Of a stretch of 55,852 bases of DNA, positions 1-55,852 are shown in pieces. Below the pieces are notes generated by a model. That model was not told where the DNA came from and made no database searches. It worked only from the letters and a program-made list of their open reading frames with translations. The stretch lies in contig CALXVA010000003.1 of the NCBI GenBank assembly GCA_944391835.1, forward strand, positions 1-55,852, read 5' to 3'. The stretch comes from an uncultured Clostridia bacterium. Lineage in GTDB: Bacteria > Bacillota > Clostridia > TANB77 > CAG-508. Position 1 is the stretch's first letter; the number at the start of each line of letters is the position of its first letter. Position numbers and translations under genes: made by a program.

Positions 1-396
1 ATTCACGGAAAAGCAATATTAAAAACTTTAAATAAATACTATATGACAGATTTAGGAATTGCACAAATAAAAAACAATAATTTCGAAATAAATAAGAGTT
101 TTGCAATAGAAAACGTTGTATTTAATGAATTATTGGCCAGAGGATATGAAGTATATATTGGAAAATTAAATCCAGGGGAAATTGATTTTATTGCTACAAA
201 GAGTGGTGAAAAAAAGTATTTTCAAGTAGCGTATTTATTAAATGATGAAAAAGTAGTAGAGAGAGAATTTGGAGCATATAAGACAATAAATGATAATTAT
301 CCTAAATATGTGCTTTCTATGGATAAAACTGATTTTTCTCAAAATGGAATTATACATAAAAATATAATAGATTGGTTATTAGACGTAAATATATAA
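1..396 (+). CDS. AAA-family ATP-binding protein with C-terminal DUF4143 region; 5' end lies outside the window
   Basis: Frame 1 is open from base 1 (IHGKAILKTLNKYYMTDLG...). Motifs 'ENVVFNEL..RGY.VYIG', 'EIDFIA', 'YFQVAY', 'DNYPKYVLS' are typical of the AAA_14/DUF4143 C-terminus. Confidence 0.8.
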   Translation: MHGKAILKTLNKYYMTDLGIAQIKNNNFEINKSFAIENVVFNELLARGYEVYIGKLNPGEIDFIATKSGEKKYFQVAYLLNDEKVVEREFGAYKTINDNYPKYVLSMDKTDFSQNGIIHKNIIDWLLDVNI

Positions 397-439
397 AATT
401 ATAATAACTGGTATACTTAAAAAGAGGTGATAGTAATAT

Positions 440-1024
440 ATGAAAAAAATGAAAACACTTTTTAAAAGACAATTTGAGAATCATAAAATAGCGAAGTGCT
501 TAAATGAAGTAGAACCAGGGTATCAATGGGTATTAGATGGAGAAGGCTGGGCAACAGAGAAAATAGATGGGACATGTTGTTTAATAAAGGATGGAAATAT
601 TTATAGAAGATATGATTATAAAAAAGGAAGGACTCTGCCACAAGGAGCAATTCCTTGCCAAGAGGCACCTGACCCAGTAACAGGGCACTTTCCACATTGG
701 CTTTTGTGTACAGAGGATGACCCTAATGCTAAATATTATTTAGAAGCTTATGAAAGACAAAAAAATGATAATCTAGAAAACGGAACATATGAACTCATTG
801 GAAAACACATAAATGGTAATCCATATGATTTAGATATAGATATTTTGGAAAAACATGGAAAGAGAATATTAGAAAATGTACCAAGAGAATATGAGGGAAT
901 AAAACAATATCTTGAAAATCACTATATAGAAGGAATTGTTTTTTATCGTGGTAATGGAGAAATGTGTAAAATAAAAAGAAGTGATTTTGGCTTTGAATGG
1001 AATAGAAAGAAAAAAACAAACTAA
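440..1024 (+). CDS. DUF5565 / RLIG1 (C12orf29)-like ATP-dependent RNA ligase
   Basis: Nucleotidyltransferase motif I 'ATEKIDGTCC' (KxDG), 'TYELIG', 'NGNPY', motif IV 'EGIVF', motif V 'KIKR'. RBS GAGGTG upstream. Confidence 0.7.
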   Translation: MKKMKTLFKRQFENHKIAKCLNEVEPGYQWVLDGEGWATEKIDGTCCLIKDGNIYRRYDYKKGRTLPQGAIPCQEAPDPVTGHFPHWLLCTEDDPNAKYYLEAYERQKNDNLENGTYELIGKHINGNPYDLDIDILEKHGKRILENVPREYEGIKQYLENHYIEGIVFYRGNGEMCKIKRSDFGFEWNRKKKTN

Positions 1025-1037
1025 CTGTCTACTTTAG

Positions 1038-1340
1038 AATCTACCAGAAGGAATATCAATGGCAGTTCCAATGAAAAATGGAGGTATGAAACCTGCAAAA
1101 GTTATATATTATGTAGTGCTATCAGGGATAACTACAGGCGTAGGAGCATTTTTTGGAAGTATAGTTGGAGGAATATCACAAGAAATAATAGCACTATGCC
1201 TAGCTTTTTCAGCAGGTGCAATGATATATATTGTATCAGGAGAGCTAACACCAGAATCTAGTAAGCTATACCAAGGTAGAATGTCAGCTATTGGTAATTT
1301 GATTGGATTTATTATAGGAGTATTTGCAATGAATATATAA
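1038..1340 (+). pseudogene. C-terminal fragment of a ZIP (ZupT/GufA) metal transporter
   Basis: Reads NLPEGISMAVP...AFSAGAMIYIVSGELTPES. The frame starts right after an in-frame TAG (1035-1037), in the middle of the HNxPEG motif. The N-terminal part is absent. Confidence 0.75.
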
Positions 1341-1412
1341 AATTCATTGCTTTTATATATTTCTTGTAGTAAAATTTTAAATGTAAACTCAAGAAAGGAA
1401 AATAGAATCAAA

Positions 1413-2987
1413 ATGCAATCACAAGAGAAAAATATAGTAGCTACCAAAAACAGTAAAAAACAAATAGATAAATATACTATTATTTTAATCATAATTATGC
1501 TAATTGGAATAGCCACCAGAATAATTGGACTAGGCCAAATTCCAATAGGCATAAATGTAGACGAAGCAGGAACAATGTACGATGCATACACCATAGCAAA
1601 CTATGGGACAGATAGGTTCGGAAATGCGAACCCAGTGTATATGATAAACTATGGTGGAGGGCAAAGTGCGTTATATACGTATTTAGCAGCATTGCTAATT
1701 AAAATATTTGGATTTAGCCTTACAGTAATTAGGCTTCCAGCACTAATATTTTCAATATTATATATGGTATTTGGTTTTCTATTAACAAAAGACTTAAAGA
1801 ATAAAAAACTTGCAATACTAGTAGAATTTCTAATTGTAATTTGCCCATGGCACTTTATGCAATCGAGATGGGCGCTAGACTGTAACTTACTATCTTCAAT
1901 GCTACTAATGTCAATATATATGCTAACTAGAGCAGTTAAATTAAAGTCAAAGAAAAGATATTTTCTAGCCGGAATATTCTTTGGAATAACGCTATATACG
2001 TATGCATTAAGCTATATTATAATTCCAATTTTATTGCTAATATTACTAGTGTATATGCTTTATGCTAAAAAAATCAAAATCTTAGACATAATTGTATTTG
2101 GCATTCCACTAGGATTGCTTGCTATACCACTTATATTATCACTTTTTGTAAATTATGGAATAATAGAAGAAATAAAATTACCATTTATGTCAATACTAAA
2201 AATGTGGGTTTTTAGAAGTGGAGAAGTAAATTTAAATAATATATTGCACAATATTGTTATACTGTTTAAATCAATGTTTGCATTTGATTATAACGACTAT
2301 AATTCATTCCCTATATTTGGAACACTATATTATATAAGTATACCATTTGCATTATTTGGATTTATAGATTCTATTAAAAACGTAAAGAAAGATATTAAAG
2401 AAAAAAATTTATCTTTAGATATTATTATGCTAGCTAATTTTCTATCAGTTTGTGTATGCAATATATTAATAGAATCTGGAATAAATAGAATAAATGCAAT
2501 ATACATCTCATTAATTTACTATACTGCAATAGGAATAATGTATGTATCGGAAAACAGGGATAAAATCTTTAAATTTATTATTGCTATTTATATAATTTTC
2601 TATATTGCATTTTTAGCATACTACTTTGGAGTGTACGGAAAAGAAAATACAAATTTATCATTCAATAATGATGCAGTAGAGGTTGTTAAATATATAGAGG
2701 GAAATGAAAAGTTTGACGGAAAGATAATAAACTTTAGAGTTAGAGCAATACAACCATACATATATACCTTAATAGGAAATGAAACTTCACCACAAGAATT
2801 TATGAACACAATAGTAATACAAAGCGGCGGAGTAAGAGCTTATGGAAGATATGTTTTCTACAATAATTCAATTGACGATAATATGATTTATGTAGTCGAT
2901 AATGATGAGAATACAAAGAATATTTTAATAGAAAATGGATTTAAGGTAGAAAAGTATAGTGAGAATATAGATATATTGTATAAGTAA
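1413..2987 (+). CDS. GT-C fold membrane glycosyltransferase (ArnT/PMT_2, GT39/GT83-like)
   Basis: Many TM segments; 'GINVDEAG' acidic loop motif, 'IRLPA', 'PWHFMQSRWALDCNL'. ATG 1413 follows AAGGA. Confidence 0.8.
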   Translation: MQSQEKNIVATKNSKKQIDKYTIILIIIMLIGIATRIIGLGQIPIGINVDEAGTMYDAYTIANYGTDRFGNANPVYMINYGGGQSALYTYLAALLIKIFGFSLTVIRLPALIFSILYMVFGFLLTKDLKNKKLAILVEFLIVICPWHFMQSRWALDCNLLSSMLLMSIYMLTRAVKLKSKKRYFLAGIFFGITLYTYALSYIIIPILLLILLVYMLYAKKIKILDIIVFGIPLGLLAIPLILSLFVNYGIIEEIKLPFMSILKMWVFRSGEVNLNNILHNIVILFKSMFAFDYNDYNSFPIFGTLYYISIPFALFGFIDSIKNVKKDIKEKNLSLDIIMLANFLSVCVCNILIESGINRINAIYISLIYYTAIGIMYVSENRDKIFKFIIAIYIIFYIAFLAYYFGVYGKENTNLSFNNDAVEVVKYIEGNEKFDGKIINFRVRAIQPYIYTLIGNETSPQEFMNTIVIQSGGVRAYGRYVFYNNSIDDNMIYVVDNDENTKNILIENGFKVEKYSENIDILYK

Positions 2988-3000
2988 AATTTCTTTACAA

Positions 3001-3046
3001 AAAACAAACCAATGGTATTGAACATTGGTTTGTTTTAGTGTATAAT
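3001..3046 (+). promoter_or_regulatory. Hairpin/terminator overlapping the sigma-A promoter of pcrA, with a candidate LexA box
   Basis: Inverted repeat AAAACAAACCAATG (3001-3014) / CATTGGTTTGTTTT (3023-3036). TTGAAC (3018-3023)-17 bp-TATAAT (3041-3046). GAAC-ATTG-GTTT at 3020-3031. Confidence 0.6.
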
Positions 3047-3084
3047 ACCAAAAGTAACTAAAAAAACAAAAAAGGAGAAAACCA

Positions 3085-5481
3085 ATGCAAGATTTAATAG
3101 AAGGATTAAACGATAAACAAAAGGAAGCAGTGCTTGCCACAGAAGGACCTTGCTTAGTAATTGCAGGAGCAGGAAGTGGAAAAACAAAGGTATTAACACA
3201 TAAAATTGCATATTTAATGAGTGAAAAACACATAAAACCTTGGAATATTTTAGCAATTACATTTACCAATAAAGCAGCAAACGAAATGAAAGAAAGAGTA
3301 GAGGGGCTTGTTGGAGAAGCAGCAAAAGATATGTGGATTGGAACATTCCACTCAATTTGTGTGCGTATTTTAAGAAAATACATTGATAGACTAGGCTTTG
3401 ACCACACATTTTTAATTTTTGATACATCAGATCAAAAAACACTTATTAAAGAGTGTATGAAAACTTTAAAAGTGGATGACAAAATGTTTACGGATAGAAG
3501 CGTTTTAGCCGAAATTAGCAATGGAAAAAACGAAATGCTAGAGCCAAAGGCATATCAAACAAAATATGCTGGAGACTATAGAAAAGAAGTAATTGGTAGA
3601 ATATATGAGTTATATCAACATAGACTAAAAGAAAATAATGCAATAGATTTTGATGATATTATAAATTATACAATAAAAATACTTACAAATAATGAGGATG
3701 CATTGGAATATTATACAAATAAATTCCAATATGTTTTGGTAGATGAGTACCAAGACACAAATAAAGCACAATTTACATTAGTTACTATTTTAGCATCAAA
3801 ATATGGAAACATAACAGTTGTGGGGGATAACGACCAAGGAATATACAGCTTTAGAGGTGCAGATATTTCTAATATTTTAAATTTTGAAAAAGACTTCCCA
3901 GGAACTAAAATTGTAAAATTGGAGCAAAACTACAGATGTACAGGAAATATTTTAAAAGCAGCAAATGCAGTAATTAAGCATAATGAAAACAAATACGAGA
4001 AAAAACTATGGACTGAGAATGATGAGGGTGCTTTACCTGTAATCCATAAAGCAGATGATGAATATGACGAGGGAAGATTTATAGTAGAGGAAATCAATCA
4101 CTTAAGAAGAGAAGAATATTTTAAATATTCAGATTTTTCAATTTTATACAGGATGAACTCTCAATCAAGAGCAATAGAGGAAATTCTAAGAAGAGAAGGA
4201 ATTCCATACAAAATAGTTGGTGGACTAAAATTCTATGAAAGAAAAGAAATTAAAGATATTATCTCATATTTAAGATTAATATATAATTTTTCTGATAATA
4301 TATCTCTAAAAAGAGTAATAAATGAGCCTAAAAGAGGAATTGGAAAAACAAGTATAGATAATATACAAGAAATATCAGAAAAAACTGGACTTTCTATGTT
4401 TGATATTATAAAGCATGCAGATGAATACGGTTTAAATAGAGTAAAAGCAAATGCAGATGAATTCATTCAAACAATAGAATATTTAAGAAGCAAAATGGAA
4501 GAACTTAGCATATCTGAACTTATAAAAGAAACCTTAAACAAAACAGGATACACTAAAGCATTAGAGTTAGAAAATACAACAGAGGCAGAAACAAGAATAG
4601 AAAACTTGGAAGAGTTCTTAACAGTTGCTATAGAGTTTGAGGAAGAAGAGGCAGAGAACACTTTAGGAGATTTCCTAGAAGGAATTACCTTAAGTAGTGA
4701 TATCGACGGAATGGAAGACTCAGAAGACTCTGTAACTCTTATGACATTACATAGTGCGAAAGGGCTAGAATTCCCAGTTGTATTCTTAGTTGGATTGGAA
4801 GAGGGAATTTTCCCAGGAAATAAATCAATAGGAGAGCCAAAAGAATTAGAAGAGGAAAGACGTTTATTCTATGTAGGAATAACTAGAGCAAAACAATATT
4901 TATATTTAACCTGCGCTAAAAAGAGAACTATATTTGGTTCTACAAGCTATAACCAAATTTCAAGATTTATAAACGAAATCCCATCAGATTTATTAGACGG
5001 ATACGATACACTTGACAACTCAAAAGCAGATGAATTTGGAGATAGTGGCTATAAATGGGAATATGGAAATAGTTCAAAGGTAAATACATATAAAATAGGT
5101 AGCGACTTTTATTATGGCAATAATAACATTGGAGTTGCAGCTAAAGGTTTTGGTACAAGTAGTAGCGGAAAAACTAATGGAGAATTTAACAGCAGTTTTG
5201 GAAGAAATGCAGGCGCAGGTTTCCACAATTCTGGAACAAATACTGGCTTCCAATTTAAAACTGCAGAAAACTTTTTAAATTCATTGAATAGCAAAAAGGT
5301 AAATACAGAGGCAGACATTTCTAAATATAAAGAAGGACAACGTATCTATCATAAAAAATTTGGAGAAGGAATAATTAACAAAATCGAAGAAGAGGGAGAA
5401 GATTATAAACTAGATATATCTTTCGATAAAGCCGGACATAAAAGATTAATGGCAAAATTTGCAAATTTAGAGATTATATAA
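3085..5481 (+). CDS. pcrA: ATP-dependent DNA helicase PcrA/UvrD
   Basis: AGAGSGKT Walker A, TFTNKAA, VDEYQD, QNYR, TLHSAKGLEF, EERRLFYVGITRA, C-terminal Tudor-like HKKFGEG. Confidence 0.97.
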   Translation: MQDLIEGLNDKQKEAVLATEGPCLVIAGAGSGKTKVLTHKIAYLMSEKHIKPWNILAITFTNKAANEMKERVEGLVGEAAKDMWIGTFHSICVRILRKYIDRLGFDHTFLIFDTSDQKTLIKECMKTLKVDDKMFTDRSVLAEISNGKNEMLEPKAYQTKYAGDYRKEVIGRIYELYQHRLKENNAIDFDDIINYTIKILTNNEDALEYYTNKFQYVLVDEYQDTNKAQFTLVTILASKYGNITVVGDNDQGIYSFRGADISNILNFEKDFPGTKIVKLEQNYRCTGNILKAANAVIKHNENKYEKKLWTENDEGALPVIHKADDEYDEGRFIVEEINHLRREEYFKYSDFSILYRMNSQSRAIEEILRREGIPYKIVGGLKFYERKEIKDIISYLRLIYNFSDNISLKRVINEPKRGIGKTSIDNIQEISEKTGLSMFDIIKHADEYGLNRVKANADEFIQTIEYLRSKMEELSISELIKETLNKTGYTKALELENTTEAETRIENLEEFLTVAIEFEEEEAENTLGDFLEGITLSSDIDGMEDSEDSVTLMTLHSAKGLEFPVVFLVGLEEGIFPGNKSIGEPKELEEERRLFYVGITRAKQYLYLTCAKKRTIFGSTSYNQISRFINEIPSDLLDGYDTLDNSKADEFGDSGYKWEYGNSSKVNTYKIGSDFYYGNNNIGVAAKGFGTSSSGKTNGEFNSSFGRNAGAGFHNSGTNTGFQFKTAENFLNSLNSKKVNTEADISKYKEGQRIYHKKFGEGIINKIEEEGEDYKLDISFDKAGHKRLMAKFANLEII

Positions 5482-5536
5482 AAACAAACCGTGGACAAAA
5501 GGGACTACTGCCTTTTGTCCACGGTTTGTTTTTATA
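5477..5536. terminator. Perfect 26-bp stem hairpin containing REP-like copy 1
   Basis: TATAAAAACAAACCGTGGACAAAAGG-GACTACTG-CCTTTTGTCCACGGTTTGTTTTTATA at the pcrA stop. Confidence 0.85.
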
Positions 5537-5579
5537 AATACTTATGAGAAAAGGAAGAATGTAATAAAAGTCACAAAAA

Positions 5580-5596
5580 TGTAATGAAAATGTAAT
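5580..5596 (+). promoter_or_regulatory. WalR/OmpR-type direct repeat upstream of the sortase locus
   Basis: TGTAAT-GAAAA-TGTAAT matches the TGTWAH-N5-TGTWAH consensus. Confidence 0.5.
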
Positions 5597-5724
5597 AAAT
5601 CTACCTTTACTGACATTCCGTAATAGAAAAGGTTACAAAATGGCGAAAAGGGAAAATGTTACCATTGACTTCATATAAGAAAAGAGTGAAAATAAAATGA
5701 GAGTTAAAATAATAGGAGGATTAT

Positions 5725-6915
5725 ATGAATAATAAATTTCTTGCTAAGTCTATAGGTATTGTTATTATTATTTTGTTTTTATTTTTCCCAATAAGAATTT
5801 TGGCAACTGATAGTATACCTAATCAAGGCTTGAATGATTTAACAAATGAAATGCCTAGTGAATTGCTCAATGAAATATTAGACGATGCAGTAGATGATAC
5901 AGCAGACGGTGAAGTAGACGATACAACAGATGATACATTAGATGAAAATAATAATAAAAAATTAGCAATACTATCTAAAACAACAACAGAAGAAGAAAAC
6001 GAAAAAATAGAATATATGATTTATGTAAGAGACTATATAGACAAAAACTTTAAATTTGCATTTTCAAACATGGAAAATGCAGAAGAAGCAGATTTAGTAT
6101 ATATTAATTCAGTTTTGGATTCTGAAGGAAACAAATTAGCATATCTTGATTGGGAAACATATGAATCATTAACTAATTTAGGACAAGAAATATATATTTG
6201 GATTAAAGATGAAGCCGAAAACATGATTATGGAAGGAGAATTATTGGATTTAAATAATTCACTAGATAATGAAGAAATTGCTTCTATAGAATTAATAACT
6301 AAAAGAATTTCTGTAGAAATTGGAGATACAAAAGAAAAAGTAGATGCAACAGAACCTATTAGACAAGAAGAAGTAGATGATGTAGATGAAATTGCAAAAG
6401 TAGGATATATCAAAATTACAGATAATGAATCAGCAACATATTATTATCAAATAGCAAAAGTATCTGATTCGGAAGATTACAATAATCTAATGCAATACAC
6501 AGAGAAAATGACAAATGAATACAATGAACTAAATATTTTTGATAAAGTACAGTTTTGCGAAGAATTTTATAAAATATATTCAGAATTAATAGAAAGAGCT
6601 GAGTGGCAAGAAGTTGAGAATATGACAATATATCAACCAGAGTCATCAGTAGCAGGTGACCAATATATAGTATTTATAAGAAAAATTGACGGAGAAAATG
6701 AAATAGTAGATGCTCAATTTTTAACAGCTTATGATGATTATAAAGAAAATATAATAACAGAGGATGTAGTAGTGGAAGAAATAGTTAAATTACCTATTAC
6801 AGCTGATAGTATTATATTATTTGTGCTTTTAGGGATTATAGTAATTGCACTAATTGTCGTTTATGTAATAATAAAAAAAATAACAAAAAAGGAAAATAGA
6901 AAAGAAGAAAGGTAA
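5725..6915 (+). CDS. Acidic secreted protein with C-terminal LPxTA (LPITA) sorting signal; putative sortase substrate
   Basis: N-terminal signal peptide. C-terminus KLPITADS + hydrophobic TM + basic tail KKITKKENRK. Ends 1 bp before a sortase gene. Confidence 0.8.
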   Translation: MNNKFLAKSIGIVIIILFLFFPIRILATDSIPNQGLNDLTNEMPSELLNEILDDAVDDTADGEVDDTTDDTLDENNNKKLAILSKTTTEEENEKIEYMIYVRDYIDKNFKFAFSNMENAEEADLVYINSVLDSEGNKLAYLDWETYESLTNLGQEIYIWIKDEAENMIMEGELLDLNNSLDNEEIASIELITKRISVEIGDTKEKVDATEPIRQEEVDDVDEIAKVGYIKITDNESATYYYQIAKVSDSEDYNNLMQYTEKMTNEYNELNIFDKVQFCEEFYKIYSELIERAEWQEVENMTIYQPESSVAGDQYIVFIRKIDGENEIVDAQFLTAYDDYKENIITEDVVVEEIVKLPITADSIILFVLLGIIVIALIVVYVIIKKITKKENRKEER

Positions 6916-6916
6916 T

Positions 6917-7579
6917 ATGAAATTAAAAATTTGTAAAATTATTTTTATTATATTATTAATAGCTGCGATTATAGTGTTAGGACTTATTATATTTAAATAT
7001 GGTCGTAACCAAATAAATGAAAAAGAAACTCAAGAAATAGTAGATGCTTTTAGAAACATTGATTTCCCAAATACAGTTGCAGAAAATGAAATAAACCAAA
7101 ATGGCATAGTAGAAGGAGAAATTACTAATACAGAAAAAGCAATGCCATTAGAATATAAAGGATACAAAGTAATTGGAATTGTGAATATAGATAAAATTGG
7201 AATAGAATATCCAATATTAGAAATAGAGAATATAGATCCAGAAACTGCAAAGGTTCCATTACAGTATTCAATAATAAAATATTGGGGGAATGACGTAAAT
7301 GATTATGGAAACTTATCGATTGCAGGGCATAACTATATAGATGGAACAATGTTTGGAAAAATTAAAAAGTTAGAAATAGGAGATATTATAGAACTAACAG
7401 ACTTAACAGGAAAAACAGTACAGTATTCAGTTTATGATATTTTTTCTACAGAACCAAATGATGTATCTATTTTGCTTCCTGAAGAGGAAAATTCAAGGGA
7501 AGTTACATTAATTACATGTACAAATGGAAATAAAAAAAGATTAATTGTTAAAGCAAGGGAAATTAGTAACATACAGTAG
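6917..7579 (+). CDS. Sortase (class D-like), copy 1
   Basis: N-terminal TM; catalytic His (IAGHN), Cys (TLITC), Arg (KRLIV). Confidence 0.92.
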   Translation: MKLKICKIIFIILLIAAIIVLGLIIFKYGRNQINEKETQEIVDAFRNIDFPNTVAENEINQNGIVEGEITNTEKAMPLEYKGYKVIGIVNIDKIGIEYPILEIENIDPETAKVPLQYSIIKYWGNDVNDYGNLSIAGHNYIDGTMFGKIKKLEIGDIIELTDLTGKTVQYSVYDIFSTEPNDVSILLPEEENSREVTLITCTNGNKKRLIVKAREISNIQ

Positions 7580-7642
7580 ATGAAATGGTTTTTTATGGTT
7601 AGCTTACAAAAAAGGTGAGTAATAAAATTATGGAGGGAGAAG

Positions 7643-10600
7643 ATGAAGATAGAAAATACTTTAAAAAAATTACTATTTATATTAATATTAATATTTTCAA
7701 TTTTATTACTTGTGCCAAAATCAGTTATAGGAATTACTGAAGATAACCTACGAGAAAGCAATATAAATGGATATAGAGAAGCAGTAGTAGAAAGAGTTGA
7801 AAAGGTGGAAAAGCTAGTTTCAAGAGAGTATTGGGATTGGTGGACGTGGGTAGACACAACATCTGTATCGAACTCTGCAACATTAACTAATATAAGTGTG
7901 CAAAAGCCTAATATAGAGGTTCAAAAATCTGTAATTACCACAACAGGAAGCAATAATTTAGTCTATGCTGGAGAAGAGGTTACATACGAAATTAATATAA
8001 CCAATAATGGAACAAGAACAGAAGAAAACATAGAAGTAATAGACCAAATACCACAAAATACAACATTTGTATCTATAAATGACGAAAACACAGCAGAAGA
8101 GATACTAGATGAAAATAATAATGTTATTGGAATAAAGTGGCATGTTACAGTAGAACCAGAAGAAACAGTAACAGTTTCATTTACAGTAAGAGTAAATGAA
8201 AACGTAGAGGGAACAATAACCAATACAGCAATGGTAAATGGAAAAGAAAGTAATGAAACACACACAGCAATTATACAAAATGAGAAGTCAAGTGTTATAA
8301 CAAGAAATGGCGAAGAAGTAAAAATAGCCAAAGTAGGAGATCAAGTTACATATACAATTACAGCAATAAACACAGGAGATGTTGCTGGGGCAATTTCAGT
8401 ACAAGACGCAATCCCAGAAGGTACAATATTAGTATCAGCCGAAGGAGCAACAATATCAGAGAATAATAAAACTCTAACGTGGGAGAATGTAAATGTACCA
8501 GCAGGAGGAAGTGCATCTGTAGAATTTATAGTAGAGGTTGAAAAAATAGATGGAGAAATAACCAACACAGCAATAGTTGGAGGCAAGGAAACAGAAGAAA
8601 ATAAAGTTCCAACAGCAGAAATAGAAATAACAAAAGAAGTAACAGATATAACAAGAGACGGAGCAAGCGTGGGAAAAGATGTAGAGGTTACAGAAGGAGA
8701 TATAATAGAATATACAATAACTGTAACTAACAAAGGAAGTGTAGAACTAACTAACATAGTTATAGAAGAAGAACTAGCAGGAATAGAAATTGAAACAGGA
8801 AGTTTAAACATAGCAAGCCTTCCAGCAGGAACACAACAAGTAATAACAGCAACATATACAGTAACATATGAAAATGACATACAAAATAAAACAGAAAAAG
8901 AAATATATAACAAAGTAATAGTTACAGGAGAATATATAGCAGACCCAGAAAATCCAAACGAAATAGATACAGTGGAAGACGAAGATGAAGTAAGTACAAC
9001 AGTTGAAGAAATGCAAAGAGTAAGTGTAACAAAAGGTGCAAACAAAAACGAAAATGTAAAAGTAGGAGAAACAATAAGGTACACAATAAGAGTGCAAAAC
9101 ATAGGAAATGTAAGCTTACAAAATATAGAAGTAGAAGACATAATAACAACATCAGCAGGAACATTTAATATAACGGTATATAGCGATATAGACTGTACAA
9201 TAGAAACAACACGAATATCAAGACTAAGAGTAGGAGAAACAGCAACATTATATGCAAAATATACAGTAACACAAGAAGATATAGACACACAAACAGCAAT
9301 AAGCAATATAGCAACGGCAAAACCAGAGAAAGCAGAAGAACCAACACCAAGCGAGCCAGTAGAAACAACTACAGAGGTAACAGTGCCAGCTATAGACATA
9401 AGCAAAACAGCAACAGCAATAAAGAAAAATGGTGAAATAGGATTTACTCAAAACATAGATAGAGTAAGACCAGGAGATGTAATAGAATATACAATAATCA
9501 TAAGAAATACAGGAAATGTTACACTAAACAACATTATAGTAACAGATTCGCTAAAGGTAACAGTAAACGGAGACGAAAAAGAAGTAGATAACGCAACTGG
9601 AGTTTCAACCATAGCAACAATAAATAGTTTAGCACCATATACAGAGCCAGTAACAATAACAGCTTTGTACACTGTAACAGAAGCAGACACAGCAAACCTA
9701 GATAGAATTCGTAATACAGCAATAGCAATAGCGGAAGATGGAACCACAGATAGAGATGATAACGAAACAGTATCAGTAAACAGAGACACAAGTGTAACAG
9801 TAAATAAAATATGGGTGGATAATAACGACCAAGATGGAAAAAGACCAGACACAATAACAATAAACCTATATGCAGATGGAGAACAAATACAAACACAAAC
9901 AATTACAGGAACAACCTATACATTTACTAAGTTACCAACATATAATGAAGCCGGAAATGTAATAACATATACAGTAACAGAAAATGCTATTCAAGAATAT
10001 ACAACTACATATAGTGAGGATACATTTACAATAACAAATACACACATACCAGAAACCACAAGTGTAACAGTAAGAAAAACTTGGGATGACAACAATGACC
10101 AAGATAGAATGAGACCAGATTCGGTAAGTGTAAGTTTAAGCAACGGAGTAACAGCAGTAAATACACAAACCTTATCAAATGCTAATAACTGGACATATAC
10201 ATTTACAAACTTGCCAAAGTATTCTAATGGAACACTAATACCATATACAGTAGTAGAAAATAATGTGCCAGAGGGATATACGGCAGAAGTAACAGGAAGC
10301 ATAGAAACAGGATTTACAATAACAAATGCACATACACCAAACTTAATTAACATATCTGTTACAAAGGTTTGGGAAGATAGCAACAACCATTATGGAGCTA
10401 GAACTCCAATAGAAGTTACTCTAAATGCAAATGGAGCAGTAAACCAAACAGTAACAATAACCGAAGCAGACAATTGGCAACATACATTTGAAAGAGTGCC
10501 AGAATACGAAAATGGAGTGAAAATAAACTATACAATAACAGAAACACCAGTAGAAGGCTACCAAACAACAATAACAGGAGACGTAGAAACAGGATTTACA

Positions 10601-11878
10601 ATTACAAATAAATACAACAATATAACAGTAAATAAAATGACATTGGTAGATTCCGAAACAACACAAAGAGAAGTAGGACTTGACGTAGTATTTGTGCTAG
10701 ATATTTCAGGAAGTATGAGAAAAGATAGTATTGAAGGTATGCCTAAACTAATACCGATGGTGGATGCAGCAAATGAAGCTATAACAGAGATTATGAAAGA
10801 TTACAATAATCGAGTTGGAATAGTATTGTTTAGTACTGAAGCTACAACATTATTACCTTTAAATAGATATACACCAGAATCAACAGTTAATGGTGTTGGG
10901 CAATATTTAGAGGAGGAAATAACAGGTACAGATATAAGTGATGCACTTTATTATATTAATACTAATGTAAAAGAAACGTATAGAAGAAGTGTTGAAGTTA
11001 TTGGAGAAACATGTATTCAACTAGGATTATCTACAGGAGCAAACATCTTGTTAGATGAGACAGACACAGAAAAACGTCAGCCAGTAATGATACTATTAAC
11101 AGATGGATATCCATCGTATTCTACCACTAATTACACAAACGTAACAAATACGAATATTAGCAATGGATACGAAACTGGAGCACAGGGATACTTAACAATA
11201 TTATCAGCAAACTATTATAAGAACAAGATAACAGAACATTATCAAGATGCAGAGACCAAAATGTATACAATTGGATTAGGCAATTTGGGTACTTTTGGAA
11301 AGGTATTATTAAATCCAACTGAAGAAAATTTAAATGAATGTTTAGGGTCAGACCTACAATACGAGTTAGACTTATATGATTATTTAACTGGAGAAAAAAC
11401 AACAGTAGAAGATTCACTAACAGGGGAATTTACAGAAATAGTAAGTCCTTATGGAGATTATAGTTATGCAGATGGCTCATTTGTTGAAGAGATGACATCC
11501 GAAGAATTAAGTGATGTTTTCTCTGGAATAATTGAAGAGATTAATAAAGTGTATGAAACAACTACAGTAGAAACCTCAAATATAAATATGGATGTATATA
11601 GAATAGAATTTGAAAACTTGGATACTAATGAGAATATTACCATTGTTTTAGATAATCAATCACAAGAATACACATTACAAGAGCTATTAGCCTCATCAAC
11701 TGTAATTCAAGAAAATGGAAGATATTATATGGACTTAAAATCAGCTATGTTTACTAATGTGTATGTAATAGACATAACATATTATAAGACGGAAAGTACA
11801 GTGGGAACACTAACAAGTAGTTCGCTATTTAGCCCAATACCTTTATTAGGTGAAATTAGAAATTACATGGGAAAATAA
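7643..11878 (+). CDS. Large fibrillar adhesin 1: signal/TM, DUF11-type Ig repeats, three CnaB repeats, C-terminal vWA; no LPxTG anchor
   Basis: Repeated 'G(D/E).I.YTITV.N.G' DUF11 signatures; CnaB 'VTV.K.W.D...RP...YTF..LP.Y...YTVTE'; vWA MIDAS 'VVFVLDISGSM' and 'ILLTDG'. Ends PIPLLGEIRNYMGK with no TM. Confidence 0.85.
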   Translation: MKIENTLKKLLFILILIFSILLLVPKSVIGITEDNLRESNINGYREAVVERVEKVEKLVSREYWDWWTWVDTTSVSNSATLTNISVQKPNIEVQKSVITTTGSNNLVYAGEEVTYEINITNNGTRTEENIEVIDQIPQNTTFVSINDENTAEEILDENNNVIGIKWHVTVEPEETVTVSFTVRVNENVEGTITNTAMVNGKESNETHTAIIQNEKSSVITRNGEEVKIAKVGDQVTYTITAINTGDVAGAISVQDAIPEGTILVSAEGATISENNKTLTWENVNVPAGGSASVEFIVEVEKIDGEITNTAIVGGKETEENKVPTAEIEITKEVTDITRDGASVGKDVEVTEGDIIEYTITVTNKGSVELTNIVIEEELAGIEIETGSLNIASLPAGTQQVITATYTVTYENDIQNKTEKEIYNKVIVTGEYIADPENPNEIDTVEDEDEVSTTVEEMQRVSVTKGANKNENVKVGETIRYTIRVQNIGNVSLQNIEVEDIITTSAGTFNITVYSDIDCTIETTRISRLRVGETATLYAKYTVTQEDIDTQTAISNIATAKPEKAEEPTPSEPVETTTEVTVPAIDISKTATAIKKNGEIGFTQNIDRVRPGDVIEYTIIIRNTGNVTLNNIIVTDSLKVTVNGDEKEVDNATGVSTIATINSLAPYTEPVTITALYTVTEADTANLDRIRNTAIAIAEDGTTDRDDNETVSVNRDTSVTVNKIWVDNNDQDGKRPDTITINLYADGEQIQTQTITGTTYTFTKLPTYNEAGNVITYTVTENAIQEYTTTYSEDTFTITNTHIPETTSVTVRKTWDDNNDQDRMRPDSVSVSLSNGVTAVNTQTLSNANNWTYTFTNLPKYSNGTLIPYTVVENNVPEGYTAEVTGSIETGFTITNAHTPNLINISVTKVWEDSNNHYGARTPIEVTLNANGAVNQTVTITEADNWQHTFERVPEYENGVKINYTITETPVEGYQTTITGDVETGFTITNKYNNITVNKMTLVDSETTQREVGLDVVFVLDISGSMRKDSIEGMPKLIPMVDAANEAITEIMKDYNNRVGIVLFSTEATTLLPLNRYTPESTVNGVGQYLEEEITGTDISDALYYINTNVKETYRRSVEVIGETCIQLGLSTGANILLDETDTEKRQPVMILLTDGYPSYSTTNYTNVTNTNISNGYETGAQGYLTILSANYYKNKITEHYQDAETKMYTIGLGNLGTFGKVLLNPTEENLNECLGSDLQYELDLYDYLTGEKTTVEDSLTGEFTEIVSPYGDYSYADGSFVEEMTSEELSDVFSGIIEEINKVYETTTVETSNINMDVYRIEFENLDTNENITIVLDNQSQEYTLQELLASSTVIQENGRYYMDLKSAMFTNVYVIDITYYKTESTVGTLTSSSLFSPIPLLGEIRNYMGK

Positions 11879-11915
11879 AAGCAAAGCTTATAAAAATATA
11901 TAGGATACTAAAAAG

Positions 11916-12593
11916 ATGAAAACAAATAATTTAAAATTGAAAATATACAAAATAATTTTTGTAGTGTTACTAATAATTGCAATAATTATAATAGGTTTAA
12001 TAATATATAAATATGGCCGTAATCAAATAAATGAAAAAGAAACTCAAGAGATAGTAAATGCCTTTAGAAATATAATTGTATCAAATGCTGATGAAGAAAA
12101 CGCGCAAAATATAGAGAATACTGTAAATAAAAATCAAGATGAAAATCAAGAACAAACTAAAAAACAGCTAGAATATAAAGGGTATAAGGTAATAGGCATT
12201 GTAAAAATTGATAAAATAAACATAGAATATCCAATACTAGAAATTGGAGATATTGACCCAGAAAATGCAAAAACACCAATGCAATATTCTATAATAAAAT
12301 ATTGGGGAGAAAATGTAAACGATTATGGAAATTTATCTATAGCAGGGCATAACTATATAGATGGAACCATGTTTGGAAAAACAAAATACCTAGAAATTGG
12401 AGACATTGTTGAGCTAACAGATTTAACAGGAAGAACAATACAATACTCAATATATAATATTTTTGTAACAGAACCAAATGATGTGTCAATTTTGTTGCCA
12501 GACGATGAGCAAGAAAGAGAAGTAACTCTAATTATTTGCTCAAATGGAAACAAAAATAGACTAATAATAAAAGCAAAGGAAGTAGAAAATTAA
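11916..12593 (+). CDS. Sortase (class D-like), copy 2
   Basis: Paralog of 6917..7579; IAGHN, TLIIC, NRLII. Confidence 0.92.
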   Translation: MKTNNLKLKIYKIIFVVLLIIAIIIIGLIIYKYGRNQINEKETQEIVNAFRNIIVSNADEENAQNIENTVNKNQDENQEQTKKQLEYKGYKVIGIVKIDKINIEYPILEIGDIDPENAKTPMQYSIIKYWGENVNDYGNLSIAGHNYIDGTMFGKTKYLEIGDIVELTDLTGRTIQYSIYNIFVTEPNDVSILLPDDEQEREVTLIICSNGNKNRLIIKAKEVEN

Positions 12594-12708
12594 AGAAATA
12601 TTAGAAAGTAAATAGAACATTTAGTAGAAATAATACTTATAAAAAATGAATACTACAGAAGAATTACAGATGTCAGTAGTAAAAAAGTTAAAGGGGGAGG
12701 AAAATAGA

Positions 12709-15700
12709 ATGGACAATACACCAAAAATGGCGAAAAAGCAAAAAATGTTAAAACATAATGTAAAAAAAGTAGTAGCTATTTTAATACTAGCCTTAATAAC
12801 TTTATTGCTTACGCCTAAATCATCAATAGGAACCTCCTTAAATGCAGTTGGAGAAACCACAGTAACAAGAGTAGAAGAGCAGGAAAAACTGGTATCAATG
12901 GCATATTGGGACTGGTGGACACCTTTAAACAATATAAGCACACCAACACTAACAAACATAAGCGTAGAAGAAACGAACCTAGATATAAACAAAACTGTAA
13001 CAACCGAAACAGGAAGCAACAATTTAGTTTATGCCGGTGAAGAAATTGTATACGAAATAGCCATAACAAATAATGGAACAAGAACAGAAGAAAACATAGA
13101 AGTAATAGACCAAATACCAGAAAATACAACATTTGTATCTGTAAATGACGAAAACACGGCAGAAGAAATACTAGATGAAAACAATAATGTTATAGGAATT
13201 AAGTGGCAAGTTACAGTAGAACCAGAAGAGACAGTAACCGTTTCATTTACAGTAAGAGTAAATGAAAACGTAGAAGGCACAATAACAAATACAGCATTAG
13301 TAAATGGAGAAGAAAGTAATGAGACTCACACAGCAATAATAAAAAATGAGAAAACAAGTACAATAATGAGAAATGGCGAAGGAGTAAAAGTTGCAAAAGT
13401 AGGAGACCAAATTATATATACAATTACAGCAATAAATACAGGAGATGTTGCTGGGGAGATTTCAATAGAAGATGCTATACCAGAGGAAACAACATTAGTA
13501 TCTGCCGAAGGAGCAACAGTATCGGAGAATAATAGAACTCTAACTTGGAATAATGTAAATGTACCAGCAGGCGAGAGAGCATCTGTACAATTTACAGTAG
13601 AGGTTGAAGAAATAGATGGAGAAATAACCAACACAGCTATAGTTGGAGGAAAAGAAACAGAAGAAAATAGAATTCCAACAGCAGAAATAGAAATAACAAA
13701 AGAAGTAACAGACATAACAAGAGAGGGAGCAAGCATTGGAATAGATGCAGAAGTTACAGAAGGAGATATAATAGAATATACAATAACTGTAACTAACAAA
13801 GGAAGTGTAGAGCTAACAAATGTAGTAATAGATGAGCAACTAGAAGGAATAGAAATAGAAACAGGAAGTCTAAACATAGCAAGCTTGCCAGCAGGAGCAC
13901 AACAAGAAATAATAGCAACATATACAGTAACATATCAAAAAGACATACAAAATAAAACAGAAAGAGAAATATATAATAAAGTAGTAGTAACAGGAGAATA
14001 TATAGCAGACCCAGAAAACCAAGACGAAATAGATACAGTAGAAGATGAAGACGAAGTAAGTATACCAGTTGCAGATGTGCAAAGGTTAAGTGTAGTAAAA
14101 AGTGCAAATAAAACAGAAGGAGTAAAAGTAGGAGAAACAGTAAGGTACACCATAAGAGTACGAAATATAGGAAACGTAAGCTTGCAAAATATAGCAGTCG
14201 CAGATGTAATAACAACATCAGCAGGAACATTTAATATAACAATATATAGCGACATAGACTGTACAATAGAAACAACACAAATAGCAAGACTAAGAGTAGG
14301 AGAAACAGTAACATTATATGCAAAATATACAGTAACACAAGAGGATATAGACACTCAAACAACAATAAGCAATATAGCTACAGCAAAGCCAGAGGGAGCA
14401 GAAGAGCCAACACCAAGTGAACCAGAGGAAGTAACCACAGAGGCAACGGCACCAGCAATAGATATAAGCAAAACAGCAACAGCCATAAAGAAAAATGGTG
14501 AAATAGGGTTTACGCAAAATATAGATAGAGTAAGACCAGGAGATGTAATAGAATATACAATAACAATAACTAACACAGGAAATGTAACATTAACAAACAT
14601 AATGGTAACAGATTCGTTACAAGTAACAGTAAATGGAGACGAAAAAGAAGTAGATAACACAACTGGAGTTTCAACAATAGCAACAATAGATAGCCTAGCG
14701 CCATATTCAGAGCCAGTAACGATAACAGCTTTGTATACTGTAACAGAAGCAGACACAGCAAACCTAGATAGAATCCATAACACAGCAATAGCAACTGCAG
14801 AAGATGGAACCACAGATAAAGATGAGGATGAAACTATATTAGTAAATAGAGATACTTCTGTAACTGTAAATAAAATTTGGGTAGATAATAATAATCAAGA
14901 TGGAAAAAGACCAGAAACAATAACCATAAATTTATTTGCAGATGGGGAACAAATAAAAACGCAATCAATTACAGGAACAACATATACATTTGAAAAACTA
15001 CCAACATATAGTGATACTGGGAATGTAATAATATATACAGTAACAGAAAATGCAGTAGCAGAATACACAACTACATATAGTGCAGATACATTTACAATAA
15101 CAAACACTCACACACCAGAAACTACAAGTGTAACAGTAAGTAAAGTTTGGGATGATAACAATGACCAAGATAAAATGAGACCAGCTTCAGTAAGTATAAG
15201 TTTAATAAATGGCACAGACATAGTAAATACGCAAACTTTATCAACCGATAATAATTGGAACTATACATTTGCAAACTTACCAAAATATTCTAATGGAGAA
15301 ATAATACCATATACAGTAGTTGAAAATAATGTGCCAGAAGGGTATAAAGCAGAGGTAACAGGAAACAAAGAAGCAGGCTTTACAATAACCAACTCACACA
15401 CTCCAAATTTAATAAACATTTCTGTTACAAAAGTATGGGAAGACAATAACAATTATTATAATGTTAGAACGCCAATAGAAGTTACATTGAATGCAAATGG
15501 AATAGCAAAGCAAACAGTAACCATAACAGAAGCAGAGAATTGGAAATATACATTTGAAAGAGTGCCAGAATATGAAAATGGGGAAAAAATAAGCTATACA
15601 GTTACAGAAAAAGAAATAGAAAGATATCAAACGTCGATAACAGGAAATTCAGAAACAGGTTTTACAATTACAAATAAATACAACAATGTAACAGTAAACA

Positions 15701-16932
15701 AAATGACATTAGAAGAAACAGAAACTTCTGAAAGAGAAGTGGGACTTGATGTGGTATTTGTACTAGATATTTCTGGAAGTATGAGATTTGAAAGTAATGA
15801 AGGCATACCAAAAGTAATATCAATGGTAAATGCAGTCAATAAAGCTATAACAGAGATTATGAAAGATAGAAATAATAAAGTAGGAGTAGTATTATTTACT
15901 ACTGATGCTACAGTACTATTACCACTAAATGTATATACAGCAAGAACAACCTCTAGTGGAATAGGACAATATATACAATATACAACGCATGAAGATGCTG
16001 ACGGACATGACTTGTATTTTATAAATGCAAATGTAACAGGAATGGCACAAAACACCACTGAAGTTACGGGAGACGAAAGTATGCAGATAGGGCTAGCAAA
16101 AGGTGCAGATATGTTATTACAACAAGAAGATACCAAAAATCGTCAACCTATAACTATAATATTATCTGATGGTGTACCATGGTATTCAACTACAGAGTAT
16201 GATAATGTAACAAGTGACAACTGTACTGAAATATATCAAGACTTTGCAATAAACAACTATTTAACAATATTGACTGCAAATTATTATAAAAATAGAGTGG
16301 CTGAACATTACAAAGATGCAGAAGCACTAATGTATACAATAGGATATAATTTAACAACATTAACGGCACAAATATTATTAAATCCAAGTAAGGAAAATGT
16401 AAATGCTTGCTTAAACTCAGATGAGGCAGAAGCAATAACATTGTATAATTATCTAACTGGAAATGAATATATAATAAATGGAAAGGTAGTGCGAAATCCA
16501 TATACAGACTACAATTATGCCGATGGTGCATATATTGGAGAAATGACTTCAGAGGAATTAGATGAAATTTTTGCTGGAATAATTGAAGAGATTAATAAAG
16601 TATATGAAACTACAACAACACAAACCTCAAGCATAAATATGGACATATCTAAAGTAGAACTAGAAAACCTAGATGTTAATGAAAACATTACAATTATTAT
16701 AGATGATGAAGAAAAAGAATATACAATAGATGAGCTATTAACAACATCTACTGTAATTCAAGAAAATGGAAAATACTATATGGACTTAAAAGCCAATATG
16801 TTTACTAACAAATACGTAATAGATATAACATATTATGAAATTCCAGAAAGTACAAGACGAGCTTTAACAGGCTATTCATTATTAAGCCAGATACCACTAT
16901 TAGGTGAATTGAGAGAATATATGGGAAAATAA
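12709..16932 (+). CDS. Large fibrillar adhesin 2, paralog of adhesin 1
   Basis: Same domain order; DISGSM MIDAS; ends QIPLLGELREYMGK. Start placed at ATG 12709 behind GGGGGAGG. Confidence 0.85.
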   Translation: MDNTPKMAKKQKMLKHNVKKVVAILILALITLLLTPKSSIGTSLNAVGETTVTRVEEQEKLVSMAYWDWWTPLNNISTPTLTNISVEETNLDINKTVTTETGSNNLVYAGEEIVYEIAITNNGTRTEENIEVIDQIPENTTFVSVNDENTAEEILDENNNVIGIKWQVTVEPEETVTVSFTVRVNENVEGTITNTALVNGEESNETHTAIIKNEKTSTIMRNGEGVKVAKVGDQIIYTITAINTGDVAGEISIEDAIPEETTLVSAEGATVSENNRTLTWNNVNVPAGERASVQFTVEVEEIDGEITNTAIVGGKETEENRIPTAEIEITKEVTDITREGASIGIDAEVTEGDIIEYTITVTNKGSVELTNVVIDEQLEGIEIETGSLNIASLPAGAQQEIIATYTVTYQKDIQNKTEREIYNKVVVTGEYIADPENQDEIDTVEDEDEVSIPVADVQRLSVVKSANKTEGVKVGETVRYTIRVRNIGNVSLQNIAVADVITTSAGTFNITIYSDIDCTIETTQIARLRVGETVTLYAKYTVTQEDIDTQTTISNIATAKPEGAEEPTPSEPEEVTTEATAPAIDISKTATAIKKNGEIGFTQNIDRVRPGDVIEYTITITNTGNVTLTNIMVTDSLQVTVNGDEKEVDNTTGVSTIATIDSLAPYSEPVTITALYTVTEADTANLDRIHNTAIATAEDGTTDKDEDETILVNRDTSVTVNKIWVDNNNQDGKRPETITINLFADGEQIKTQSITGTTYTFEKLPTYSDTGNVIIYTVTENAVAEYTTTYSADTFTITNTHTPETTSVTVSKVWDDNNDQDKMRPASVSISLINGTDIVNTQTLSTDNNWNYTFANLPKYSNGEIIPYTVVENNVPEGYKAEVTGNKEAGFTITNSHTPNLINISVTKVWEDNNNYYNVRTPIEVTLNANGIAKQTVTITEAENWKYTFERVPEYENGEKISYTVTEKEIERYQTSITGNSETGFTITNKYNNVTVNKMTLEETETSEREVGLDVVFVLDISGSMRFESNEGIPKVISMVNAVNKAITEIMKDRNNKVGVVLFTTDATVLLPLNVYTARTTSSGIGQYIQYTTHEDADGHDLYFINANVTGMAQNTTEVTGDESMQIGLAKGADMLLQQEDTKNRQPITIILSDGVPWYSTTEYDNVTSDNCTEIYQDFAINNYLTILTANYYKNRVAEHYKDAEALMYTIGYNLTTLTAQILLNPSKENVNACLNSDEAEAITLYNYLTGNEYIINGKVVRNPYTDYNYADGAYIGEMTSEELDEIFAGIIEEINKVYETTTTQTSSINMDISKVELENLDVNENITIIIDDEEKEYTIDELLTTSTVIQENGKYYMDLKANMFTNKYVIDITYYEIPESTRRALTGYSLLSQIPLLGELREYMGK

Positions 16933-16933
16933 T

Positions 16934-17012
16934 ATTTGCAAAAGGGGACGGGCTTAAATTGTAAAAGAGTTAACATAATTTTTACAATTTAAGCCCGTCC
17001 CCTTTTGCAAAT
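16934..17012. terminator. Perfect 33-bp stem hairpin, terminator / REP-related
   Basis: ATTTGCAAAAGGGGACGGGCTTAAATTGTAAAA-13 nt-TTTTACAATTTAAGCCCGTCCCCTTTTGCAAAT followed by a T-run. Confidence 0.85.
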
Positions 17013-17018
17013 TTTTTT

Positions 17019-17047
17019 GTATAAATTTACAAAAAACACGCATAATA
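17019..17047 (+). promoter_or_regulatory. Candidate sporulation sigma (SigG/SigE-type) promoter
   Basis: GTATA-17 bp-CATAATA directly upstream of spore-coat-like genes. Confidence 0.5.
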
Positions 17048-17081
17048 AAATAGAAATCAATAATGAAAGGAAGGAATTTAT

Positions 17082-17270
17082 ATGCCAAATTTAAGTCAAG
17101 TAGAATTACAAAACTTAAGACACTTTATAGGAGCGCATGAAACATCTTATCAAAAACTAAATACTTATGCATCTCAGGCAGTTGACCCACAAATAAAGCA
17201 AATGTTTACAAAGGCTGCACAAGATAGCTTAAACACAAAACAAAAATTGATGTCTTTTTTAAATAATTAG
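17082..17270 (+). CDS. Small spore-associated helical protein (Coat F partner type)
   Basis: 62 aa, strong RBS AAGGAAGGA, 'KLNTYASQAVDPQIKQMF'; paired with the Coat F gene. Confidence 0.65.
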   Translation: MPNLSQVELQNLRHFIGAHETSYQKLNTYASQAVDPQIKQMFTKAAQDSLNTKQKLMSFLNN

Positions 17271-17282
17271 GAGGTATATATA

Positions 17283-17525
17283 ATGGATGAAAAAACAATG
17301 GTAAATGACGTGTTATCAGGAGTAAAGGCAAGTCTTGGGTCATACCAAACTGCAATATCAGAGACAGAAAATATGCAGTTAAGGCAAGCTTTACAACAAA
17401 TAAGGAATAGTGATGAAAGCTTTCAATATGAACTTTTTAAAACTGCTCAAGCAAAGGGGTATTATAAACCAGCACAGCCTGCAACTGTTACGGAAGTACA
17501 GACTGTAAAGACTGAGCTACAGTAA
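17283..17525 (+). CDS. Coat F domain spore protein
   Basis: 'YQTAISETENMQLRQAL...QYELFKTAQAKGYY' Coat_F pattern; RBS AGGAGG. Confidence 0.8.
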   Translation: MDEKTMVNDVLSGVKASLGSYQTAISETENMQLRQALQQIRNSDESFQYELFKTAQAKGYYKPAQPATVTEVQTVKTELQ

Positions 17526-17585
17526 AATAATTGAAAAACAGAGATATTAAGAGAAATTAAAAGAAAAGTTAAAGATAATTAAAAT

Positions 17586-17632
17586 AAAAAAGGATTTTAA
17601 ACAGATTTTAAAATTGTTTAAAATTCTTTTTT
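17586..17632. terminator. AT-rich hairpin after the Coat F genes
   Basis: AAAAGGATTTTAAACA...TGTTTAAAATTCTTTT. Confidence 0.5.
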
Positions 17633-17715
17633 AATATAAAATAACGTTGTTAGAAAATACAAAGTAAAAAGTCTTACGGAAATAGGATTTTTTATTAAAG
17701 AAAGGACTGTTTACC

Positions 17716-18714
17716 ATTAATATTTTAAAAAAAGTTGCAGTAACTACACGAAAATCAATTAAATTATTAGTATTAACATTTTTAGCAGTTGTTGTCTTAA
17801 TAGGACTCGTGGTATTATTTTACAATCCAACGTATGAAGTAAGCTTAAATGGAGAAGTTATAGGATATACTTCTAATAAAAGTGAATTACAAGAAAAAAT
17901 AAATACCTATACAGAAGCAGACGAAGAAAATAATATAGCATTTATTCAAATTGATGCAATGCCAACATATAGATTATGCTTACTAAAGAAAGATTTAGAG
18001 ACAAATGATGACGAAATATATGCAAAAGTTACAGAAAAAGGAACACCATATTATAAGTATTATGCAATAACAGAAGAGAAAGAAGAAAAATTTTATTTAT
18101 CATCATTTGAGGATGCAGAAGAGGTAATAGAAAAACTTGAAGAAAAAGATAGTGCTAACCAAGATGATTTAGGTATTGTAGAAAAATACGGAAAAGAGTT
18201 AAAAGATTTTACTAGTGTAAAGAAATGTGTATCTAAACTATATGAAGAAAAGGTAGTAGTACCAACATATACATATTCATATGCACCAGCATCAAATTAT
18301 AGTTCAGGTTCTTCAGCAGGAAAAGTAAGCTTAGGAATAAGTCTTATAAATCCAGTATCTGGAGTAATAACATCAAGGTATGGAAGCAACGACAGTGTAA
18401 GAGATCATACTCATGCAGGACTTGACATAGCAGCACCATATGGTACAACAATAAAAGCAGCTGCTTCAGGCACAGTTACATTTTCAGGAAATGCAGGAGA
18501 CGGATTTGGAAATTATGTAATTATTTCTCATGGAAATGGAGTAACAACAGTATATGCACATTGCAGTTCGTTATTAGTATCTGCAGGGCAAACAGTAAGC
18601 CAAGGAGAGGCAATAGCTAGAGTTGGATCAACAGGAAATTCGACAGGAAACCATTTACACTTTGAAGTTAGAAAAAATGGGGTTACATATAACCCACAAT
18701 ATTATACATATTAG
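17716..18714 (+). CDS. Membrane-anchored M23 peptidoglycan endopeptidase; probable ATT start
   Basis: HAGLD and HLH zinc motifs, GNYVIISH, TGNSTG. The frame extends upstream of GTG 17809 through a basic+TM anchor to ATT 17716, 9 nt after AAAGGA. Confidence 0.88.
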   Translation: MNILKKVAVTTRKSIKLLVLTFLAVVVLIGLVVLFYNPTYEVSLNGEVIGYTSNKSELQEKINTYTEADEENNIAFIQIDAMPTYRLCLLKKDLETNDDEIYAKVTEKGTPYYKYYAITEEKEEKFYLSSFEDAEEVIEKLEEKDSANQDDLGIVEKYGKELKDFTSVKKCVSKLYEEKVVVPTYTYSYAPASNYSSGSSAGKVSLGISLINPVSGVITSRYGSNDSVRDHTHAGLDIAAPYGTTIKAAASGTVTFSGNAGDGFGNYVIISHGNGVTTVYAHCSSLLVSAGQTVSQGEAIARVGSTGNSTGNHLHFEVRKNGVTYNPQYYTY

Positions 18715-18717
18715 AGA

Positions 18718-18828
18718 ATGTGGACAAAAGGGACACTCCTTTTTGTCCACATAATTTCTTTTTCCCGTATTTATTTCAAACAATTAGAAAAAGTGTGGAC
18801 AAAAAGGAGTGTCCCTTTTGTCCACACT
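18718..18828. repeat. Inverted doublet of the REP-like palindrome (copies 2 and 3); likely bidirectional terminator
   Basis: GTGGACAAAAGGGACACTCCTTTTTGTCCAC (18720-18750) and its exact reverse complement (18795-18825) between convergent genes. Confidence 0.9.
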
Positions 18829-18830
18829 GT

Positions 18831-19472
18831 CTACTTCTTTAAAAAGTAATTAAAACTTTTCTTAAAAGCGTTATTTTTTATAAACAAAGTTCCTGATTCA
18901 TATATTCTATGAACATACAAATCTGGCTCTGGTACATAAACTGCAAATTCAGTAATTGCTGTAAAGAAACCGGTTATGTTTTTGTACTCTGCATTTATGT
19001 CAGATAATACTAAATAATATCCATTATTATATGTATACAAGCATATATTTCCTGCGACTTTTGCTGAATCTATAAGTGGGTTTCGAGTCATATATTCAAT
19101 AAAATTACAGTAATCATCAAACGAGTTAAATCTATATATAAGGCATACTTCATTTACACTATTTACTTTTCTCTTTATTTTAGGTTTCTTTTTTGGAGTA
19201 GCATATAAAGTCTTTTTATTTCCTTCTGGCACAATTTTTGTAATAGTCAAAACAAAGTCATTTTCTGTCATGGCTAAAGCTTCTATTTTAACTTTACAAT
19301 CCCTAGTTTTAAAGCCTATTTTTTCTTCAGCTTCTTCAAGCATATCTAAGAATAAGTCTTGTGACTCTAAAGAATTGGACATAAAATCATGAAAATCTAT
19401 GTCTTTTTCTTCTAAATCACGAATGGATAATGTTATTCTTATTTTGTTTTCATTAAGTTTTTCAAATTTCAT
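18831..19472 (-). CDS. mecA: Adaptor protein MecA
   Basis: MKFEKLNENKIRITLS.RDLEEK N-terminus, 'IYRFNSFDD', 'LYTYNNGYYL'. GGAGG precedes ATG 19472. Confidence 0.85.
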   Translation of the reverse strand: MKFEKLNENKIRITLSIRDLEEKDIDFHDFMSNSLESQDLFLDMLEEAEEKIGFKTRDCKVKIEALAMTENDFVLTITKIVPEGNKKTLYATPKKKPKIKRKVNSVNEVCLIYRFNSFDDYCNFIEYMTRNPLIDSAKVAGNICLYTYNNGYYLVLSDINAEYKNITGFFTAITEFAVYVPEPDLYVHRIYESGTLFIKNNAFKKSFNYFLKK

Positions 19473-19775
19473 TAAATAAAAATCCTCCATAAACTTTAAA
19501 ATACTATTTCTTCATCCTAAGTATTTATAAACCACAAAATACAGAAATAGAACTATTACAATATTATATTTTGCATCTTGTAAAAATGTAACTATAAATA
19601 TAACACAAAAATAAATAAAATAAAAGATATTTTTAATAAATTTATTGTAACATAACAAAAGAAAAAAATAAATAGAAAAACTTTCCTAGAAATCTTGAAA
19701 AAAATCCATATACAAGATATAATACATAGGTGTAAAAATATGTGAATATATGCAAAAGAGGAGGATATAATAAAT

Positions 19776-20033
19776 ATGGCAACAAGAGAAAAAAATATAT
19801 GGATACTATTAGTGTTCATTTTATCTGGAATAGTAGTAGGAGGATTACTTGGAAATCTTGCAGGACGTGTTGACTTTTTATGGTGGTTATCTTATGGAGA
19901 AACATTTGGATTATCAGAGCCAATAACATTAGATTTACAAGTTATACAATTAACATTTGGGCTTATGTTTGAAATTAACATATCAAGTATTATAGGTATG
20001 GTGCTTGCAATATTTATTTATAAGAAAATCTAA
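19776..20033 (+). CDS. DUF4321 small membrane protein
   Basis: 'WWLSYG..FG....LDL.VI.LTFG....INI.SIIG'; usual position upstream of radC-mreB in Clostridia. Confidence 0.75.
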   Translation: MATREKNIWILLVFILSGIVVGGLLGNLAGRVDFLWWLSYGETFGLSEPITLDLQVIQLTFGLMFEINISSIIGMVLAIFIYKKI

Positions 20034-20077
20034 TTATATAATATATATAGGGGGCAATTAAGAAAGGACTGAAAAAT

Positions 20078-20779
20078 ATGAAGGTTAAAGAGCTTCCTAT
20101 ATCAGAAAGACCATATGAAAAATTAGAAATGTATGGTGAAAAAGCATTATCAAATGCAGAACTTATTGCGATTATAATAAAAACTGGAACAAAAGATGAG
20201 AGTAGTGTAAGTCTAGCTCAAAGGATATTATCACTAGAAAAAAACGGAGAAAACAACTTAAGCTTTTTACAAAATGTTTCAATAAAAGAATTTATGAGTA
20301 TAAAAGGGGTTGGAAAAGTAAAAGCAATACAGCTAAAGGCACTTTGCGAATTAACAAAAAGGATGTCCAAACCCTTTGATACTAGTCAAATACAAATTAC
20401 TTCACCAAAAGATGTAGCCAAAATACTAACTAATGAAATGAGATATGAAAAACGAGAGGTTGTAAAAGCTATAATCCTTAATTCTAAAAATATAATAATT
20501 AAAATTGTAGACATTTGCTATGGCGGAACAAATTCTGCAATACTTTCGCCAAAAGATGTTTTACAAGAAGTTATCAAAATAGGAGCACCAAAGATTATTT
20601 TAGTACATAATCATCCAAGTGGAGATCCAACACCAAGCAAAAAAGATATTGATTTTACAGATAGACTATTAAAAGCATCTAAAATTATAGGAATAGAGCT
20701 TTTAGATCATATTGTAATTGCGGAGTATGGATACAGTAGCATTTTTCAAATAATGCTAGAAAATGGAGAAAAACTTTAA
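20078..20779 (+). CDS. radC: RadC (JAB/MPN) family protein
   Basis: ERPYEKL...LSNAELIAII, HhH 'IKGVGKVKA', HNHPSGDPTPS..D, LLDH. Confidence 0.95.
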   Translation: MKVKELPISERPYEKLEMYGEKALSNAELIAIIIKTGTKDESSVSLAQRILSLEKNGENNLSFLQNVSIKEFMSIKGVGKVKAIQLKALCELTKRMSKPFDTSQIQITSPKDVAKILTNEMRYEKREVVKAIILNSKNIIIKIVDICYGGTNSAILSPKDVLQEVIKIGAPKIILVHNHPSGDPTPSKKDIDFTDRLLKASKIIGIELLDHIVIAEYGYSSIFQIMLENGEKL

Positions 20780-20805
20780 TTATAAATTTAGAGAGGGGTA
20801 TTTTA

Positions 20806-21834
20806 ATGAATTTATTTGCAAGATCAAAAGATATAGGTATTGATTTAGGAACGGCTAATACTTTGGTTACTTTAAAGGGAAAAGGAATAGTTTTAAACGA
20901 ACCATCAGTTATTGCTATTGATAAAAAGGCACATAAAATACTAGCAACAGGACACGAAGCAAAAGAAATGCTTGGCAGAACACCGGAAGGAATAAAGGCT
21001 ATTCGACCAATGAAAGATGGGGTTATAGCAGATTTTACGGCAACTCAACTGATGCTAAAAAATATAATATATAAAATTTGCAAGCGATATAATGTAAATA
21101 AACCAAGAGTTGTGGTAGGAGTGCCATCTGGAATTACTGAAGTAGAAGAAAGAGCAGTTGAAGAAGCTATTTTACAAGCAGGCGCAAAAGAAGTGTATCT
21201 AATAGAGGAACCAATGGCGGCAGCAATTGGTATAGGATTAGAAGTTGCAGAGCCAACAGGAAATATTGTGGTAGACATAGGTGGAGGTACTACTGAAGTT
21301 GCAGTAATTTCATTAGGAGGAATTGTTGTAAGCAATTCTATAAGAATTGCTGGAGATGAATTAGATGAAGATATAGTAAACTTTGTAAGAAAAGAAATGA
21401 ATTTGGCAATAGGAGATACAACTGCAGAACAAATAAAAAAGGAAATTGGATGTGCAAAACCGCTACTTACAGAACTTACGATGGAGATAAGTGGAAGAGA
21501 CCTAGGAACAGGATTACCACAAACAGTACAAATTACCTCAAGTCAGGTAGAAGAAGCTATGAGAGAGTCTATTGAAAAAATAATAGAAGTAATAAAACAA
21601 ACATTAGAAAGAACTCCACCAGAACTTTCATCAGATATTATGGAAAAAGGCATTGTACTTGCTGGTGGTGGTGCCTTAATAAAAAATTTAGATAAGCTAG
21701 TAGCAGAAAGAACAGAAATGCCAGTATATATTGCAGAAACTCCCCTAGACTGTGTAGTTAAGGGAACAGGTAAAACCTTAGAAGATTTAGAAAAACTAAA
21801 AACAATATTGATAAATGCTAGAAGAAGAAAGTAA
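20806..21834 (+). CDS. mreB: Rod shape-determining protein MreB
   Basis: GIDLGTANT, EEPMAAAIG, VDIGGGTTEVA, LAGGGAL. Confidence 0.96.
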   Translation: MNLFARSKDIGIDLGTANTLVTLKGKGIVLNEPSVIAIDKKAHKILATGHEAKEMLGRTPEGIKAIRPMKDGVIADFTATQLMLKNIIYKICKRYNVNKPRVVVGVPSGITEVEERAVEEAILQAGAKEVYLIEEPMAAAIGIGLEVAEPTGNIVVDIGGGTTEVAVISLGGIVVSNSIRIAGDELDEDIVNFVRKEMNLAIGDTTAEQIKKEIGCAKPLLTELTMEISGRDLGTGLPQTVQITSSQVEEAMRESIEKIIEVIKQTLERTPPELSSDIMEKGIVLAGGGALIKNLDKLVAERTEMPVYIAETPLDCVVKGTGKTLEDLEKLKTILINARRRK

Positions 21835-21854
21835 AAAAGGAATGATAAGCTAAG

Positions 21855-22682
21855 ATGTATAAAAACAAGAAAAAGGGAATTGTGGGAATTATTATAACTA
21901 TAATAATTATTATTTTACTAGTAGTATTTACTAATAGTGAGGTTAATCAAGTTTCATATATACAAGATATATGCAATATATTTGTTATGCCAATTCAAAA
22001 TGGATTTACCTATTTAAAAAATAAAATATCTGGAAACGATAGCTTTTTTGCAGACATGGACACATTAAAAGCCGAAAACGAAGAACTTAAACAAAAAAAT
22101 AGCGAATTAGAGCAATCTTTAAGAGAGCTAGAAATAATAAAAGCCGAAAACGAAACTTTAAAAGAATATGTAAATTTAAAAGACAAATATGCAGATTATA
22201 ATACAATTCCAGCAGATGTAATAAATAGAGATATTAGTAATTATAGTAGCACTATAATTATAAATGTAGGTTCGGATGATGGAATTAAAGAAGAAATGAC
22301 AGTTATTGCAGATAGTGGATTAGTTGGACATGTAATATCTGTAACCAATAATACTGCAAAAGTTCAGACAATAGTAGATACTGCAAGTGCTGTTACAAGT
22401 ACTATAAGCACAACAGATGACACAATAGTAGTACAAGGTACATTGGATGACAAATCGACTCTTAGAGCTACATTCATACCAACAGATGCAGTAGTATTGC
22501 AAGGGGATAGTGTAGAAACCTCTGGCATTGGCGGTATATATCCAAAGGGAATACATATAGGAACAATAACAGAAGTAGTAAACACAAGTAACATTACAGA
22601 TAGATATGCAATAGTACAAACAGCAGTAGATTTTAACAAGTTAAATACAGTTTTAGTAATAACAAATAGCGTGGAAGGATAA
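21855..22682 (+). CDS. mreC: Rod shape-determining protein MreC
   Basis: TM + coiled coil, GLVGHV, ETSGIGGIYPKGI; follows mreB. Confidence 0.93.
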   Translation: MYKNKKKGIVGIIITIIIIILLVVFTNSEVNQVSYIQDICNIFVMPIQNGFTYLKNKISGNDSFFADMDTLKAENEELKQKNSELEQSLRELEIIKAENETLKEYVNLKDKYADYNTIPADVINRDISNYSSTIIINVGSDDGIKEEMTVIADSGLVGHVISVTNNTAKVQTIVDTASAVTSTISTTDDTIVVQGTLDDKSTLRATFIPTDAVVLQGDSVETSGIGGIYPKGIHIGTITEVVNTSNITDRYAIVQTAVDFNKLNTVLVITNSVEG

Positions 22683-22749
22683 TTATAAACTTAAGTGAAA
22701 ATTATTTCTAAAGTAAAAAAGTAAAACGAAGAAAGGAAGATAAAGCAAT

Positions 22750-23283
22750 TTGAAAAAAGTATTATCAATAGTATTAATAATATTAAGCTTTTTAATAATA
22801 TATTTTATCCAGTCAAACCTTTTCTCGTGGTTTACTATAGCAAATGTAAAACCGAATTTATTTGTTATATATATATTGTGTATAGGATTATTTGCAGGCA
22901 AAAAACTAGGACTAATTTTTGGAATAATATTTGGTTTCTTCCTAGATGTAGTAATTGGACGCCAAATAGGAATTTCGGGAATTATGCTAGGTATAATTGG
23001 ATTATTTGGTGAATATTTAGACAAAAATTTCTCAAAAGAAAGCAGAATAACAATAATGCTTATGATTGCAGCATCAACAGGAATATACGAAATAGGTTGT
23101 TACATATTTAATATATTTGCATTAAATATAAATTTAGAAATATTGCCATTTATAAAAATACTATTTATAGAAATAATATATAATTTACTAATTACTATAG
23201 TAATATATCCTTTGATACAAAGATTAGGACATGCATTAGAAGAAATTTTCAAAACCAAAAACATACTTACGAGGTACTTTTGA
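22750..23283 (+). CDS. mreD: Rod shape-determining protein MreD
   Basis: Hydrophobic, 'KPNL', 'GFFLDV'; follows mreC. Confidence 0.88.
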   Translation: MKKVLSIVLIILSFLIIYFIQSNLFSWFTIANVKPNLFVIYILCIGLFAGKKLGLIFGIIFGFFLDVVIGRQIGISGIMLGIIGLFGEYLDKNFSKESRITIMLMIAASTGIYEIGCYIFNIFALNINLEILPFIKILFIEIIYNLLITIVIYPLIQRLGHALEEIFKTKNILTRYF

Positions 23284-23322
23284 TAATATAAATTAAAAAA
23301 ATACATAAATGGAGGTGAGTTA

Positions 23323-25404
23323 TTGAACAAAGAGAAAAATAGAAACGATAGAATAAGGTATAACATACTTACAACAATAGTATACATAGCAGGCATAATT
23401 TTGATAATACAGTTATTTAATTTACAAATTATACATGGAGCAGAATATAGAGAAACATCAAACTCAAGACTTACAAGGGAAACTGTAGTTAAAGCAGCAA
23501 GAGGCTCTATAAAAGACAGAACTGGTGTAGAATTAGTAAGAACAGATACTGGCTATAGTGCAGAGATATATAGCACAAAAGTCAGTGATGAAGAATTAAA
23601 TTTGGCTATAGAAAAATTTATAGAAATATTAGAGTCTAATGAGGATAAATATATAGATAACTTACCAATAAGAGTTGATCCATTTGAATTTACTGAAAAA
23701 GACGAAAAAGACCAAAGGGAATGGAAAAAAGAAAATGATTTAGATGAAAATTATTCTGCAGAGCAAGTATTTTATGCATTGAAAGAAAAGTATGAAATTT
23801 CGAATGATGATGTAAATACGGCAAGAAAAATAATGGCAGTAAGATACGAAATTTCTAGTGTAGGATATAGTAGCACAAGGTCTGTTACAATTGCAAGAGA
23901 TATAAGTAACACTTCGGCAGTCCAAATAAGGGAACAAAATGCAAAACTTGCAGGTATAAATGTTGTTACAGAACCTACTGTATCATACACTTCCGGTAGT
24001 TTAGCATCGCACATTTTAGGATATGTTGGAGCAATAAGTGAGGAAGAATACAGTACAAGAAAAGATACATACAGAAATGACGACATAATTGGAAAAGATG
24101 GTGTACAAAAAGTATTTGAAGAATACTTAAAAGGAACAGATGGAGTAAAACAAGTGGACATGACTGTAGATGGTGCAATAACTAGTGAATATATATCAGA
24201 AGAAGCAATAGCAGGATCGGATGTAGTACTTACAATAGATGCAAATCTACAAAAGGTAGCAGAAGATGCACTAGAGCGAAACATAAAAGATATTGCAGAT
24301 GGAAAATATGGAGAAGGAAATGATACTGATGCTGGTGCAGTAGTAGTAATGAATGTAAATACTGGAGAAGTTTTGGCAATGGCAAGTTATCCAGACTATA
24401 ACCCAGAAAGATATTCAGAAGAATATGATCCAAACGATGAAACAGGAAAATACTATAACAGAGCAATAAGAAGCATTTATGCTCCAGGTTCTACGTTTAA
24501 AATGGTTGTAGCATCAGCTGCCTTAGACACAGGAGAAATAACAACGAGAACTAGAATAAATGATAATGGCGTATACCCTTATGGAGATGGACAAGCATGC
24601 TGGTATTATAGAAGCTATGGAGTAGGACATGGCTATTTAAATTTAACTCAAGCTATAAAATACTCATGTAACTATTTCTTCTATGATTTAGGTTACAGAA
24701 TGGGAATAGATACAATAGCAGAATATGCAGGACGTTATGGACTCGGAAAGAAAACTGGAGTAGAGTTAATGGGAGAAAGTAGTGGAATAGTAGCGAGCAG
24801 AGAGTATGCAAATAGTATAGGTTATACTACATGGTACCCAGCAGACACATTATCTGCAGCAATAGGTCAAAGTTTTAACTCATATACTCCTATTCAAATG
24901 GCAAGATATATAAGTATGATAGCAAACGGTGGCAAAAACGTAGATGTAAGTATTATAAAATCTATAATAAATCCAGATGGATCAGAAGTATCAAAAGAGG
25001 AAATAGAAAATTTTGTAAAAGAATCTATAGGGACAGAAAATGAACTTAAAGAAGACTTAAATATATCTGAAGAAAACTTAGATGCAATAAGAGATGGAAT
25101 GAAAGGTGTTACAAGTGAGTCTGGAGGAACTGCATACTCAACTTTTGCAGACTTTGATATTGACATAGCAGGAAAAACTGGATCTGCACAAACAGGAGTT
25201 GACGGAGAGGCTCATGGATGGTTTGTAGGATTTGCACCTTATGATGAACCTGAAATAGCAGTAGTAGTAATGGTAGAAAAAGCAGGTTCGGGAGGATATA
25301 CTGCAGTAGTAGCAAAAGAAATTATGGAAGAATACTTTGGTATGAACTCAGAAAGAGTAACAGAAGATAAAAGTGCAGAATCAAGTATAGAAAGTGTAAG
25401 ATAA
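23323..25404 (+). CDS. mrdA: Penicillin-binding protein 2 (class B)
   Basis: ARGSIKDR dimerisation motif; STFK, SCN, KTG catalytic motifs; follows mreD. Confidence 0.93.
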   Translation: MNKEKNRNDRIRYNILTTIVYIAGIILIIQLFNLQIIHGAEYRETSNSRLTRETVVKAARGSIKDRTGVELVRTDTGYSAEIYSTKVSDEELNLAIEKFIEILESNEDKYIDNLPIRVDPFEFTEKDEKDQREWKKENDLDENYSAEQVFYALKEKYEISNDDVNTARKIMAVRYEISSVGYSSTRSVTIARDISNTSAVQIREQNAKLAGINVVTEPTVSYTSGSLASHILGYVGAISEEEYSTRKDTYRNDDIIGKDGVQKVFEEYLKGTDGVKQVDMTVDGAITSEYISEEAIAGSDVVLTIDANLQKVAEDALERNIKDIADGKYGEGNDTDAGAVVVMNVNTGEVLAMASYPDYNPERYSEEYDPNDETGKYYNRAIRSIYAPGSTFKMVVASAALDTGEITTRTRINDNGVYPYGDGQACWYYRSYGVGHGYLNLTQAIKYSCNYFFYDLGYRMGIDTIAEYAGRYGLGKKTGVELMGESSGIVASREYANSIGYTTWYPADTLSAAIGQSFNSYTPIQMARYISMIANGGKNVDVSIIKSIINPDGSEVSKEEIENFVKESIGTENELKEDLNISEENLDAIRDGMKGVTSESGGTAYSTFADFDIDIAGKTGSAQTGVDGEAHGWFVGFAPYDEPEIAVVVMVEKAGSGGYTAVVAKEIMEEYFGMNSERVTEDKSAESSIESVR

Positions 25405-25413
25405 AAAGAAAGT

Positions 25414-26040
25414 GTGAAATTTATGAGTAATAGTATTAATATTAGTATTAAAAAGAATCAAGTGATTATTAGAATAGAAGAGAATGCAGAGCAAAAAGAA
25501 GTTATATCTGACTTAAAAAAGAAAATGATTGAACTAAAAAATTTATACAAGGAAGATAAAACACCAATATTGATTACAGGTAAGGTATTAAAAAATAAGG
25601 AAATGGACGAAATACAAGCCGTAATAAGAAGATTTATAGATGTTCAAATGGATTTTGATAGCCCAAAAGTTTTGGGATTACATGGCATAAAAAAGACATT
25701 CTATAAGGAAGTAGCTACATCAGAAACCAGATTTCATAAGGGTTCGTTAAGGTCAGGACAAAAAATTGAATCTGAAGGAAGCATAGTAATAATTGGTGAT
25801 GTAAATGCAGGAGCAGAAGTAATAGCAGGAGAAAACATTGTAGTACTTGGAAATTTAAGGGGACTAGCTCATGCTGGAGCAAAGGGAAACAAAGATGCAA
25901 TTATAGAGGCATCTGAAATAGATTCAGTACAAATTAGGATAGCAGACAAAATAAAAGAAATAGAGAAGAGTAAAGGTGAAATTAAACAAATAAAAACATC
26001 TGCATATATAAATGATAAAGATGAGCTTATATTAGAGTAA
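25414..26040 (+). CDS. minC: Septum site-determining protein MinC
   Basis: SLRSGQ, GDVNAGAEVIA..NI.V.G.LRGLAHAGA. Confidence 0.93.
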   Translation: MKFMSNSINISIKKNQVIIRIEENAEQKEVISDLKKKMIELKNLYKEDKTPILITGKVLKNKEMDEIQAVIRRFIDVQMDFDSPKVLGLHGIKKTFYKEVATSETRFHKGSLRSGQKIESEGSIVIIGDVNAGAEVIAGENIVVLGNLRGLAHAGAKGNKDAIIEASEIDSVQIRIADKIKEIEKSKGEIKQIKTSAYINDKDELILE

Positions 26041-26125
26041 CTATTTATAAACATAAATAGCTATGATACTAAAAAGGTAAAAATTAGAAACAATATGTAT
26101 TTCAGAGCAAATAAACAAATTCTAA

Positions 26126-26158
26126 TAAAACATCCCATTTTTTTAATGGGATGTTTTA
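26126..26158. terminator. Bidirectional terminator
   Basis: TAAAACATCCCATT...AATGGGATGTTTTA between convergent genes. Confidence 0.75.
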
Positions 26159-26524
26159 AGATAACAGTAGCATAATTAAAGAAATAAACAAATACTCATC
26201 CTGTACACCTTCCTTATATAAAAAGAAAATAAGGCATAACAACAAAATATCGTCAGAGTAAAGCTTAATACCTAAAATTTCTAAATAATTTTCTTCATCA
26301 ACATTGCTTTTCTTGCTCTCATCTTTATATTTACTAAAATTAGTTGATTCAAGGTCTCGAGTTATACCTTTAGAATTAACATTTTTATTCTTATTACTAT
26401 TTGCAGTAGATTTTCGATAGTTACGACCATAATCCTTAGAACCACTAGACATGTTCGCACTTTGTGGATAACTCCTATACGACTTTGTGGGAAAATGTGG
26501 ATAAAATGGAAAATTATACATCAT
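26156..26524 (-). CDS. Hypothetical protein with hydrophobic C-terminus
   Basis: Low-complexity N-terminus; 'DDILLLCLIFFLYKEG..D..LFISLIMLLLS'. Overlaps the stop of the upstream gene. Confidence 0.65.
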   Translation of the reverse strand: MMYNFPFYPHFPTKSYRSYPQSANMSSGSKDYGRNYRKSTANSNKNKNVNSKGITRDLESTNFSKYKDESKKSNVDEENYLEILGIKLYSDDILLLCLIFFLYKEGVQDEYLFISLIMLLLS

Positions 26525-26939
26525 TCTTATTCTCACCACCTAGGGAATTAAGCACTTCAAAAGCTTTTCCTAATCCAAATAGTTGAACATATTGATCAAC
26601 TTTCTTTTTTCTACTTTCTTTTAAATATGGTTTCAAAGATATCAAAAGATTACTTCTGGGGTCATTTTTATTAGAATTCATAGATTCCATTACTTGTTTC
26701 ATCTTTAAAATTGTATTTATATCTATATCTGGAATTGTAGAATTAGAGTTATTAAAACCATTATTTGAACTATTAGAATCCTTATTACTATTTGCAGAAT
26801 TTCTAGAATTTTCACCAGAATTATTATTAGAGGAATTTTTAAAACTATTTAAAGCATTTTTTAAATCTTCAGGAAATTCATTATTTTGTAGCATTTTATT
26901 AAATTGTTCCATAATATTATTCATATCACTATTATTCAT
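26514..26939 (-). CDS. Hypothetical N/S-rich protein
   Basis: RBS GGAGGG; C-terminal 'DPRSNLLISLKPYL...RKKKVD' resembles clostridial sporulation-associated hypotheticals. Confidence 0.7.
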   Translation of the reverse strand: MNNSDMNNIMEQFNKMLQNNEFPEDLKNALNSFKNSSNNNSGENSRNSANSNKDSNSSNNGFNNSNSTIPDIDINTILKMKQVMESMNSNKNDPRSNLLISLKPYLKESRKKKVDQYVQLFGLGKAFEVLNSLGGENKNDV

Positions 26940-26970
26940 CTAAATCCCTCCAATACACAAACAATGTAAA

Positions 26971-27123
26971 TTACTTATTTTTCTTAATATCGTTTATAAT
27001 TGAATTTGCATCATTATTCTTTAGCATTTCACTAACTTTACTAATACCTTGTTCTAAATCTTTTTTGTCCATTTTTGCTAACATGGCCATTAACTCTGCC
27101 ATATTCATACTATTATTATTCAT
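26971..27123 (-). CDS. 50-aa small protein missing from the ORF track (MNNNSMNMAELMAMLAKMDKKDLEQGISKVSEMLKNNDANSIINDIKKNK)
   Basis: ATG at 27123 with RBS AGAGGTGA, TAA at 26971. First gene of the 3-gene minus-strand cluster. Confidence 0.7.
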   Translation of the reverse strand: MNNNSMNMAELMAMLAKMDKKDLEQGISKVSEMLKNNDANSIINDIKKNK

Positions 27124-27210
27124 ATAATCACCTCTATATAATATATGTTTAAAAAACTATAATATAATATGTGGAAAAAATTTAAGTGTTACAAAGTAAC
27201 TTTGTAAAAT

Positions 27211-27227
27211 TGTAATCAAAATGTAAT
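27211..27227 (+). promoter_or_regulatory. WalR/OmpR-type direct repeat upstream of the giant surface-protein operon
   Basis: TGTAAT-CAAAA-TGTAAT, plus a third in-phase half site TTTAAT at 27233. Confidence 0.5.
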
Positions 27228-27355
27228 ATAATTTTAATAATACTCTTAAAAGGGAGCTTCCGTAAAGACTTTTTTTAAAACATCAATAGATTGAAGAAAA
27301 TATAGGTTGCAATATTGTTAAAAGATGCTAAAATAAGATATAAGTTATAATATAT

Positions 27356-27478
27356 TGTCGAAAAAAGGGGATAATTGAAAAATGTATGTAAAGTATAACC
27401 TTAATAAACATAAAAAGTTTATGAAATTTTAGGAAAAGACTGAAAAGTATTGAAAAAACTATAAAAATGTCGTATAAT
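27356..27478 (+). promoter_or_regulatory. Sigma-A promoter with Spo0A boxes
   Basis: TGTCGAA at 27356-27362. TTGAAA (27450)-17 bp-TATAAT (27473), with TGTCGTA (27468-27474) overlapping the -10. Confidence 0.55.
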
Positions 27479-27511
27479 ATATTATATGTTAAGAAATAAA
27501 TGGAGGTTATT

Positions 27512-30500
27512 ATGAGTAAACTATTTGAAAAAACTATTGCACTAATCATGGTCATAATCTTAATGAGTGCTAACCTATTAATTATAGGTGAGTTTACTAT
27601 AGCGCGTGCATTAAGTGATGAAGAGTTAAATGAACAAACATCAGAAACAAATCAGAGAAATGTACAATTTAACTCGTATTTTTATGGAGAAACGCATAAT
27701 CAAACTTTTGATATCGGATCAGAAGATGCCAAGATGTATCTAAGAATTGTGGTAAACAATGCTGGATATATTGATAATGGAACAACAATTGAATTTCAAA
27801 ATGCGAACTTCAAGATAAAAGATGGAGTTTCAAATGAAAATATCAAAAGCATAGATACAGAGAGTAACAAAATCGTTTTAAACAAAATTGATAATGGTTC
27901 AGATATTACTTTAGAAATTCCTATTGAAATTTTAAAAGGAGATAACGTATCATTAGATTACTTCTCAAAAGAAGCAACTACTAAACTTTTAGGAACTTAT
28001 GTAGATGGAGAAGGAGAAAGAAGATCTCTTGAAAAAGAAGTAGTTAATAAGCTTTCTTGGAGAGGAACAGCTGAAGCAGAAGTAAGTATAGAAGCTACAA
28101 AATATATACCATACAATATAGAAGAAAGTGCAGTTACAAGTGAAGAAACAGAAGTAAGTACTAACCAAGCTACAGAACCTAATGCTAATGAAAGCACAAC
28201 TCCAGAAATAGGTGTGGATTTAGGAGCAGGAGAAAATGTAGAAGCAAATGCACAAGCTAGCGAGGAAGAAGCTGAGAGTGTGCATGAAAACTATGGAGTA
28301 ATGGTTCAAGTAAAAGTAAATTCAAATGTGAAAGATAGTAACTTACCTATAAAAAATACGATGTTAGAAATAACAGCACCAGAAATAAATAGTAATAAAC
28401 CAACTTCTGTAACTGTTATTGCAAATAAAACAGAAGCAACAAACGGTAAAACAGATGGATTAGAATTTACAAATAGTAATTATTCATATGATATAGAAAC
28501 AGGAAAAGTAACAATAAACACAGCTAACTTACAAGATAGCATTTCATGGAAAAAGAATGTTAAAGATGAATATATAGTTACATATATATTTGAGGGAAAA
28601 GAAATATATGATTATGTAATGCAAAACGGACTAGATTGTACTACAACAGCAGTTGCAAACTTAACATTATATAATAATGAAGAAAGCACAATAACAACAA
28701 ATGCAATTGCAGAAATAAAATATACAGAGCCAACAGGCGAAATGACAGACTTTGACATGAATGCAACTAAAGATTTAAGTAAAGGATATGTATATGCAAA
28801 CTACGAAGCAAGAAACAAACAAGAAACAGAATACTATACAGATTATATAGCAACAATTCATAGTGCTAAACTTACTACATCATTAGAATTTGCACAAGAA
28901 TATGATAAATTCTTAACAGAGGATGAAAGACAAGCGTATACAACAATAGATGACAAAAACTATGCATACAATAAGAGAATAGAAATAAGCCAAGCAATAT
29001 TTAATAAAATTTTAGGTGAAGATGGAGAAATAACAGTAAAATCATCAGATGGAACAGAACTTGGAAAAATAAATAAAGAATCTACATTAGAAGATGGAAT
29101 ATATAGCTTAGACATAAGCGAAAGCAACAACAATAGATTAGTTATAACAACAACAGCACCTATTACAGAGGGAAAATTTGAAATAAGAATAGTTAAAGCA
29201 TTAAAAGGAGAAATAGACTATTCTAGAACTCAAATGCAAAGCTTTAACAAAGTAAGAACTGAATTTGAAGGAAAAACAAATATAGATAGTACAGCAAAAA
29301 CTGTAGACATAGAATTAAAAGAACCAGAAACAAAAGTAGAATTACAAATAAGTAAGCCTAATTTAACAACAGTTTTAACAAATGAAAATGTAGAAATAAG
29401 AGTAATACTCAATACTTCTAGTATATATAACGGATTGTTTAAAAATCCAACATTAAAAATAACATTACCTTCATATATTAGAAGAATTAATTTAAAAGGT
29501 ACAAACATTTTACTAGGAAACGGACTTGAAATTAAAAATGCCGGATTAATAGAAGAAAATGGACACGCAGTTATTATGGTAGAGTTAGAAGGAAATCAAA
29601 CAGAATATGCTATAGATGCAGAATATAAAGGGGCAATAATAGTACTAAATACAGACTTAACTACAGACACACTAACACCAAGTGGAAGTGACAAAATTAC
29701 TTTAGAGTATACAAACGAAAATGAAGTAGCTACAAATACAGAAGGAAGCTTATCGGCAGACATTAATTATGTGGCACCAAGTGGTGTAGTTACAGCAAAT
29801 GGAGTAAGCAATTACAAGGATGGAGAAGAAGATGTTTTATCAATATCTGAAGAGCCAATAACATTACCAATAGACACATACTCAGACGAAAGAACAACTA
29901 CAATAGAAGGAACTGTAATAAACAACTACGAGAATGATATAAGTAATATTTCAATATTAGGAAGAATTCCAGCACAAGGAAACACACAAATAGATACAAA
30001 CAACGAAATGGGTTCAACATTCTCAATGCCACTTGCAACACAAGTAGAACTAAAAGGAGTAGACAGCAAAAATTACACAGTATATTATTCAGACAATGCA
30101 AATGCTAACAAAAATTTACAAGATGCAAGCAATGGTTGGTCAACAACTGCAAGAACAAGTTCAAAATCATACTTAATAGTATTTAACGATGATTACAAAA
30201 TGAAACCTGGCACAAAAATAGACATAAGCTATGATATGGTAATGCCAGAAAACTTAACACCAGACAATGATACATATACGATGTACAAAGTATACTATAC
30301 AAACGATTCTGAAATAGGACAAATGGTAGAAAGCAAAACATCTTCTGTAATTGGTTTTTCTACAGGAGAAGGACCAGAAGCAGAAATAACACTTTCTACA
30401 GCAACAGACACAGTAAGAGGTGGACAAATTGTAGAAATGACAGCTACAATTAAAAATACTGGAGATACAGATATAGAAAATGCAAAACTAAAAGCAATAG

Positions 30501-32656
30501 CTCCAACAGGAACAGTACATACAGAATTGCCAATAGGTGAGAGAGCTTATGTTGATAGTGAAAATAGTGAAAAAATAATAGATGTAGGTAATATTCCAGC
30601 AGGAGAAACTGCAACAGTAAGATATGATTTAAGAGTAAGAAGTATCGTACTTATGCCAGGAATAGATAACGAAGGCTATAGAGCAATGGAAGCTACAGCT
30701 TCATTAACATCTGACAATATAACAGGAGAAATACCATCAACACCATATACATTACAAGTAACAGAAGGTGATTTGGAAATACTAAATATACCAAATGCAG
30801 ATGCAGATGAAGTATTACGTAAAGGTAGAGTAGTAGAATATGCAATTTCTATAGAAAATATTTCTAGAAATAAAAACCTAACAAATGTAACATTAAACTT
30901 AAGTTTCCCAGAAGGCATTACAATTAAAGAAGCCACTTTTGTAAATGCAGAAGGAGAAAGTGTTACAGATGGAGTTAATATAAACGGCCAAAACATCTCT
31001 ATGAACGTAGGTGAACTAGGAAGTTTTGGAAATAGCACAAGAACAAGTACACAAGCCTCAATTAAATTTGAAGTAGAAGACTTTAAGGGAGACTTAACAT
31101 CAATAATAACTGCAACTGCAGACGGAATGGACACACATTATTCAAATGTTAGAAGATTTAGCACAGATAAAATAGACTTAAGCATAGAACAAGAAGAACT
31201 TTCAAAAGTATATGTAAAAGAAGGTTCAGAATATAGTTACAATATAAAAGTAACAAATAATAGTGAAACTTCATCAATGTCTAACGAAGTAAAAATGGTA
31301 CTTCCAGAAGGGCTAACTTTTGTGGAAGCTACATACAAAAATGGAGAAGATACAGGAACAGTTAAAAGCTCTTCAAAAGGTGTGGTTACAGTAGATATAA
31401 TAGAAATTGAAGCTGGAGCAACAGTAGAGGTAGAAATAAAAGTAAGAGCAGATATTTTACCAGACAAAAACAATAAAGAAGTAAAAACAACAGCAACAGT
31501 AGAAGCTTTTGGCTTTCCAGCTATAACTTCAAACGAAGTAACAGCAATAATAGAATATGACCCTAATGCAAATCATAGCCAAGGTGGAGGCAGTAGCAGT
31601 GGAGGCAATGATAATGATAGACCAAATACTTATAGAATAACAGGAACTGCTTGGATAGACACAAACGAAGATGGAGAAAGAAATTCTTCAGAGCCAAAAG
31701 TAGGAGGAATGCAAGTTATATTATTAAATAGTGATGCAAGCGAAATTATAAGAGATGAAGAAACTAATGAAGAAAAAAGAACCACAACTTCAGATAATGG
31801 AACATACACATTTAATAATTTACCAAATGGGGAATATGTAGTAGTATTTGCTTATGATTCATCAAACTATAGCTTAACAGAGTACCGAAAAGAAGATGTT
31901 AACGAAAGATTTAACTCTGATGCAATAGATGTTAATATAACAATAGATGGAGAAAGAAGACTAGCTGGTATGACAGACGTACTTGTAGTAGATGGAGAAA
32001 ATGTAAGAGATATAGATATTGGTATATGTGCAGCAACAAAATTTGACTTAAGGCTTGATAAATATGTAGACAAAATAACTCTTACAACACCTACAATAGG
32101 TACAAGAGTAGACGAATACGAAAGAAACGCAGTTTTAGGAAAAGTAGAGGTTTTAGAGAGAAACGTAGGACAAAGTAGTGCAGTAATAGAATACAAAATA
32201 GTAGTTACAAATGAAGGATCAGTACCTGGCTATGCAAATAGAATAGTAGATTACTTACCAGAAAATGTAAACTTTAGTACAGAATTAAACCCAGACTGGT
32301 ACTTGTCTGAAAATGGAAATATTTACAATTCTACACTAGCAGAGGAAATAATAAATCCAGGAGAAACAAAAGAACTAACATTAATAGTTAGTGTAAATAT
32401 AGAAGAGGATACTTTAGGAATATTAGACAACAGAGCAGAAATATACGAAAGCTATAACGAAATGGGATTACAAGATATAGACTCAACTCCAAATAATAAT
32501 GATAGCGAAGAAGACGATATGGGTAAGGCAGAAGTTATATTAGGACTAGTAACAGGTGCAGCTTTAATGTATACAGCAATTATACTTGTAGTAGCAACAA
32601 TATTAGGATTTGGCATATATGGAATTAAAAAATATATTTTAAATAAGAAAAAATAA
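27512..32656 (+). CDS. Giant surface protein (~1714 aa) with DUF11-like and SdrD B-like domains and a C-terminal membrane anchor
   Basis: Signal peptide; 'ITGTAWIDTNEDG...GTYTFNNLPNGEYVVVF' SdrD_B; C-terminus LGLVTG + TM + KKYILNKKK. ATG 27512 follows GGAGG. Confidence 0.8.
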   Translation: MSKLFEKTIALIMVIILMSANLLIIGEFTIARALSDEELNEQTSETNQRNVQFNSYFYGETHNQTFDIGSEDAKMYLRIVVNNAGYIDNGTTIEFQNANFKIKDGVSNENIKSIDTESNKIVLNKIDNGSDITLEIPIEILKGDNVSLDYFSKEATTKLLGTYVDGEGERRSLEKEVVNKLSWRGTAEAEVSIEATKYIPYNIEESAVTSEETEVSTNQATEPNANESTTPEIGVDLGAGENVEANAQASEEEAESVHENYGVMVQVKVNSNVKDSNLPIKNTMLEITAPEINSNKPTSVTVIANKTEATNGKTDGLEFTNSNYSYDIETGKVTINTANLQDSISWKKNVKDEYIVTYIFEGKEIYDYVMQNGLDCTTTAVANLTLYNNEESTITTNAIAEIKYTEPTGEMTDFDMNATKDLSKGYVYANYEARNKQETEYYTDYIATIHSAKLTTSLEFAQEYDKFLTEDERQAYTTIDDKNYAYNKRIEISQAIFNKILGEDGEITVKSSDGTELGKINKESTLEDGIYSLDISESNNNRLVITTTAPITEGKFEIRIVKALKGEIDYSRTQMQSFNKVRTEFEGKTNIDSTAKTVDIELKEPETKVELQISKPNLTTVLTNENVEIRVILNTSSIYNGLFKNPTLKITLPSYIRRINLKGTNILLGNGLEIKNAGLIEENGHAVIMVELEGNQTEYAIDAEYKGAIIVLNTDLTTDTLTPSGSDKITLEYTNENEVATNTEGSLSADINYVAPSGVVTANGVSNYKDGEEDVLSISEEPITLPIDTYSDERTTTIEGTVINNYENDISNISILGRIPAQGNTQIDTNNEMGSTFSMPLATQVELKGVDSKNYTVYYSDNANANKNLQDASNGWSTTARTSSKSYLIVFNDDYKMKPGTKIDISYDMVMPENLTPDNDTYTMYKVYYTNDSEIGQMVESKTSSVIGFSTGEGPEAEITLSTATDTVRGGQIVEMTATIKNTGDTDIENAKLKAIAPTGTVHTELPIGERAYVDSENSEKIIDVGNIPAGETATVRYDLRVRSIVLMPGIDNEGYRAMEATASLTSDNITGEIPSTPYTLQVTEGDLEILNIPNADADEVLRKGRVVEYAISIENISRNKNLTNVTLNLSFPEGITIKEATFVNAEGESVTDGVNINGQNISMNVGELGSFGNSTRTSTQASIKFEVEDFKGDLTSIITATADGMDTHYSNVRRFSTDKIDLSIEQEELSKVYVKEGSEYSYNIKVTNNSETSSMSNEVKMVLPEGLTFVEATYKNGEDTGTVKSSSKGVVTVDIIEIEAGATVEVEIKVRADILPDKNNKEVKTTATVEAFGFPAITSNEVTAIIEYDPNANHSQGGGSSSGGNDNDRPNTYRITGTAWIDTNEDGERNSSEPKVGGMQVILLNSDASEIIRDEETNEEKRTTTSDNGTYTFNNLPNGEYVVVFAYDSSNYSLTEYRKEDVNERFNSDAIDVNITIDGERRLAGMTDVLVVDGENVRDIDIGICAATKFDLRLDKYVDKITLTTPTIGTRVDEYERNAVLGKVEVLERNVGQSSAVIEYKIVVTNEGSVPGYANRIVDYLPENVNFSTELNPDWYLSENGNIYNSTLAEEIINPGETKELTLIVSVNIEEDTLGILDNRAEIYESYNEMGLQDIDSTPNNNDSEEDDMGKAEVILGLVTGAALMYTAIILVVATILGFGIYGIKKYILNKKK

Positions 32657-32676
32657 GGAAAGGAGGAAAATTTAAG

Positions 32677-35600
32677 ATGAAGTCAATTAAAAGTAGGAAG
32701 ACAAAGAGAATTGCTATTATAGTAATTATGTCGATGGTAATATTAGCTTTATCATTTTTCTGTAAATCGACAATAGCAGGCAATAACTATAAAAAGATTA
32801 ATGAAGCTATTGTAAGAGTACCAGAAGAAGTGCAAAAGGCAGATACTTCTGTAGAAGTAAAACAAACTAGTGGCTCCTCTGCAAATAAATCTGCAGAGGA
32901 AACTGAAGAGACAGAAAGCGTATTAAGTTCAACTAATAAAAAAGTCCAAACTTTAGATGATGGAACTGTAATTGTTACAGAAACAACTGTAGAAGAAAAA
33001 GAAGATGGAACTTATGTAACAGAAGTAAAAAAGGAAACTACTAAAAAGGGTGAAACCTCTTTTGATATAACCTATACAGATAAAGATGGACATACAACAG
33101 TAGTAGAAATAGACCCAGATGAAATTAAAGAAATTATAGATGCTGGATTTGGAAATTCTGGAGAAGACCTAACAGACCTTTTAAAAGATAAGTTGACAGG
33201 TGTTGTGGAAGATAAGGTTAACGAATTTTTGCAAGAACAATTAAACAACTTAACAGATGATTTACCAGATAACAAAATTACAGAATTCTTAACAGATGCT
33301 TTAGAAAAAGAATTACCAAATATTGTTTCAGATGTACTATCTGGTGAATTACCAGAAATACTTACAGGAGACATAGAAGAACAATTAAAAGATGTTTTAA
33401 CAGATTTAACTACTGACAAGCTAGAAGATGTGTTTAAAGAAATGTCTACAAATGTTGTAAAAGATATTTTAACAAATATAACATCAGACATCATAAGCGA
33501 TATTCTACCAGACACAATATCTGATACAGTAGTAGATATGGTAGTAGATAAAATAGGCAGTGTAACAGTAGACGATATAAAGAATATGGTAGATAATGTA
33601 ACAAACTTAACACCAGAAACAATTAAAGATGCTTTAACAAATACAGCAGAAGATTTATTAACAGAAGGAATAAATGGCATAACAAATAGCTTAAAAGACA
33701 AAGTAAATGGTGTTCTAGAAGATATTTTACCAGATGACTCTATAGATATAACTTTAGACTTAGGTTTTGGAGAAATTAATATAAGTGCAGGAACTTCTAG
33801 TGGAGGCTCAGGCAGTGGCTCTGGAGGTTCTGGAACAGGAGGATCAGGTAGTGGTTCTGGTAGCTCTGGAAGCACTGGAGGAGCAGGAAACAGTACTGTA
33901 GTAGATACGGAAACAGGCGAAATTCTAAAAATAGAAAGGAACGAAGATGGTACTTTTAAGGTTGCTTTATTAACCGAAGAAAATAAAGATTATACAGATA
34001 CTCACCCAGGAGATACTTTTACACAAAGTGATGGAACTACAGTAGAAGGATATGAAATAAAACAATATACAACTATGGTAGATATTGATACAGGTATGGC
34101 AAAATCTACAGCAGTAATGCTTGCTTACTGTTCAGAACATGGTGCAAAATTTGAAAAATTAGCAGGAAAATTATCATACAAAGATGTTACAGAGTATGGA
34201 TATTATTGGGTAAAACCAAATGGAGGAGCAAACTTTAAAGAATGGATACATCAGGGAGATGCGAGCCAAGGAATAGGCATAGGAACTAAAAATCCAGATA
34301 TTGTAATTGGTGGAATAAGTGGACTCACGGACTTCCTTGAGGATCCAGAAGGACTTTTTGAAGATTTCTATGACATTATCATCGATTCAATAGGTTCAGT
34401 TGCTAGTGGAGGTGCATTAGGAGAATTTCCACCTCACATTGAAAATTGGCAAGAACATAACGGAGAAAGAACCTACCCATTTTTACACTGCCAAGGTGAA
34501 GGTTACCATTATGATTTAACAGATAAAGCAGGTTCACAATACCATCCAGACTTAGCATATATAATTACCTATCCAACTTTTGCAGAATGGGACTCTAAAA
34601 AACAAAATGCAGTTTGGTGTACAGACTATGGTAAACAAAAAGGTAAATCTACAGATATAACACAAGAAGGTAAAGATTTATATCAAGAAGCATTAAAATA
34701 CGAAGACTTTCACGATAAAATGGAAGAAGCAAAGGAAGCAGATCAAGAAGAGTTAAGTGTTATGCCAGAAAACTTAACAGATTATGATAAACTAAGAGTA
34801 TATGCAGATTATGATTCACAAAAATTAACTGTAGGACCATACTCTATAGATTATATTTGTGGTGTATATGATGAAGTAACAGTTGGTGGTATTTCCGATA
34901 TGTACTTTATAGGATTAAACTCTGATGATGAAATAGTAAAAGAAAAAATAGAAATAGAAAAATATATATACAATGACGAAGAACTAGATTTAGACTTCTT
35001 CGAACCAAATGAAGACGATTCTTCTTTTGTAAGCTATGATGAGCAGGTATACCCAAAAGGAGTATCTGCAGGAGAAGAAGAGTTTTACTTAAGAATTGAA
35101 AACCCAAATGAAGGTGTAACTACAGATGCAGAAAGAGTAAGTAAGCTTGTACTACACATAGATTTTAAATGGATGACAGCAGGAGCAGAAATTTGTGAAA
35201 CTTTAGGCTATGTATATGAAGTAGAATGGAAATCTATACCTATAATAGAAAACAGTGTATTAATTCCTTTGAAAGAAATAGCTAATGCATTGGGTATACC
35301 ATTACCATTTGACATATATCAACATACAGGATATAACGAAGATTATTCTCGATTAAAACCAATAGAAGTACAAGATCACTTTATAGTACTATTTATGGAA
35401 AGACAACTACACGCAACATCACTTGAAATTGGATTAGAAATGGATGGAGGTACACCACCAACTGATGTGCCACCAACTGATGTGCCACCAGGAATTAACA
35501 TCACAATGAAACTTGGAGGTTATGTATGGGAAGAAACTCTATCAGGTAAGGAAAACTTAGCAGATGGTGTAAGTACAACAGAGGGTGATAGAAGATACAA

Positions 35601-38600
35601 AAACATAAAAGTATCATTATATGACGAAGACGGAAATTTAGTAGAACTATCAGCAACAGAAGAGATGGAGGGTGGAACAGAAGAATCAGTTTACCACAAA
35701 ATAAACCCAACCTATACCGATGAAGAAGGTAGATACCTATTCTTAGGATTAGACCCATTAAAGAAATACTATGTAGTATTTGAATATAATGGACAACGTT
35801 ACTTACCAACAGATTACAATATGAACATAGATGCATACAATACAGAAGAATGGGAGGTAACATCAAAGGCAACAGAGGCAGAGTCGGCTGGAACAGAGGG
35901 TATAGAAATTGGAAGAGACGAATATGACCAAAGATTCCAAGAAATATCAGCATATCCACACAACTATCCATCAAGTAATTCAATGGGTGCTGGCTCAGAA
36001 AATGCAGCATATAACCAATTAGACTTAATGGGTTATGAATTAACAGAAAATGGAACTTATTCTAAGTCAAAAACTCAATGGATTGACGGATACGAATTTG
36101 ACGAAAACGGACTTGAAACAGATGAATGGACAGAAGGTGAAGTATCTAAGAAAATAAGGGAATTTATAGAAAGCAATGAAGCTTATCCATCAGATGACGA
36201 TATGAAGAGTATTTACTCATCAATAGGTGGAGAAGATGCATTAAAAATAGGACAATTCTTAGAAGATAGTGCAATACAAGCATATACGGCATCACAGGGA
36301 GCAGGAGAACCTGACCTATATCCAGTATATGAGCAATTTGTAATAAATGAAAGTGAAGAAGATAGAAAGGCAGAAGATCCATGGGCAGTAGAATATGACA
36401 CAAGCTCAATTACAATAGCAGGAACAGAATTTAAACCTATTTATCCAGGACAGCTATACATAAACTTAGGTTTATGGAGAAGACAAGAACTTGACCTAGC
36501 CCTTAGAAAAGATATATATAAAGGAGCATTAAAAATAAATGACAAAACAGTAATATATACTTACGAGAAAAGAGCAGAAGAGGAAGAAGGAGCAAATAGT
36601 GCAGACGGACAAGATAATGACACATATTGGGATATAAATGTCAGAATGTCAGATTATGAAGCATATTATAACTCGGGTTACAACAGAGAAATATATGAAA
36701 CAGATTATAGTTATGACTCGGCGCAAATGGGACACCCTGGTACAGACTTAGAGGTATATATAACATACAAAATAACACTTAGAAACCAATCAATGAGTAT
36801 AATGGCACAAATACAAGAAGTAGTAGACTACTATGATGTAGACTACACATATAAACCAAATCTATCATGGGTAATTTATCAAACATCAGGTAGCTCACGT
36901 ACGGGAATAGATAAAGATAAATATTACGAAATGATGGATCAAGACCAAGAAATCATAGATGCAGAAAGCACATCAGCAACACAATTTATAGACAATGCAC
37001 AAGATGCAAATGCAACCGAAGGCTCAAGCAGATATGGTGATGAAAAGAGCATAAGTGGATATCAAAACTTATATGTAAATGGACTAGAAGGCAAGAAATT
37101 AGCAACAGGTGAAACAGCATACATTTACTTAACATTTGAAGTAAATAAAGAAGGAAATAGAATAATACTAGATGACGAAAGCAGTCCAAAAGAGAATATT
37201 GCAGAAATTAACGGATTTATTTCATACTATGCAGATGGTACATCGCTTCCAAATGGTATAAGCAAAGGATCTGGAGATATTGCCGGATTATTAGATAGAG
37301 ATTCTAACCCAGGTAACCTAGAAAATGAAGATGTAGTACCAGGAACAAAATATGAGAAGAACTTCGAAGACGATACAGATAGAGCTCCATCAATAAGAGT
37401 TTCAATCGACCCAGAGGCTATAAGAAAAGTAAACGGTACTGTATGGGAAGATGAAAGAACTGAAAACTCAGGAGAAGCAGTTATAGGTGATGGTATTAGA
37501 CAGGAAGATGAAATAGGAATAAGAGGAGTAACTGTACAGCTAGTTGAAAAATGTGTAGATGGTTCAGAATACATTTGGCAAGAAACAACAACAGGTGATG
37601 ACGGTACCTACAACTTTGAAGAATATATACCAGGAGATTATGTAATAAGATTCTACTATGGTGATACAGAAGCAACAGTAGTACCATCTGACGGACAATT
37701 AACTTCTTACAATGGTCAAGACTTTAAGTCTACAACATATCAAGATGGTATAGACCAAAACGGACAAACAGACTTAGACGGAAGATATCAAGGTTATATT
37801 AACACAGCAACACAAAATGTTAGTGGAACATATAATCCAAACGTAGGAGCACCAACTGAAGACACTTATGGATATGATATATATAAAGCAGATAGTGACT
37901 CAACAAACTATTCAGATGCAAAAGATATTTGGACTTCATCTAACAGAGAAGGTATAAATATAATAGGACCTGTAAGCTCAGCAAGAGAAGTTGCAGGAAG
38001 AGACAGAGTAATAGAATACAGTAAAGAAAATGTAACTAACCACATTGCAGAGGTTCTAGCTTCACCTTATAGTGGAGATTCAAGTCTATACGGAGAGTTA
38101 ATGGACAATACTTATATGACAGCAGAGACTGGTATTATAGTAGTAGAGTTCGAGTATGATAGACAACAATCAGAGGGAGACAAAGAAGAAGAAAATAACT
38201 CATCTAACTCAAGTAAAGATTATGTAGATCCAGGAAATAGACACAACAGTACCTATGAATTGAAAAACGTAGACTTTGGTATAGAGGAAAGACCAAAATC
38301 ACAACTTGAAATAGATAAATCTGTATCAAATGTTAAAGTAACACTTGCAAACAACAGTATACTATTTGATATAAACGAAGCAGCAAATAATGCTTTATGG
38401 CAAGATCATAAAGAGTATAATGTAGATGAAGAAATGCAGGACGGTATGTATGAAGAATACTACGGAGATGATGGAAAAGACAGATATTCATTCAGAGATG
38501 AAATCCAAGGCATAGTACAAGGTACAGACAAAGGTTTAATACAGCTTACAATGGATGAAGAGTTAATGCATGGTGCTACAATTCAAGTAACATACACAAT

Positions 38601-39222
38601 TAAAATTACAAACGTAGGAGAGACAGATTATGTAGATGGAGACAGTAAGAACTTCTACTACAAAGGAGATACATCTGGAGCACATGTATCAACAACTACA
38701 CCAAACCAAGTAGTAGACTATGTACAAAACAACTTACAATTTGCAGCAAATAATGAAACAAATAGCGGAGCTGGTTGGTCAGTAATATCTGGTGCAGACT
38801 TAGTTGGAGGAGATTTAGTAAATGCTAGATTGACAGAGAACGTTGCACAATTCAATACAATAATACAAACAGAAAGCTTTGGAACTGCATTACTACCTGG
38901 TGAAGAAATAACTCAAACATTAATACTATCACAATTAATCACACCAGAAAATACAGAAGACGATTTACAATACACTAACATGGCAGAGATTGTAAAAACA
39001 TCTAACGAAAATGGTAGAAGAATGGCATTCTCAGTAGTAGGTAACCAAGACCCATTGCTAGATAACCCAACAGAAATAGATGCAAGCATGGCAGAGAGAA
39101 TAATTATCTTAACACCATTTGGTGAAAACAACTTCTTCTACATGATAGCAGGAATAGTAGCAGTAATGTTAGTAATTGGAATTGTATTGATTAAAGTATT
39201 TGTACTTAAAAAGAGAGACTAA
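32677..39222 (+). CDS. Giant surface adhesin (2181 aa): helical N-region, G/S linker, probable thioester domain, two SdrD B-like domains, C-terminal anchor
   Basis: Signal peptide; AYCSEHG and QNAVW; 'LGGYVWEE..', 'VNGTVWED...GTYNFEEYIPGDYVIRF'; C-terminus ILTPFG + TM + KKRD. Confidence 0.8.
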   Translation: MKSIKSRKTKRIAIIVIMSMVILALSFFCKSTIAGNNYKKINEAIVRVPEEVQKADTSVEVKQTSGSSANKSAEETEETESVLSSTNKKVQTLDDGTVIVTETTVEEKEDGTYVTEVKKETTKKGETSFDITYTDKDGHTTVVEIDPDEIKEIIDAGFGNSGEDLTDLLKDKLTGVVEDKVNEFLQEQLNNLTDDLPDNKITEFLTDALEKELPNIVSDVLSGELPEILTGDIEEQLKDVLTDLTTDKLEDVFKEMSTNVVKDILTNITSDIISDILPDTISDTVVDMVVDKIGSVTVDDIKNMVDNVTNLTPETIKDALTNTAEDLLTEGINGITNSLKDKVNGVLEDILPDDSIDITLDLGFGEINISAGTSSGGSGSGSGGSGTGGSGSGSGSSGSTGGAGNSTVVDTETGEILKIERNEDGTFKVALLTEENKDYTDTHPGDTFTQSDGTTVEGYEIKQYTTMVDIDTGMAKSTAVMLAYCSEHGAKFEKLAGKLSYKDVTEYGYYWVKPNGGANFKEWIHQGDASQGIGIGTKNPDIVIGGISGLTDFLEDPEGLFEDFYDIIIDSIGSVASGGALGEFPPHIENWQEHNGERTYPFLHCQGEGYHYDLTDKAGSQYHPDLAYIITYPTFAEWDSKKQNAVWCTDYGKQKGKSTDITQEGKDLYQEALKYEDFHDKMEEAKEADQEELSVMPENLTDYDKLRVYADYDSQKLTVGPYSIDYICGVYDEVTVGGISDMYFIGLNSDDEIVKEKIEIEKYIYNDEELDLDFFEPNEDDSSFVSYDEQVYPKGVSAGEEEFYLRIENPNEGVTTDAERVSKLVLHIDFKWMTAGAEICETLGYVYEVEWKSIPIIENSVLIPLKEIANALGIPLPFDIYQHTGYNEDYSRLKPIEVQDHFIVLFMERQLHATSLEIGLEMDGGTPPTDVPPTDVPPGINITMKLGGYVWEETLSGKENLADGVSTTEGDRRYKNIKVSLYDEDGNLVELSATEEMEGGTEESVYHKINPTYTDEEGRYLFLGLDPLKKYYVVFEYNGQRYLPTDYNMNIDAYNTEEWEVTSKATEAESAGTEGIEIGRDEYDQRFQEISAYPHNYPSSNSMGAGSENAAYNQLDLMGYELTENGTYSKSKTQWIDGYEFDENGLETDEWTEGEVSKKIREFIESNEAYPSDDDMKSIYSSIGGEDALKIGQFLEDSAIQAYTASQGAGEPDLYPVYEQFVINESEEDRKAEDPWAVEYDTSSITIAGTEFKPIYPGQLYINLGLWRRQELDLALRKDIYKGALKINDKTVIYTYEKRAEEEEGANSADGQDNDTYWDINVRMSDYEAYYNSGYNREIYETDYSYDSAQMGHPGTDLEVYITYKITLRNQSMSIMAQIQEVVDYYDVDYTYKPNLSWVIYQTSGSSRTGIDKDKYYEMMDQDQEIIDAESTSATQFIDNAQDANATEGSSRYGDEKSISGYQNLYVNGLEGKKLATGETAYIYLTFEVNKEGNRIILDDESSPKENIAEINGFISYYADGTSLPNGISKGSGDIAGLLDRDSNPGNLENEDVVPGTKYEKNFEDDTDRAPSIRVSIDPEAIRKVNGTVWEDERTENSGEAVIGDGIRQEDEIGIRGVTVQLVEKCVDGSEYIWQETTTGDDGTYNFEEYIPGDYVIRFYYGDTEATVVPSDGQLTSYNGQDFKSTTYQDGIDQNGQTDLDGRYQGYINTATQNVSGTYNPNVGAPTEDTYGYDIYKADSDSTNYSDAKDIWTSSNREGINIIGPVSSAREVAGRDRVIEYSKENVTNHIAEVLASPYSGDSSLYGELMDNTYMTAETGIIVVEFEYDRQQSEGDKEEENNSSNSSKDYVDPGNRHNSTYELKNVDFGIEERPKSQLEIDKSVSNVKVTLANNSILFDINEAANNALWQDHKEYNVDEEMQDGMYEEYYGDDGKDRYSFRDEIQGIVQGTDKGLIQLTMDEELMHGATIQVTYTIKITNVGETDYVDGDSKNFYYKGDTSGAHVSTTTPNQVVDYVQNNLQFAANNETNSGAGWSVISGADLVGGDLVNARLTENVAQFNTIIQTESFGTALLPGEEITQTLILSQLITPENTEDDLQYTNMAEIVKTSNENGRRMAFSVVGNQDPLLDNPTEIDASMAERIIILTPFGENNFFYMIAGIVAVMLVIGIVLIKVFVLKKRD
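35455..35490 (+). repeat. 15-bp tandem repeat encoding a PPTDV linker
   Basis: CCACCAACTGATGTG x2 + CCACCA. Confidence 0.85.
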
Positions 39223-39231
39223 TAGTTAAAT

Positions 39232-39274
39232 AAAATCGTGGACAAAAGGGACACTCCATTTTGTCCACGATTTT
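39232..39274. terminator. REP-like copy 4 acting as terminator
   Basis: AAAATCGTGGACAAAAGGGACACTCCATTTTGTCCACGATTTT followed by a T-run. Confidence 0.85.
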
Positions 39275-39294
39275 TTTGCTATATAATATAACAA

Positions 39295-39484
39295 CCAAAG
39301 TTAATAAGTATATTTATCAAATTTTTTTGTTCCTTGGTGTCGCACCCTACTAATGATAAAAAGAAAAATAAATTTTTCTTTTTATCGCAGGAAATGTGCT
39401 ATAAATCGCACTCGCTTCAAAGAAGCTCGTTTGGTCGCTTACGCGTCACTACAAAAATTCTCTAAATATACTTATTAACTTTGG
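39295..39484. repeat. Fold-back element E1 (MITE-like or structured RNA)
   Basis: Perfect 22-bp terminal IR CCAAAGTTAATAAGTATATTTA; internal perfect 15-bp hairpin 39355-39386. Confidence 0.65.
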
Positions 39485-39646
39485 CTCATCTATTATATAG
39501 TAGCACTTTTCTTAAGTTTTTCCATACAAATTATTGAAAAAACCGCTATTATAGGATAAAATAGTACAAGTAAAATGATAAAAAAGAGAAAAATAATAGA
39601 AAGCACATCACATTTTGTAAAAAACTTTTTTATATTATGGATTAAA

Positions 39647-39680
39647 TGTGACAAAAAACTATTTTAAAAAAAGCTATAAT
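39647..39680 (+). promoter_or_regulatory. spoIIE-type promoter with 21-bp spacer
   Basis: GTGACA (39648-39653)-21 bp-TATAAT (39675-39680); TGTGACA is a degenerate reverse 0A box. Confidence 0.5.
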
Positions 39681-39768
39681 TAAGTAGCATTAAAAAATGC
39701 TACGAACACAAAGGATAAACTAAGAGGAGAAACTTTAATGCATAAATAAAAAGGTAGAGGTGGTTATT

Positions 39769-42258
39769 ATGTTTCAAAATATAACAAGAGACTTATTTGA
39801 TAATCAGAGTGATGAAGAAATTGAAGAAAATAAAAAAGTTAATGCAAAAGATGTGATAAAAGGACTGCTTGCAAAGCAAAATATAATGCTATATGCTGTT
39901 ACATTTTTGATATCAATGGTGGGGTTTGATGAAAGTACACTCATGTTTAATATAACACCATTTGGACTAGCCATTATTGCAGGGTCTTTAAGCAATAATA
40001 GACCTATCGGTATAATGTATGTACTATCATTGATAGGAACATTCATTAGCTTTGGATTTAATAGCTTAGTTATGTATTTTATAACTTCATTAATCTTTTT
40101 TGCATTGATTTTAATCATAAGGCCAAAGCTACAAGATAATGTTAATGAGAAAAGGAAAATAGGAGTTCATCTATTTATTGCAGTATTACTTGTTCAACTA
40201 GTACCAATGCTTTTTAGAGATTTCTATGTATTTGATTTATTAACAAGCATAATGCTTAGTATGACTACATATATATTTTATAAAATTTTTACAAACTCAA
40301 TTACAATGATAATAGATTTTGGAGAAAGAAGAGCATTTTCAATAGAAGAGGTAACAGGGACAAGTTTACTACTTGCAATAACTATAACAGCGTTCGGAAG
40401 TTTAAATGTTTTTGGGTTTTCTATAAAAAATATTCTTAGTATATTAATAGTGCTTGTATTAGGGTGGAAAAATGGCATGCTAGTTGGTGCCACAGGAGGA
40501 ATAACAATAGGAGTAGTACTAGGAATAATTACAGGAACAGAGCCTATTATGATTGCAGCATATGCTATATCTGGCTTAATTGCAGGTCTGTTAAACAGAT
40601 TTGGAAGATTAGGTGTCATAGTAGGATTCACTTTAGGAAATGTAGTACTAGCATACGCAGCAAATGGAAATACAGTAGACCTTATACTATTTCAAGAAAT
40701 ACTAATTGCTTCATTGGGACTACTAATTATTCCTAAGAATATAGAGATAAACATAGAAGATTTAGTAGGGAAAACACCACTTTTACCAGAAAAAACAGAA
40801 AGAGATTTAGAAGAAAATAAAGATACAATATTTAAACTAAATAGTATATCTGATACTATATACGATATGGCAGAAAGCTATAGTGAGGCGGCTGCAACTA
40901 TACTTTCTGAAAAAGAATTGAAAGAGCAAGAAAAAGCAAATATTGATATATTTATGGAAGAATTAAAGAAAAACTTAGAAGATTTAGAAGACAACATGCT
41001 ATATGAAGAAATTTATTATCCAACAGAAGAGTTAATAACAGATATATTTGATTATTTATTAGAAAATGATGTGATTACAGAAAAGGAATTTGTTAAAATA
41101 TTAGAAAAAAATAACAACTATATAGTGGGCTTTGAAAATACGAAAAGTCAAGCAAATGAGGATATTTATAGAATTGTAAAAGCCATAAATTATTCATATA
41201 GAGTAAGTAAAATAAATTTTATTTGGAAGAAAAAACTAGATGAGAGCAAGAAAAATATATCAGAGCAATTGAGAGGAGTGTCTGAAGCTATTTCAAAAAT
41301 GGCAGATGATATAGACAAAGAAGAGGACAAGTTTGCTATTCAAAAGCAAGAAATACTAAAATTATTAGAGCAAAAAGATATTGAAATAAAAAATATTGAG
41401 ATAAAACAAAAAAGTTCTGGAAGATTTATTGTAGATATATATACAGATGTATGTGAAAATATGGATGGGACAGAATGTGATGTAAGAAGAATAAACAAAA
41501 TTTTAAACAAAGTTCTAAATCAAACTTTAATTTTACAAAATCAAATATGTGGATTAAGATTGAATAAGGATACATGCAAATTTACATATATATCTGATGA
41601 CAAATACAACATACAAATAGGTATAGCAAAATCAACTAAGGAAGGTTCACCTGTATCTGGAGATAGTATTCTGCAAATAAAATTACAGGATGGTAAATAC
41701 TTGTTAGCATTAAGTGATGGAATGGGTTCGGGCCCAGAAGCTATGAAGAGTAGTAAAATAGCAGTAAAAATGTTAGAAAGATTATTGTCAGCTGGATTTG
41801 AGAAAGAAGTATCATTAAAGTTAATAAATTCTACCCTTTCAGCAAATACAGAAGAAGACATGTATGCAACATTAGATATAGAAATTCTAGATTTATTTAA
41901 TGGAAATATGGAATTTATCAAAAATGGAGCATGTCCAACCTATGTAAAAAGGAGGAAAAATGTTCAAATGTTAAAATCCATGTCATTACCAACAGGAATA
42001 TTAAACAATGTGGATTTAATAGTATATGATTATGATTTACAAGATGGAGACATTTTAGTAATGTGTACTGACGGAGTAATAGACTCAAACAAAGAATATG
42101 TTAATAAGCAGTTATGGCTACAATACTTATTGGAGGACATAGAAGCAACTGATGCACAGAAAATTGCAGATTTAATAATCGGAGAAGCGATAGACAATGA
42201 TTATGGAAAACAAAAAGACGACATGAGTGTGATTGTAGCTAAAGTTAGTAAGAAATAG
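39769..42258 (+). CDS. spoIIE: Stage II sporulation protein E (membrane PP2C phosphatase)
   Basis: Multi-TM N-terminus; C-terminal VSGDS, LSDGMGSG, ATLD, K.GACPTY, TDGV, DDMSV. Confidence 0.95.
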   Translation: MFQNITRDLFDNQSDEEIEENKKVNAKDVIKGLLAKQNIMLYAVTFLISMVGFDESTLMFNITPFGLAIIAGSLSNNRPIGIMYVLSLIGTFISFGFNSLVMYFITSLIFFALILIIRPKLQDNVNEKRKIGVHLFIAVLLVQLVPMLFRDFYVFDLLTSIMLSMTTYIFYKIFTNSITMIIDFGERRAFSIEEVTGTSLLLAITITAFGSLNVFGFSIKNILSILIVLVLGWKNGMLVGATGGITIGVVLGIITGTEPIMIAAYAISGLIAGLLNRFGRLGVIVGFTLGNVVLAYAANGNTVDLILFQEILIASLGLLIIPKNIEINIEDLVGKTPLLPEKTERDLEENKDTIFKLNSISDTIYDMAESYSEAAATILSEKELKEQEKANIDIFMEELKKNLEDLEDNMLYEEIYYPTEELITDIFDYLLENDVITEKEFVKILEKNNNYIVGFENTKSQANEDIYRIVKAINYSYRVSKINFIWKKKLDESKKNISEQLRGVSEAISKMADDIDKEEDKFAIQKQEILKLLEQKDIEIKNIEIKQKSSGRFIVDIYTDVCENMDGTECDVRRINKILNKVLNQTLILQNQICGLRLNKDTCKFTYISDDKYNIQIGIAKSTKEGSPVSGDSILQIKLQDGKYLLALSDGMGSGPEAMKSSKIAVKMLERLLSAGFEKEVSLKLINSTLSANTEEDMYATLDIEILDLFNGNMEFIKNGACPTYVKRRKNVQMLKSMSLPTGILNNVDLIVYDYDLQDGDILVMCTDGVIDSNKEYVNKQLWLQYLLEDIEATDAQKIADLIIGEAIDNDYGKQKDDMSVIVAKVSKK

Positions 42259-42278
42259 TACCGAAAGGTACTATTTTT
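42253..42278 (+). terminator. Rho-independent terminator of spoIIE
   Basis: AAATAGTACC-GAAA-GGTACTATTT followed by TT. Confidence 0.85.
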
Positions 42279-42562
42279 GTTGCAAGTTAGTGCTTTAATA
42301 TTATGATTTGGGATTATAACTAATTTTGGACAAGTTAGAGTAGGCTTCTAAAAAAAGTATGAAAATATGGAATGGAGAGTGATTTGAGTATAGAAATTCT
42401 TAATGTATTTTATGGAAAGAGTTCATCTTTGATGGAAGGGTGCCATAAAATACATATAGAATTTCTATGAAAATCAGCTGGACCGACATATTTGAAATAC
42501 TTTTTTTAGAAGTTTACTCTAACTTATATAATTTTTATAATATTAAGGCACTAACTTGCAAC
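42279..42562. mobile_element. Fold-back element E2; MITE-like with TIRs and a 7-bp target-site duplication
   Basis: 26-bp TIR GTTGCAAGTTAGTGCTTTAATATTAT (1 mismatch) and nested IRs along the whole length. TATTTTT at 42272-42278 and 42563-42569. No ORF. Confidence 0.65.
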
Positions 42563-42655
42563 TATTTTTGGGAAAAATACACAATAATGTTGTAATTAGA
42601 CCCAAAAATATGATATAGTATACATGTAAAAAAATATCTTTTTTTGGAGGTCACT

Positions 42656-44185
42656 ATGAGTAGAGGTAAAAGATATGACGGAGAACAAAAGCTGAATGTA
42701 AAAAAAGTCTTTGCGGTTTTAATAGCAATAGCAGTAATAGTTATGTTTGTTATTGGTATTAGAGAGTTATTAAATACAGAAGATACCCCACAAGAGAAAG
42801 TTGTGGCTTTGAGATATTTTCCAGTATATACAGATGGTAAATGGGGAGTTATAGATTCGAGAGGCAATATTATAATAGAACCTACACATGACGAATATAT
42901 AGTGATACCAGACAATCAAAAACCTATATTTATATGTACAATAAACGTAAATTATGCGGACAATACTTATGATACAAAAGTATTAAATGAAAAAGGTGAA
43001 GAATTATTTACAGATTATGACTTGGTAGAAGCAATAGAAAATCACGACGAAAGTAATAATTTGTGGTATCAATCAGGATTATTAAAAGTTTCAAAAGATG
43101 GCAAATATGGTTTGATTGATACAAATGGTAGTCAAATAGCTAGTTGCGAATATGATTCTATTACAGCACTAGCTGGAGTAGAAAATAGTTTACTTACTGA
43201 AAAAGATGGCAAATATGGACTAATAGATAATGTTGGGTCTACTATAATAGATAATAATTATGAAGAAATAATACCTATTTCAGATAGGTTTGAAGATGGA
43301 TATATAGTAAGGAACGAAGATAGTAAATATGGTGTAATAACATATACAAAAACAGTTGCTGTACAAGAAAACTATGATAACATTAAGAGTGTATATGGTG
43401 GAGGAAAATACCATATAGTTAATGAAAATAATAACTGGGAAATTGTAGATACAGACGGAAATAAATACTTAGAAGGAGACTATGACGATATTATAGATAT
43501 TGCTGGAGAAAATGCAATAGTAGAAGAAGGAGGAAAATTCGGTGTCGTATCTATAACAGATGGTAGAAGTATAATCGATACGCAATATGATTCAATCAGT
43601 TATGCAGAAGGCAACCACTACATAGTACAAAATGATTCTAAATATGGAATTGTGGATGCAAGTGGTAATACTGTTCTTGACCTTAAATATTCAAATATAG
43701 TATATAGAGGCACAGGTAATTTCTATGAAGCAACAAATAAGGATTATACATCAGATTTATTAGATACAGATTTGAATGTACGATTATCTAGTGTTATATT
43801 ATCAGAAGTAAACGAATCAAAAGGCTATTTTAGAGTAAGAGAAAGCAATGAATATAAATATTATAATTTTAGATTTGAGGAGAGAACTAGTAGCGAAATA
43901 CTAAATGGAAATACAATTTTCTTAAGTAGAAATGAAGAAGGAAAATATGGTTTTGTAGACGCAAACGGAAATGTTGTAGTAAACTATATATATGATGAAG
44001 CTAGAGAGCAAAATGATTATGGATATGCTAGTGTAAAACAAGATGGATTATGGGGGGCAGTAGATTCACTAGGACAAATAGCAGTGTCACCATCATATAA
44101 TCTAGATAATAATATTTTGGTAGAATTTATTGGTAAATGGCATTTGGGAGAAGATTTGAATTTATACTATTTTACCGATGAATAA
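42656..44185 (+). CDS. Membrane-anchored WG (KWG) repeat protein
   Basis: Repeated 'GK(W/Y)G.ID..G..I....YD' units; N-terminal TM; ATG after GGAGG. Confidence 0.85.
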   Translation: MSRGKRYDGEQKLNVKKVFAVLIAIAVIVMFVIGIRELLNTEDTPQEKVVALRYFPVYTDGKWGVIDSRGNIIIEPTHDEYIVIPDNQKPIFICTINVNYADNTYDTKVLNEKGEELFTDYDLVEAIENHDESNNLWYQSGLLKVSKDGKYGLIDTNGSQIASCEYDSITALAGVENSLLTEKDGKYGLIDNVGSTIIDNNYEEIIPISDRFEDGYIVRNEDSKYGVITYTKTVAVQENYDNIKSVYGGGKYHIVNENNNWEIVDTDGNKYLEGDYDDIIDIAGENAIVEEGGKFGVVSITDGRSIIDTQYDSISYAEGNHYIVQNDSKYGIVDASGNTVLDLKYSNIVYRGTGNFYEATNKDYTSDLLDTDLNVRLSSVILSEVNESKGYFRVRESNEYKYYNFRFEERTSSEILNGNTIFLSRNEEGKYGFVDANGNVVVNYIYDEAREQNDYGYASVKQDGLWGAVDSLGQIAVSPSYNLDNNILVEFIGKWHLGEDLNLYYFTDE

Positions 44186-44250
44186 TATAAAAGCCAATTA
44201 AATAATAACCTAAAAGAAGTTAACCGTATAAAAACTTAGGAGGAAAAATA

Positions 44251-45501
44251 ATGGAACTTATGACAAAATATCAATATACATATTTTATCTATCCATATAT
44301 GATAGAAGAAGAAAAATATAAAAAATATTTACAAGGTTTATTAAGAAATAAGAAATGCAAATTAAGAATATTTGATAAACAAAAAGATATACATTTATAT
44401 ACCTACTTTTTGCCTAATATTAGAAAGTACATGTTTTGGTCTTTCGATACCAATAGACAAGGAATAAAAGATTTCAATAAATTAGATACATCTGTTAAGG
44501 CAACATTACTTGCAGAGCGTGATTGCAATGTGTTTAATTATGAACTTGAAGAAAATTTGCAAGGTAAAGTAGATGATAATAATTGTATATTTTTTGAAAT
44601 AACAGGAATTAAAATTATATGTTTTAAGACAGGCGTATGTTTTTTGGTTTTTAAAACAAACCTTGAAAATAGTGAAAATTTTTCAGATATCTTAAATTTT
44701 AATTATAAATTTAGAGAAGTAAACTCTATAGCATATAATTTAAAAGAGTATGAAAATATAAAAATACAGTCAAGTTCATTTAAAAATGTAAAAGATATTA
44801 CAACATTAATTAAAGAAATAACAGGGACTGAAAACATTACTAATGAAACCAATATTGGAAGTGAAAAGTTTTTTGTATATTCGTATTCATGCTTAGATCA
44901 AAAAGATTGGAACGAGAATACAAATGAAGAAGATCTTGACAATTTGTTTGAAAAATATCGTTCTGTACTTCCATCTAATTCACAAATATTAGATGATAAA
45001 TATGCAAGGAAGACAGAAAATGCAAATGAGAAGAAAATAATTTATAAAAATCAATATATAAAATATGGTTTTACATCTACAAGTACTGTGCTTTTTACAT
45101 CAAATATAAATACTTCTAATTTTACAATTGTACCACAAAAATTTGAAAGTGAATATTTTTATACATACATATTAGTATTATATAAAAAAATATTACTAAA
45201 TAAATTAAATTATGATTTCAAATCAAAATTTAAAAAGGCAGAGGAAGGGCTAATAAATTTTACAAAACAAATATGGATACAAGATATAACTAATGAAGAA
45301 TTTGGAAAAAAATTAGAATCAGCTTGGATGGAAAATTTAGGAATAGAAACAACATATTCAAAGATAAAGAATGAATATGATGTATCATATAAAAAACATA
45401 ATGTTGAAGAGTTAAGTAAAAATAATAAAATAACTAGAGTTGTGGTTATTACAATATTAGTTGTTAATATTTTGACAATATTGTATGTAAGCTTAAAATA
45501 G
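44251..45501 (+). CDS. Hypothetical protein with one C-terminal TM (weak CorA-like resemblance)
   Basis: 416-aa ORF with RBS AGGAGG; soluble body, helical region, terminal hydrophobic stretch. Confidence 0.6.
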   Translation: MELMTKYQYTYFIYPYMIEEEKYKKYLQGLLRNKKCKLRIFDKQKDIHLYTYFLPNIRKYMFWSFDTNRQGIKDFNKLDTSVKATLLAERDCNVFNYELEENLQGKVDDNNCIFFEITGIKIICFKTGVCFLVFKTNLENSENFSDILNFNYKFREVNSIAYNLKEYENIKIQSSSFKNVKDITTLIKEITGTENITNETNIGSEKFFVYSYSCLDQKDWNENTNEEDLDNLFEKYRSVLPSNSQILDDKYARKTENANEKKIIYKNQYIKYGFTSTSTVLFTSNINTSNFTIVPQKFESEYFYTYILVLYKKILLNKLNYDFKSKFKKAEEGLINFTKQIWIQDITNEEFGKKLESAWMENLGIETTYSKIKNEYDVSYKKHNVEELSKNNKITRVVVITILVVNILTILYVSLK

Positions 45502-45513
45502 AATATTGTTTAT

Positions 45514-45555
45514 TGAAGATATATATTTTTCTTTGATAAAAAATATATATCTTCA
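45514..45555. terminator. AT-rich hairpin
   Basis: TGAAGATATATATTTTT...AAAAATATATATCTTCA. Confidence 0.55.
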
Positions 45556-45585
45556 TTCATAATAAAATAAAAGTAGGAGGACGGA

Positions 45586-45987
45586 ATGAAGATTACAACA
45601 GGCATAGATATAATAGAAGTTAATAGAATAAAGAATTCTATAGAGGAGTTAGGGAACTCCTTTTTAAATAGAATTTATACTCAAAAAGAAATAGATTATT
45701 GTAATAAATCAGGAGAAGCAATAAAGTATCAGCACTTTGCTGCACGATTTGCTGCAAAAGAAGCAATTTTCAAAGCTATTTCGGAATTTATTCATGGCCG
45801 AGAAGATGCTTTGTGGAAGAACATAGAAATAATGAATATAGAAGGTGGAAAGCCTGTAATAAATGTGGATAAACTAAAGAATAATATTGAGAAATCTGCA
45901 GATAATTTAAAATTAGAAAGCATAGATGTTAGTATTTCGCATATAAAAGATTATGCTGTGGCTAGTGTGGTTGCAGTATTTAACTAA
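45586..45987 (+). CDS. acpS: Holo-ACP synthase
   Basis: GIDIIE, RFAAKEA..KA, GKP, SISH. Confidence 0.95.
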   Translation: MKITTGIDIIEVNRIKNSIEELGNSFLNRIYTQKEIDYCNKSGEAIKYQHFAARFAAKEAIFKAISEFIHGREDALWKNIEIMNIEGGKPVINVDKLKNNIEKSADNLKLESIDVSISHIKDYAVASVVAVFN

Positions 45988-46097
45988 TTATTGGAAAAAG
46001 TTTTAGAAAATACTATTTATAGATTGAAATATACATTGGTTGGTAGAATAAGATGTAACAATTTTCTAGAGCTAAGTAAGTTTGAATGGAGGTTATT

Positions 46098-46892
46098 ATG
46101 GAACTTTTCGATTCACATGCACATTATAATGATGACAAGTTTGATGAAGATAGAGAAGAAGTAATAGAGTCAATATATAATTCTGGTGTAACTAAATTAA
46201 TCAATGCTGGATACAGTTTAGAATCTTCGATTTATGCATTACAAATTGCCAAAAACTATAGTTGGATGTATACTATTTCAGGTATTTCGCCCAATGATAT
46301 TCCAGCTTCTATAGAAGAAATCGAAATACAATTAAACAAATTAGTAGAAATTATAAAAAACGAAAGAAATAATAAAAAAATCGTAGCAATAGGAGAAATA
46401 GGATTAGACTACTACTGGGAAAAAAATATTGAGAGAAGAAATATTCAAAAAGATACTTTTATAAAACAGATAGAAATTGCAAACAATCTTGAGTTACCAA
46501 TTGTAATTCATACAAGAGAAGCAGTAATGGATACTTTAGAAATTTTAAAAGAACATCAAGTTATAAAAAAAGGAGTATTTCATTGTTGCCCATTAAATAG
46601 AGAATTAGTAAAAGAAGCAATTAAATTAGGTTACTATATATCATTTGCAGGACCAATTACGTTTAAAAACTCTAAAAATGCTAATGAAATTATAGAATTA
46701 GTACCACTAGATAGAATGTTAATTGAAACAGATAGTCCATACCTTTCTCCAGAGCCTAATAGAGGAAAGAGAAATGATTCTAGGAATGTTAGATTTATTG
46801 CAGAGAAGATTGCTAGTGCAAGGCAAATGCCTGTGGATGAAATTGCCAAAATTACGTATGAAAATGCTTGTAGAGTGTTTGAAATTAAGTGA
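46098..46892 (+). CDS. tatD: TatD family nuclease (YabD-like)
   Basis: DSHAH, AIGEIGLDY, IHTREA, GVFHC, ETDSPYL. Confidence 0.93.
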   Translation: MELFDSHAHYNDDKFDEDREEVIESIYNSGVTKLINAGYSLESSIYALQIAKNYSWMYTISGISPNDIPASIEEIEIQLNKLVEIIKNERNNKKIVAIGEIGLDYYWEKNIERRNIQKDTFIKQIEIANNLELPIVIHTREAVMDTLEILKEHQVIKKGVFHCCPLNRELVKEAIKLGYYISFAGPITFKNSKNANEIIELVPLDRMLIETDSPYLSPEPNRGKRNDSRNVRFIAEKIASARQMPVDEIAKITYENACRVFEIK

Positions 46893-46921
46893 AATGGAAT
46901 TTAAGTATAATTAAAAGTAAC

Positions 46922-47135
46922 AATTAAGAGAAGGTATATATTTCTTTATTTATGTTTCCGTTCCCCCAACGGCATAACAATCTGTAGTAAAAATTACAAT
47001 GGTTTACTACCTAATTCTACCTTTAAGAAAAAACAAGTTTTTTCTTAAAGAGTAATTTTTCCACAGATTGTAATTTGTTGGTCCCCACCTTAAGAACTTC
47101 AACATAAATAAAGAAATATATACCTTCTCTTAATT
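46922..47135. repeat. Fold-back element E3
   Basis: Perfect 35-bp terminal IR (46922-46956 / 47101-47135), an inner imperfect stem, and a perfect 14-bp hairpin at 47021-47050. Confidence 0.7.
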
Positions 47136-47155
47136 TTAAAACTTAGTATTGATTC

Positions 47156-48058
47156 CTATTTTAAATTCCTAATTGCCTCAATTCTGTCATCTATAGATGG
47201 GTGAGTCGACAACAAGCTTGTTTTCTTTTTCTTACCATCTTTCAAATTAGATTTAAAAGGGTCTGAAATATACATATGAGCAGTAGAATTATTTGCAGTT
47301 TTTAATGTATGTGTGTCTGCATCTAGTTTTTGTAAAGCTGAAATTAAGCCATCTGGATTTCTAGTAAGTTCAACGGCACTAGCATCAGCTAAGAACTCTC
47401 TACGTCTAGATAATGCTAATTGCATAAGTTTACCAAATATTGGAGCTAATATTAAGCATATAAGACCAATTAGCATTAGTATTGGATTAGCATTCCTGTC
47501 ATTATCGCTATCTCTGCTTCCACCCCAGAACAAAGCACGGCTAACCCAGTCTGTTAAGATTACCATAAAACCTACCATTACGCTAACAACAGCAGATAAT
47601 CGTATATCATAGTTTTTTATATGAGATAATTCATGTGCTATAACACCTTCAAGCTCGTAATAATCCATAATATCTAGCAATCCAGTTGTAACGCAAATTA
47701 CGGCATTTTGTGGATTTCTGCCTGTCGCAAAAGCATTTGGTTGAGGGTCATCGACAACATACAATTTAGGTCTATCTGATAAACCTGATGATACCATTAG
47801 GCCATCAAGAATATTATTTAATTTTTCATACTGCTCAGGCGAAGCGGGATGAGCTTTATTTATAGATAAAACTATTTTATCACTATAATAGTATGAAGCC
47901 CAAGCAGAACCTATGGAAAATATCATTGCTATAATGATTGACATGACACCTAAGTCAAACGCCATACATATATAATATATAATTAAAGCAATTACTACTA
48001 TAAATAACGATACTATCAAACCTGTTTTTATTTTATTGTTTCTAATATCTTCATACAT
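47156..48058 (-). CDS. htpX: M48 zinc metalloprotease HtpX
   Basis: PNAFATG, HELSH, SRRREFLAD, STHPS; downstream of lemA. Confidence 0.93.
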   Translation of the reverse strand: MYEDIRNNKIKTGLIVSLFIVVIALIIYYICMAFDLGVMSIIIAMIFSIGSAWASYYYSDKIVLSINKAHPASPEQYEKLNNILDGLMVSSGLSDRPKLYVVDDPQPNAFATGRNPQNAVICVTTGLLDIMDYYELEGVIAHELSHIKNYDIRLSAVVSVMVGFMVILTDWVSRALFWGGSRDSDNDRNANPILMLIGLICLILAPIFGKLMQLALSRRREFLADASAVELTRNPDGLISALQKLDADTHTLKTANNSTAHMYISDPFKSNLKDGKKKKTSLLSTHPSIDDRIEAIRNLK

Positions 48059-48185
48059 ATTTTGTACCAATCCTTTTAATATATAATATAGCCACAAATT
48101 ATTAAAAAGTATGTAATAATAAGTTTGTATTAAGTAAACAAGATTATAACTTACTTTTATAATAGTGTGGCCATTTAGTTATAAA

Positions 48186-48740
48186 TTATTTATTAAAATC
48201 TACTTTAACATTTTGCCTAGCTTCTTGGTTGTCTACTTCAAATAAATTCTCTGATTTAAAATTAAATACTGATGCTATAACATTAGAAGGAAATGTCTCT
48301 AGCTTAATGTTGTACCTTGTTACAGTATCGTTATAAAATTGTCTTGAATAAGATATTTTATTTTCAGTATTTGTTAATTCTGTCTGTAATTCACTAAAAT
48401 TTTGATTTGCTTTTAAATCAGGGTAGTTTTCAGCAACAGCCATAATTGTTTTTAAAGATTCAGATAATTGATTATCTAATTTAGCTTTTTCGTCAACAGT
48501 CTTAGCTTCTGCCCAAGAAGAACGTAAATCTGTAACTTTAGTTAAAACATCAGCTTCATGTTCCATATATCCTTTTACTGTTTCCACTAAATTTGGAATT
48601 AAATCAAATCTTCTTTGTAATTGCACATCAATTTGACTCCATGCGTTTTTAACTCTTTGGCGCATTGTTACTAAGCTATTGTACATTGCGATTATTGCTA
48701 TAATAATTATTACAACTATTGCTAATATAATCCACCACAT
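48186..48740 (-). CDS. lemA: LemA family protein
   Basis: [33 protein letters not shown]; ATG 48740 follows AAGGAGGAG. Confidence 0.95.
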
Positions 48741-48969
48741 AAAATTCTCCTCCTTAAATATAATATATGAATATAATAACATATTACTAATTATTATACA
48801 ACAATTATAATAAATATATGTGAACTTATTGTGAAAAAACAAAAAAATATTAGTAATATTTTTTGTACAAGCTGAATATAATAGTAATATAAGGTTTTAA
48901 AGGAATATTATAGAAAAAGAAAAAACAAGAAACAGCTAATTTAGGCCATTTTAGAGAGTAAGCCAAAAT

Positions 48970-48998
48970 TTGACAAAAGAAAATTATTATGGTACAAT
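48970..48998 (+). promoter_or_regulatory. Sigma-A promoter
   Basis: TTGACA-17 bp-TACAAT with TG extension. Confidence 0.75.
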
Positions 48999-49034
48999 TA
49001 AGATGTTGCTTTTAAAGGAGGGAACAAATTTCGT

Positions 49035-50036
49035 ATGAAAAATGATGATAAGGCGTCAATATCGCTGAAAAAAATAGTATGTATAAGCATTATACTTATA
49101 TTCTTACTTAGTGTTGGCGTAATGGCAGGTAATGTCAAGGTAAATAATGTAAAAATTGTTCTATCAAGCGGATATGAGATGGATGTTTTTACAACTAAGA
49201 CAAGTGTCAAAGATATTTTAGACGAAAATCACATTGTATTATTAGAGGATGAAAAGGTAACACCAGACACAACAGAAGAACTATCTGATAATAACACAAT
49301 TATAATATCAAAAGAAACAGAAAATGTTGAGGTTTTTGAAAAAGTTGAAAAATCTTCAGAAGTTTCTACAGAAGATATATTAGATAATTATTCAAAGATT
49401 ATAGAAAAAATAATTGTTGAAAAAGAAACAATACCTTATGAAACTATAACAAAAGACGTTACAACAGGAAGTGGAACAAAACAAGATAGAGTTATACAAG
49501 AAGGCGAAAACGGAATAAAAGAAGTAACATATAAGGTAAAATACCAAAATGGTGAAGAAATAGAAAAAACAGAAATTAAATCAGAGGTTATAAAAGAGCC
49601 TGTTGATAAAATTGTAGAAATAAGAACAAAACAAATTACTACAAGAAGTAGTTCAAAAACAACTTATAGTGGTGGCAAATGGACATATTCTGACAGTGAA
49701 TTAGATTTATTATGTGCAATAACAGCACAAGAGTGTAGTTCAAGTTATGAAGGTGCATTAGCAGTTATAACAACAGCATGTAATAGAACTGTAAGTAGTA
49801 GTTGGAAAAGTTATGGTTCTGATCCACTAAGCCAATATATGGCACCTAGTCAATTCTGTTATTCAATAGATAATCATTGGAGAAAGAGGTTAAATGGAAA
49901 TTATCCATCATATGTTAAACAAGCTGTTTTAGATGCGTTAAATGGTAAAAGAAATCACACATATTTATCATTTAGAGCTGCAGGATACCATTCAGGAGAA
50001 ATAATAGGTGGAAATGTATATTTCAACTCATTATAG
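49035..50036 (+). CDS. YabE-like protein: DUF348 + G5 + SleB/CwlJ-type (Hydrolase_2) cell-wall hydrolase domain
   Basis: 'TTKTSVKDILDE' DUF348; G5 'IPYETI...VIQEGENG...KEPVDKIVEI'; C-terminal 'LLCAITAQE...GALAV..TACNR...APSQF'. Confidence 0.75.
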   Translation: MKNDDKASISLKKIVCISIILIFLLSVGVMAGNVKVNNVKIVLSSGYEMDVFTTKTSVKDILDENHIVLLEDEKVTPDTTEELSDNNTIIISKETENVEVFEKVEKSSEVSTEDILDNYSKIIEKIIVEKETIPYETITKDVTTGSGTKQDRVIQEGENGIKEVTYKVKYQNGEEIEKTEIKSEVIKEPVDKIVEIRTKQITTRSSSKTTYSGGKWTYSDSELDLLCAITAQECSSSYEGALAVITTACNRTVSSSWKSYGSDPLSQYMAPSQFCYSIDNHWRKRLNGNYPSYVKQAVLDALNGKRNHTYLSFRAAGYHSGEIIGGNVYFNSL

Positions 50037-50058
50037 AAATTAAATAATAACAAAATTA

Positions 50059-50084
50059 AAAGGAGATGGGAAACTATCTCCTTT
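50059..50084 (+). terminator. Terminator
   Basis: AAAGGAGATGG-GAAA-CTATCTCCTTT. Confidence 0.7.
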
Positions 50085-50231
50085 AGTGATATATAGAAAG
50101 TATATATATTGTATGCTATTAAAATACTTATTTGTAAAATTTATAACTTATTGTGTAGATAGCAAATATCAAAAAATTTAAGATTAATGTACATACTTGT
50201 AAAACAGGTTTTGTAGGAAAGGGAGTAATAT

Positions 50232-50999
50232 ATGAAATTAGTATCATGGAATGTTAATGGATTGAGAGCAGTTATAAATAAAGGTTTTGAAGAATTTTTT
50301 AAAGAAGCAGATGCAGACATTTTTTGTATACAAGAAACAAAAATGCAGGAGGACCAAATAGACGATAAAATAAGAGAAATATTTAAAGGATATAATACAT
50401 ATTGGAACAGTGCTGAGAAAAAAGGATATTCGGGAACAGCTATTATAACAAAAAACATACCATTAAACATTAAATTTGGAATCGGAATAGAAGAGCATGA
50501 TAAAGAAGGAAGAGTAATTACATTAGAATTTGATAAATTTTATATGGTAAACTGCTATACGCCAAATTCCAAGAGAGAATTAGAAAGATTAGATTATAGA
50601 ATGGTTTGGGAAGATGCTTTTAGAAATTATCTTTTAGAACTTAACAAGAAAAAGCCTGTTATCGTTTGCGGAGACTTAAATGTGGCTCATAAAGAAATAG
50701 ACCTAAAAAATCCAAAAAATAATAGGAAAAATGCAGGATTTACTGATGAAGAAAGAGAAAAAATTACAGAATTATTGAACGCAGGATTTACCGACACCTT
50801 TAGGTATTTATATCCAGACAAAACTGATACATATACGTGGTGGTCATATATGTTTAAAGCAAGAGAAAAGAATGCAGGTTGGAGAATAGATTATTTTATA
50901 GTTTCAAATAGCATTAAAGATAAAATAAAAGAAAGTTATATTTATTCTGAAGTTATGGGAAGTGACCACTGCCCAGTAGGATTGGATATAGATTTTTAG
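50232..50999 (+). CDS. xth: Exodeoxyribonuclease III / AP endonuclease
   Basis: SWNVNGLRA, IQETK, GYSG, GDLNVAH, GWRIDYF, GSDHCP. Confidence 0.96.
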   Translation: MKLVSWNVNGLRAVINKGFEEFFKEADADIFCIQETKMQEDQIDDKIREIFKGYNTYWNSAEKKGYSGTAIITKNIPLNIKFGIGIEEHDKEGRVITLEFDKFYMVNCYTPNSKRELERLDYRMVWEDAFRNYLLELNKKKPVIVCGDLNVAHKEIDLKNPKNNRKNAGFTDEEREKITELLNAGFTDTFRYLYPDKTDTYTWWSYMFKAREKNAGWRIDYFIVSNSIKDKIKESYIYSEVMGSDHCPVGLDIDF

Positions 51000-51018
51000 T
51001 GTAAATTGGAATTAGCTA

Positions 51019-51073
51019 CTAAAGTGGCTTACAGATATAGTTTTAAATAGACTACATTTGTAAGCCACTTTAG
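51019..51073. terminator. Bidirectional terminator
   Basis: CTAAAGTGGCTTACA...TGTAAGCCACTTTAG between convergent genes. Confidence 0.75.
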
Positions 51074-51110
51074 GTTGTTATATTATAAAAATCAAACAAA
51101 AGATAAAAAC

Positions 51111-51758
51111 TTAACCATTTCCATTAAGTATTTGAGCAAAGTTGTTCTTTGTATAAGATTCAAGTCGATTAATAGAATTAGACAAACTTTTATATGAGAA
51201 ATCCATTTTTGCATCTAATGTTGATGAGGCATCATCAATTCTATAATCCATTCTCTCTATTAAAGAAGTAGCAGTGTCATCAATTTTCTTGTTAAGAGAT
51301 TCGTTAACATCGTCGATTTTCTTGTTAAGAGATTCGTTAACATCGTCGATTTTCTTATTAAGAGATTCGTTAACATCGTCGATTTTCTTATTAAGAGATT
51401 CGTTAACATCGTCGATTTTCTTATTAAGAGATTCGTTAACGTCGTCAATTTTCTTATTAAGAGATTCGTTAACGTCGTCGATTTTCTTATTAAGAGATTC
51501 GTTAACGTCGTCGATTTTCTTATTAAGAGATTCGTTAACGTCATCGATTTTCTTATTAAGAGATTCATTAACATCGTCTATCCTTTTGTTAAGTTCGATA
51601 ACAGCATCATCAATTCTCTTGTTAAGCACATTAAAAACATTATCGATTTTATCGTTAAGAGTTTTATGTACAAAATCAATCTTTGTGTCTAAAGCATCCA
51701 TTTTAGTATTCATTTCGTTTAATTTTGATAATATAAGAGTTAGAGTTTCTTGTTCCAT
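51111..51758 (-). CDS. Hendecad coiled-coil protein with KID-like 11-aa repeats
   Basis: (NKKIDDVNESL)n; ATG 51758 follows AAGGAGGTGA. Confidence 0.85.
   Translation of the reverse strand: MEQETLTLILSKLNEMNTKMDALDTKIDFVHKTLNDKIDNVFNVLNKRIDDAVIELNKRIDDVNESLNKKIDDVNESLNKKIDDVNESLNKKIDDVNESLNKKIDDVNESLNKKIDDVNESLNKKIDDVNESLNKKIDDVNESLNKKIDDVNESLNKKIDDTATSLIERMDYRIDDASSTLDAKMDFSYKSLSNSINRLESYTKNNFAQILNGNG
51276..51590. repeat. 33-bp coding tandem repeat, 9 full copies plus degenerate flanks
   Basis: AAGAGATTC recurs every 33 bp from 51294 to 51558. Confidence 0.95.
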
Positions 51759-51790
51759 CAGGGTCACCTCCTTTTAAATTTAATATCAAA

Positions 51791-51845
51791 AGTATAACAT
51801 ACTTTTGCACTTTAAACAAGAAAAATCGTCTGACAAAATTCGACA
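51791..51845 (-). promoter_or_regulatory. Sigma-A promoter with tandem Spo0A boxes
   Basis: Minus strand: TGTCGAA-TTT-TGTCAGA, then TTGTTT-17 bp-TATACT with TG extension. Confidence 0.6.
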
Positions 51846-52015
51846 CTCAGGACTCATAATTAATAAAAATTTAATAATTATACACTTTTTTCTTAATAAA
51901 ATTATGCTATACTATTTTTAGTATAAGCAAAAAGCTTTGGATTTCTATATAATTAAAGAAAATAATATGATATAATAGTTATGTAGCTATTTTTACGAAA
52001 AGGGGAAAAAATTCT

Positions 52016-52720
52016 ATGTACAATATTTTAGTTTGTGATGATGATAAAGAAATAGTAAAAGCAATTGAAATTTATTTAAGTAAAGAAGGATATAACATAT
52101 TAAAAGCTTATGATGGGTATGAGGCACTTGAAATATTAAAAAATAATGATGATATTCAACTTATTATATTAGATATAATGATGCCAAAGTTAGATGGAAT
52201 TGAAACTGCAAATATTATAAGACAGGACAAATCAATTCCAATTATAATGCTATCTGCAAAATCTGAAGATTATGATAAAATAGCAGGACTAAACAATGGA
52301 GCAGATGATTATGTTACAAAACCTTTTAACCCATTGGAACTTATAGCAAGAGTTAACTCGCAAATACGTAGATACACAAGTTTAGGCTCTATGGTAAAAA
52401 AAGAAGAGAATAATGAAGATATATACAAATCTGGAGATTTAATAATAAATGATGCAACAAAAACAGTAGAAGTTGACGGTAAGGATGTTAAGTTAACTCC
52501 AACAGAATATAATATACTTAAATTTTTAACCAAAAATAAAGGAATAGTGTACTCAATTGAACAAATTTATGAAAATGTGTGGGAAGAGGAAAGCTATGGC
52601 GCAGAAAATATTATAGCTGTACATATAAGACACATTAGAGAAAAAATAGAAATAAACCCAAGAGAACCCAAATATTTAAAAGTTATTTGGGGGATTGGGT
52701 ATAAGATTGAGAAGTTATAA
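52016..52720 (+). CDS. OmpR-family response regulator
   Basis: CDDD, LDIMMP, GADDYVTKPF, winged helix 'VHIRHIREKIE...VIWGIGYK'. Extended -10 TGATATAAT at 51968-51976. Confidence 0.95.
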   Translation: MYNILVCDDDKEIVKAIEIYLSKEGYNILKAYDGYEALEILKNNDDIQLIILDIMMPKLDGIETANIIRQDKSIPIIMLSAKSEDYDKIAGLNNGADDYVTKPFNPLELIARVNSQIRRYTSLGSMVKKEENNEDIYKSGDLIINDATKTVEVDGKDVKLTPTEYNILKFLTKNKGIVYSIEQIYENVWEEESYGAENIIAVHIRHIREKIEINPREPKYLKVIWGIGYKIEKL

Positions 52721-52832
52721 AACTTTGTTTAACATTTTGTAAACTTGTTGGCTCTACCTTAATACTACATTAAAACTAAAAAAGTATACACTCTTCAAAA
52801 GAGAAATAATTTGGAGAAAGGAGAAATTAATT

Positions 52833-54848
52833 ATGTATAATAGCAAAATTTGCTGGCCGAGAGTACTAAAGAATATAGTATATGTAGTTGCACCAATTAT
52901 TCTAGCAATATTGATACTTATGATAGTTTGCCTATCATACCCGATGGAGAGAGAAGCTATAAATAACAGAGAAAATTTCTTAAATACTAGAGTATTTGCA
53001 GAGCAATATGCTACAGAAATAATTAGTGCATTTAGCTCTGTTAAGAACTTCCAGCAAGATGATTATTCTACAGTTAGGCATGACATTTATATAACTGAAG
53101 GAAATGTTGCAGGAAATGATCAAGTTAATAAAATTTACTATTTTTATGATTACTATGGAAGTAATGTAAAATGGCTCATAATAGATAAAGAAAACAAAGA
53201 AGCATTTACAAATATAGATTATGCAATAGGCAGTACAACATTAGATGAAGTAAAAGAGCAAATTAGTTCTGAAGGGATATATTGGAACTATGAAAACTCC
53301 AATTTAGAAACATCAATAAATAAACTTCAAAATGTGAATTATGTGGATAGTAGAATCGAAGAAAATACCGAAAATGCAAATAATTATATAATCTATTCAT
53401 CTTTATTAGAACCGTTAGAATATCCAGATGGAATATATCAATCTCAAATTTTATATAATATTCTTTTAGTAATTACTCCAAACGCAATGTATTTAATTCC
53501 AGTATTAGTTATAATACTTATTGCCTTTATACCTGTTGCAGTTATGGGTGTCGGCAAGAAAAAGGGAGTAGAAGGAATAACACTTAATTGGTTTGATAAA
53601 ATATTAATCGAAATAGCGTTTTTTATAGCACTATTTATTGGCGCTATAGGATTATTGTTCATGAGCATAATATCAAGTGTGAATGATATGCTAACATTTA
53701 TTGTGGGAATAACATTTGTAGGAGTTGGCATCCTTATAATATATCTTGCGTGCATATTATTCTTCGAGACAGTTATAAAAAGATTAAAAACACATACATT
53801 TATTAAGACTACATTTGCTTACTGGTTGTATAAAAAAATAAAGAACTTTTCTCAAAATATGAAAATTACAAGTAACTTTATAGTGTATTTTACAATATAT
53901 TTAGTTGCCAATGTAATTTCACTAGGAATATTATTCGCTCAGCCCCTTGCTGGTATTATACTTCTTATACTAGTAAATATATATGCATATAAACTAATTT
54001 CAGACAGGATAAAAAGCTATAATAAAGTAAAGCAGGCAATCAATGATTTATATAGTGGAAAAACAGACATACAATTAAACGAAAACGATTTTTCTAAAGA
54101 AGATAAAGCTACGTCTAAAGAAATAAATGATATAGCAGGAGGACTTTCTAACGCTATAAATGAAAGACTAAAAAGCGAAAGACTAAAAACAGAGCTTATA
54201 ACAAATGTATCACATGATATAAAAACACCACTTACTTCAATAATTAACTATGTTGACTTGTTAAAGAAAGAAAACATAGAGGGAGAAAAAGCAAACGAAT
54301 ATCTTGGTATATTAGATAATAAGTCACAAAGATTAAAGAAATTAACAGAAGACTTAGTAGAAGCTTCAAAAGCATCTTCAGGAGCAATAAAATTAAATAT
54401 GGAAAAACTAAATGTAAACGAACTTATAAAGCAAATATCTGGAGAATTTCAAGATAAATTTCAAGCTCATAAGTTAGAAGAAATAATTAGTTTCCCAGAG
54501 GAAGAGGCATATATAGAAGCAGATAGCAGATATCTATATAGAGTATTAGAAAATATGTATTCAAATATTTCAAAATATGCATTAGAAGGCACACGAGTAT
54601 ATATAGACATAGTAGATGAAGATAATAAAATATATATTAAACTAAAAAATGTATCTAAACAAAAACTAAACATAAGTGCCGATGAATTAATGCAAAGATT
54701 TGTTAGAGGAGAAGCTTCAAGAAACACAGAAGGAAGTGGACTTGGGTTATCTATAGCAAGAAGCTTAACAGAGCTTCAAAAAGGTAAATTTAACATTTAT
54801 TTAGATGGAGATTTGTTTAAGGTAACTATAGAATTTGAAAAGAAGTAA
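52833..54848 (+). CDS. Membrane sensor histidine kinase
   Basis: Multiple TMs, H-box SHDIKTPLT, N-box NISKYA, G-box GSGLGL. Confidence 0.95.
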   Translation: MYNSKICWPRVLKNIVYVVAPIILAILILMIVCLSYPMEREAINNRENFLNTRVFAEQYATEIISAFSSVKNFQQDDYSTVRHDIYITEGNVAGNDQVNKIYYFYDYYGSNVKWLIIDKENKEAFTNIDYAIGSTTLDEVKEQISSEGIYWNYENSNLETSINKLQNVNYVDSRIEENTENANNYIIYSSLLEPLEYPDGIYQSQILYNILLVITPNAMYLIPVLVIILIAFIPVAVMGVGKKKGVEGITLNWFDKILIEIAFFIALFIGAIGLLFMSIISSVNDMLTFIVGITFVGVGILIIYLACILFFETVIKRLKTHTFIKTTFAYWLYKKIKNFSQNMKITSNFIVYFTIYLVANVISLGILFAQPLAGIILLILVNIYAYKLISDRIKSYNKVKQAINDLYSGKTDIQLNENDFSKEDKATSKEINDIAGGLSNAINERLKSERLKTELITNVSHDIKTPLTSIINYVDLLKKENIEGEKANEYLGILDNKSQRLKKLTEDLVEASKASSGAIKLNMEKLNVNELIKQISGEFQDKFQAHKLEEIISFPEEEAYIEADSRYLYRVLENMYSNISKYALEGTRVYIDIVDEDNKIYIKLKNVSKQKLNISADELMQRFVRGEASRNTEGSGLGLSIARSLTELQKGKFNIYLDGDLFKVTIEFEKK

Positions 54849-54994
54849 GTAGTTTAGTTGGAAAATAAATAAGTATTAGAAAAGGTGACAAACCAACTTT
54901 GAGAGAAAAAATTGACTTGATATACTAATTAAAGATTGTAAATTAAGTCTACAGAACTTTGTTGTCTATGACAATAGGAAGAGGAATATTGAAT

Positions 54995-55040
54995 AATGAA
55001 CTGAACCAAAGGAGTTAAACACTTTTGGGTTCAGTTCATT
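54995..55040. terminator. Bidirectional terminator
   Basis: AATGAACTGAACC...GGTTCAGTTCATT. Confidence 0.75.
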
Positions 55041-55063
55041 TTAGGATTATTTTGCTCTAGCAA

Positions 55064-55564
55064 TTAAAAAGGATAGCTAATCAATTCAAGAAACATATCA
55101 AAATATATGTCTATACTTTTTGCAAGTTTTCCTGCTTTCATTAAATCTCTTATTTCATCTACAGTAGCCCACTTTACATCAGAAACTTCTTCTTTTTGTA
55201 GTACAATGTCAGAAATATCAATATCTTGTTTTATAAGCCATACATCTACAAAATCGTATTTCCTTTTGAAAGATAGCATAAACTCAATATTTGCTGGGTC
55301 GAAAGAAATGCCAAGCTCTTCTTTACACTCTCTTAAAGCTGCTTGAAAAGTAGTTTCTCCAGCATCTACTGCACCACCTGTTTGAGACCACATATTTGGA
55401 AAATTCTTCTTGTTAGGTGATCTTTTTTGAATTAAAAATTCTCCTTTACTATTCATAATCCAGGTATGGACAGATTGACGATATTCACCGTCTACTTTTT
55501 CTTGTCGTTCAGCAGTTTTGTTCAGGCTTTGTCTTTTGTTATTTAGTTTGTCTACCAATTCCAT
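55064..55564 (-). CDS. NUDIX hydrolase (IDI-like subgroup)
   Basis: Nudix box GGAVDAGET..QAALRECKEELG; 'LIQKRS..K..FP..W', 'QKEEV'. Confidence 0.9.
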   Translation of the reverse strand: MELVDKLNNKRQSLNKTAERQEKVDGEYRQSVHTWIMNSKGEFLIQKRSPNKKNFPNMWSQTGGAVDAGETTFQAALRECKEELGISFDPANIEFMLSFKRKYDFVDVWLIKQDIDISDIVLQKEEVSDVKWATVDEIRDLMKAGKLAKSIDIYFDMFLELISYPF

Positions 55565-55852
55565 AAATACTCACAATCCTTTCTTGAAAATAAAATTGGT
55601 TGAAAAATTATAAATTTTCTTCAACCTTCATTTCCTCAATATTTTTATCTATTATATAGCAAAATAAATAAAAGCGTCAAGTGAAAAGTTAAATGCAATT
55701 CTGTAAAGTAATTGCATTTTGTACAATTAAATGAAATAAATAAAAGTAAAGAGAATAATAATAAAATGATTGACACGGGAATTTGACAGTTAATTAAATA
55801 AAAAATCGATGTAAGCATTGAAAGTGCTTAATTTTTTTGTCAATTTTTTCTT

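Follow-up and report, generated by a model that had tools for sequence, protein, structure and literature searches.

A sortase, its substrate and an N-terminally exported adhesin form a conserved module in a family of gut Clostridia

A small sortase substrate (here called P1), a sortase, and an N-terminally exported adhesin form a three-gene module that is a real unit and is confined to a family of small-genome gut Clostridia. The genes are carried by a chicken-gut Clostridia genome, a 140-contig MAG, within the window analyzed here (the whole stretch of 55,852 nt). Our preferred reading, which falls just short of probable, is that of a conserved module whose sortase-adhesin half is duplicated in the window and in which P1, once fixed by the sortase, would be the wall-side partner of the adhesin. 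Five ORFs, all on the + strand, occupy positions 5725-16932 in the order that an earlier note on this DNA had given them, i.e., the LPITA protein P1, sortase 1, adhesin 1, sortase 2, and adhesin 2. The ORF upstream of the module (3085-5481) encodes a pcrA-like helicase, a name taken from a reading of its translation, and a simple scan found no terminator-like site within 5725-16932. The features are as follows:

5477-5536, no strand: perfect hairpin with a 26-nt arm, 3' of the pcrA-like helicase gene; left module edge
5725-6915, + strand: P1, 396 aa; signal peptide, acidic insert, two FN3-like domains, LPITA, TM, basic tail
6917-7579, + strand: sortase 1; N-terminal TM and catalytic domain (H138, C201, R208); module-specific sortase clade
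7643-11878, + strand: adhesin 1, 1411 aa; without sorting signal
7643-7732, + strand: adhesin 1 signal peptide
7739-7873, + strand: adhesin 1 conserved motif of the N-terminal cassette
about 7913-9787, + strand: adhesin 1 DUF11/DUF7507 stalk
about 9788-10612, + strand: adhesin 1, three Cna_B domains
10682-11188, + strand: adhesin 1 VWA head, residues about 1014-1182 (Pfam VWA/VWA_2)
11798-11875, + strand: adhesin 1 low-confidence tail of 26 aa, following the C-terminal beta domain
11916-12593, + strand: sortase 2 (H145, C208, R215); 72% identity and tree sister to sortase 1
12646-16932, + strand: adhesin 2, 1428 aa; 74% identity to adhesin 1, with matching architecture and tail type; without sorting signal
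about 15748-16173, + strand: adhesin 2 VWA head, residues about 1035-1176 of 1428 (Pfam VWA/VWA_2)
16928-17018, no strand: hairpin with a 39-nt arm, then a T run, directly 3' of the adhesin 2 stop codon; likely the operon terminator and right module edge

The C-terminus of P1 has the layout of a sorting signal, in which the LPxTG-like motif LPITA (residues 356-360, nt 6790-6804) is followed by a hydrophobic stretch and the basic tail KKITKKENRKEER; signal peptides and TM segments were called with a Kyte-Doolittle hydropathy script and by reading of the sequences. The acidic insert of about 50 aa past the signal peptide is extra in the window copy. Across the family, the P1 signal reads LPxT[Y/G/F][D/E], a motif present in 117 of 126 full-length representatives, and the residue after Thr is Y in 50, G in 47, F in 15, and A in 2 of these 117, which makes the LPITA of the window a rare variant. 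Other sortase substrates in the window genome use LPQTG or IPxTG. In two natural P1-sortase fusions (P0207 and P0212), the TM and catalytic domain of a sortase come after the signal and TM of P1. Judged by its sequence, P1 is the sortase substrate of the module and carries its only cell-wall sorting signal. Its fold yields generic FN3/cytokine-receptor-like matches only (Foldseek TM 0.14-0.19; VIA-align Z <= 6.4) and thus provides no clue to function; a P1 profile searched against the PDB gave a best E of 0.44, P1 belongs to 'hypothetical protein' clusters only in the ESM Atlas, and it matches no Pfam family and no NCBIfam family (E <= 0.01). The latter result speaks against a candidate identity for P1, the 'processed acidic surface protein' with LPXTA, which we take to be the name of an NCBIfam family; the phrase was not found in the literature searched.

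Both sortases match the Pfam Sortase family (PF04203, MEROPS C60), scoring 87.4 and 76.5 bits where 26.6 is the cut-off, and the His, Cys, and Arg residues are kept in both. The earlier note had stated that class D sortases recognise LPxTA; the window enzymes remain below the class D NCBIfam cut-offs (25.9 and 25.2 bits vs 165 for NF033746; 37.8 and 40.5 bits vs 140 for NF058671), as do module sortases from other loci. Both window sortases also fail the class E NCBIfam cut-offs. The closest solved relative of sortase 1 is a Clostridium perfringens sortase (PDB 4d70, E 3.3e-16), reportedly a class D enzyme. The module sortases form one clade, in which 16 of 16 rows are module-linked (support 98/97). 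With a dN/dS (omega) of 0.14 between sortase 1 and sortase 2, both copies are under purifying selection.

Each adhesin comprises a signal peptide, five DUF11/DUF7507 domains, three Cna_B domains, and a VWA domain by Pfam, beyond which roughly 230 residues match no Pfam family, and hydropathy agrees with Pfam in supporting the architecture described in the earlier note (signal/TM, DUF11 repeats, three CnaB, vWA, and no C-terminal LPxTG or TM). The Kyte-Doolittle profile displays a single hydrophobic segment per adhesin, which is N-terminal, whereas hydropathy over 15 aa does not exceed about 1.0 in the last 40 residues, and a pattern search of both adhesins for a sorting signal returned none. 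Each adhesin has the MIDAS motif DISGS, beginning the count at residue 1020 for adhesin 1 and 1041 for adhesin 2, and D31, S33, S35, and D165 are invariant in the VWA alignment (A1). The true start of adhesin 2, as in its homologues, is probably an internal Met, either residue 22 (nt 12709) or residue 28 (nt 12727). According to the part of the source that is available (PMC12617251), DUF11/CLIPPER, DUF7507, and Cna_B are isopeptide-bond stalk families; both adhesins thus have the makeup by which fibrillar adhesins are recognized, i.e., tandem stalk domains, isopeptide-type by family, and a terminal adhesive domain. The adhesin head sequence had no match in the PDB at E <= 0.01. The earlier note had allowed that intact homologues might end in a normal LPxTG-TM; a sorting signal is absent in all 36 closest homologues (P0007-P0042), most of which share the same C-terminal beta domain end, which argues that the window adhesins are not truncated LPxTG proteins. 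Among 41 more distant VWA homologues, 32 do carry a sorting signal. An xLT[G/S] pattern in the 25-aa adhesin tail was considered as a sortase motif and rejected, since its second position is variable and it occurs in the closest relatives only.

Of 401 genomes from the same bacterial family, 115 carry P1, spread over 26 of the 50 genera, and in a class-wide draw P1 was found in 3 of 399 genomes, all within that family. In 39 of 39 sampled P1 loci with downstream DNA, P1 stands beside a sortase and an ORF that has the N-terminal cassette and lacks a sorting signal; these loci come from 38 genomes, or 39 if L139, which breaks off just past P1, is included. In the adhesin-based synteny of 80 genome-contig loci, all 12 loci holding P1 have a sortase and an adhesin directly downstream, and every family-type adhesin whose 5' side is on the contig has P1 and a sortase directly upstream. 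Homologous adhesins without a sortase, which the earlier note had envisaged as a possible objection, were not encountered among family-type loci with the 5' side present. Its proposal that the sortase is functionally tied to the adhesin is therefore sustained in that every testable adhesin has a sortase, but the link is three-way and includes P1 throughout (39 of 39 sampled P1 loci). A scan of metagenome contigs with an alignment of four closer P1 sequences found a sortase after P1 in 17 of 17 complete P1 genes. Among longer proteins containing the sortase, there was no sortase-adhesin fusion; one P1-sortase join without the signal and two apparent chimeras were found. The literature searched, which does not extend to subscription journals, yielded no account of the module or of its signal. 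As the module is common in this family of uncultured gut Clostridia and varies between strains, it probably shapes gut attachment.

In the window, [sortase + adhesin] is present as a tandem duplication on the + strand, in which 6904-11878 is repeated as 11918-16932 with a spacing of 5014-5069 nt. The copies resemble each other more closely in the stalk (dS 0.32) than in the head (dS 0.8), and they have diverged most in the sortase linker (dN 0.46) and in the adhesin N-terminus (dN 0.37). The earlier note had argued that the sortase was duplicated with the adhesin and is therefore probably tied to it. The duplication is present; the argument is weak, since only one P1-sortase-adhesin set, without a second sortase, occurs in the closest relative (G815), and an RNA-library contig carries the same single chimeric adhesin. 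In one RNA-library run, P1, sortase 1, and adhesin 1 are matched by identical contigs, which as contigs are no proof of transcription, DNA carry-over being possible; the parts of the stretch that are uncovered in this run carry no weight. Joints from 5527 to 16938, by which the entire module would be lost, amount to a hint at best, as their two sides span only 30 and 18 nt.

The feature common to module adhesins is the N-terminal cassette, while the heads vary, VWA occurring in 6 of 11; in six other module adhesins, VWA lies in the last 40% of the protein. The inverted vWA adhesin, by which the earlier note described its candidate system, holds for this locus, where the head is C-terminal, but a VWA head is not what the module adhesins share. 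A motif of about 45 aa in the cassette is present in 20 of 27 adhesins, and a small-x-Ala site past the hydrophobic segment was read in all 24 adhesins from outside the window; the residues past this putative cleavage site are not conserved. In most family adhesins, a hydrophobic segment of about 22 aa is followed by a polar linker of 100-150 aa, an arrangement resembling a membrane anchor that suffices by itself and has a spacer across the wall; P1 may consequently not be needed for their retention. The signal peptide of the window adhesins is instead short and canonical, with Pro at -6 and a small residue at both -3 and -1, and a linker is lacking, so these adhesins should be released unless held otherwise. 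Two further readings of the N-terminus were discarded: VGETT in the cassette as a sortase motif is not conserved, and a SipW-type signal peptide had no NCBIfam match in three family adhesins.

According to the reading that we prefer, the dedicated sortase would cleave P1 past Thr and fix it to peptidoglycan, and the adhesin would be exported separately. Since its cell-proximal end is the N-terminus, the head would point outward, in mirror image of LPxTG adhesins. Wall-bound P1 may then hold or brace the N-terminal cassette and give the force-bearing stalk a hold on the wall. In the window lineage, the adhesins would have lost the long linker and would carry an ordinary cleavable signal peptide, and should therefore depend most on the wall partner. 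A more far-reaching version is reverse-polarity display, in which the sortase and P1 would fix the adhesin by its N-terminal cassette, either covalently (between the P1 Thr and an adhesin amine, or through a self-forming P1-cassette cross-link) or by strand-type docking on wall-bound P1, with interchangeable heads at the free C-terminus; we regard it as unlikely.

Dedicated sortases beside small substrates are common in the window genome, which holds 11 sortase matches, and the P1-sortase pair could thus be an independent unit that merely shares an operon. The adhesin would then be held only by its own uncleaved N-terminal signal anchor, with the linker spanning the wall, while P1 and the sortase would be separate and co-transcribed, P1 acting, e.g., as a co-adhesin or spacer. 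The anchor-like segment and linker of most family members fit this explanation, as do the pairs of a small substrate and its own sortase on contigs C49 and C40, which have no giant adhesin adjoining (the pair on contig C32 does have large neighbors), and the lack of sortase 2 in the closest relative. However, co-regulation alone hardly accounts for synteny that extends to 39 of 39 loci, 26 genera, and widely differing heads; the window adhesins should be released under this arrangement; and an isopeptide-type stalk suggests load bearing, which a single TM helix would serve poorly. We give this explanation perhaps one chance in a handful of being correct, or slightly better.

A covalent coupling of P1 to the adhesin in reverse polarity, for which the earlier note had proposed the adhesin as amine acceptor, is a little less plausible still. 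The sortase-P1 acyl intermediate would be resolved not by peptidoglycan but by an amine of the adhesin N-terminal region, i.e., the new alpha-amine after signal-peptidase cleavage or a lysine, yielding a P1-adhesin conjugate. Strict three-way synteny is in keeping with such a reaction, and so are the small-x-Ala site, which by reading would expose a free N-terminus, the module-specific sortase clade together with its unusual signal (Tyr/Phe/Gly then Asp/Glu past Thr), and the retention of both duplicated sortases under purifying selection, with the sortase linker and adhesin N-terminus diverging most. However, a P1 signal spent on the adhesin would leave the conjugate without a wall link unless the adhesin signal stays uncleaved; the residues past the putative cleavage site vary, the cassette motif has no conserved lysine (its basic position is R or K), and the sole invariant Lys (alignment A3) lies at the start of the first DUF11-type domain. 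In the available part of the source (PMC12617251), that is where DUF11-type domains place their internal isopeptide Lys. Among longer proteins, none containing P1 and no P1-adhesin fusion were found, which is weak evidence by the tool's own rating.

A two-component pilus, in which P1 would be a shaft pilin polymerized via a lysine and the VWA protein the associated adhesin, is improbable. With a small LPxT protein, then a sortase, then a VWA protein, the gene order follows that of bcpA-srtD-bcpB in what is available of PMC8225981, the best Foldseek matches of the head model include PitA (7w6b), SpaC (6m48), and GBS104 (3txa) with TM 0.32-0.36, and K161 of P1 is invariant among 14 module copies. 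As a pilin-like nucleophile, however, K161 was rejected, since this position is Lys in only 93 of 126 representatives (Arg 12, Glu 8, Asn 3); the FN3-like fold matches of P1, weak and generic as they are, include no pilin; the sortase cannot place an adhesin without a sorting signal at a tip; and the sortases score 48.3 and 45.2 bits against the class C NCBIfam cut-off of 160 (NF033745). That the adhesins are decayed LPxTG proteins or mis-assembled ORFs is scarcely credible, for although these are repeat-rich genes in a 140-contig MAG and frameshifts or N runs interrupt some relatives (L044, L155, L156, L158, and L160), close homologues from numerous assemblies all share this ending (36 of 36), purifying selection acts on the frames, which are intact, and contigs of independent runs match the window.

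To our knowledge, sortase biology assumes that a displayed protein carries its own C-terminal sorting signal. At the level of sequence, the module suggests that an adhesin can be held by its front end in a manner not described before, as a variant of sortase-dependent surface display. If the reverse-polarity reading were true, a sortase system would anchor a protein without a sorting signal of its own; if the hold is sortase-dependent, it would offer a natural scheme for protein display with a free C-terminus.

The window adhesins share with RrgA, GBS104, SpaC, and PitA a MIDAS-bearing VWA head, an isopeptide-type Ig-like stalk, and an adjoining sortase. Contrary to these, they are inverted, with VWA C-terminal (1014-1182 of 1411 and 1035-1176 of 1428), they are exported by the N-terminal cassette and lack a C-terminal sorting signal, and their partner is the FN3-like P1 rather than a pilin. 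Distant sequence relatives with an N-terminal VWA and LPxTG adjoin one or two sortases (L037, L039, L052, and L089). Bacillus cereus bcpA-srtD-bcpB, as described in the available part of PMC8225981, likewise combines a small LPxT protein, a dedicated sortase, and a larger surface protein; however, BcpB brings a sorting signal of its own and BcpA a YPKN lysine, while the window adhesins have no such signal and the only well-conserved lysine of P1 is not family-wide. The same portion of that paper describes class D sortases as LPXTA-specific. The module resembles them in the closest solved relative of sortase 1 and in the LPITA of the window, but its scores of 26-40 bits lie below the cut-offs of 140-165, and LPxTA is found in only 2 of 117 signals. 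The Csc/WxL clusters of Lactobacillales (PMC1534035, available in part) encode a small LPXTG protein together with non-LPXTG surface proteins, and there, too, the sortase-anchored small protein would serve as the wall hold for signal-less partners; the window module differs in having its own sortase and a single giant stalked partner, and the five window proteins have no WxL or DUF916 domain (Pfam, E <= 0.01). Similarly, the fibrillar adhesins in the survey of Monzon et al. 2021 (PMC8286594) combine stalk repeats with an adhesive domain distal to the anchor. The available part of this survey reports a minority with a C-terminal adhesive domain and many Firmicutes proteins without a known anchor, and names neither a mechanism nor partner genes, whereas here a P1-sortase pair accompanies the adhesin. 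The module, with P1, its sortase clade, the LPxT[Y/G/F][D/E] signal, and the N-terminal cassette, is thus a concrete candidate for such anchorless Firmicutes adhesins.

The five genes of the module are co-oriented, and their listing as ORFs, with translation, confirms the order that the earlier note had read: a small LPITA-anchored secreted protein (P1), sortase 1, adhesin 1, sortase 2 and adhesin 2.

5477-5536, strong hairpin flanking the cluster
5725-6915, P1, 396 aa; signal peptide, acidic insert, C-terminal LPITA, hydrophobic segment and basic tail
6917-7579, sortase 1; Pfam Sortase
7643-11878, adhesin 1, 1411 aa
11798-11875, C-terminal tail of adhesin 1
11916-12593, sortase 2; Pfam Sortase
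12646-16932, adhesin 2
16852-16929, C-terminal tail of adhesin 2
16928-17018, strong hairpin flanking the cluster

ORFs, sorting signals and hydropathy were obtained with our own scripts, and signal-peptide cleavage sites were placed by eye. Since a simple scan within 5725-16932 found no terminator-like site between the two flanking hairpins, the cluster is probably one operon. The neighbours are chromosomal housekeeping genes (MecA, RadC, MreBCD, a PBP, MinC and SpoIIE). Two more giant surface proteins, of 1718 and 2181 aa, are encoded in the window at 27500-32656 and 32677-39222; they give DUF11 and SdrD_B matches, and at its C-terminus each has a hydrophobic segment with a basic tail but no LPxTG, with ...GLVTGAAL... 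immediately before the hydrophobic segment in one of them.

Synteny was counted from P1 (39/39) and, for the VWA subfamily, from the adhesin; the counts represent related genomes rather than independent events, yet P1 identities go down to about 29%. For the first direction, 40 P1 places were fetched, picked solely for their downstream DNA with its content unseen, and one of them ends right after P1. A sortase is present at all 39 usable loci; in 37 it immediately follows P1, and in the other two (L144 and L163) it comes after the adhesin. At every one of the 39, a large ORF that has the N-terminal cassette but no sorting signal is adjacent; frameshifts or N runs split four of these ORFs, and the contig end cuts one. 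In the second direction, 80 loci were fetched from genome contigs by head alignment. All family-type adhesins with their 5' side on the contig are preceded by a sortase, itself preceded by a P1 homologue of 320-350 aa, and 12 modules are complete (L029, L035, L036, L041, L044, L047, L053, L058, L063, L070, L086 and L108); the remaining family-type hits end 5' at contig ends and are uninformative either way. A metagenome scan with P1 yielded 19 loci, mostly of one lineage, in which a sortase comes after P1 in 17 of 17 complete genes and an adhesin follows wherever the DNA continues (15 loci). The tie between sortase and adhesin previously proposed stands insofar as the sortase is always present in this family-wide synteny; P1 also belongs to it, so the real unit, as far as gene order tells, is the three-gene module of P1, sortase and adhesin.

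With the P1 profile, matches were obtained in 115 of the 401 genomes belonging to the window's taxonomic family (26 of 50 genera), but in only 3 of 399 genomes drawn evenly from the whole class, all three of that same family. Within the window's genus, P1 occurs in 10 of the 21 sampled genomes. The two loci with the variant order P1, adhesin, sortase come from genomes (G652 and G682, respectively) that each carry three P1 copies on different contigs. The module looks strain-variable; contigs of other samples that join 5527 to 16938 skip all of it between the flanking hairpins, the sides of the joint measuring 30 and 18 nt only. By run labels, the window stretch is found chiefly in gut metagenomes of chickens and other birds, spread over 13 studies (sequencing runs X1-X20), one of these runs being labelled as an air metagenome.

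Judging from its sequence and those of its homologues, P1 is the substrate of the module sortase. Two homologues (P0207 and P0212) are natural in-frame P1-sortase fusions, in which substrate and enzyme form a single polypeptide in the order P1 signal and TM segment, short basic loop, sortase TM segment and catalytic domain, a self-consistent topology. Among 126 full-length P1 representatives, drawn from 333 clusters among 1.84 billion proteins, an LPxT signal is present in 117, the next residue being Y in 50, G in 47, F in 15, A in 2, N in 2 and V in 1; two places after the Thr stands D in 99 and E in 17. This acidic residue is the hallmark of the family, and the window's LPITAD is, on these counts, therefore a rare variant. 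Other sortase substrates of the window's genome use LPQTG or IPxTG. The P1 model (pLDDT 74) comprises two FN3-like sandwiches, with a helical hairpin inserted in the second, and the window P1 carries a gained acidic insert of about 50 aa. Fold and profile searches returned only generic FN3 matches; P1 has no NCBIfam match, and its sole Pfam hit lies below the cut-off (22.3 vs 25 bits).

The two sortases score above the Pfam Sortase cut-off, and His, Cys and Arg are retained in each. Their NCBIfam scores (sortases 1 and 2, respectively) stay far below the cut-offs for class C (48 and 45 bits vs 160), class D (26 and 25 vs 165), SrtD (38 and 40 vs 140) and class E (46 and 40 vs 160), and the best solved relative of sortase 1 is 4d70 (E 3.3e-16). 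A maximum-likelihood tree of 41 sortases places all module sortases in one clade with support 98/97, of which 16 of 16 rows are module-linked. The window's 1.69-Mb genome holds 11 sortase-domain matches (contigs C8, C11, C12, C14, C24, C32, C40, C49 and C138, and the window); since several of these adjoin a small LPQTG/IPQTG protein (C32, C40 and C49), pairing each small substrate with a private sortase seems to be habitual in the lineage.

Duplication of the sortase together with the adhesin had been the argument for their functional tie. The repeat unit is indeed exactly a sortase and an adhesin with the ribosome-binding region (6904-11878 vs 11918-16932), the copies being 72% identical for the sortases, which are sisters in the tree, and 74% for the adhesins. 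Co-duplication alone nevertheless argues only weakly for a tie, since the closest relative (G815) has a single pair; it is the family-wide synteny that argues for it strongly. In G815, the termini of P1 and sortase 1 look identical to those of the window, and the adhesin combines the N-terminus of adhesin 1 with an adhesin 2-like tail. A contig of another sample joins 10570 to 15637 and turns adhesins 1 and 2 into a single chimeric gene as in G815; the second pair can therefore be lost by recombination. Both sortases are under purifying selection, with an omega of 0.14 and a dS of about 1.3 between the copies. Because dS is lower in the adhesin stalks (0.32) than in the heads and N-termini (about 0.8), stalk homogenisation and head divergence are suggested. 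In near-identical strains on metagenome contigs (L110-L125), the adhesin behind almost identical P1 and sortase genes ranges from 1648 to 2553 aa, and stalk repeat number changes fast.

Each window adhesin consists of five DUF11/DUF7507 stretches, three Cna_B stretches, a VWA domain with intact DxSxS and about 230 unassigned residues; isopeptide triads are predicted from the domain families. As the earlier note had claimed, neither carries a C-terminal sorting signal by our own pattern and hydropathy, the sole hydrophobic segment being N-terminal. Truncation of an LPxTG protein, which would have explained this, is contradicted by the homologues: the head region, used as the query against a database, gave 77 proteins, and a sorting signal is found in 0 of the 36 best (P0007-P0042), most of which finish at the same beta domain (...YYxDL...ITYY), vs 32 of the 41 weaker ones by our own pattern, with several more by eye. 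Distant relatives (L037, L039, L052 and L089) show a classical pilus-like layout, with an N-terminal VWA domain and, at a distance of 1.5-3.5 kb, one or two sortases, in contrast to the inverted order of the window adhesins. Because the 36 best homologues are without a signal and the distant relatives are classical, the inverted order is, by this comparison, real and a family property. The closest matches of the modelled head (pLDDT 85) are PitA, PilB, SpaC and GBS104, at a modest TM of 0.3-0.39. The C-terminal tail of 25-26 aa (...LT[G/S].SLL..IPLLGE.R.YMGK) is confined to the window's closest relatives, is too weakly hydrophobic for a TM segment and is modelled, at low confidence, as a short helix; the lineage that has it is the one that lost the N-terminal linker described below.

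Module adhesins share an N-terminal start of a basic stretch, about 22 hydrophobic residues and a juxtamembrane stretch. In all 24 non-window adhesins the latter, read by eye, terminates in small-x-Ala, which looks like a type I signal-peptidase site, and is followed by an acidic, Thr/Asn-rich linker of 100-150 aa. In 20 of 27 adhesins, the first stalk domain is immediately preceded by a motif of about 45 aa (...EYVxExVEE..(E)R/K-L/I-V/I-S-E...W-T/S-P). In the window adhesins the signal peptide is short and canonical, with Pro at -6 and either VIG or SIG preceding the likely cut; they lack the linker, so that the motif comes almost directly after the signal peptide. The seven motif-less adhesins (L135-L138, L047, L149 and L150) go with LPVTY-type P1 proteins among the loci fetched first, which could reflect co-variation or merely shared ancestry. 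At the other end, the heads differ: of 11 further module adhesins, Pfam detects VWA near the C-terminus in 6 and none in 5.

Gene content, conservation, substrate-enzyme pairing and the inverted architecture are in evidence in the sequences; how the parts act together we infer, and the reading we prefer is held tentatively, at a little short of even confidence. The sortase would fix P1 to the wall, the adhesin would be exported on its own signal with the head distal, and the wall-bound P1 would hold or brace the N-terminal cassette of the adhesin. That the genes are instead independent neighbours, with the adhesin held solely by its own signal anchor, is unlikely, if a serious contender, and we would give a rather low probability to a covalent P1-adhesin link made by the sortase. 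A pilus of P1 is highly improbable, since Lys161 is not shared across the family and the adhesin is unable to act as a sortase donor. An artefact hardly comes into consideration.

Taken singly, the parts of the module (sortase, sorting signal and VWA-headed fibrillar adhesin) are all of known kinds. In the literature searched, which takes in few subscription journals, no description was found of a signal-less, N-terminally exported adhesin whose gene is obligatorily accompanied by those of a small sortase substrate and of a sortase from a private clade, nor of the LPxT[Y/G/F][D/E] signal. Monzon et al. [quoted passage not shown] Only if sortase-dependent N-terminal attachment is true would the module be categorically new; otherwise, it is a novel combination of known parts.
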